From NCBI GenBank assembly GCA_002269645.1, contig NIVC01002303.1:1-59727 (forward strand): DNA of 59,727 bases, read 5' to 3'. The DNA is from Macrostomum lignano. Taxonomy: Eukaryota. The notes beneath the pieces are model-generated. The model ran no database searches, was not told where the DNA came from, and saw only the letters and a program-made list of their open reading frames with translations. Position numbers and translations under genes: made by a program. The first letter of the stretch is position 1. Each line of letters starts with the position of its first letter. Shown piece after piece: positions 1 to 59,727 of this stretch.

Positions 1-1010
1 CCACACCCAAATCCAAGCCACACCCAATCCACCCACACCCAAATCCAACCACACCCGAATCCACCCACACCCAAATCAACCACACCCGAATCCACCCACC
101 CCAAATCCAACCACCGAATCACCCACCACCCAAATCCAACCAACCCGTATCCACCACTCCCTAATCCACCACACCGAATCCACCCACACCCGAATCTCCC
201 ACACCCGAATCTCCCACACCCGAATCTCCAGACCGAATCTTCCACACCCGAATCTCCCACACCGCGAATCTTCCACACGCCGAATTTCCACACCCGAATC
301 TCCACACCGAATCTCCCACACCGAATCTCCCAACCCGAATCTCCAACCGAATCTCCACACCCGAAATCTCCCACAGCCCGGAATCTCCACACCCGAATCT
401 CCCAATACACGAATCTCCCAATACACGAATCCCACCCACCCGAATCTCCCAGACCCGAATCTTCCGCCAGACCCGAATCTCCCAGACCCGAATCTCCCAG
501 ACCCGAATCTTCCACACCCGAATCTCCACACCGACTTCCACACGGCCGAATCTCCCACACCCGAATCTCCCACACCCCCGAATCTCCCACACCCGAATCT
601 CCCAGACCCGAATCTCCCAGACCCGAATCTTCCACACCCGAATCTCCCACACCCCGAATCTTCCACACCGAATCTCCCAATACCGAATCTCCCAATACAC
701 GTCCACCACACCGAATCTCCCAGACCCGAATCTCCCAGACCGAATCTCCCAGACACCGAATCTCCCAGACCCGAATCTTCCACACCCGAATCTCCCAGAC
801 CCGAATCTTCCACACCGAATCTCCCACACCCGAATCTTCCACACCCGAATCTCCAGACCGAATCTTCCACACCCGAATCTCCACACCGAATCTTCCACAC
901 CGAATCTCCACACTGAATCTCCCACACCCGAATCTCCCACCCCCGAATCTCCCACACTCCGAATCTCTCAGACCTGAATCTCCCAGACCCGAATCCACCC
1001 ACCTCCGAAT
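1..1010 (+). repeat. C-rich ~14-bp minisatellite (CCACACCCGAATCT / CCACACCCGAATCCAC), intron 5 of copy A
   Basis: Direct tandem units. The same array is in intron 5 of B (18820-19430) and C (31828-33022). Confidence 0.95.
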
Positions 1011-1065
1011 CTTGAGATCAGTAACGGTTTAACACGGAGTCTAAAAAAAGCGCTAACAAACACAG

Positions 1066-4000
1066 ATCAAGCGGCTGGGAGCGTACGGACCCAAGTACCA
1101 GTGGATTTCAGATGGGGCTTCGGCAACCACGCAGCTCAATCATAATGGAAGCTGCTCTGATTCCGAGCGAGCCGTGGCCATGGAGGGTTCCATAGTGCTG
1201 GACAATGACCAGGAGGATCCGGGGAGGAGGAACCCCTGCCGCTGGACTGACGGTCGAGTAAGAATTGCGATGTCTGAATGTCAGAACTTCGACATGTCGA
1301 AATTTCAAAGCTTTAAGTTGTCATACTGTCAGGACGTCATGGTGCTGAGAACCAGGAATGTTTGAGAGTCAAGCATAGTGCCGATATTTTGTCAAAATGT
1401 CAGAATATCAGTATGTCCGCTAGGCTGCAAAATATATCGGTAATTTCATATCGGTATTGTAATATCGGACGCCAGGACGTCAGATGTCATGCTACAAAGT
1501 CAAGATGCTAATATGTCATTATGTTTAAGATGTAAGGGTGCTAATGTGCCAGGATGTTGATATGTAAGGATGCTATTATGTCAGGATGTCTTTAAGTCAG
1601 GATGTTTTTAAGCAGAATGCCATTTGTCAAGATGTTTTTAGGATGTAAATATCTAGGATATTAAGATGTCCGATGCAGATACCAAGATGTCCGATGTCAA
1701 GACGTCAACGATGTCAAGACGTCACGATGTCAAGAGTCACGATGTCAAGATGTCACGAAGTCAGAGATGTCACGATGTCAAGTTGTCACGATGTCAGAGA
1801 TGTCACGATGTCAAGATATATCGGGACATCTCTGACTGTCGTGACATCTCTGAAGCGAGTTCTTCAGAGGGTAGGCCGCACAATTTCAGACAAGAGACGA
1901 GACCTACGAGGACTTTCCTCAGCCAGTTCGGCAGCTGGACCGCAAACCCCCTGAGATCCGGCATCAACGGCTTCGACACGCGTTTCGACGCGTGACGGCG
2001 CCGCCCTGGCCATCAACGCCACCCTGGAGCAGGCGAAATTACACTGCCGAGCCTGCCGACTCGACTGCTCGAGTTTCAAAGAGAAAATCTTCGAGAACGT
2101 TCGCAGCCTGGACTTTCATGGACTTTCGGTGAGTTGCTTGTCTCCCGGTTCCATGCTAGCAGACTGAAATCTCATTGCGAGATCCGAAAATCCGAAAAAG
2201 CGAGCAGGATTTAAACAAAAAGTCACCTACCGGCATGCTTCGTAGTCAATAATCAACCAGAATTCTGTGTTATCATATTTTAACGGAAAACAGCACACAC
2301 ATCTGGTGAATCCGCTCGACGACAAGCGGATGGCCATCGGTGGGAGCCCGCATCCGCCCACAGGCCCAGGCGAAATGTGTTTGAAATTGCCTCAGTAGTC
2401 AGTTAGCAGGGGCGGAAGCGGAGGCGTTAATGCGAAGTTAATTGAAATACGCCTGCGTCTCATGCTCAGACGTCAGAAAGCACGCCGCTATTCGAGAAGT
2501 TAAATATTGTAGCGCTGGCTACCAAAAGATGAAGATGATTGATTAAGTTGAGCGAAAGGTTAAACCTTGACTGGGGGGCGATCGCGTCTATTTAATAAAA
2601 ATAAAGTACAGTTGGTTTGGGGCTGAAACCGAAAGTTGGAGTTTGGGTCATAGACAACCTAGCTTGTGGGCAATCAAAAGAAAGTTATTATATATAGCAT
2701 TTTGCAGCCCATTTGGGCCTACGCGCATTTTATTTAATCCAAGATATGTTTGCCAATGTAACAGAGCTTTTGTCTATGGTAGCAAGGCTGGCGCAGCGGC
2801 ATTTAATTTGGTCCAACAAGCATCCATTTGGTCCAAACACTCGTGAGCCATTGGACAAACTCTTGCCTTCTCTCAACCGTCTGCAGGTTATTGCGCACCA
2901 CTGGAATGTCAGCGTCTCTACCAGCAATTTTTAGTTGCTTTTCCAGAGCTCTGCTGATAGTCAAAATCTGATAACCAACTGGAGCTGTTCCCTCAACTTC
3001 TGCTGCATTTCGGCAACGTCAACAAAGGGTTCGTCTCCACTGCATCGAGCAGCAGTTGGACCTGAGGCTCTCGAGCAACTTTCCTTGGCGATTGCCACCC
3101 TTTCGCAGGCAATCTCTGCCAGCAGAGTTTCAACGCGCTGCTGGATGCTGTAAACCACCTTTTCTTTTACATTCAGCAACCTTGCAATGTCCTTTGGGTG
3201 TTCACCTCCGTCGAGTGCTTCGATCACAAGCCAATGACATTCGTTCAACAGCCTAGCATATGGTCCACAATTCTGGGACTGAGCTACAAATGAACTAAAT
3301 GGACCAAATTGATGCTGGTTGGACCAAACTAAATGCCGCTGTGCCAGCCTTGCTGCCATAGACAAAAGCTCCATTACTTTGACAAACCTATCTTGGATTG
3401 AATTCGATGCGCGTAAGCCCAAATGGGCTGCAAAAAGCTATATTACGCAAGGATAGTGGGAAACAAGGCGCTACAATATAAAGATAAATGCTTCTCTGCG
3501 CCAGTCCACTACTAAGAGTAGAAATTAAAGGATACCTAAGGAAAAGAACAAGAATATTCGTTCCTTGGAATGATGATGAATCGCATTTTAAACAGGGGTA
3601 CAATTTCATCAGGTTGTACCAGAATTTTCAAGTGTATAAAGTGTACAAGACTGCTATAGTGTACAAGACTGCTGTTGTATACAAGAAGGCTATAATGTAC
3701 AAGACTTCTATGGTTTACAAGACTAGTACAGTGTACAAGACTGCAATAGTGTACAAGACTGCAATAGTGTACAAGAGTATTTTTTTATTCCTTTGCAAAT
3801 CACTATAGCTTTTTACCGCATCACAAACATGCATAACAACGAATAAAGCAACAACTGCAGGGTCCCGTCAATTTTGATCCGAAGGGCGATAGAGAACCTA
3901 CCGTTATTATTTACCAAATCCGAGGTAAGACATGGGATTAAGTCTTATTCTAAAAATTTAAATTATACGCACGAACATTGCCAACGAGTGTCATCCTACC

Positions 4001-7000
4001 CTAGGTCTCAAGAGAGATTTGGTTGCAACTTATCAACCGAAGACAGGGGACAGTCGCTGGATCAAACCACTGTGGTTCGAGGGTACGCCATTCGAATGCT
4101 AGGCCATCAACACTCCATCCCTAACCCTAACCCTTTCAAATTTCCCCCATCAGCCCAGTCTCCAGAGTCACTCATCAGCTCAGTCTCCCGAGTCCCCATC
4201 AGCCCAGCCTCCCGAGTTACCCATCAGCCTAGTCTCCCGAGTCCCCATCAGCCCAGTCTGCCGAGTCTCCATCAGTGCAGTCTCCCGAGTCCCCATCAGC
4301 CCAGTCTCCCGAGTCCCCATCAGCCCAGTCTCCCGAGCCCCATCAGCCCAGTCTCCCGAGCCTCCCACATCAGCCCAGTCTCCCGAGCCCCATCAGCCCA
4401 GTCTCCCGAGCCCATCAGCCCAGTCTCCCGAGCCTCCCACATCAGCCCAGTCTCCCAAGTCCCATCAGCTCAGTCTCCCGAGTCCCCATCAGCCCAGTCT
4501 CCCGAGTCCCCATCAGCCCAGTCTCCCGAGCCCCATCAGCCCAGTCTCCCGAGCCTCCCACATCAGCCCAGTCTCCCGAGCCCCATCAGCCCAGTCTCCC
4601 GAGCCCCATCAGCCCAGTCTCCCGAGCCTCCCACATCAGCCCAGTCTCCCGAGTCCCCATCAGCCCAGTCTCCCGAGCCCATCAGCGCATCTCCCATCCC
4701 GTCCCGCAGGCGGCTCGGCTCCAGTCGACTCTCCCAGAATCCTCTCAAAGCTCGTCCACGCCAGCCTCGTCAGCGCCGTGGTCTCTGGCGGCCTGTCTGC
4801 CTGCGGCGCCTGCCTCACCCTGGCCGCCATGGCGGTGAACCTGTGGTTCCGCAAGGTGCCCTACATCCGGCTCAGCAGCCCCATCGTGAACACCATCATC
4901 GGGCTGGGCTGCCTGCTGTGCCACGCGTCCTGCCTCATCATGACCTTCAACGCGTACATGGGAAGCCAGCTCGGACTGTGCTGGTCCCAGCTGCTCTGCC
5001 TCATCACTGGCTACTCGTGCGCCTTCGGTGGAATTCTGGCCAAGACGTGGCGAGTCCACAGAATCTTCACCAACAAGATGAGGCTGACTGTGAGTCCATC
5101 TGCACTGCAGTGCTCGTGTATCGTCAGTCCCCTGAATGACCTTGAGCCAGCCTGGTCACGCATTACCGGATTTCAGACCATCAAGGACTGGCACCTCTGC
5201 ATGGTGATTGCCGCTATTCTGCTGATGGATGCTGGACTGCTGCTGGCTCTCGGACTCCTGGATTCACCAGCCTTGGCTGTCAAGAGACTGTCTGAGCAGG
5301 TAACAGGGTGTGCAGTGATTCTGTACTCTGCATTCACAAGAGACTGTCTGAGCAGGTAACAGGGTGTGCAGTGATTCTGTACTCTGCATTCACAAGAGAC
5401 TGTCTGAGCAGGTAACAGGGTGTGCAGTGATTCTGTACTCTGCACTCACAAGAGACTGTCTGAGCAGGGAACAGGGTGTGCAGTGTGATTCTGTACTCTG
5501 CATTCACAAGAGACTGTCTGAGCAGGTAACAGGTTGTGCAGTGATTCTGTACTCTACACTCACAAGAGACTGTCTGAGCAGGTAACAGGGTGTGCTGTGA
5601 TTCTGTACTCTGCATTCACAAGAGACTGTCTGAGCAGGTAACAGGGTGTGCAGTGTGATTCTGTACTCTGCATTCACAAGAGACTGTCTGAGCAGGTAAC
5701 AGGGTGTGCTGTGATTCTGTACTCTGCATTCACAAGAGACTGTCTGAGCAGGGAACAGGGTGTGCTGTGATTCTGTACTCTGCACTCACAAGAGACTGTC
5801 TGAGCAGGTAACAGGGTGTGCAGTGTGATTCTGTACTCTGCATTCACAAGAGACTGTCTGAGCAGGTAACAGGTTGTGCAGTGATTCTGTACTCTACACT
5901 CACAAGAGACTGTCTGAGCAGGTAACAGGGTGTGCAGTGATTCTGTACTCTGCATTCACAAGAGACTGTCTGAGCAGGTAACAGGGTGTGCTGTGATTCT
6001 GTACTCTGCATTCACAAGAGACTGTCTGAGCAGGTAACAGGGTGTGCAGTGATTCTGTACTCTGCATTCACAAGAGACTGTCTGAGCAGGGAACAGGGTG
6101 TGCAGTGATTCTGTACTCTGCACTCACAAGAGACTGTCTGAGCAGGTAACAGGGTGTGCAGTGTGATTCTGTACTCTGCATTCACAAGAGACTGTCTGAG
6201 CAGGTAACAGGTTGTGCAGTGATTCTGTACTCTACACTCACAAGAGACTGTCTGAGCAGGTAACAGGGTGTGCAGTGATTCTGTACTCTGCATTCACAAG
6301 AGACTGTCTGAGCAGGTAACAGGGTGTGCTGTGATTCTGTACTCTGCATTCACAAGAGACTGTCTGAGCAGGTAACAGGGTGTGCAGTGATTCTGTACTC
6401 TGCATTCACAAGAGACTGTCTGAGCAGGTAACAGGGTGTGCTGTGATTCTGTACTCTGCATTCACAAGAGACTGTCTGAGCAGGTAACAGGGTGTGCAGT
6501 GATTCTGTACTCTGCATTCACAAGAGACTGTCTGAGCGGTAACAGAGTGTGCAGTGATTCTGTACTCTGCATTCACAAGAGACTGTCTGAGCAGGTAACA
6601 GGGTGTGCAGTGATTCTGTACTCTGCACTCACAAGAGACTGTCTGAGCGGTAACAGGGTGTGCAGTGATTCTGTACTCTGCACTAACAAGAGACTGTCTG
6701 AGCAGGTAACAGGGTGTGCTGTGATTCTGTACTCTGCATTCACAAGAGACTGTCTGAGCAGGTGACAGGGTGTGCAGTGTGATTCTGTACTCTGCATTCA
6801 CAAGAGACTGTCTGAGCAGGTGACAGGGTGTGCAGTGATTCTGTACTCTGCATTCACAAGAGACTGTCTGAGCAGGTGACAGGGTGTGCAGTGATTCTGT
6901 ACTCTGCATTCACAAGAGACTGTCTGAGCAGGTGACAGGGTGTGCTGTGATTCTGTACTCTGCATTCACAAGAGACTGTCTGAGCAGGTGACAGGGTGTT

Positions 7001-8010
7001 CTGTGATTCTGTACTCTGCATTCACAAGAGACTGTCTGAGCAGGTGACAGGGTGTGCAGTGTGATGCAGTCTGACATTGCACTGACATTCCACTGACATG
7101 CAGTGCCATGCCAATGCAGGACATGATCTCTGACGGAGCTGTGGTTCTGCACAAGCTGGTCGTGTGTCAGTCCAGCAGCGAGGTGCTGTGGAAGGGCCTC
7201 ATCATCGGCATGAAGGCGGTGTTCCTTCTGTTCGGAATCTTCTTTGCCTGGGAGACTCGCACAATTCACGTGGAAGCGCTGAACGACTCGAAGGTGATCG
7301 GAATCTGCGTGTACAACACCACCGTGATGGGGCTGATCGGCGTGGTGCTGGAGTTTGCGCTGCCCATCGGCTCGGTGGACCTGCGACTCGTGCTGCTGAC
7401 CTGCTGCATCAACATCTGCTCAGCCACCACCGTGCTGCTGGTGTTTGGCGGGAAGGTCGGTGGTCAGGGTGTGGGGTGTGGGGTGTGGTGTGGGGTGTGG
7501 GTTAGGGTGTGGGTTGGGATGTGTGCTGGAGTGTGGGCTGGAGTGTGGGGTGTGGGATGAGGTGTGGGCTGGAGTGTTGGTTGGGGTGTGGGCTGGAGTG
7601 TGGGCTGGAGTGTTGGCTTGGGTGTGGGGTATGGAGTGTGGGCTAAGGTGTGGGCTGGAATGGAGTGTGGGCTGTAGAGCGTACTGCAAGTTTTGGTAAT
7701 TAGTGCAAGTTAGCAATTTTGTTTTCGATTTGCCAGCGCTACTCACCTAAATTTGTATTTCTTTCTGACGAGTTGTGGGCTGGAGGCTTAGCTTACAAGG
7801 CATTTAACCTTGATCTGAAATTTAAATGCAAAGTGAGCTCACAGCTTAACCAGACATCCGGACTAAATCGAATTCCAGGTGCTGACCATCCTCAAAGACC
7901 GACGCGTCAGAGTCGCCGACGCCAACACGGTGCTGAGGACGGTGTGCAACAATGACCCCAACGGGACTGGGCGAGTCAACACGGCTAGAAATGAGTCTCT
8001 TGAAATGTGA
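1066..8010 (+). CDS. Class C GPCR, GABA-B-receptor-like, copy A (exons 6-13 only; 5' part lies outside the window)
   Basis: Exons: 1066-1257, 1890-2128, 3861-3924, 4005-4082, 4710-5089, 5177-5299, 7120-7455, 7879-8010 (stop TGA). All are GT-AG bounded. Motifs [21 protein letters not shown] and LNDSKVIG are typical of GABA-B-type 7tm_3. Exons 6-7 carry several 1-nt indels relative to B/C, probably sequence errors. Confidence 0.88.
1665..1815 (+). repeat. GATGTCAA/GATGTCAC 8-16-bp repeat, intron 6 of copy A
   Basis: Tandem units; expanded in B (20085-20665) and C (33570-33950). Confidence 0.9.
2693..3442 (-). mobile_element. Non-autonomous Tc1/mariner-like DNA transposon with ~150-bp imperfect TIRs and a transposase N-terminal HTH remnant (copy A intron 7)
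   Basis: TATAGCATTTTGCAGCCC...GGGCTGCAAAAAGCTATA inverted ends flanked by TA. The minus-strand ORF LVIEALDGGEHPKDIARLLNVKEKVVYSIQQR resembles a Tc1/Tc3 paired-like HTH. No DDE domain is visible. Confidence 0.7.
3640..3775 (+). repeat. 18-bp repeat (TAGTGTACAAGACTGCTG), intron 7 of A
   Basis: Tandem units; also in B (22480-22630) and C (34615-34860). Confidence 0.9.
4145..4690 (+). repeat. ~24-bp minisatellite (CCCCATCAGCCCAGTCTCCCGAGT), intron 9 of A
   Basis: Tandem units running up to the exon 10 acceptor; also in B (22995-23810), C (35250-35520) and D (45970-46205). Confidence 0.95.
5281..7060 (+). repeat. 56/58-bp minisatellite containing the exon 11 end and its 5' splice site, copy A (~31 units)
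   Basis: Unit CAAGAGACTGTCTGAGCAG|GTAACAGGGTGTGCAGTGATTCTGTACTCTGCATTCA. The first unit overlaps the last 19 nt of exon 11. Confidence 0.95.
7465..7680 (+). repeat. G/T-rich repeat (GGAGTGTGGGCT-like), intron 12 of A
   Basis: Also in B (25295-25500), C (37620-37945) and D (48265-48520). Confidence 0.85.
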
Positions 8011-8339
8011 CTCCCTGCGAACTCGCTTCTTGGAGGTTTCAATTCCGAACCGGATTTTCTGATTGATCAGAACATGCCTACTTGATTAAGCCAGAGGCTA
8101 CCAATATTAATAAGCCAGAGGCTACCAATATTAATAAGCCACTGAATTTGGCGAAAGCCTCCCTACCCCCTAACTGCCCGTGGCTTGTTCTTGACAAAGA
8201 AAAAAGTATAGCAAAACGACGAAAGCAAAACTTTATCCCTGTGGACGCTCTCTGATGCAGGAGCCACTTATTGAGAAATATAACCAAGCCAATTTTGAGT
8301 TTTGACTTTGTTCTTGTTAAAATGGTCGAAAGAGAAAAG

Positions 8340-8580
8340 GGGTGGTGCGTGGGGTTGGGCCTGGGAAAGTGTTGTGTGGGTAGGAGGGGTGTGTTGGTAG
8401 TGGGAGGGGGTTGGCTGTGGGAGGGTGTTGTGTGTGTGTGTGTGTGGAGTTGGCACATGGGAGGGTTTTGTGTGGGAGGGGGTTGGCTGTGGGAGGGTGT
8501 TGTGTGTGTGTGTGTGGAGTTGGCACATGGGAGGGTTTTGTGTGGGAGGGGTTGGCTGTGGGAGGGTGCTGTGTGTAGGA
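8340..8580 (+). repeat. G/T-rich repeat downstream of the stop codon of A
   Basis: GGGAGGGTGTTGTGTG-type units; also at 26125-26495 and 38600-39000. Confidence 0.85.
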
Positions 8581-8599
8581 GCAATGAGCAGCATGGAGT

Positions 8600-9010
8600 A
8601 TGGAGGTGTCAGAAATGTCTAAGAATGGACCCTCAGGCCAGGTGGGAAGCTGTAAAACAGAAGTGACTGTGTTTTAGCTGCCTAGGGACTGATACTTAAG
8701 CGGTGCTTGCAAGCGTGGATCGGAATGAGCTGTGGAAAAGGATCCAGGCCTGGCGAATGCGTACCAGGAGGTGCTTGACGGACATGTGGTTAAAGGCTAC
8801 ATAGAAGAAGTCGAAGGCACTGTGCCAGTGGCGGGTTGGAGGTAGCTCGTACCTGTCGCACTTCGCAGTGGTTCGAGCCGGCTACGACACCACAAAGTCG
8901 CGCATAGTCTAAGATGCTTCAACGCACTGCAATGGAGCCTGCTTGAATGATGCCATCAGTGCTGGCTCAAAATTTAAAACGATCTCTTCAAAGAGCTGTG
9001 CTCTGTTTAG
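8600..9010 (+). mobile_element. Degenerate BEL/Pao LTR-retrotransposon fragment (gag Cys motif plus RT start)
   Basis: Translations CQKCLRMDPQARWEAVKQK*LCFSCLG and AYQEVLDGHVVKGYIEEV...YLSHFAVVRAGYDTTKSRIV*DAS...CLNDAISAG match the Pao gag knuckle region and the YLPHH...TTK.RIVFDAS...SLND RT motif. Contains stops and a large internal deletion. Confidence 0.75.
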
Positions 9011-9597
9011 TGGTGGAGCGCAGGAGGCAATGATCCGTGCAGGCACTGAGTGATCCTCGGCAACGCGGATGCTGACAATGAGGAGTTGCATTCAGCCGGA
9101 GCAGAGGCGCTTTTTACCTCGCGCCCAACGACATACCAGACGACCAACCCCGATAAAAGGAACACCGTTAACGCCTCTTAACGGTCCGATTGTTTCTCGC
9201 TGTGATTTTATCGCTGAGGGCGAGCTGTTTGCTCCTCGCAGCTATATTTAGTGCTTTGCAGTCACGCTTCTCTTTGACGACATATGAATTGTTCGAATAT
9301 GGCAGTTGTTCAACAGCAGTCTGTTTTTCACACAAAAGAATCCTGCTTCGTTATGCGTTTTTGCTTGCGTGTTTTTTGTGTCTTTCTTTTGGCGGAGCGC
9401 TGAGCTTGTTACTGTATTTAATTTTCTGTTAGTCACCGCTGCGATATTGCTGCTTTTGTCAGAAAGAGGGGAATGTTTAGAAAAGAGAAACGACTAATTA
9501 GCTCATCCAGTCATGTGTATGCGTAAATTTCCTCACTCTATTATATTTTGAGTACCTGCAGGTAGCACCGGGTTTGGTTCTCGAACCGGGAAGAACG

Positions 9598-12500
9598 GTC
9601 TCATAATGCGCATTCTAAATTTACTGCATTGTATCAGACATGACACTTTTTATGGTTGACATGACGCATCTTTTATGTTTGACATGACACTTTTTATGGT
9701 TGACATGACGCATCTTTTATGTTTGACATGACACTTTTTATGGTTGACATGACACTTCTTTTATGTTTGACATGACACTTTTTATGGTTGACATGACGCA
9801 TCTTTTATGTTTGACATGACACTTTTTATGTTTGACATGACGCATCTTTTATGTTTGACATGACACTTTTTATGTTTGACATGACGCATCTTTTATGTTT
9901 GACATGACACTTTTTATGTTTGACATGACGCATCTTTTATGTTTGACATGAAGCATCTTTTATGTTTGACATGACACATCTTTTATGTTTGACATGACAC
10001 TTTTTATGGTTGACATGACACTTCTTTTATGTTTGACATGACACTTTTTATGTTTGACATGACGCATCTTTTATGTTTGACATGACACTTTTTATGGTTG
10101 ACATGACGCATCTTTTATGTTTGACATGACACTTTTTATGGTTCACATGGCACTTCTTTTATGTTTGACATGAAGCATCTTTTATGTTTGACATGGCACT
10201 TCTTTTATGTTTGACATGACACTTCTTTTATGTTTGACATGACACTTTTTATGTTTGACATGACACTTCTTTTATGTTTGACATGACACTTTTTATGGTT
10301 CACATGACACTTCTTTTATGTTTGACATGAAGCATCTTTTATGTTTGACATGACACATCTTTTATGTTTGACATGACACTTTTTATGGTTGACATGACAC
10401 TTCTTTTATGTTTGACATGACACTTTTTATGTTTGACATGACGCATCTTTTATGTTTGACATGACACTTTTTATGGTTGACATGACGCATCTTTTATGTT
10501 TGACATGACACTTTTTATGTTTGACATGACACATCTTTTATGTTTGACATGACACTTTTTATGGTTGACATGACACTTCTTTTATGTTTGACATGACACT
10601 TTTTATGTTTGACATGACGCATCTTTTATGTTTGACATGACACTTTTTATGGTTGACATGACGCATCTTTTATGTTTGACATGACACTTTTTATGGTTCA
10701 CATGGCACTTCTTTTATGTTTGACATGAAGCATCTTTTATGTTTGACATGGCACTTCTTTTATGTTTGACATGACACTTCTTTTATGTTTGACATGACAC
10801 TTTTTATGTTTGACATGACACTTCTTTTATGTTTGACATGACACTTTTTATGGTTCACATGACACTTCTTTTATGTTTGACATGAAGCATCTTTTATGTT
10901 TGACATGACACTTCTTTTATGTTTGACATGACACTTTTTATGTTTGACATGACACTTCTTTTATGTTTGACATGACACTTCTTATGGTTGACATGACGCA
11001 TCTTTTATGTTTGACATGACACTTCTTATGGTTGACATGACGCATCTTTTATGTTTGACATGACACTTCTTTTATGTTTGACATGACACTTTTTATGGTT
11101 GACATGACGCATCTTTTATGTTTGACATGACACTTTTTATGGTTCACATGACACTTCTTTTATGTTTGACATGAAGCATCTTTTATGTTTGACATGACAC
11201 TTCTTTTATGTTTGACATGACACTTTTTATGTTTGACATGACACTTCTTTTATGTTTGACATGACACTTTTTATGGTTCACATGACGCATCTTTTATGTT
11301 TGACATGACACTTTTTATGGTTCACATGGCACTTCTTTTATGTTTGACATGAAGCATCTTTTATGTTTGACATGACACTTCTTTTATGTTTGACATGACA
11401 CTTCTTTTATGTTTGACATGTCACTTCTTTTATGTTTGACATGACACTTCTTTTATGTTTGACATGACACTTCTTTTATGTTTGACATGACACTTCTTTT
11501 ATGTTTGACATGTCACTTCTTTTATGTTTGACATGAAGCATCTTTTATGTTTGACATGACGCTTCTTTTATGGTTGACATGTCACTTCTTTTATGTTTGA
11601 CATGACACTTCTTTTATGTTTGACATGACACTTCTTTTATGTTTGACATGACACTTCTTTTATGTTTGACATGACACTTCTTTTATGTTTGACATGACAC
11701 TTCTTTTATGTTTGACATGACACTTCTTTTATGTTTGACATGAAGCATCTTTTATGTTTGACATGAAACTTCTTTTATGTTTGACATGACACTTCTTTTA
11801 TGTTTGACATGACACTTCTTTTATGTTTGACATGACACTTCTTTTATGTTTGACATGACACTTCTTTTATGTTTGACATGACGCTTCTTTTATGTTTGAC
11901 ATGACACTTCTTTTATGTTTGACATGAAACTTCTTTTATGTTTGACATGGCACTTCTTTTATGTTTGACATGAAACTTCTTTTATGTTTGACATGAAACT
12001 TCTTTTATGTTTGACATGACACTTCTTTTATGTTTGACATGACACTTCTTTTATGTTTGACATGACACTTCTTTTATGTTTGACATGGCACTTCTTTTAT
12101 GTTTGACATGAAACTTCTTTTATGTTTGACATGAAACTTCTTTTATGTTTGACATGACACTTCTTTTATGTTTGACATGACACTTCTTTTATGTTTGACA
12201 TGACACTTCTTTTATGTTTGACATGACACTTCTTTTATGTTTGACATGACGCTTCTTTTATGTTTGACATGACACTTCTTTTATGTTTGACATGAAACTT
12301 CTTTTATGTTTGACATGGCACTTCTTTTATGTTTGACATGAAACTTCTTTTATGTTTGACATGAAACTTCTTTTATGTTTGACATGACACTTCTTTTATG
12401 TTTGACATGACACTTCTTTTATGTTTGACATGACACTTCTTTTATGTTTGACATGTCACTTCTTTTATGTTTCACATGTCACTTCTTTTATGGTTGACAT

Positions 12501-13030
12501 GGCACTTCTTTTATGGTTGACATGGCACTTCTTTTATGTTTGACATGACACTTCTTTTATGTTTGACATGACGCTTCTTTTATGTTTGACATGACACTTC
12601 TTTTATGTTTGACATGAAACTTCTTTTATGTTTGACATGGCACTTCTTTTATGTTTGACATGAAACTTCTTTTATGTTTGACATGAAACTTCTTTTATGT
12701 TTGACATGACACTTCTTTTATGTTTGACATGACACTTCTTTTATGTTTGACATGACACTTCTTTTATGTTTGACATGTCACTTCTTTTATGTTTCACATG
12801 TCACTTCTTTTATGGTTGACATGGCACTTCTTTTATGTTTGACATGACGCTTCTTTTATGTTTGACATGACACTTCTTTTATGTTTGACATGACACTTCT
12901 TTTATGTTTCACATGTCACTTCTTTTATGTTTGACATGGCACTTCTTTTATGTTTGACATGAAACTTCTTTTATGGTTGACATGACACTTCTTTTATGGT
13001 TGACATGACGCTTTTTTATGGTTTACATGA
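9598..13030 (+). repeat. 21/23-bp AT-rich satellite (GACATGACACTTCTTTTATGTTT) upstream of copy B
   Basis: About 3.4 kb. Alternating 21+23-bp dimers at the start, then 23-bp monomers with higher-order blocks (368 bp = 16 units). Confidence 0.95.
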
Positions 13031-13424
13031 CGCTTCTTTGATTCTTTTCTTTTTACGTTGAGTCTTTCTTCACTTTAAAAAAATCTTTCTAAAAAACTTA
13101 CACTAATAAAATTCGAATCCAGGTTCAGTCTGTTCACATCTAGGCTAGCTTTCATCGAATCGAAGACATGAATTGAAGCACTTATCAAGTCATTTTGAGT
13201 AGAAGTAATTATCAATCACACACGGATTGATGGATAGATAGTTAAAACCACTTTTAGCATAGCGGATGGACCTGAAAAGCCTGTTCACCCAATTGCCCAA
13301 TCAGAAGTCGCGAACAGTTATTAGCAGGTGATAAATCTCTCAAAATCAACTGAGCATTGAAGACTCTCTGAGCTGTCGCTCGAGCAGCCCAGTCTATACT
13401 CACTAGTCTCAGCTCTGCGGCAGC

Positions 13425-25819
<12,395 letters not shown>

Positions 25820-26519
25820 CTCCCTGCGAACTCGCTTCTTGGAGGTTTCAATTCCGAACCGGATTTTCTGATTGATCAGAACATGCCTACTTGATTGAGC
25901 CAGAGGCTACCAATATTAATAAGCCACTGAATTTGGCGAAAGCCTCCCTACCCCCTACTGCCCGTGGCTTGTTCTTGACAAAGAAAAAAGTGTAGCAAAA
26001 CGACGAAAGCAAAACTTTATCCCTGTGGACGCTCTCTGATGCTGGAGCCACTTATTGAGAAATATAACCTAGCCAATTTTGAGTTTTGACTTTGTTCTTG
26101 TTAAAATGGTCGAAAGAGAAAAGGGGTGGTGCGTGGGGTTGGGCCTGCGAGGGTGTTGTGCGTGTGGGGTTGGCAGTGGAGGGTGTTGTGCGTGTGGGTT
26201 GGCAGTGGGAGGGTGTTGTGTTTGTGGGGGTTTGCACATGGGAGGGTTTTGTGTGGGAGGGAGTTGGCAGTGGGAGATGGTTTGCAGTGGGAGGGTGCTG
26301 TGTGTGTGGTGTTGGCAGTGGGAGGGTGTTGTGTGTGTGGTGTTGGCAGTGGGAGGGTGTTGTGTGTGTGGTGTTGGCAGTGGGAGGGTGATGTGTGTGT
26401 AGGGTTGGGAGTGGGAGGGTGTTGTGTTTGTGGGGGGTTTGCACATGGGAGGGTTTTGTGTGGGAGGGGGTTTGCAGTGGGAGGGTGCTGTGTGTAGGAG
26501 CAATGAGCAGCATGGAGTA

Positions 26520-26930
26520 TGGAGGTGTCAGAAATGTCTAAGAATGGACCCTCAGGCCAGGTGGGAAGCTGTAAAACAGAAGTGACTGTGTTTTAGCTGC
26601 CTAGGGACTGATACTTAAGCGGTGCTTGCAAGCGTGGATCGGAATGAGCTGTGGAAAAGGATCCAGGCCTGGCGAATGCGCACCAGGAGGTGCTTGACGA
26701 ACATGTGGTTAAAGGCTACATAGAAGAAGTCGAAGGCACTGTGCCAGTGGCGGGTTGGAGGTAGCTCGTACCTGTCGCACTTCGCAGTGGTTCGAGCCGG
26801 CTACGACACCACAAAGTCGCGCATAGTCTAAGATGCTTCAACGCACTGCAATGGAGCCTGCTTGAATGATGCCATCAGTGCTGGCTCGAAATTTCAAAAC
26901 GATCTCTTCAAAGAGCTGTGCTCTGTTTAG
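26520..26930 (+). mobile_element. BEL/Pao relic, second copy (B-C spacer)
   Basis: Near-identical to 8600-9010; co-duplicated with the gene unit. Confidence 0.75.
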
Positions 26931-27544
26931 TGGTGGAGCGCAGGAGGCAATGATCCGTGTAGGCACTGAGTGATCCTCGGCAACGCGGATGCTGACAATG
27001 AGGAGTTGCATTCAGCCGGAGCAGAGGCACTTTTTACCTCGCGCCCAACGACATACCAGACAGCCAACCCCGATAAAAGGAACACCGTTAACGCCTCTTA
27101 ACGGTCCGATTGTTTCTCGCTGTGATTGCATCTGTTTGCTCCTCGCAGCTATTTTTAGTGCTTTGCAGTCACGCTTCTCTTTGACGAAAGATGAATTATT
27201 CGAATATGGCAGTTGTTCAACAGCAGTCTGTTTTTCACACAAAAGAATCCTGCTTCGTTATGCATTTTGCTTGTGTGTTTTTTGTGTCTTTCTTGCTGGT
27301 GGAGCGCTGAGCTTGTTACTGTATTTAATTTTCTGTTAGTCACCGCTGCGATATTGCTGCTTTTGTCAGAAAGAGGGGAATGTTTAGAAGAGAGAAACGA
27401 CTAATTAGCTCATCCAGTCATGTGTATGCGTAAATTTCCTCACTCTATTATATTTTGAGTACCTGCAGGTAGCACCGGGTTTGGTTCTCGAACCGGGAAG
27501 AACGGTCTCATAATGCGCATTCTAAATTTACTGCATTGTATCAG

Positions 27545-29355
27545 ACATGACACTTTTTATGGTTGACATGACGCATCTTTTATGTTTGACATGACACTTT
27601 TTATGGTTGACATGACGCATCTTTTATGTTTGACATGACACTTTTTATGGTTGACATGACGCATCTTTTATGTTTGACATGACACTTTTTATGGTTGACA
27701 TGACACTTCTTTTATGTTTGACATGACACTTCTTTTATGTTTGACATGACACTTCTTTTATGTTTGACATGACACTTCTTTTATGTTTGACATGACACTT
27801 CTTTTATGGTTGACATGACACTTTTTATGTTTGACATGACACTTCTTTTATGTTTGACATGGCACTTCTTTTATGTTTGACATGAAGCATCTTTTATGTT
27901 TGACATGACACTTCTTTTATGTTTGACATGACACTTCTTTTATGTTTGACATGACACTTCTTTTATGTTTGACATGACACTTCTTTTATGTTTGACATGA
28001 CACTTCTTTTATGGTTGACATGACACTTTTTATGGTTGACATGACACTTCTTTTATGTTTGACATGACACTTCTTTTATGTTTGACATGACACTTCTTTT
28101 ATGTTTGACATGACACTTTTTATGGTTCACATGGCACTTCTTTTATGTTTGACATGAAGCATCTTTTATGTTCGACATGACACTTCTTTTATGTTTGACA
28201 TGAAGCATCTTTTATGTTTGACATGACACTTCTTTTATGTTTGACATGACACTTCTTTTATGTTTGACATGACACTTCTTTTATGTTTGACATGACGCAT
28301 CTTTTATGTTTGACATGACACTTCTTTTATGTTTGACATGGCACTTCATTTATGTTTGACATGAAGCATCTTTTATGTTCGACATGACACTTCTTTTATG
28401 TTTGACATGACACTTCTTTTATGTTTGACATGAAGCATCTTTTATGTTTGACATGACACTTCTTTTATGTTTGACATGACACTTCTTTTATGTTTGACAT
28501 GACGCTTCTTTTATGTTTGACATGACACTTCTTTTATGTTTGACATGACACTTCTTTTATGTTTGACATGACACTTATTTTATGTTTGACATGACGCATC
28601 TTTTATGTTTGACATGACACTTCTTTTATATTTGACATGACACTTCTTTTATGTTTGACATGACACTTCTTTTATGTTTGACATGACACTTATTTTATGT
28701 TTGACATGACGCATCTTTTATGTTTGACATGACGCATCTTTTATGTTTGACATGACACTTCTTTTATGTTTGACATGACACTTCTTTTATGTTTGAAATG
28801 ACACTTCTTTTATGTTTGACATGACACTTATTTTATGTTTGACATGACGCATCTTTTATGTTTGACATGACACTTCTTTTATATTTGACATGACACTTCT
28901 TTTATGTTTGACATGACACTTCTTTTATGTTTGACATGACACTTATTTTATGTTTGACATGACGCATCTTTTATGTTTGACATGACGCATCTTTTATGTT
29001 TGACATGACACTTCTTTTATGTTTGAAATGACACTTCTTTTATGTTTGACATGACACTTATTTTATGTTTGACATGACGCATCTTTTATGTTTGACATGA
29101 CACTTCTTTTATGTTTGACATGACACTTCTTTTATGTTTGACATGACACTTCTTTTATGTTTGACATGACGCTTCTTTTATGTTTGACATGACACTTCTT
29201 TTATGGTTGACATGACACTTCTTCTATGTTTGACATGACACTTCTTTTATGGTTGACATGACACTTCTTCTATGTTTGACATGACACTTCTTCTATGTTT
29301 TAAATGACACTTCTTTTATGGTTGACATGACGCTTTTTTATGGTTTACATGACGC
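27545..29355 (+). repeat. 21/23-bp satellite upstream of copy C
   Basis: Same unit as 9598-13030; ~1.8 kb. Confidence 0.95.
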
Positions 29356-29746
29356 TTCTTTGATTCTTTTCTTTTTACGTTGAGTCTTTCTTCACTTTAA
29401 AAAAATCTTTCTAAAAAACTTACACTAATAAAATTCAAATCCAGGTTCAGTCTGTTCACATCTAGGCTGGCTTTCATCGAATCGAAGACATGAATTGAAG
29501 CACTTATCAAGTCATTTTGAGTAGAAGTAATTATCAACCACACACGGATTGATGGATAGATGGGTAAAACCACTTTTAGCATAGCGGATGGACCTGAAAA
29601 GCCTGTTCACCCAATTGCCCAATCAGAAGTCGCGAACAGTTATTAGCAGGTGATAAATCTCTCAAAATCAACTGAGCATCGAAGACTCTCTGAGCTGTCG
29701 CTCGAGCAGCCCAGTCTATACTCACTAGTCTCAGCTCTGCGGCAGC

Positions 29747-32700
29747 ATGCGCTTGCCCCTGAAATTTCTGCTGGCAGTCGCCTGTCTGACCGCTGTCGTC
29801 TCCAACCCGGACGACAGGCCAGAAGTGCACATCCTCATTGCCATTTCCAAGGAAATTCCATTCTTCAACGAGGTCCATTATTTCAACTATTCGATCCGAT
29901 ACTTGAACACCAGGATGGAATTGTTTCCAAGCTTCAAGCTGAGGCCCGACATTCGACTAATCAAAGGGGTACTTTGTTATTTTGTTGCGAACTTGACGTT
30001 TTTCTTGTTTTATTGCAAGAATTACTTAGTTAGTTAGTTAGTCAGTCAGTTAGTTAGTAAGTTAGTTAGTTAGTAAGTTAGTAAGTTAGTTAGTTTGTTA
30101 GTTAGTTAGTTAGTTACTTACTTACTTAGTTAGTTAGTTGGTTAGTTAGTCAGTTAGTTAGTTAGTCAGTCAGTTAGTTAGCCAGTTATTTAGGATATAG
30201 CCAGTTTGAAGCTGTGTTTTGCCTTTTAAAGCTCCTGTTGTCTGATAGGTAAAATCGCACAGGTGCTAGAAATCGAATGCAGATCAGCAACAAAAAATGA
30301 ATTTGTTATAATCCCCAAATAATTTAACACAAAGCAGTGGCAGTATTGTTGTCTGCCTGAAATTTTTAATATGAGGCTGATTTATGACCCCCTACATGAT
30401 GGTCCATTGTTCAAATTCGAATTCTAAAGCAAGGGTGGACACTATATAAAGAATCAGCGATATTGTTCTCAGCAGAAGTCAACAACTCTCAGTTGCTATG
30501 CTGAGAGCTTCAACAGCCTCAAGAGTGAATTTGATTAATTTAAACCTTTCAGACTGATTGCTTTTCGCCATGAAAATTTTACAATCAGTGGAGATTTTAT
30601 TCCCATGATTAATTATTGCAACGCAACTCAATTTCGTAATTAACAGCAGGAAGATGTTGGCGCAGCTCTGAAGGCTTTTGTTGACAGCTACCTCAGCGGC
30701 AGCAACAAGGCGCTGATGCTGGGCGCCAGCTTCTCGAAGCAGTCTCAGGTCATTGCTGAGCTGGCCCGCTACTACTGTGTGACTCAGGTGAGAGACTGTG
30801 GCTAAACTGTGTGACTCAGGTGAGAGACTGTGGCTAAGCTGTGTGACTCAGGTGAGAGACTGAGGCTAAACTGTGTGACTTTGTTATGATTTAATTTCAT
30901 AATTTTCAGATTGGCCTGAATCTGTCGCCGGAACTAAGCGATCGGTCGATCTACCCATACTACACGAGAATGTCAATTACTTATAACATCTATGTGAAAC
31001 CGTTGGTGTCAATTGTGACCAAGTTCAATTGGAAGAAGATCGGCTTTTTAGTTCAAGACTACTCCGCAGTCAAATCGGTGAGTAGATATGTCTACAAATA
31101 CAGTGTGGCGCTTAAGTAACTGAACAACTTTAAGCGAATCTCAACAGCCTTATAACACATAATAAGAAGTTTTGCAGTATAAGAGTTTTCTAAGTTGTCA
31201 ATAACCTGATGGGCGAAATCGAATTCTCAATGTGAGCACCATTCCGCTCATGGCAGAGCTCCAAGCACTTGATGAAATGGCTTGTAACGGCAGCCTTAAA
31301 CACTTTGTTTAAGTGGTACTCGTATGTATGATACTTATAGCAGTGTAGCAGTCTTTTAGCTCGTATTTTAAGTTATTTTCATGTTAACACGTCCGATTGT
31401 ACTTGTTGTTCAGTTGTTTTGTTCAGTTACTCAATTTGTTCAGTTACTCAATGCACCACCCGGTGCTATGTGTGCGTAATTTGTGTCACACGTTTGCGAC
31501 AGGTGGTATCACCGTGTGTCACTGTGTGTCACTATTTTTATTTGAACAATTTCAGTTGGCAAGCGAATTGGAGACAGATTTCATGGCCCGCAACATCAGC
31601 TACTCCAAACGGATGTACTTTACTGACGCCACTGCCGCTCTGACAAGCCTTCTGGTAAGTAACTAATTCTCACGTCGATAGTTTTTAACATAAACAATTT
31701 AAATTATAAAATTATCGCAGTGAGTTTACTTATTATGATTTGCAGCAAAAGGACATTCGAATCTTCATCGCTGTTCGCTCGATCGCCGCTGAACAGTCGG
31801 ATAAGCGGCTGGACTGCGTGGTAGGGCACCGAATCCACACACACCCGCCTCTCCCAATACACGAATCCACCCACACCCGAATCCACCCACACCCGAATCC
31901 ACCCACACCCGAATCCACCCACACCCGAATCCACCCACACCCGAATCCACCCACACCCGAATCCAGCCCCACCCGCCTCTCCCAATACAGGAATCCACCA
32001 GCACCCGAATCTCCTGGGACCCGAATCTCCTGGGACCCGAATCTCCCACACCCGAATCTCCCACACCCGAATCTCCTACACCCGAATCTCCCACACCCGA
32101 ATCTCCCACACCCGAATCTCCCACACCCGAATCTCCCACACCCGAATCTCCCACACCCGAATCTCCCACACCCGAATCTCCCACACCCGAATCTCCCACA
32201 CCCGAATCCACCAGCACCCACCTCTCCCAATACACGAATCCACCAGCACCCGCCTCTCCCAATACACGAATCCACCAGCACCCGCCTCTCTCAATACACA
32301 AATCCAGCCACACCGAATCCAGCCACACCCGAATCCACCCACACCCGAATCCACCCACACCCGAATCCACCCACACCCGAATCCACCCACACCCGAATCC
32401 ACCCACACCCGAATCCACCCACACCCGAATCCACCCACACCCGAATCCACTCACACCCGAATCTCCCACACCCGAATCTCCCACACCCGAATCTCCCACA
32501 CCCGAATCTCCCACACCCGAATCCACCCACACCCGCCTCTCCCAATACACGAATCCACCCACACCCGAATCCAGCCACACCCGAATCCACCCACACCCGA
32601 ATCCACCCACACCCGAATCCAGCCACACCCGAATCCACCCACACCCGAATCCAGCCACACCCGAATCCAGCCACACCCGAATCCAGCCACACCCGAATCC

Positions 32701-35700
32701 AGCCACACCCGAATCCAGCCACACCCGAATCCACCCACACACGATTCCACCCACATCCGAATCCGCCCACACCAGACAGAATCCGCCCACACCAGACAGA
32801 ATCCGCCCACACCAGACAGAATCCGCCCACACCAGACAGAATCCGCCCACACCAGACAGAATCCGCCCACACCAGACAGAATCCGCCCACACCAGACAGA
32901 ATCCGCCCACACCAGACAGAATCCGCCCACACCAGACAGAATCCGCCCACACCAGACAGAATCCACCCACACCCGAATCTCCCACACCCGAATCTCCCAC
33001 ACCCGAATCTCCCACACCCGAACCTTTAAGGAGGCTACAGTTTAGCACAGAGTCTAAAAAAAGCGTTAACAAACACAGATCAAGCGGCTGGGAGCGTACG
33101 GACCCAAGTACCAGTGGATTCAGATGGGGCTTCTGTCAACCACGCGGCTCAATCAGAATGAAAGCTGCTCTGATTCCGAGCGAGCCGTGGCCATGGAGGG
33201 CTCCATGGTGCTGGACAATGACCCGGAGGATCCGGGAGCGAGGCACCCTGCTGGACTGACGGGTCGAGTAAGAATTGCGATGTCCCAATGCCATCACGTT
33301 AGCGCGTTATGGTGCTGAAAACCAGAATGTCAGAGAGTCAAGCACGGTGCTGATATTTTGTCAAAATGCCAGGATATCAGTATGCAAATAAACAGTATGT
33401 CCGGACACCAGGTTGTCAGGATGTCATGCTATAAAGTCAAGATACTAATATGTCATTATGTTAAGATGTAGGATGCTAATTTGAGAGCATATCTTTAAGT
33501 CAGCATGCCATTTTTCAAGATGTCCTCAGGATATCAGCAACATCCTCATAGTGTACTGTCATATATCACGATGATAGTATGTCAACATGTCCCGATGGAC
33601 AGTATGTCAACATGTCACGATGGACAGTATGTCAAGATGTCCCGATAACAGTGTGTCGACATGTCCCGATGGACAGTATGCAAGATGTCTCGATGACAGT
33701 ATGTAAGTTGTCCTGATGACAGTATGCCAAGATGTCCTGATGTCAAGATGTCTCGATGACAGCATGCCAAGATTTCACGATGTCCCGATGACAGTATGCC
33801 AAGATGTCCCGATGTCAAGATGTCACGATGTCAGAGATGTCACGATGTCAAGATGTCAGGATGTCAAGATGTCACGATGTCAAGATGTCACGATGTCAGA
33901 GATGTCACGATGTCAGAGATGTCACGATGTCAGAGATGTCACGATGTCAAGATATATCGGGACATCTCTGACTGTCGTGACATCTCCAAGCGAGTTCTTC
34001 AGAGGGTAGGCCGCACAATTTCAGACAAGAGACGAGACCTACGAGGACTTCCTCAGCCAGTTCGGCAGCTGGACCGCAAACCCCCAGCAATACGGCCTCA
34101 ACGGCTTCGACACGCGTTTCGACGCGGTGACGGCGGCCGCCCTGGCCATCAACGCCACCCTGGAGCAGGGCGAGAATTACACTGCCGAGCCTGCCGACCT
34201 CGACTGCTCGAGTTTCAAAGAGAAAATCTTCGAGAACGTTCGCAGCCTGGACTTTCATGGACTTTCGGTGAGTTGCTTGTCTCCCGGTTCCATGCTTGTA
34301 AACTAAACTTTCGTTGCGAGGTTGGAATTGTTTTCAGTAGTAGCAGAAGGGTAGCGGGGCATGAAGTTGAAGATCTAGAAGTTGAAATATTACCCTACAC
34401 ATGCCTGGCCTTCGTTCAGTTGTGAGTGAGCCGCCATGCTGCGAAAAATAAGCTATATAATTAACAATTGCAAAGCAGCGCCACTCGACTACTAAGAGTA
34501 GAAATTAAAGAAAATCAAGGCAACAAACAACAATATCCGTTTGTTGGAATAAGGATGAGGTGCCTCCTAAACTAGGATAAAAGTTCAGCAGGTTGTACCG
34601 AAATGCTCAAGTGTATATAGTGTACAAGACTGCTGTAGTGTACAAGCCTGCTGTAGTGTACAAGCCTGCTGTAGTGTACAAGACTGCTGTAGTGTACAAG
34701 ACTGCTGTAGTGTACAAGACTGCTGTAGTGTACAAGACTGCTGTAGTGTACAAGACTGCTGTAGTGTACAAGACTGCTGTAGTGTACAAGACTGCTGTAG
34801 TGTACAAGACTGCTGTAGTGTACAAGCCTGCTGTAGTGTACAAGCCTGCTGTAGTGTACAATGCTTTTTTGTCATTCCTTTAACACATCACTACGGCTTG
34901 AAACTGCATCAGAAACATAAATAACAATGAATAAAGTCCCCAACTGCAGGGTCAAGTCAATTTCGATTGGAAGGGTGACAGAGAATCAACCGTTAATATT
35001 TATCAAATCCGAGGTAAAACATGGGATTAAATCTTATTCAAAATAGTAGAAATTGAAAACACGGCTTTGGCTAACTAATGTCATCCTACCCTACGAGCGT
35101 AGGTCTCAAGAGAGATTTGGTTGCAACGTACCAACCGAAGACAGGGGACACTCGCTGGATCAAATCATTATGGTTTGCAGGTACGAAACTCAAATACTGG
35201 ACCATCAGCATCCATATACTAAATGGATGCTGATGTTCTCACCCAAAAAGCCCAGTCTCCCGAGTCTCCATCAGCTCAGTCTCCCGAGTCCCCATCAGCC
35301 CAGTCTCCCGAGTCCCCATCAGCCCAGTCTCCCGAGCCCCATCAGCCCAGTCTCCCGAGCCCCATCAGCCCAGTCTCCCGAGCCCCATCAGCCCAGTCTC
35401 CCGAGCCTCACACATCAGCCCAGTCTCCCGAGCCCCCATCAGCCCAGTCTCCCGAGTCCCCATCAACCCAGTATCCCGAGTCCCCATCAGCCCAGTCTCC
35501 CGAGACCCCATCAGCGCATCTCCCACCCCGTCCCGCAGGCGGCTCGGCTCCAGTCGACTCTCCCAGAATCCTCTCAAAGCTCGTCCATGCCAGCCTCGTC
35601 AGCGCCGTGGTCTCTGGCGGCCTGTCTGCCTGCGGCGCCTGCCTCACCCTGGCCGCCATGGCGGTGAACCTGTGGTTCCGCAAGGTGCCCTACATCCGGC

Positions 35701-38266
35701 TCAGCAGCCCCATCGTGAACACCATCATCGGGCTGGGCTGCCTGCTGTGCCACGCGTCCTGCCTCATCATGACCTTCAACGCGTACATGGGAAGCCAGCT
35801 CGGACTGTGCTGGTCCCAGCTGCTCTGCCTCATCACTGGCTACTCGTGCGCCTTCGGTGGAATTCTGGCCAAGACGTGGCGAGTCCACAGAATCTTCACC
35901 AACAAGATGAGGCTGACTGTGAGTCCATCTGCACTGCAGTGCTCGTGTATAGTCAGTCCCCTGAATGACCTTGAGCCAGCCTGGTCACGCATTACCGGAT
36001 TTCAGACCATCAAGGACTGGCACCTCTGCATGGTGATTGCCGCTATTCTGCTGATGGATGCTGGACTGCTGTTGGCTCTCGGACTCCTGGATTCCCCAGC
36101 CTTGGCTGTCAAGAGACTGTCTGAGCAGGTAACAGGGTGTGCAGTGTGATTCTGTACTCTGCATTCACAAAAGACTGTCTGAGCAGGTAACAGGGCGTGC
36201 AGTGATTCTGTACTCTGCATTCACAAGAGACTGTCTGAGCAGGTAACAGGGTATGCAGTGATTCTGTACTCTGCATTCACAAGAGACTGTCTGAGCAGGT
36301 GACAGTTTGTGCAGTGATTCTGTACTCTGCACTCACAAGAGACTGTCTGAGCAGGTGACAGTGTGTGCAGTGATTCTGTACTCTGCACTCACAAGAGACT
36401 GTCTGAGCAGGTGACAGTTTGTGCAGTGATTCTGTACTCTGCATTCACAAGAGACTGTCTGAGCTGTAACAGGGTGTGCAGTGATTCTGTACTCTGCATT
36501 CACAACAGACTGTCTGAGCAGGTAACAGGGTGTGCAGTGATTCTGTACTCTGCATTCACAAGAGACTGTCTGAGCAGGTGACAGGGTGTGCAGTGATTCT
36601 GTACTCTGCATTCACAAGAGACTGTCTGAGCAGGTAACAGGGTGTGCAGTGATTCTGTACTCTGCACTCACAAGAGACTGTCTGAGCAGGTAACAGGGTG
36701 TGCAGTGATTCTGTACTCTGCATTCACAAGAGACTGTCTGAGCAGGTAACAGGGTGTGCAGTGATTCTGTACTCTGCACTCACAAGAGACTGTCTGAGCA
36801 GGTAACAGGGTGTGCAGTGATTCTGTACTCTGCACTCACAAGAGACTGTCTGAGCAGGTAACAGGGTGTGCAGTGATTCTGTACTCTGCATTCACAACAG
36901 ACTGTCTGAGCAGGTAACAGGGTGTGCAGTGATTCTGTACTGTGCATTCACAAGAGACTGTCTGAGCAGGTAACAGGGTGTGTAGTGATTCTGTACTCTG
37001 CATTCACAAGAGACTGTCTGAGCAGGTAACAGGGTGTGCAGTGTGATTCTGTACTCTGCATTCACAAGAGACTGTCTGAGCAGGTGACAGGGTGTGCAGT
37101 GTGATTCTGTACTCTGCATTCACAAGAGACTGTCTGAGCAGGTAACAGGGTGTGCAGTGATTCTGTACTCTGCATTCACAAGAGACTGTCTGAGCAGGTG
37201 ACAGTTTGTGCAGTGTGATTTCTGACATTGCACTGACATTCCACTGACATGCAGTGCCATGCCAATGCAGGACATGATCTCTGACGGAGCTGTGGTTCTG
37301 CACAAGCTGGTCGTGTGTCAGTCCAGCAGCGAGGTGCTGTGGAAGGGCCTCATCATCGGCATGAAGGCGGTGTTCCTTCTGTTCGGAATCTTCTTTGCCT
37401 GGGAGACTCGCACAATTCACGTGGAAGCGCTGAACGACTCGAAGGTGATCGGAATCTGCGTGTACAACACCACCGTGATGGGGCTGATCGGCGTGGTGCT
37501 GGAGTTTGCGCTGCCCATCGGCTCGGTGGACCTGCGACTCGTGCTGCTGACCTGCTGCATCAACATCTGCTCAGCCACCACCGTGCTGCTGGTGTTTGGC
37601 AGGAAGGTCGGTGGTCAGGGTGTGAGGTGGGGTATGGGCTGGAGTGTGGGTTGGGGTGTGGGTTAGGATGTGTGCTGGAGTGTGGGATGTGGGCTGGGTG
37701 TGGGATGTGTGTTGGAGTGTGGGATGTGTGCTGGAGTATGGGATGTGTGCTGGAGTGTGGGCTGGAGTGTGGGTTGGGGTGTGCACTTGAGTGTGGGTTC
37801 GGGTGTGGGCTTGAGTGTGGGTTGGAGTGTGGGCTGGAGTGTGGGTTGGAGTGTGGGCTGGAGTGTGGGCTAGAGTGTGGGCTGGAGTGTGGGCTGGGGT
37901 TGCTGGGGTGTGGGCTGGGGTGTGGGCTGTGGGCTGGGGTGTGGGCTCTAGAGCGGACTGCAAGTTTTGGTAATTAGTGCAAGTTAGCAATTTTGTTTTC
38001 GAGTTACCAGCGCTACTTACCTAAATTTGTATTACTTTCTGATGAGGTCTAGGCTGGAGGCTTAGCTTACGAGACATTGTGAATCTCAGGCGCTTCGCAG
38101 CCCCATCGGACATCCGGACTAAATCGAATTCCAGGTGCTGACCATCCTCAAAGACCGACGCGTCAGAGTCGCCGACGCCAACACGGTGCTGAGGACGGTG
38201 TGCAACAATGACCCCAACGGGACTGGGCGAGTCAACACGGCTAGAAATGAGTCTCTTGAAATGTGA
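29747..38266 (+). CDS. Class C GPCR, GABA-B-receptor-like, copy C (complete, 13 exons, ~749 aa)
   Basis: Exons: 29747-29968, 30647-30787, 30910-31077, 31556-31654, 31746-31820, 33079-33267, 34025-34267, 34950-35013, 35103-35180, 35539-35918, 36006-36128, 37271-37606, 38135-38266. Exon lengths match B, except exon 1 is 12 nt shorter. Confidence 0.93.
30775..30880 (+). repeat. Exon 2-donor 32-bp repeat, copy C (only ~3 units)
   Basis: Same unit as 14846-18190. Confidence 0.93.
31101..31465. mobile_element. Small degenerate Tc1/mariner-type MITE in intron 3 of C
   Basis: Insertion absent from B. Left end TA|CAGTGTGGCGCTTAAGTAACTGAACAA; right end TTGTTCAGTTACTCAATGCACCACCCGGTG (imperfect inverted repeat). 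Confidence 0.5.
31828..33022 (+). repeat. Compound C-rich minisatellite, intron 5 of C
   Basis: Blocks of 14-, 16- and 24-bp units, plus a new 20-bp unit (GAATCCGCCCACACCAGACA, ~32760-32950). Confidence 0.95.
36110..37215 (+). repeat. 56/58-bp exon 11-donor minisatellite, copy C (~19 units)
   Basis: Same unit as 5281-7060. Confidence 0.95.
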
Positions 38267-39482
38267 CTCCCTGCGAACTCGCTTCTTGAAAGTTTCAATT
38301 CCGAACTGGATTTTCTGACTGATCAGAACATGCCTACTTGATTAAGCCAGAGGCTACCAATATTAATAAGCCAGAGGCTACCAATATTAATAAGCCACTG
38401 GATTTGGCGAAAGCCTCCCTACCCCCTAACTGCCCGTGGCTTGTTTTTGACAAAGAAAAAGTATAGCAAAACGACGAAAGCAAAACTTTATCCCTGTGGA
38501 CGCTCTCTGATGCAGGAGCCACTTATTGAGAAATATAACCAAGCCAATTTTGAGTTTTGACTTTGTTCTTGTTAAAATGGTCGAAAGAGAAAACGGGTGG
38601 TGCGTGGGGTTGGGCCTGGGAAAGTGTTGTGTGGGTAGGAGGGGTGTGTTGGTAGTGGGAGGGGGTTGGCAGTGGGAGGGTGTTGTGTGTGTGTGTGGAG
38701 TTGGCACATGGGAGGGTTTTGTGTGGGAGGGGGTTGGCAGTGGGAGGGTGTTGTGTGTGTGTGTGGAGTTGGCACATGGGAGGGTTTTGTGTGGGAGGGG
38801 GTTGGCTGTGGGAGGGTGTTGTGTGTGTGTGTGTGGAGTTGGCACATGGGAGGGTTTTGTGTGGGAGGGGTTGGCAGTGGGAGGGTGTTATGTGTGGGGG
38901 TTTTTTGTGGGGTTGTTGTGCGGGGCGCTTGGCAGTGAGAGGGTGTTTGTTGCCAATCCATGGGGGTTAGTGTGTGGGGTCGGCAGGGGTGGTTGGCAGT
39001 AGCACAGTATGCGAGTGCAGAAGTGATATTGAAACACTGGCACGGCTCCTAACTTCTAATCAATGTTTCTGATCAGCTTCCGCTCGTTTCTGACGCATTT
39101 TGCGTGCTCGAGGTCGCTAATTGCTTTCAAACCGCCATGGTTCAAAGCATGAATGTCTTTGACAGCCCGGATTGTTTTTACTGATCAGTTTCGTGACTGT
39201 TTCTTCTCCTTGACTGCTCAAAGGGAGTCTTAAATGAAAAAAAATATTGCTTCCAAGGTTGGGTCAGGTCGTTTCACGTTGCAGTTTTCCTTTTCAGGGC
39301 CGTGTGTGCCTTCGAAGAAACCTCTGCTCGCAAACTGTAGCGAAGTCCAATAAATGAGGCATGAAGGCAGCAGTTCTTTTTGTTTTGACTTTGTGTAGCA
39401 GTTTTCCGCGTGGAAAAGTTTGGCTTGAGAAAGCTCGCACCGGTAAATAGAGCAAGGACCACTAGAAGAAGAAGGACGGGAC

Positions 39483-40465
39483 GGGTCCACCCCAACTGCC
39501 AGCCGGAAAACTGCCAGCCGACAACTGCCAGCCGACAACTGCCAGTCGACAACTGCCAGCCGACAACTGCCAGCCGACAACTGCCAGCCGACAACTGCCA
39601 GTCGACAACTGCCAGCCGACAACTGCCAGCCGACAACTGCCAGTCGACAACTGCCAGCCGACAACTGCCAGCCGACAATTGCCAGTCGACAATTGCCAGC
39701 CGACAAGTTCTAGCTAATTGAATATACTGTAGCCTACTTATTAGCTAAGTAAAAAGCACGAAACTGTTTGGCTAGCAAAAGGCTTGTGGGGTAGCCTTAA
39801 ATGTCGCCCTTCCCTACCCTAATTTTTTCAGATTTCCATTAGAAGTATATGTGAAGGAGAAAGCATTCTGTAATGCCTATTGTAAATATTTCTGTATTGA
39901 AAGTTTATTTACTTTATTATTTAATTTGCGATTGCGATTGCTATATGACGCAATCCTAGATAAGTCTATTAAATTACTTTACTTAAATAAAGCTTTCAAA
40001 GAAAGAGCAAAGGCAACCTAAAAATATACGAAATTTGAATGCTTTCTCCTTCACATATATATACTTCCAATGGAAATCTGAAAAAATTAGGGACGAAGGG
40101 AAGGGCGACATTTAAGGCTACCCCACAAGCCTTTTGCTAGCCAAACAGTTTCGTGCTTTTTACTTAGCTAATAAGTAGGCTACAGTAGATTCAATTAGCT
40201 AGAACTTGTCGGCTGGCAGTTGTCGGCTGGCAGATTTCTCGGCTGGCAGATTTCTCGGCTGGCAATTGTCGATTGGCAATTGTCGACTGGCAGTTGTCGG
40301 CTGGCAGTTTTCCGGCTGGCAGTTTTCTCAGCTGGCAATTGTCGGCTGGCAATTGTCGGCTGGCAGTTGTCGGCTGGCAGTTGTCGACTGGCAATTGTCG
40401 GCTGGCAGTTTTCCGGCTGGCAATTGTCGGCTGGCAGTTTTCCGGCTGGCAGTTGGGGTGCTCCC
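39483..40465. mobile_element. Foldback / Mutator-like non-autonomous element with ~390-430-bp internally repetitive TIRs and a 9-bp TSD
   Basis: GGACGGGAC occurs directly at 39474-39482 and 40466-40474. Termini GGGTCCACCCC...GGGGTGCTCCC. Arms 39483-~39868 and ~40037-40465 are reverse complements, each with a 14-bp subrepeat (ACAACTGCCAGCCG). AT-rich spacer, no transposase. Confidence 0.85.
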
Positions 40466-40747
40466 GGACGGGACACTTCGTTTCTTGGAAAATTTATTAA
40501 AGGCTGATTTTCACGGAAAAATGCACTAGCGAGATAGGAACTTTTCACTTTTTTCACTTTAAAATGGTGATAGCTTTTTATTGGAAGCAGATACAAAGCT
40601 CTTCTTTTGATATAACTTACAAAACATGTTGCTTCAACGGATTTTATAAAGATTTTTTACAATTAATTGATCTTCATATTATTTTATTTTAGTTACTAGC
40701 TATATCATGCAGCAATTATAGTTTAAAGCTAACTAGTGACTAACTTG

Positions 40748-41000
40748 AATTTTACAATATCTTTTTAGTCGAATGTATCTATTTATTAGCAATATATCAT
40801 TATAAAAACAGTTGGCTATAATTATATGCCGAATTCACTGCTTATTCATTTTAGTTTTATACTTTTCATATAAAATAAGTATTTAATTATGTAGCTATAC
40901 CTTAGCTATACTAGCTATGCATTTAATTATAGCCAACTGTTTTTATAATGATATATTGCTAATAAATAGATACATTCGACTAAAAAGATATTGTAAAATT
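40748..41000. repeat. Perfect 77-bp inverted repeat with a ~100-bp AT-rich spacer
   Basis: 40748-40824 is the exact reverse complement of 40924-41000. Confidence 0.9.
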
Positions 41001-42360
41001 GTCGCTTCTTCTTTTTCAGGTGGGGTGGGTGTGGTGATCCAGCGTAGCTAGCATAGGCTGCTCCTGGGATCCCCTCTTAGTCAGTTAGTGCTTGGGCTGC
41101 AGCAGTGGGAGCTGGGCATAGGGCTGTCCCTTCCTCCCCTTCCCTTGTGCAGGCTCAGGTGTGCAGCTGTCGCGGGACAGGGAGAGAAACTCTCTCCCCC
41201 TCTCCCCCTGGCGCAGTCTGCAATGGGCTAAAAATAGAAACATTAGTCAGTGGGATATTTCTCCTTTAGTACAGGCTTATTTAGTCAGCGGGAGTGAGAG
41301 CATAGCTCTCCGCCCGGGGTAGGATTTCGTGGGGTCTTGGTTGCACTCCTTGCATGCGGCAACATGCAAGCAGTGTACCAGCAGGCCATGCGGAGGCTGC
41401 ATGATGAGGCAGATGTCTTATGGACATCTCCAAGATCGCTCCTGGCTCCGGGTAGTCCACGGAACTGCCATGGGATCTGCCACGGAACTGCCTCTGAGCT
41501 TCCCATTGGCCCTGAGACCCCCGAATTTTAGTATAAATACAGAGTAGGTGAAGGCCCAAAGAGACCATCTTTTCGGAGACCGCCTGCTTGGCTTCGAGCA
41601 AAGGCTAGTATTCCTAGATGCTTTTCCTAGACGAACTAGCTTAGGCAGATCGCTAGACGCTTTTCCTAGGGATAACCTGCTAACAAATCTTTGTTGCAGC
41701 TGCCATTTGCTCATTAAGATTGCCGCAGGTCTTTGTGTCAGCAGCTCGCCAGACCTTCAACACCGTCTGGACCTGGTCTCGTGGCCTACAACCTACACTG
41801 TTGGGCAACATCAACTGACGCACAGTACAGCTTAGGGCGTTTACTGCGACACCAGTTGAGCTACTAAACGATATTTTAGGATCGGCCTGTGACCGTTACT
41901 CACATTAATAAACGTTTAACTGACTTGTTTGTCTTATTTATTTTCTACTTATCAGTAGGCCTACCTAGGGGTAACCTGTCGAGGATATCACCTGTAGACC
42001 TACAAGGTGGCAGCAACCCAACTACCAATACTCGGTTATTATCTAACTGTACTCAGTGGAGACTAAGAGGGGTTAATTCGGACCATAGTGCTAGACCACT
42101 CAGGCCAGCTACCGGCCGTGCTAGATAGCGAGGACAGACAGAGGAAGTAGTAGGCAACAGCAGTAATCACCAAAGAGACGGGGATCCACAAGGCCATTAC
42201 ATTGGTTACATTGGTGGGATTCGGCACCAGCATTACATTGGTGGCAGCGGAGAGCAGTAGGCACAGCCATCACTCTGGTGGCAGCGGTGGGATAACAAGA
42301 CCTACCCGACCACCCAGGGAAATCCTTGTTCTATCTCGGGCGAAAGCCACGGCATAACAG
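41000..42360. mobile_element. Possible LTR-like / retroelement-derived insertion
   Basis: Non-coding, unrelated to the other spacers. Starts TGTCGC, with GCGACA near 41850, a TATAAATA at ~41532 and AATAAA at ~41907. No TSD or second LTR found. Confidence 0.3.
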
Positions 42361-42473
42361 AAGCCACTAAACATACGGGCCAATTGGTTAAAGTGTCATA
42401 TTTAAAAAATTCATTTTGTTAATTATGACCGAAATTAAAGTTAATTTTTTGTAAAACTATCATAACATGTCAG

Positions 42474-45400
42474 CAACAGAACATCGGCGCTGCTCTGAAG
42501 GCATTTGTTGACGGCTACCTCAGCGGCAGCAACAAGGCGCTGATGCTGGGCGCCAGCTTCTCGCAGCAGTCTCAGGTCATTGCTGAGCTGGCCCGCTACT
42601 ACTGTGTGACTCAGGTGAGAGCCTGTGGCTAAACTGTGACTCAGGTGAGAGACTGTGGCTAAGCTGTGTGACTCAGGTGAGAGACTGTGACTAAGCTGTG
42701 TGACTCAGGTGAGAGACTGTGACTAAACTGTGTGACTCAGGTGAGAGACTGTGGCTAAGCTGTGTGACTCAGGTGAGAGACTGTGACTAAACTGTGTGAC
42801 TCAGGTGAGAGACTGTGACTAAACTGTGTGACTCAGGAGAGAGATTGTGGCTAAACTGTGTGACTCAGGAGAGAGACTGTGACTAAACTGTGTGACTCAG
42901 GTGAGAGACTGTGGCTAAACTGTGTGACTCAGGAGAGAGATTGTGGCTAAACTGTGTGACTCAGGAGAGAGACTGTGACTAAACTGTGTGACTCAGGTGA
43001 GAGACTGAGGCTAGACTGTGTGACTCAGGTGAGAGACTGAGGCTAAACTGTGTGACTCAGGTGAGAGACTGAGGCTAAACTGTGTGACTCAGGAGAGAGA
43101 CTGTGACTAAACTGTGTGACTCAGGTGAGAGACTGTGACTAAACTGTGTGACTCAGGTGAGAGACTGTGGCTAAACTGTGTGACTCAGGTGAGAGACTGT
43201 GGCTAAACTGTGTGACTCAGGTGAGAGACTGTGGCTAAACTGTGTGACTCAGGTGAGAGACTGTGAATAAACTGTGTGACTCAGGTGAGAGACTGTGGCT
43301 AAACTGTGTGACTCAGGTGAGAGACTGTGGCTACTGTGTGACTCAGGTGAGAGACTGTGGCTAAACTGTGTGACTCAGGTGAGAGACTGTGGCTAAACTG
43401 TGTGACTCAGGTGAGAGACTGTGGCTAAACTGTGTGACTCAGGTGAGAGACTGAGGCTAAACTGTGTGACTGAGGTGAGAGACTGTGACTAAACTGTGTG
43501 ACTCAGGTGAGAGACTGTGGCTAAACTGTGTGACTCAGGAGAGAGACTGTGGCTAAGCTGTGTGACTCAGGTGAGAGACTGTGGCTAAGCTGTGTGACTC
43601 AGGTGAGAGACTGTGGCTAAGCTGTGTGACTCAGGTGAGAGACTGTGGCTAAACTGTGTGACTCAGGTGAGAGACTGCGGCTGATGAATATCTAATTTTT
43701 GTGGAAATCTATTACTCACACTCCAGATTGGCTTGAACCCCTCACCGGATCTAAGCGACAGGACCAGGTATCCGTACTACTTCCGCATGGCAACTACTCT
43801 CGGCATCAGCGTAGCGCCAGTAGTCGCCATGACAAGAGAATTCGGGTGGAAGACGATAGGTCTGATAGTGCAAGATTACGCCGCCTTTTTGTCAGTGAGT
43901 TGCTCATTACTCCACTATTAGTAGGCAAGTCTGCATGCTCAACACTATTTTTACTCGGCCTATGTCTGAACCTGCAGGTAACCTGCAGGCACAATGTCAC
44001 CGTGACAAAAGCGGGCTATACTACCGACCCCACCGTTGCCCTGTCTAGCTTGCTGGTGAGATGAAATCTGCTATAAATTTATTGTCAGTTTGTGTATTAA
44101 TAACCGTAATTGGTTTGCAAACATATATTGTCACTTTTAGAAGAAAGATCTTCGAATTTTCGTTGCCATTCGGGCGATGTTAGTGGAGGACTCCAAAAAA
44201 AGACTGGACTGCGTGGTGAGAGTTCCTTCTCGGATAAGGGGTTTACCAGCTCGAAATTTTACAACTCGAAGTTTCACCAGCTCAAAGCCTTTTTGTCAAC
44301 TGTTTGAGCATTCTTCTCATGCAGATTAAACAGCTGGGTGCCTACGGGCCCAAGTACCAGTGGATTCAGATTGGGTTGCCCGCTACAACTCGACTGGATC
44401 TGCCGAATTCCGGTTGTCAAGATTCCGACCGACTCGTTGCTATGGAGGGCTCCATGGAGACGGACAACGATATTGACGATCCAACTGCCGAGCACGAGAT
44501 TGGGATCACAGGACAGGTGGGTAAAATTTCCCTACACTGTTGCTTACATGAGAATACTTTGTAGATTTGTTCTGGTGTGACAACTGGCACTGAGCCATGC
44601 AGTGTTATCACAGCTGGCACCCAGTGTTATCACAGCTGGCACCCAGTGTTATCACAGCTGGCACCCAGTGTTATCACAGCTGGCACCCAGTGTTATCACA
44701 GCTGGCACCCAGTGTTATCACAGCTGGCACCCAGTGTTATCACAGCTGGCCCCAGTGTTATCACAGCTGGCACCCAGTGTTATCACAGCTGGCACCCAGT
44801 GTTATCACAGCTGGCACCCAGTGTTATCACAGCTGGCACCCAGTGTTATCACAGCTGGCACCCAGTGTTATCACAGCTGGCACCCAGTGTTATCATAGCT
44901 GGCCCCCAGTGTCATCACAGCTGGCACCCAGTGTTATCATAGCTGGCCCCCAGTGTCATCACAGCTGACACCCAGAGGCCAACAAAAAGCACAAAATCCA
45001 ATGACCCTCCCGCAGACAAGAGAAGAATTATTCGAGGATTTTATGCGACTGCACGGCAAGGAGACGGTGGACCCAGAGCAAACTGGCACTGTTGGATTCG
45101 ATCTGCGGTTCGATGCAATTTCTGCAGTTGCCATGGCGATCAACAGCACCCTGGCAGTTGAGAACTACGCCTCCGATCCTATTGACTTGAACTGCAGCGA
45201 CTTCAAGGACCAAGTCTTCAACAGTGTGCGGAGTCTCGACTTCAATGGTCTGTCGGTAAGCGGAACCGTTTCCATTGCTCGGAGCGAATCAACCCAGACA
45301 ACCCAGACAACCCAGACAACCCAGGCAACCCAGGCAACCCAGACAACCCAGACAAACCAGACAACCCAGACAACCCAGACAACCCAGGCAACGCAGACAA

Positions 45401-48400
45401 CCCAGGAAACCCAGACAGCCCAGGCAACCCAGACAACCCAGGCAACCCAGACAACCCAGACAACCCAGGCAACCCAGAGCCTACAAGCGAGCCTCGCATA
45501 GGGTTCACTTGTAGTGCAATTCACGCAAATTCTCATCAACCCTCAAGACACAGAGTGTACATAACCTACGATGAGATTCAGGGCCACTGTACACCCTGCG
45601 TGAGTGCTCAGGGTTCAGCGGAATGGGAATGGCTGTCTCACAGGCTCCCAACAGTAATTAATCCTCAATCAAGAAAGGAACTCAAAACTATTTCAGGGAC
45701 CTGTAAAGTTCAACAGCAAAGGAGAACGGGCGGCCAAAGTCCTCTTCTATCAGATTAGAGGTAAGATGCTATTCCAAAGGCATAAAATCAAAGTTTTGTC
45801 TAATGCAATTAAAACTGGTTAAGTGGAGCATCTTTTCTCTTCTCCAGCTTTGAAGAGAGATTTAGTTGCTACGTACGACCCGCTGACAGGGGACACTCGA
45901 TGGATCAAATCACCGTGGTTTGCAGGTAGGCGACTCGACTGCTTGAGATCTTAGCTCACTTCATAGACCAGTCTCCCGAGCCCCTATCAGCCCAGTCTCC
46001 CGAGCCCCCCATCAGCTCAGTCTCCCGAGCCCATCAGCCCAGTCTCCCGAGCCCCCCATCAGCCCAGTCTCCCGAGCCCTATCAGCCCAGTCTCCCGAGC
46101 CCTATCAGCCCAGTCTCCCGAGCCCCCTATCAGCCCAGTCTCTCGAGCCCTATCAGCCCAGTCTCCCGAGCCCTATCAGCCCAGTCTCCCGAGCCCCATC
46201 AGCGCATCTCCCATCCCGTTCCGCAGGCGGCTCAGCTCCAGTCGACTCTCCCAGAATCCTCTCAAAGCTCGTCCACGCCAGCCTCGTCAGCGCCGTGGTC
46301 TCTGGCGGCCTGTCTGCCTGCGGCGCCTGCCTCTCCCTGGCCGCCATGGCGGTGAACCTGTGGTTCCGCAAGGTGCCCTACATCCGGCTCAGCAGCCCCA
46401 TCGTGAACACCATCATCGGACTGGGCTGCCTCCTGTGCCACGCGTCCTGCCTCATCATGACCTTCAACGCGTACATGGGAAGCCAGCTCGGATTGTGCTG
46501 GTCCCAGCTGCTCTGCCTCATCACTGGCTACTCGTGCGCCTTCGGTGGAATTCTGGCCAAGACGTGGCGAGTCCACAGAATCTTCACCAACAAGATGAGG
46601 CTGACTGTGAGTCCATCTGCACTGCAGTGCTCGTGTATCGTCAGTCCCCTGAATGACCTTGAGCCAGCCTGGTCACGCATTACCGGATTTCAGACCATCA
46701 AGGACTGGCACCTCTGCATGGTGATTGCCGCTATTCTGCTGATGGATGCTGGACTGCTGCTGGCTCTCGGACTCCTGGATTCACCAGCCTTGGCTGTCAA
46801 GAGACTGTCTGAGCAGGTAACAGGGTGTGCAGTGATTCTGTAATCTGCATTCACAAGAGACTGTCTGAGCAGGTAACAGGTTGTGCAGTGATTCTGTACT
46901 CTGCATTCACAAGAGACTGTCTGAGCAGGTAACAGGGTGTGCAGTGTGATTCTGTACTGTGCATTCACAAGAGACTGTCTGAGCAGGTAACAGGGTGTGC
47001 AGTGTGATTCTGTACTCTGCATTCACAAGAGACTGTCTGAGCAGGTAACAGGGTGTGCAGTGTGATTCTGTACTCTGCATTCACAAGAGACTGTCTGAGC
47101 AGGTGACAGGGTGTGCAGTGATTCTGTACTCTGCATTCACAAGAGACTGTCTGAGCAGGTAACAGGGTGTGCAGTGTGATTCTGTACTCTGCATTCACAA
47201 GAGACTGTCTGAGCGGTAACAGGGTGTGCAGTGATTCTGTACTCTGCATTCACAAGAGACTGTCTGAGCAGGTAACAGGGTGTGCAGTGATTCTGTCCTC
47301 TGCATTCACAAGAGACTGTCTGAGCAGGTGACAGGGTGTGCAGTGTGATTCTGTACTCTGCACTCACAAGAGACTGTCTGAGCAGGTAACAGGGTGTGCA
47401 GTGTGATTCTGTACTGTGCATTCACAAGAGACTGTCTGAGCAGGTGACAGGGTGTGCAGTGTGATTCTGTACTCTGCATTCACAAGAGACTGTCTGAGCA
47501 GGGAACAGGGTGTGCAGTGTGATTCTGTACTCTGCATTCACAAGAGACTGTCTGAGCAGGTAACAGGGTGTGCAGTGATTCTGTACTCTGCATTCACAAG
47601 AGACTGTCTGAGCAGGTAACAGGGTGTGCAGTGATTCTGTACTCTACATTCACAAGAGACTGTCTGAGCAGGTAACAGGGTGTGCAGTGATTCTGTACTC
47701 TGCATTCACAAGAGACTGTCTGAGCAGGTAACAGGGTGTGCAGTGATTCTGTACTCTGCACTCACAAGAGACTGTCTGAGCAGGTAACAGGGTGTGCAGT
47801 GATTCTGTACTCTGCATTCACAAGAGACTGTCTGAGCAGGTGACAGTTTGTGCAGTGTGATTTCTGACATTGCACTGACATTCCACTGACATGCAGTGCC
47901 ATGCCAATGCAGGACATGATCTCTGACGGAGCTGTGGTTCTGCACAAGCTGGTCGTGTGTCAGTCCAGCAGCGAGGTGCTGTGGAAGGGCCTCATCATCG
48001 GCATGAAGGCGGTGTTCCTTCTGTTCGGAATCTTCTTTGCCTGGGAGACTCGCACAATTCACGTGGAAGCGCTGAACGACTCGAAGGTGATCGGAATCTG
48101 CGTGTACAACACCACCGTGATGGGGCTGATCGGCGTGGTGCTGGAGTTTGCGCTGCCCATCGGCTCGGTGGACCTGCGACTCGTGCTGCTGACCTGCTGC
48201 ATCAACATCTGCTCAGCCACCACCGTGCTGCTGGTGTTTGGCGGGAAGGTCGGTGGTCAGGGTGTGGGGTGTGGGTTAGGGTGTGGGTTGGGATGTGTGC
48301 TGGAGTGTGGGCTTGAGTGTGGGCTGAGGTGTGGGCTGGAGTGTTGGTTGGGGTGTGGGCTAAGGTGTGGACTGGAGTGTGGGCTGAGGTGTGGGCTGGA

Positions 48401-49082
48401 GTGTTGGCTTGGGTGTGGGGTATGGAATGTGGGCTAAGGTGTGGGCTTGAGTGTGGGCTGGGGTGTGGGCTGGAGTGTGGGCTGGTGTGGGTTGAGGTGT
48501 GTGCTGGGGTGTGGGCAGCAGTGACGGCAGCAGTGACGGCAGTAGTGTAGGAGGGTGGTACGAAACCAGCGTCCACGTCGCGCCCCTGGACACCCCGCCA
48601 ATGTGGCAGGAGCTCCGTGCGATCCTGCCATCGACGGGGTGACGAATTGGTCTCACATCCGGGTATACAGTCTGGGGGAGCTGTCCCGCCGGGACCCGGG
48701 TCCCCTCGCTTTCTGGCCACTCTCTGCAGGCCGCAAATTGGACTCCACCGTCTACTGTCCGCCCGCACGGAGTCAGCGCTTTGGCTGCATGGTGCTAGAC
48801 ACCCGGTCCTATTGGCTAGCCAGAATGACCGCGACCCGAAGAAGAAGAAGAAGCAGTATGGGAAGCAGTATGGGAAGCAGTGTGGGAAGCAGTGTGGGAA
48901 GCAATGTGGGCAGTGCAGTGAGGGCAGCAGTGATGTCGCTTAGACTTCCTGAATTAGTTCCGCCCGCATCCTGACAGGTGTTGACCATCCTGAAGGACAG
49001 GAGCGTCAGGGTGGCGGACGCCAGTGCGGTCATGCAGTCGAGGCAACCAACTACTGGATATGAACATCGCAGCGGGGAATGA
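42474..49082 (+). CDS. Class C GPCR, GABA-B-receptor-like, copy D (divergent VFT; exons 2-13; exon 1 not found)
   Basis: Exons: 42474-42614, 43727-43894, 43978-44055, 44141-44215, 44325-44516, 45016-45255, 45697-45760, 45848-45925, 46227-46606, 46694-46816, 47913-48248, 48978-49082 (stop TGA). The frame stays open throughout. Intron positions and phases match B/C. Confidence 0.87.
42602..43680 (+). repeat. Exon 2-donor 30/32-bp minisatellite, copy D (~34 units)
   Basis: Same unit as in B and C. Confidence 0.95.
44595..44970 (+). repeat. 22-bp minisatellite (CACCCAGTGTTATCACAGCTGG), intron 6 of D
   Basis: Unrelated to the GATGTC repeat in the equivalent intron of A-C. Confidence 0.95.
45295..45478 (+). 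repeat. 9-bp repeat (ACAACCCAG), intron 7 of D
   Basis: Unrelated to the 18-bp repeat in intron 7 of A-C. Confidence 0.93.
46798..47855 (+). repeat. 56/58-bp exon 11-donor minisatellite, copy D (~18 units)
   Basis: Same unit as in A-C. Confidence 0.95.
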
Positions 49083-49711
49083 AGACTTCACGCTAATCTG
49101 CCGTACGGCCCCACTATTTGAATAGACTTTCGACGAAGTTAATAGAGAACTGTAGCCACTATGTCCGCACCGTGTCCTAACTTTACTATTTGAGATACAC
49201 GCTCTTATTATGTGGGTAAACTTGATAATTTATAACTCGCTTATCAGCACGTCTAATCATCGAGAATTGTTTCTCTAAGTAAAAATGATCAATACGAGTA
49301 AAATATATTTTACTGCAGCGTAAAAACAAACCATATTTATGCATTATTTGATTATATATTTGCTCATACAGCAATACAAAGTGGAAATGGATTAATGTAG
49401 TGCACGCATAAATCTGCATGACTATATTTTTGTTCGAATATGTTTTACTAATTAAGCAGATTTTTAATATTTACTGTAGTACACAGTTGGCCAGCCAGTG
49501 AGGTAATATTAGGCCGAGGCTACGTTGTCACACATTTAACGGTTGAATGTGCCCACACAGTTGACTCACAGGGGAAAAAGCGCCGGAGACGACATGGGTC
49601 GGAACTGCTCTGATTGGCTGCAGTCAATGCACCAGGGAAATTGTTTTTAAATCACACTTAATTGCGGAAAGTGGGTGAGAAAGATAAAGTGTGTGGCTGT
49701 GATAGTTAAGG

Positions 49712-51277
49712 GGAGACGAGAGGGACAGGGCGTGAGGTGGGTGCTTAAAGAAAGAAAGGAATAGGGTGGGTGTGATAAAATAGAGAAGAGAGACGAGAGG
49801 GACAGAGCGTGAGGTGGGTGCTTAAAGAAAGAAAGGAATAGGGTGGGTGTAATGAAATAGAGAAGAGAGACGAGAGGGACAGGGCGTGAGGTGGGTGCTT
49901 AAAGAAAGAAAGGAATAGGGTGGGTGTGATAAAATAGAGAAGAGAGACGAGAGGGACAGGGCGTGAGGTGGGTGCTTAAAGAAAGAAAGGAATAGGGTGG
50001 GTGTGATAAAATAGAGAAGAGAGACGAGAGGGACAGGGCGTGAGGTGGGTGCTTAAAGAAAGAAAGGAATAGGGTGGGTGTGATAAAATAGAGAAGAGAG
50101 ACGAGAGGGACAGGGCGTAAGGTGGGTGCTTAAAGAAAGAAAGGAATAGGGTGGGTGTGATAAAATAGAGAAGAGAGACGAGAGGGACAGAGCGTGAGGT
50201 GAGTGCTTAAATAAAGAAAGGAATAGAGTGGGTGTAATAAAATAGAGAAGAGAGACGAGAGGGACAGGGCGTGAGGTGGGTGCTTAAATAAAGAAAGGAA
50301 TAGGGTGGGTGTGATAAAATAGAGAAGAGAGACGAGAGGGACAGGGCATGAGGTGGGTGCTTAAAGAAAGAAAGGAATAGGGTGGGTGTGATAAAATAGA
50401 GAAGAGAGACGAGAGGGACAGGGCGTGAGGTGGGTGCTTAAAGAAAGAAAGGAATAGGGTGGGTGTGATAAAATAGAGAAGAGAGACGAGAGGGACAGAG
50501 CGTGAGGTGGGTGCTTAAATAAAGAAAGGAATAGAGTGGGTGTAATAAAATAGAGAAGAGAGTCGAGAGGGACAGGGCGTGAGGTGGGTGCTTAAAGAAA
50601 GAAAGGAATAGGGTGGGTGTGATAAAATAGAGAAGAGAGACGAGAGGGACAGGGCGTGAGGTGGGTGCTTAAAGAAAGAAAGGAATAGGGTGGGTGTGAT
50701 AAAATAGAGAAGAGAGACGAGAGGGACAGGGCGTGAGGTGGGTGCTTAAAGAAAGAAAGGAATAGGGTGGGTGTGATAAAATAGAGAAGAGAGACGAGAG
50801 GGACAGGGCGTAAGGTGGGTGCTTAAAGAAAGAAAGGAATAGGGTGGGTGTGATAAAATAGAGAAGAGAGACGAGAGGGACAGAGCGTGAGGTGAGTGCT
50901 TAAATAAAGAAAGGAATAGAGTGGGTGTAATAAAATAGAGAAGAGAGACGAGAGGGACAGGGCGTGAGGTGGGTGCTTAAATAAAGAAAGGAATAGGGTG
51001 GGTGTGATAAAATAGAGAAGAGAGACGAGAGGGACAGGGCATGAGGTGGGTGCTTAAAGAAAGAAAGGAATAGGGTGGGTGTGATAAAATAGAGAAGAGA
51101 GACGAGAGGGACAGGGCGTGAGGTGGGTGCTTAAAGAAAGAAAGGAATAGGGTGGGTGTGATAAAATAGAGAAGAGAGACGAGAGGGACAGAGCGTGAGG
51201 TGGGTGCTTAAATAAAGAAAGGAATAGAGTGGGTGTAATAAAATAGAGAAGAGAGTCGAGAGGGACAGGGCGTGAGG
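49712..51277 (+). repeat. 77-bp purine-rich minisatellite (~20 units) with a 693-bp (9-unit) higher-order duplication
   Basis: GTGCTTAAAG recurs at 49741 and 49818. Diagnostic variants recur 693 bp apart (CGTAAGG ~50116/50809; GAGTCGAG ~50561/51254). Confidence 0.95.
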
Positions 51278-51441
51278 TATTTTACTTTAGAAAGAATCTA
51301 CCCCTATTTACCATATTCTTTTCTCCCAATCTTCAAAATCTAGGATCCCAATCAGAGAGAGCAGGTCGACCAGATAGAAACATTTTCAAGCTCGCGGAGA
51401 ACACCCAGGAAGCGACATAGCTATCAAGTTTTCCCCGATGG

Positions 51442-53470
51442 TCAGCAGTGGCGCCCAATCAACCGTATTAGGCCTAGGCGACAGCGGCGACGACGCCGCG
51501 GATGTGTATCGAAGCTCGGCGTCAGCTCTCGGCAGTTCAGCGTCTCTACCGACTCCCAGCTGGCGGCAGCGACAACGGCAGCGGCTGTCTCCCCGTTAGA
51601 TGTCACCAGCTGGCAGCCAGCATCGCTCGGTGGCATCCCGGTGAAGAAGCCCTCTTCGCTGCGGCAGTCCGCGCAGTCTCCGTTGTTGACACCGGAGTCG
51701 TCGTCAGCAACTGGATCAAATTGTTGCGAGTCTGCGTTGTCGCCGACGCTCACGGCGGAGTCATGCGTCGATCCAGAGTTGCCAGATTGGACCGGCGCGC
51801 TTGAATCTGCTGAAAAGGGGAGTAGGGGGCGGCGTTGCTACTCATCACCCCATGAGTTAGTTTAGCCAGCTGGCGGAGAGGCAGAAGGTGCTGGCCAGGC
51901 TTCTGTTCGACGGTTGACCCGCTGCCATCAGATTTTTGAGCACAACACGGATACGGGTGCAGTCTTGGGGTCAAGAGAAGTCGTTGTCCTAAGAGACATA
52001 ATGAGAGCCGCTGATCGCACGGCCGACATGCAAAACTAAAGTAGACTAGGACGCCACACTTGACAGACGCCTGGTGCCATCTGTTGAAGGTGCCGACGGC
52101 GTCGGGGGAGGATGTTTGAGAGACTAGCTGAGGATGTCCAGCAGTTGAGGTTTTCCCACTGTCGAGGCTTGATCAGCAAAACTGGAGAAACTCGCAACAG
52201 GGAGGCCACATTCACCTGGTGCCACCTGTCGAAGGTCCAAAAGCTCCACCTGGGTGAAGACCAGTGCCCAACGAAATCAGAGCTGATGCAGACACTGACG
52301 CCATTAGTAGTGGCAAAGTCGGTAAAACGAACGCCCCAGCACTCACCGAGGTCGTCAGGACGCAATGCAGTGACCAGAACCAGCTGACCAAAGTGGCTGA
52401 AGGGCTGATAGCAGGTGAGAATTTGATTAAATTGCTGGCATACTTGCGCCGTAGGCTCTTCTTCCGGCTCCGCAACCCAGCCACTGGTGCTGTCTTCTGC
52501 CGACCGGGCTTTCTGAACCGTCGGCATCTTCGACGAATGTCGCCGCAGCCGCCCACGCAGCTGCGGATGCCTTTGACTTGGCGAGAGACTGGGCCGATAG
52601 GAGCGAAGCTGGGAGACAGGGCGAGCTCCCAGTCTGTGCTGCCGCAGTGGCTGGGAGGCCGCTCTGGCACCTGGTTCAGATGGGGAAATGGTTGGATTGC
52701 ATCTGTCTGATGCTCATCAGGTGGGGCCGGCTCGGGAATGAGTCGGATTACCAACTGAGGTCGATGGAAAGCTTGAGGCCAATCAGACAATCTGGAAATT
52801 TATTTAGTTATATAGATAGCCCATAAATAGCTCACGATCTGGCAGGTGAGCGGCAAATGCGCCTCAGGCATGGGCGGCAGCGGCCGCAGCCTCCTTGTCC
52901 AGGCTGTCTCGGCACAAGGGTCCGCGCCCCAATCAGCGGCCACAATGACCGGCGCGCTTCGGCACGGCTGTCTTCTCTGATGAATTTGAACATTTTGCGG
53001 AGAGAAATCGATACCGTTGCCATAGCAACGCGGGCCGTCAGACCAATCCTGAGTCCGAGTGGTGCGCGAAGCCAGGAAAATCTCCCACTTAGCAACTGCG
53101 GGAAATGCCAGCGCAGGCTTGCGCTGAGGCGGCAGCGGCGGCAGCGGAGGCTCCGACCAGTCGATTGGCGACGCCCGACGGACCAGCAGCCGAGGCGCGC
53201 GGTGGGCTGGCGGCTGTGGCGGCGGCGGCGGCGCTGACGGGCTGCAAATTTTTCGCCGCACGTTGCTGCGAAGGCAACGGACGCGCGCAGCTCCAAGCCG
53301 AAGCCGCTTCGCTCCACAGTTGACAACCCCAAGAAGGTCGCCGCCTCGCCGCCAGTGCCGATGCTGTTGATGGTAGCGAAGTCGCCTCTGCCGGAGTCGC
53401 GAAGCCGTCATGCCGCGGTATCGCAGCAAGCGGCATCGGAGGCTGCCACAGTCAGCAGTGACATCTGCTG
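51442..53470 (-). pseudogene. Probable spliced gene remnant or pseudogene, unidentified (weak dynein heavy-chain AAA6-like motifs)
   Basis: GC-rich Ala/Ser-rich frames alternate with short GT...AG blocks (e.g. minus-strand GTGAGC...TTTCCAG, 44 nt; GTAATC...AACCAG, ~81 nt; GTGAGT...CATCAG, 64 nt). In-frame stops and frame changes are present. Confidence 0.35.
53016..53029. promoter_or_regulatory. Near-perfect RFX X-box palindrome
   Basis: GTTGCCATAGCAAC matches GTTRCC-N2-RGYAAC. CCAAT motifs lie nearby. No proven target gene. Confidence 0.35.
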
Positions 53471-53974
53471 CACACCTGCTCTGGATTGGCACGAATGAAG
53501 CAATGCGACAGTGCCATATTGCTGGTTAATGCGAGTTCAAATTCGTTCGGTACTCTTGGCATTGCAGCCTTTTTATTAGAGCAATGATTGCTATAAATTT
53601 GGTTTAGGCCCATAGAGACTGCAAGTGGAGAAAATGGCTGCCACTCGGTTTGTACTGATGCTATATGCTAATTTTAGCATCTAAAATTACGCTCGTAGTT
53701 TTATAAATAAACACGAGCATTTCTAGTATACATAAGGCTATTAAATTGACCGCGAAATGTTCAAATATGTAAATAAACATTATTTATGTGTTAAGAGTAA
53801 TTTTTGAATTTCTATGAATTAAATTTTACGGTCCGAGCACGAAAGAAAGCAGACGCAGTACCGACATGGTGGAGTGAAGTGCGCAAGCAAATAAAAAGCG
53901 ACCAATTGCACTACTGCACTGCGCAAACAGACAAGGCGAGCCAAGTCAACGCGAGGTTTTAAAACCAGACCACG

Positions 53975-54130
53975 GGGGTGAGTGCGCAAAGGGCAGAGAG
54001 ACAGAGAGGGAGGGAGGTGGGTGCGCACGGGCAGAGAGACGGAGAGGGGGGAGGTGGGTGCGCACGGGGCAGAGACGGAGAGGGAGGGAGGTGGGTGCAC
54101 ACGGGGCAGAGAGACGGAGAAGGAGGGAGG
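53975..54130 (+). repeat. Short purine-rich ~35-bp repeat
   Basis: GAGGTGGGTGCGCACGGGGCAGAGAGACGGAGAG-type units, ~4 copies. Confidence 0.8.
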
Positions 54131-54484
54131 TGGAAGAGGAAGAGAGTGGAAGAGGGAGAGAGAAAGTATACAAGAGGCGCGAAGTGAACAAAGCAAGGGG
54201 TAGAGCGCAAACGGGGCGCTGCCATGTACTGTATTACTGTATACTGTATTAACTACAGTAAACGTCACCCAAAAGTGGCACGCTTAAACATAGCCAAACA
54301 AAGGGTATTTATGTTGCCATATTTTACCAAAATTCACCGCTATTCCAATAAGACTGTTGAAAATAGCAATTAACTCAATAGAGGCTTACTTTGCCACATG
54401 TATTTATTTATAATAACTTAATTGCGACAACAAAATATATACATGTATTTTTGTAATATATAGATTGTATGGTCTATAGACTGA

Positions 54485-54858
54485 GGGAGTTGGAGCCGGG
54501 GGGTTGGAGCCGAGGGGATTGGAGCCGAGGGGGTTGGAGCCGAAAGGGTTCCAACAGGGTTCCAACAGGCAGACCCAAACTGCCGAGGGGGGTTGGAGCC
54601 GAGGGGGGTTGGAGCCGAGGGGGTCGGAGCCGAGGGGGTTGGAGCCGAGGGGGTTGGAGCCGATGGGGCTGGAGCCGAGGGGGTTGGAGCCGAGGGGTTG
54701 GAGCCGAGGGGGTTGGAGCCGAGGGGGGTCGGAGCCGAGGGGGTTGGAGCCGAGGGGGTTGGAGCCGAGGGGGTTGGAGCCGAGGGGGTTGGAGCCGAGG
54801 GGGTTGGAGCCGAGGGGGTTGGAGCCGAGGGGGGTCGGAGCCGATGGGGTTGGAGCCT
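54485..54858 (+). repeat. 14/15-bp G-rich minisatellite (GGGGTTGGAGCCGAG)
   Basis: Tandem units. Confidence 0.95.
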
Positions 54859-55951
54859 AGTGAGAGCGTCGGACGCACGACTGAAAGGAGAAAGGAAAGA
54901 AAAACTGCGATTCGGACCCATGAAGGCCGACCCCCAAGGCACAGAGTACGTGCATGCTATGACAAAACGAAGGTCGGGGCCGTTATACACTCAAAGACTA
55001 CTCAGGTAGGACATGAAGCTATGATTCTTTGAAAAAAAATAGGAGGCAGGTTTTACCGAAAAATTCACTACGGAGACGGGTTTACATTTTTCAGCACAAA
55101 AATTGTTATTGCTTTTGATAGGAGGCAGACCCAATGTTCATCTTTTGATATGACTTGCCTTTTCTATGCTCTATAGATATTCGTAGAGCTTTTTGTGCCG
55201 AAAAAATGAAGCCCTCTATTCTCCGTAATGTTTTTTTCGGTAAAAACTGCCTCCTAAATTTTTTCCAAGATATAAAGTTCCCCCCTTCTACTTTAGTAGT
55301 TCTCATACACACCCTGTGTGAGTGCATACCTGAGAAAGTATCTGGTAAAGCCCCATCCAATGCACTGCATTCTGCAAAAAATAATCCAGGGACTACTAAA
55401 TACTAATGAGTAGTCACTGAAATAATCCTATTTAACAAATCCGTGTTGAGAGCGAGATTGCCAGCTCTGAAATCGGTGTAAAACAAATTAAAAACTGATT
55501 AGGGCAATATTTTACTCACAGAGCTACTAGCGGTAATGTCAACCTGCCTTTCCGTCCGTCCTATTATGTAAATAAATATTACTGGGGAGGGCTGCGGGCA
55601 TTCCTAGCACAACGCACGGATACTGTACGCGGGCACAGCACTCATACACGCGCTCACACAGGGTGTACAGCAGCCCTGACTTTCTATTCATCAAGCATGT
55701 ACACTCTGTGTGCCCTGGGGGTTGGTCCTCATGAGTGTGAATCGCCCGACAACCCCAACTAGGACACATTTTCGCGCACAGACCAGCAAATGAATGTCGC
55801 AGCGCACTGAATCGAACCAGGGTACTTTGAGCCGCATGCGTTAACTGCCTGAGCTGCTCTGCCCCGCTAAAGTCCTCCTAACATCCGCAGTCCTGGCCAA
55901 ATGCTCTGCAGGTGCTGCGAATTCAACTGTCACGAGAAACCATAGGCGGCA

Positions 55952-56926
55952 TCAGGCAGACTTCCGATTCCGAACCGAAGCCACAATGGGCCTGACAATC
56001 AAGAAGGTCATAATGACGGCCACAACGACGGTGCCGGCGACCACTAGGAAGAAGTAGAAGCCGATGTCGTGATTGTAGAAGGCGCAGTCCAGCACGGAGG
56101 TCTGGAACAGGGCCCGCTTCGGGCACTCCAGGTAGTTCACCACCGGGCTGCAGCAGGCCAGCCGCTTCGGCACGCAGAGGCTGCCGCCGGTGCTCGCGGT
56201 GTCCTGGCAGTGCACGAAGTTGTCTCCGTCCGGCGCCCCGGTGCAGTTGAAAAACGGCGCCACGCTGAATGCCAGCCGAATCGGCGGCGGCGGCGCCGAC
56301 TTTGTCGCGCTCTCGTCGGCGACTGTGGCGCCCGGCTGGTGAGCGAGACGCCAGGTGAGGTGCACCAGCAGCCCGGAGGGGGCCGTGGCGTTGGCGTCCT
56401 CAGCGATCGGCGGCAGCTCTTCAAACAGCCACACGCCTTCAGCAGCTCCCGGCGCCAGGCAGCCGCGGCGTTGCCGCAGCGGCGCCGGCGGCTCCTGCGT
56501 CGAGTCGCCCTCCGACGCGGTCTCCTCCGCCTCCGCGGGGGGCGCCAATCGGATGCTGAACGCCGTCTCCAGGCAGAGATTGCGCCGCCGCCTGATCTCA
56601 TCCAGTTGGTGCGTCGACGGGCGGAACAGGCGGATGGCCAGGTAGCGAAGCCGGCCGAACAGCCCGACGACGGCAGGCGCCGGGACGAGGATGGACAAAT
56701 TGCAGGCAGTTGCCGGCAGCCAGTCGTCGAAGGTGACCAGCGGGCGGGCCACGGTGAACACGATGCTGCGCCGGCCATCGCACACGTCGGCAGCTTTCAA
56801 GTCGAGAGCGCCGGCGCCGACCAAGCAGCCTCCAGTTTGGCTGACCTTGGCGGCTGAAGAGTCAAGCAGCAGCATCAGAGGCAGCACCACCACCAGCGAA
56901 CGGTTCAGCAGCCAGGAGAGCAGCAT
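55952..56926 (-). CDS. Intronless type-I membrane protein, 324 aa (signal peptide, Cys-containing ectodomain with possible degenerate CUB plus LDLa-like module, one TM, short basic tail)
   Basis: Long GC-rich ORF. Hydrophobic N-terminus ending ...LLLDSSAA; Cys cluster FVHC...SLCVPKRLACC...NYLECP; TM IGFYFFLVVAGTVVVAVIMTFLIV followed by RPIVASVRNRKSA. A splice acceptor (CTCCAG) lies ~22 nt upstream of the ATG. Confidence 0.75.
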   Translation of the reverse strand: MLLSWLLNRSLVVVLPLMLLLDSSAAKVSQTGGCLVGAGALDLKAADVCDGRRSIVFTVARPLVTFDDWLPATACNLSILVPAPAVVGLFGRLRYLAIRLFRPSTHQLDEIRRRRNLCLETAFSIRLAPPAEAEETASEGDSTQEPPAPLRQRRGCLAPGAAEGVWLFEELPPIAEDANATAPSGLLVHLTWRLAHQPGATVADESATKSAPPPPIRLAFSVAPFFNCTGAPDGDNFVHCQDTASTGGSLCVPKRLACCSPVVNYLECPKRALFQTSVLDCAFYNHDIGFYFFLVVAGTVVVAVIMTFLIVRPIVASVRNRKSA

Positions 56927-57029
56927 AATTAGTCAATGTGGCATCTACCTGGAGAATGAGGAATTATTAACTTTGATTAGTTTACGCTCGTAAAGTGGCT
57001 GGCATCCATATCTGCTGAATCATTGATTT

Positions 57030-57230
57030 ATTCTCGACCCAACTCGGGAACAATTTGTGTCCTTGAGCAAGACACTTAAATCTGCATTGCAGTAAAAGCT
57101 GTAAAATTGGTGCCAGCATTAGCTGGGGTAATTGAGGCTGTGTGTGGAGACCCCCCAGTCCTTGGACTGAACAGCCGTACGCAGCCTTCAGATGCGCCTC
57201 GCAATAGCTGCGGCTGAGCTGTCGGTTATT
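57030..57230 (+). mobile_element. Possible SINE remnant
   Basis: Contains GTGTCCTTGAGCAAGACACTT, a hairpin-like motif I recall from metazoan tRNA-derived SINEs; the rest is not verifiable by eye. Confidence 0.3.
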
Positions 57231-57984
57231 ATATTAATCTACGCTCGTACTATTATTAAATCAAGCACCATTTCCATCATACTCACAAAAAAAGCAGATT
57301 TATAGTCGAAAGTGCAGGATTGCAATCCGGTTATTCGTAATGCAAAACAGTTTCAAGCCGACTCCAGTTTAAGTGTGCAGATTCCGACTACTTCAGAGAC
57401 TTGTAGCAGAGCCAGTGGACATTCGCCTCTGAAGTCTATTGTGCCTTCCCCTAGAGTATAATAGCTGTGCGATCGATGGCCGCTAGACCAGCTGAATCTA
57501 CAAGTGCAGAGCTGGCTGGCTATGCGGGAACACTCACTGGAGCCGCACACTTCTCTCTCGCTTGTATCCAAAACTGTACAGTCAGCCATGACCACCAGCA
57601 TTTCATTGACTGACGTGAGCATATGTGAGCTGCTTGCAACAACATTTTATTTCAGAAGATTCCCCCGGTACACAAAATTGTCGAAATTATTTAATAGAAG
57701 AAGCAGTCAATTTCAGCTGGGATTTTTCTATAATAATTTACAACCGGAAAATGGTTCGGATTTTAACAACTTCCCAAAATTTTATTTTTCACATTTCAGA
57801 TAATATTAAGCTACGAGTACTAGTACATACTACTGAAAGTAGCAAATTAGGAAACGTTTTAGACGCATTTTAGACAGGCAAAATAGTTTTGAATAGCATT
57901 AGCTCGTAAAGCACAACAAGAGACAGTTGCATAGTTGTCAAAAAGGTAAAAAATGCAGGCATCAGGAATCGGCAAAACAGCCTG

Positions 57985-58320
57985 TCATGAGTACAGGCCA
58001 GCCTTGAATCCCTCCTCCAGGCCGGAGATCTCGGAGATCAAATCCGAGATGGCGTGATTGAAGGCGTCCTGCGGCAGATAGTCTGGCACAGTCTGCACCC
58101 GGATCATGACGCGGAATTCCATCGGATGCGGCATCTTGTAGCCGGCGAAAATTACGCCGGGGTCTTTGAGCAGCTGCGTGGTGAGCAGGTTGCCCAGGGT
58201 GTGATCCTCCTTGTTGATGATGAACAGGGCCGCGTTGGGCACTTTGGTGTCGCGCTGCATCACGACTTTCTTCTGGCCTTCTTCTAGTAGGAATGACTCC
58301 CAGGGCTGGGGCGCGTTCAT
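57985..58320 (-). CDS. RPB11: DNA-directed RNA polymerase II subunit RPB11 (POLR2J orthologue-like), 111 aa, intronless CDS
   Basis: [12 protein letters not shown]...[39 protein letters not shown]...[20 protein letters not shown] matches the RPB11 consensus. The true start is the ATG at 58320, not the longer ORF start at 58392. Confidence 0.93.
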
Positions 58321-58399
58321 TGTGTCTGTTGCATGCAATAAATACGATCCGAGGTCAATGACTGCCCATTTAGATATTGAGGCATGCTGCAACCAATCT

Positions 58400-58795
58400 G
58401 GAAAGCTGGCGACTCAGCCTGAGGATCTGGGAGTGTGGCTGCTCAGCCTGAGGATCTGGGAGTGTGGCTGCTCAGCCTGAGGATCTGGGAAGCTGGCTAC
58501 TCAGCCTGAAGATCTGGGAAGCTGGCTACTCAGCCTGAAGATCTGGAAAGCTGGCGACTCAGCCTGAGGATCTGGGAAGCTGGCTACTCAGCCTGAGGAT
58601 ATGGGAAGCTGGCTACTCAGCCTGAGGATCTGGGAAGCTGGCTACTCAGCCTGAGGATCTGGGAAGCTGGCTACTCAGCCTGAGGATCTGGAAAACTGGC
58701 TACCCAGCCTGAAGATCTGGAGTGTGGCTGCTCAGCCTGAATTGGGAAGCTGGCTACTCAGCCTGAGGATCTGGGAAGCTAGCTACTCAGCCTAA
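58400..58795 (+). repeat. 29-bp minisatellite (CTCAGCCTGAGGATCTGGGAAGCTGGCTA) upstream of RPB11
   Basis: About 13 tandem units, probably in a 5'-UTR intron or outron. Confidence 0.93.
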
Positions 58796-59379
58796 GGGTT
58801 TCTGAGCGTGGTGGCTGAGCTAGAGGTGATATGGGATATAAAAAAAAGTTTATACCAGACGTACTGCCCAATTCAACAACTGGTCCTGGGTCGTTGGACT
58901 TTGGTGGCACTGTGACAAACTAGTTACTAGTTAGATTTCTGCATTAGCTATAAAAACCAGCCCTAGCTGAATGATTTCAATAATAAAAGTATAAGAAAAA
59001 TCGATTCTTCCAATAGTAACACGTGTAGTAAATGGCAATTGCAATCTTTTAAACAACAATTTGAAAAGTAGACAGAGATAGAGTATCTTTCGATTTATTG
59101 CTAGTTATGACTGAACACGAAAATTTAATAAAGCTTGGACGAAATGGAGCCGGGCGCGAAACTTAGCAGCAGAAATTCGAATTGAAAATATGATTGACAG
59201 TATTGACTTGGACGTCTGTGTCACAGTTTGTGTATAAATCAACGGACTCTAAAAGTTCAGTCAACGGTTCCTGTCAAAGAAGGAAATACTGAAGTGTCTG
59301 CGGCGCACAATGCTGCAAGTCTATTTGCCAGGAAAAAATATGAGTAACTGGGAAATTAGAATCTGATATGGGGTGGCCC

Positions 59380-59727
59380 AGCAACTGAGCATCTGGAGGG
59401 TGTGGCCTAGTAACTGAGGATCTGGAGGGTGCCCAAAAAACTGAGCATTTGGAGGGTGGTGGCCAGCAACTGAGCATCTGGAGGGTGGTGGCCTAGTAAC
59501 TGAGGATCTGGAGGGTGGCCCAAAAAACTGAGCATTTGGGAGGGTGGTGGCCCAGCAACTGAGGATCTGGGAGGTGGTAGCAACTGAGCATCTGGGAGGG
59601 TGGTGGCCGCAGCAACTGAGGATCTGGGAGGGTGGTGGCCTAGCAACTGAGCATCTGGGAGGGTGTGGCCAGCAACTGAGCATCTGGGAGGCTGGTCCTA
59701 GCAACTGAGGATCTGGGAGGGTGGTGG
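59380..59727 (+). repeat. ~29-32-bp minisatellite (GCAACTGAGGATCTGGGAGGGTGGTGGCC), running off the window end
   Basis: Tandem units; shares the core CTGAGGATCTGGGA with the 58400-58795 array. Confidence 0.9.

Follow-up and report, generated by a model that had tools for sequence, protein, structure and literature searches.

A class C GPCR gene in a Macrostomum lignano cluster is a mosaic, probably overwritten in two internal patches by ectopic gene conversion

Main

The window, which is the whole 59,727-nucleotide stretch of Macrostomum lignano DNA that was analysed, contains four GABA-B-like class C GPCR genes in a head-to-tail cluster, named A to D, of which A is partial. Comparison of these copies confirmed that D is a mosaic, in which a 7TM domain nearly identical to that of the other copies is joined to a VFT that has diverged far from theirs. 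The pattern of similarity suggests that D is an old paralogue in which two internal patches have probably been overwritten by ectopic gene conversion with A/B/C copies.

The best database matches of the cluster genes are M. lignano class C GPCR entries, and searches against Pfam identified both ANF_receptor and 7tm_3 in B and in D. The 7tm_3 domain (PF00003) was matched with E = 2e-39 in B and 3e-39 in D. ANF_receptor (PF01094) was matched over profile positions 6-350 in B (E = 2e-35) and over positions 39-344 only in D (E = 1e-22), the shorter match reflecting the absence of exon 1 from D. NCD3G, the cysteine-rich linker between VFT and 7TM, gave no match at E <= 0.001; likewise, in GABA-B receptor subunits, which are class C GPCRs without a cysteine-rich domain, the VFT (ANF_receptor) is joined directly to 7tm_3. 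Outside flatworms, the best named relatives are annotated 'GABA-B receptor subunit 2-like' and share only ~30-36% identity with the cluster genes in the 7TM. Unlike GABA-B subunits, which bind GABA and heterodimerize through a C-terminal coiled coil, the cluster genes form a lineage-specific tandem expansion and have a short tail after TM7 (~45 residues in B, ~35 in D). These relationships are best explained if A, B and C are young tandem duplicates and D, lying just outside the duplication, is an old paralogue of the same subfamily.

Gene structure of copy D

Exon models for D were rebuilt independently and match those of an earlier, sequence-only reading of this DNA. Exons 2-13 (42474-49082) form an intact open frame of 655 codons with GT-AG introns, and most introns contain minisatellite arrays. 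Several of these arrays are built from an exon end together with the 5′ splice site, such that the splice donor is duplicated: each 32-mer in intron 2 includes the final 14 nt of exon 2 and each 56-mer in intron 11 the final 19 nt of exon 11, in both cases together with the GT donor. The features of D are as follows.

42474..42614, + strand: exon 2 (141 nt; acceptor and donor read), with boundary 1 at 42503/42504
42504..43682, + strand: patch 1, putatively converted; exon 2 from nt 31 on (111 nt) and the 32-mer array of intron 2
42601..43682, + strand: intron 2 minisatellite, 32-mer x 34 (TRF)
43683..45967, + strand: D-type VFT block, anciently diverged; exons 3-9 and their introns
43727-43894, 43990-44055 and 44141-44215, + strand: exons 3, 4 and 5
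44325-44516 and 45016-45255, + strand: exons 6 and 7
44600..44975, + strand: D-specific 22-mer array in intron 6, unrelated to the intron 6 array of A/B/C
45290..45478, + strand: D-specific 9-mer array in intron 7, unrelated to the intron 7 array of A/B/C
45697-45760 and 45848-45925, + strand: exons 8 and 9
45968..46212, + strand: intron 9 minisatellite, 23/24-mer x 10, containing boundary 3
46190..48455, + strand: patch 2, the putatively converted 7TM cassette; last intron 9 array unit through most of the intron 12 array
46227..46606, + strand: exon 10 (380 nt; TM1-TM3)
46607..46693, + strand: intron 10 (87 nt), the same sequence in A, B and D
46694..46816, + strand: exon 11 (123 nt)
46798..47862, + strand: intron 11 minisatellite, 56-mer x 19
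47913..48248, + strand: exon 12 (336 nt; TM5-TM7), identical to that of A and B
48265..48516, + strand: intron 12 GT-rich 12-mer array, with boundary 4 at ~48455
48517..49082, + strand: D-specific remainder of intron 12 and diverged exon 13 (48978-49082, ending at the stop codon)

No exon 1 was found for D by tblastn at E <= 10 or in an open reading frame listing over 38.9-42.5 kb, an absence that the sequence-only reading does not mention. Because exon 1 is absent, D may be an incomplete gene or a pseudogene, even though its 12 exons give an open frame. If read-through transcripts splice exon 1 of an upstream copy onto exon 2 of D, D could still be expressed within a multi-gene unit.

Near-identical and diverged segments of D

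The homologues of the two patches in the other copies lie at the following positions.

14718..18219, + strand: copy B exon 2 and intron 2 with its 32-mer array x 105, homologous to patch 1
23814..25298, + strand: copy B 7TM cassette, homologous to patch 2 (A equivalent 4696-7466, C equivalent 35525-37619)

Patch 2 starts with the last unit of the intron 9 array, runs through exons 10, 11 and 12 with intron 10 and the 56-mer array between them, and takes in the greater part of the array in intron 12. Its unique parts are 98.1-100% identical to those of A, B and C, with no indels. Across the 839 nt of exons 10, 11 and 12 (380 + 123 + 336), D and B differ at 3 + 1 + 0 = 4 positions, in agreement with the earlier estimate of about four, and Ks between them is 0.009. 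The 87-nt intron 10, described previously as shared, is identical in D, A and B (0/87 differences between D and B), and C carries one private change. In the 7TM, D is as near to A, B and C as those copies are among themselves, and two derived sites are common to D and B.

Exon 2 changes character within its own length. Eight differences between D and B fall in nt 1-30 and none in nt 31-141 (Fisher p = 2e-6), consistent with the sequence-only reading, which had taken most of exon 2 and its array as near-identical; the 32-mer array is indeed common to D, B and C. Patch 1 as a whole is 94-98% identical to B 14730-15916, and 70% of the 32-mer unit types of D are also found in B. Distances between 32-mer units are equal within and between arrays, and the unit pools of both the 32-mer and the 56-mer are undifferentiated between loci. 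Copy numbers vary, with 34 copies of the 32-mer in D versus 105 and 3 in other copies, and 19 copies of the 56-mer in D versus 32, 9 and 20. The shared blocks of D carry 4 private substitutions in 585 nt.

By contrast, the VFT part of D is strongly diverged. In exons 3-7, 143 of 246 amino acids are identical between D and B (58%), with Ks ~2.0 and Ka/Ks 0.17, and the earlier count of 33/56 for exon 3 was reproduced exactly. Only exons can be aligned in the D-type VFT block, at 60-75% nucleotide identity; introns 3-8, noted before as unalignable, have no detectable DNA similarity to those of A, B or C. Exon 13 is diverged, as reported earlier (16/34 amino acids identical), and no homology to A/B/C was found in intron 1 of D or in its 3′ flank. 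A database search with the VFT of D returned no D-like VFT elsewhere, the only matches being to the shared exon 2.

The significance of this contrast was assessed by Fisher tests on all sites and on synonymous sites. A GENECONV-style permutation, which drew only on the polymorphic sites of three sequences, yielded no information, since such sites are almost absent from the converted region. Synonymous differences between B and D number 2 of 214 sites in exons 10-12 versus 119 of 171 in exons 3-7 (Fisher p ~1e-54), a ~200-fold difference in synonymous divergence within one gene. At the amino-acid level, B and D are 59% identical in the VFT and 99.3% in the 7TM. The outgroup paralogue P0004, used as a baseline, shows similar divergence in the two domains (46% in the VFT, 50% in the 7TM). 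Within the VFT, B and C share 93% of their amino acids, and D stands apart at 59%.

A homogenized 7TM in all four copies

The near-identity of the 7TM extends to all four copies, an observation that is absent from the sequence-only reading. Blocks S6 and S7 are 98.1-100% identical without indels in 6 of 6 pairs of A, B, C and D; outside these blocks, identity is 95-97% for A-B and 75-97% for B-C (7TM versus flanks: A-B, p = 9e-10; B-C, p = 2e-17). Copy C also has a diverged patch of its own.

34455..35248, + strand: diverged patch of copy C; 3′ part of intron 7, exons 8-9 and 5′ part of intron 9

Identity between B and C is 75-77% inside this patch versus 96-99% on either side, and Ks is 0.52 inside versus 0.02 outside. 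The patch ends at the same intron 9 array as that of D, and C and D each have their own proximal junction. GC3 is 0.83 in exons 10-12 versus 0.60-0.67 in the VFT, a modest excess (z ~3) that could partly reflect codon usage; in the control paralogue it is 0.72 in the 7TM and 0.74 in the VFT.

Patch boundaries and the proposed conversion events

Boundary 1 (42503/42504) lies within exon 2, outside any array. Boundary 2 falls in the 32-mer array or at its end, no farther than 43682; the distal junction of this array in D has a different repeat phase from that in B and C and is flanked by unrelated sequence. Boundary 3 is in the intron 9 array, in which all units of D except the last are private variants. 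Boundary 4 (~48455) is in the GT-rich array, ~60 nt before its end, where colinearity with A/B stops. The earlier count of three of four boundaries at or inside arrays therefore stands; however, boundary 3 is probably at the 3′ end of its array (~46190) rather than at its start (45970). Diverged D-type sequence flanks each patch on both sides, and the patches are therefore internal, as produced by conversion or double exchange.

The signatures observed here are those of gene conversion: near-identical synonymous and intron sites in one sub-region with saturation elsewhere, relationships that depend on region, an internal tract and a modestly raised GC3. In the scheme that we favour, one conversion would have covered ~1.2 kb, made up of the intron 2 array together with the final 111 nt of exon 2, and another ~2.3 kb, beginning at the 3′ end of the array in intron 9, stopping within that of intron 12 and taking in exons 10-12 and with them the whole 7TM domain. 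The second event would be part of an ongoing homogenization of the 7TM cassette in all four copies, one that would postdate the A/B duplication and of which the raised GC3 may be a trace. Transfer would presumably have been into D, a direction that is tentative at best for the 7TM block. The patches may end in arrays because repair synthesis or heteroduplex could be resolved only there: the arrays fill most of those introns and would be the sole long stretches still similar between D and A/B/C. The VFT exons of D and exons 8-9 of C are best explained as old, lineage-specific sequence kept under purifying selection.

Alternative origins of the mosaic

In class C GPCRs the 7TM domain is usually under the strongest constraint, and purifying selection alone might have kept it identical while the VFT drifted. 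This explanation is refuted, because conservation is as high at synonymous sites and in intron 10 as at replacement sites. The sequence-only reading had allowed that both might prove as diverged as the VFT; they are not (Ks 0.009; 0/87 D-B differences). Conservation extends to the intron arrays, and in comparison with P0004 the 7TM is no better conserved than the VFT. A chimeric gene could arise by unequal crossing-over (non-allelic homologous recombination) if an A/B/C-type copy recombined with a diverged paralogue, and the cluster offers tandem, same-orientation copies with long shared arrays able to misalign. However, one crossover would leave a whole side of the gene A/B/C-like, and in D the D-type sequence returns after patch 1 (VFT) and again after patch 2 (intron 12, exon 13 and 3′ flank). 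Four crossovers would be required, which amount in effect to two conversion-like patches, and we consider this origin decidedly unlikely. It is highly improbable that the mosaic arose during assembly, by the stitching of A/B/C reads into a diverged D locus through the shared arrays. Junctions that all lie in repeats would favour such an artefact, as would the character of the published M. lignano assembly, a repeat-rich, partly redundant one in which simple and tandem repeats account for 15% and chromosomes are duplicated (PMC5730564). Yet four switches would be needed, each returning to the same locus in the right order and orientation, and the reading frame is kept across every junction. An assembly chimera is unlikely because the shared blocks of D carry private substitutions and a private array structure, with their own units and copy numbers.

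The sequence-only reading went further and attributed the mosaic to gene conversion or unequal exchange seeded at shared minisatellites. Recent non-reciprocal exchange is borne out by our analysis; seeding is not established. Under a model in which shared intron arrays initiate or anchor recombination, and unique DNA between two arrays is copied as a cassette, patch ends should lie in arrays, and three of the four ends in D and one of the two in C do so. The patches of C and D both stop in the same intron 9 array despite separate proximal junctions, patch 1 is ~90% array with a short spill into exon 2, and the 32-mer and 56-mer pools are undifferentiated between loci. In addition, D and A/B/C have different outer array junctions, and beyond its colinear part D retains private 24-mer units and a further ~60 nt of GT repeats. 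These distinct junctions and private units fit endpoints inside pre-existing arrays, a fit that is no proof of cause. Arrays, however, make up 48.6% of 42474-49082 and 0.96, 0.81 and 0.35 of introns 2, 9 and 12, so the placement of boundaries in arrays is consistent with chance (three or more of four in D, p = 0.29; four or more of six with the two patch ends of C included, p = 0.32), and these few boundaries show no enrichment beyond it. Boundary 1 and the left boundary of C lie outside arrays, and repeated endings in intron 9 would be just as likely under simple selection against conversions that reach into the VFT. The second cluster of the same family, the only other one examined, is also mosaic, although its two genes have no intron arrays in common. 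Guidance by minisatellites is thus possible but doubtful, whereas ectopic conversion itself remains the probable explanation. In a search for a core motif common to the arrays, shared 7-mers were in excess and nothing was found at 8- or 9-mers; the excess was taken as compositional.

Discussion

The events proposed here would homogenize rather than diversify. What is exchanged is the 7TM together with the 3′ portion of exon 2, and not the variable VFT; since the module that moves is the conserved one, the description of the locus as a repeat-guided module-swapping system for receptor diversification was an over-reach. All four copies are affected, and D lacks exon 1. In the second cluster, similarity is lowest (72%) in the 3′ half of the 7TM; this cluster, having neither a constant 7TM nor common arrays, provides no support for a general rule.

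The cluster is a very clean case of regional concerted evolution among invertebrate class C GPCR genes. Its 7TM exons report conversion history instead of gene history and are therefore unfit for Macrostomum family trees or orthology. Intron minisatellites keep their intron positions between paralogues that have lost all recognizable similarity in unique DNA. It is conceivable, although we regard it as unlikely, that such arrays are the only usable homology for ectopic repair, thereby enabling exchange of the 7TM cassette among genes too diverged to recombine by other means, and fixing module boundaries at introns. With arrays in most introns, several of which duplicate the splice donor, the locus is suited to asking whether minisatellites shape conversion tracts. 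We found nothing specific in the literature on gene conversion in Macrostomum or on minisatellite-bounded conversion between paralogues.

Regional gene conversion is clear in this cluster but of a familiar kind, and the window alone points to no new mechanism. The closest analogue is provided by the clustered protocadherins of fugu and zebrafish, for which regional gene conversion has been described (PMC1852091; Noonan et al. 2004 cited there). In fugu, the 3′, membrane-proximal part shows >99% nucleotide identity, including at synonymous sites, the 5′ recognition part is diverged and GC3 is raised (PMC1852091). The teleost clusters and the present one are both arrays of tandem receptor paralogues with the same split between near-identical and diverged parts and the same rise in GC3. 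The protocadherins belong to another receptor family in another phylum, and their tract lies inside one large variable exon with no intron arrays involved, whereas the tract in D covers three exons together with a unique intron and an intron minisatellite of 1 kb, and ends in minisatellites.

Human minisatellites of the MS32 type are hot spots of meiotic recombination and conversion, with tracts that extend a short distance from the array into the unique DNA beside it. Patch 1, with its array and 111 nt of exon 2, resembles such tracts; MS32-type events, however, occur between alleles of a single locus, whereas the exchange considered here would be between paralogous genes. In antigenic variation, as with the 70-bp repeats of trypanosome VSG genes and with Borrelia vlsE, repeats mark the ends of a copied segment, and a variable cassette is copied from silent donors into an expression site, somatically or clonally. 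The D cluster shares with these systems the repeats at the ends of the copied segment. It differs in that no variable module is copied from donors into an expressed site, as in a programmed, diversity-generating cassette exchange; instead, a conserved module appears to have been homogenized in the germ line, with no sign of silent donors or programmed initiation.

A tandem cluster of GABA-B-like receptor genes

The window is eukaryotic DNA with a very high minisatellite content over its 59.7 kb; for M. lignano, 15% simple and tandem repeats have been reported (PMC5730564). Four gene copies, A to D, are arranged head to tail on the + strand, with arrays in nearly all of their long introns.

Copy A, + strand: partial, begins within the intron 5 array; frameshifts in exons 6 and 7
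Copy B, + strand: intact, 753 codons
Copy C, + strand: intact, 749 codons
Copy D, + strand: exon 2 to exon 13, 655 intact codons

The top protein-database matches of the translated conserved exons are Macrostomum lignano class C GPCR entries. The best reaches only 91% identity overall despite identical local stretches, because these entries are frame-shifted transcript models. Next come 'GABA-B receptor subunit 2-like' proteins of molluscs, cnidarians and echinoderms (~30-36% identity). A Pfam search identified ANF_receptor and 7tm_3 and found no cysteine-rich linker; by domain content, the predicted proteins are GABA-B-like class C GPCRs. The indels in exons 6-7 of copy A (1066-1257, 1890-2128) disrupt its reading frame and reflect either a pseudogene or long-read indel errors. 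An apparently intron-less RNA polymerase II Rpb11-like gene lies at 57985-58320 on the - strand (RNA_pol_L_2, E = 1e-26).

Copy D is a mosaic of two levels of divergence

The sequence-only reading described D as a patchwork of a constant membrane-spanning half (7TM, exons 10-12) and a diverged ligand-binding half (VFT). An independent exon model of D, based on its splice sites and open frame, reproduced the exon numbering and lengths of that reading, whose counts were also recovered: 4 differences from B over the 839 nt of exons 10-12, an 87-nt intron 10 identical in D, A and B, and 33/56 identical amino acids in exon 3. With arrays masked, D aligned with A, B and C at 92-94% in exon 2, weakly (60-80%) in exons 3-9, at 98-100% in two blocks (46213-46816 and 47858-48264) and at 79% over 56 nt of exon 13, and nowhere else. 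Nei-Gojobori estimates between B and D are Ks ~2.0 and Ka 0.34 for exons 3-7 versus Ks 0.009 and Ka 0.003 for exons 10-12, a synonymous contrast that far exceeds chance (Fisher p ~1e-54) and confirms the mosaic.

The near-identical sequence forms two patches, both of which involve intron arrays; across the copies, the 32-mer and 56-mer arrays lie at:

14845-18190, 32-mer array
30774-30880, 32-mer array
42601-43682, 32-mer array
5281-7061, 56-mer array
24399-24896, 56-mer array
36110-37215, 56-mer array
46798-47862, 56-mer array

Patch 1 extends from 42504 through the intron 2 32-mer array; D exon 2 differs from B at 8 of its first 30 nt and at none of the other 111. In this array, 70% of unit types are common to B, and unit distances within arrays equal those between arrays. 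At its distal end D stops in another repeat phase than B and C, and the last 44 nt of D intron 2 are unrelated to theirs. Patch 2 reaches from the intron 9 array to within that of intron 12. The unique DNA from exon 9 to the intron 9 array differs among three lineages (A/B, C and D), and the D array holds private unit variants except for its last unit, which is B's last unit; near-identity therefore probably begins at ~46190. From there it takes in exons 10 and 11 with the intron between them, the 56-mer array (with no differentiation of its unit pool between loci), exon 12 and the GT-rich intron 12 array, where D is colinear with A and B until ~48455; ~60 nt more of GT repeats then precede D-specific sequence.

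The 32-mer and 56-mer units themselves contain the final 14 or 19 nt of the preceding exon together with the GT donor (ACTCAG/GTGAGA; GAGCAG/GTAACA), so that the 5′ splice site of an intron recurs in tandem within it, 3 to ~105 times. Arrays in introns 5 and 12 begin a few nucleotides from the donor, and that of intron 9 ends just short of the acceptor. Introns 6 and 7 carry arrays in D (44600-44975, 45290-45478) and in A/B/C (20084-20670, 22475-22629) with unrelated repeat units, which suggests that arrays have repeatedly arisen or turned over at these intron positions.

The 7TM cassette is homogenised across the cluster

The near-identical 7TM is not peculiar to D but common to all four copies: its unique parts are 98.1-100% identical, with zero indels, in 6/6 copy pairs. 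Outside this block, identity is 95-97% for A-B and 75% to 97% for B-C. The A-B difference between 7TM and flanks (p = 9e-10), together with the near-identity in all pairs, indicates that the cassette was homogenised cluster-wide after the youngest duplication. GC3 is 0.83 for exons 10-12 and 0.60-0.67 for those of the VFT; both halves of P0004, an outgroup paralogue outside the window, have ~0.72-0.74. In fugu protocadherins, such a raised GC3 served as an argument that conversion has recurred (PMC1852091).

Copy C contains an old diverged patch of its own at 34455-35248 (exons 8-9 with the adjoining 3′ portion of intron 7 and 5′ portion of intron 9), with a B-C Ks of 0.52 and 75-77% nucleotide identity, compared with Ks 0.02 in exon 7 and exons 10-12 and 96-99% identity in the flanking blocks. 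Exon 9 of C ends ...GGTTTGCAG, matching D, whereas A and B end ...GGTTCGAGG. An intron 7 insertion of ~1.3 kb in A (2571-3437) and B (21381-22272), absent from C and D, has an edge coinciding with the left end of the C patch; with its inverted ORFs and an HTH_29 match that is weak and below threshold, it is probably a DNA-transposon remnant.

The 5′ end of D and read-through between copies

A tblastn search with the exon 1 peptide of B and C found no D exon 1 in the stretch that separates copy C from D exon 2 (38300-42473). The exon without counterpart in D encodes the signal peptide and first ~78 VFT residues, and the D ANF_receptor match begins at profile position 39. Homology 5′ of D ends within exon 2, and sequence 5′ of 42486 is unrelated to B/C intron 1. 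Copy D may be either 5′-truncated or dependent on trans-splicing or read-through from C; in M. lignano, spliced-leader trans-splicing is widespread and precursor transcripts are polycistronic (PMC5730564). In UniRef M. lignano transcript-derived models (comparison with P0001, P0003 and P0007), exon 13 of a copy is connected to exon 2 or exon 1 of the following copy, in one case through a small intergenic exon, which indicates read-through transcription across the tandem genes. The stretches concerned are:

7879-8010
8741-8842
14718-14858
25688-25819
26666-26761

Two inverted 14-mer arrays between C and D form a palindrome of ~960 bp (39493-40455), followed by a second of ~250 bp (40748-41000); the transcript model P0002 ends within the first 14-mer array. 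Very long intergenic arrays occupy 9637-13039, 27544-29361 and 49713-51278; intergenic repeats include a 23-mer (×151 and ×80) 5′ of exon 1 in B and in C, and a 77-mer (×20) 3′ of D.

Origin of the mosaic

D-type sequence resumes past both patches, which makes them internal, a pattern that a single unequal crossover does not leave; they are best taken as conversions, or double exchanges with equal outcome. Protein-level selection cannot account for the constant 7TM, since it cannot fix synonymous sites, an intron and intron arrays. Moreover, divergence from the more distant P0004 is much the same in VFT and 7TM (46% and 50% amino-acid identity), so an unconverted D 7TM would be expected to be ~60% identical to B; 99.3% was observed. 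An assembly chimera retains a small residual probability: it needs four switches, each back to the same locus and in order, and the shared blocks of D differ from the other copies by four substitutions and by array variants present in D alone, and have copy numbers of their own. The conversion proposed in the sequence-only reading is thus supported, while its guidance by arrays is unproven and a diversification system unsupported.

That reading placed three of four boundaries at or inside arrays, and three of the four D patch ends do fall in them, as does one of the two C patch ends. However, arrays make up 48.6% of the D span (96% of intron 2, 81% of intron 9, 35% of intron 12), and neither at least 3/4 ends (p = 0.29) nor at least 4/6 with C included (p = 0.32) exceeds chance; the statistics do not support array guidance. 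A recurring intron 9 boundary is equally expected if selection purges conversions entering the VFT. The lineage-specific outer array junctions, and the private units past the colinear part, are as endpoints inside arrays already in D would leave, and patch 1, which apart from a short stretch of exon 2 is almost entirely array, fits such an endpoint. Paralogue unique DNA is ~35% diverged, leaving arrays as the only long similar stretches for resolving a repair intermediate; resolution within them is mechanistically reasonable. In the one other cluster of this family that was retrieved, a tandem pair (P0005, P0004) on contig NIVC01001840.1, assembly GCA_002269645.1 (loci L002 / L001), the two genes are also mosaic (69-91% identity by block), similarity is lowest in the 3′ half of the 7TM, and no intron arrays common to the two were found. 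We therefore consider a causal role of minisatellites possible but rather doubtful. Annotation of both genes starts only at the 'MEGS...' exon; upstream VFT exons were seen by tblastn, so the public models are 5′-truncated.

Comparison with known systems

The cluster is a very clean case of regional conversion in an unusual genome, and the locus is suited to testing the role of minisatellites in conversion. All features of regional gene conversion that we examined are present. In teleost clustered protocadherins, likewise, the 3′ and membrane-proximal parts are identical and the recognition parts have diverged, with GC3 raised (PMC1852091). Programmed cassette-exchange systems are defined by copying of the variable module, which this cluster lacks: contrary to the proposed module-swapping system for receptor diversification, the part exchanged here is the constant one, and the outcome is homogenisation.
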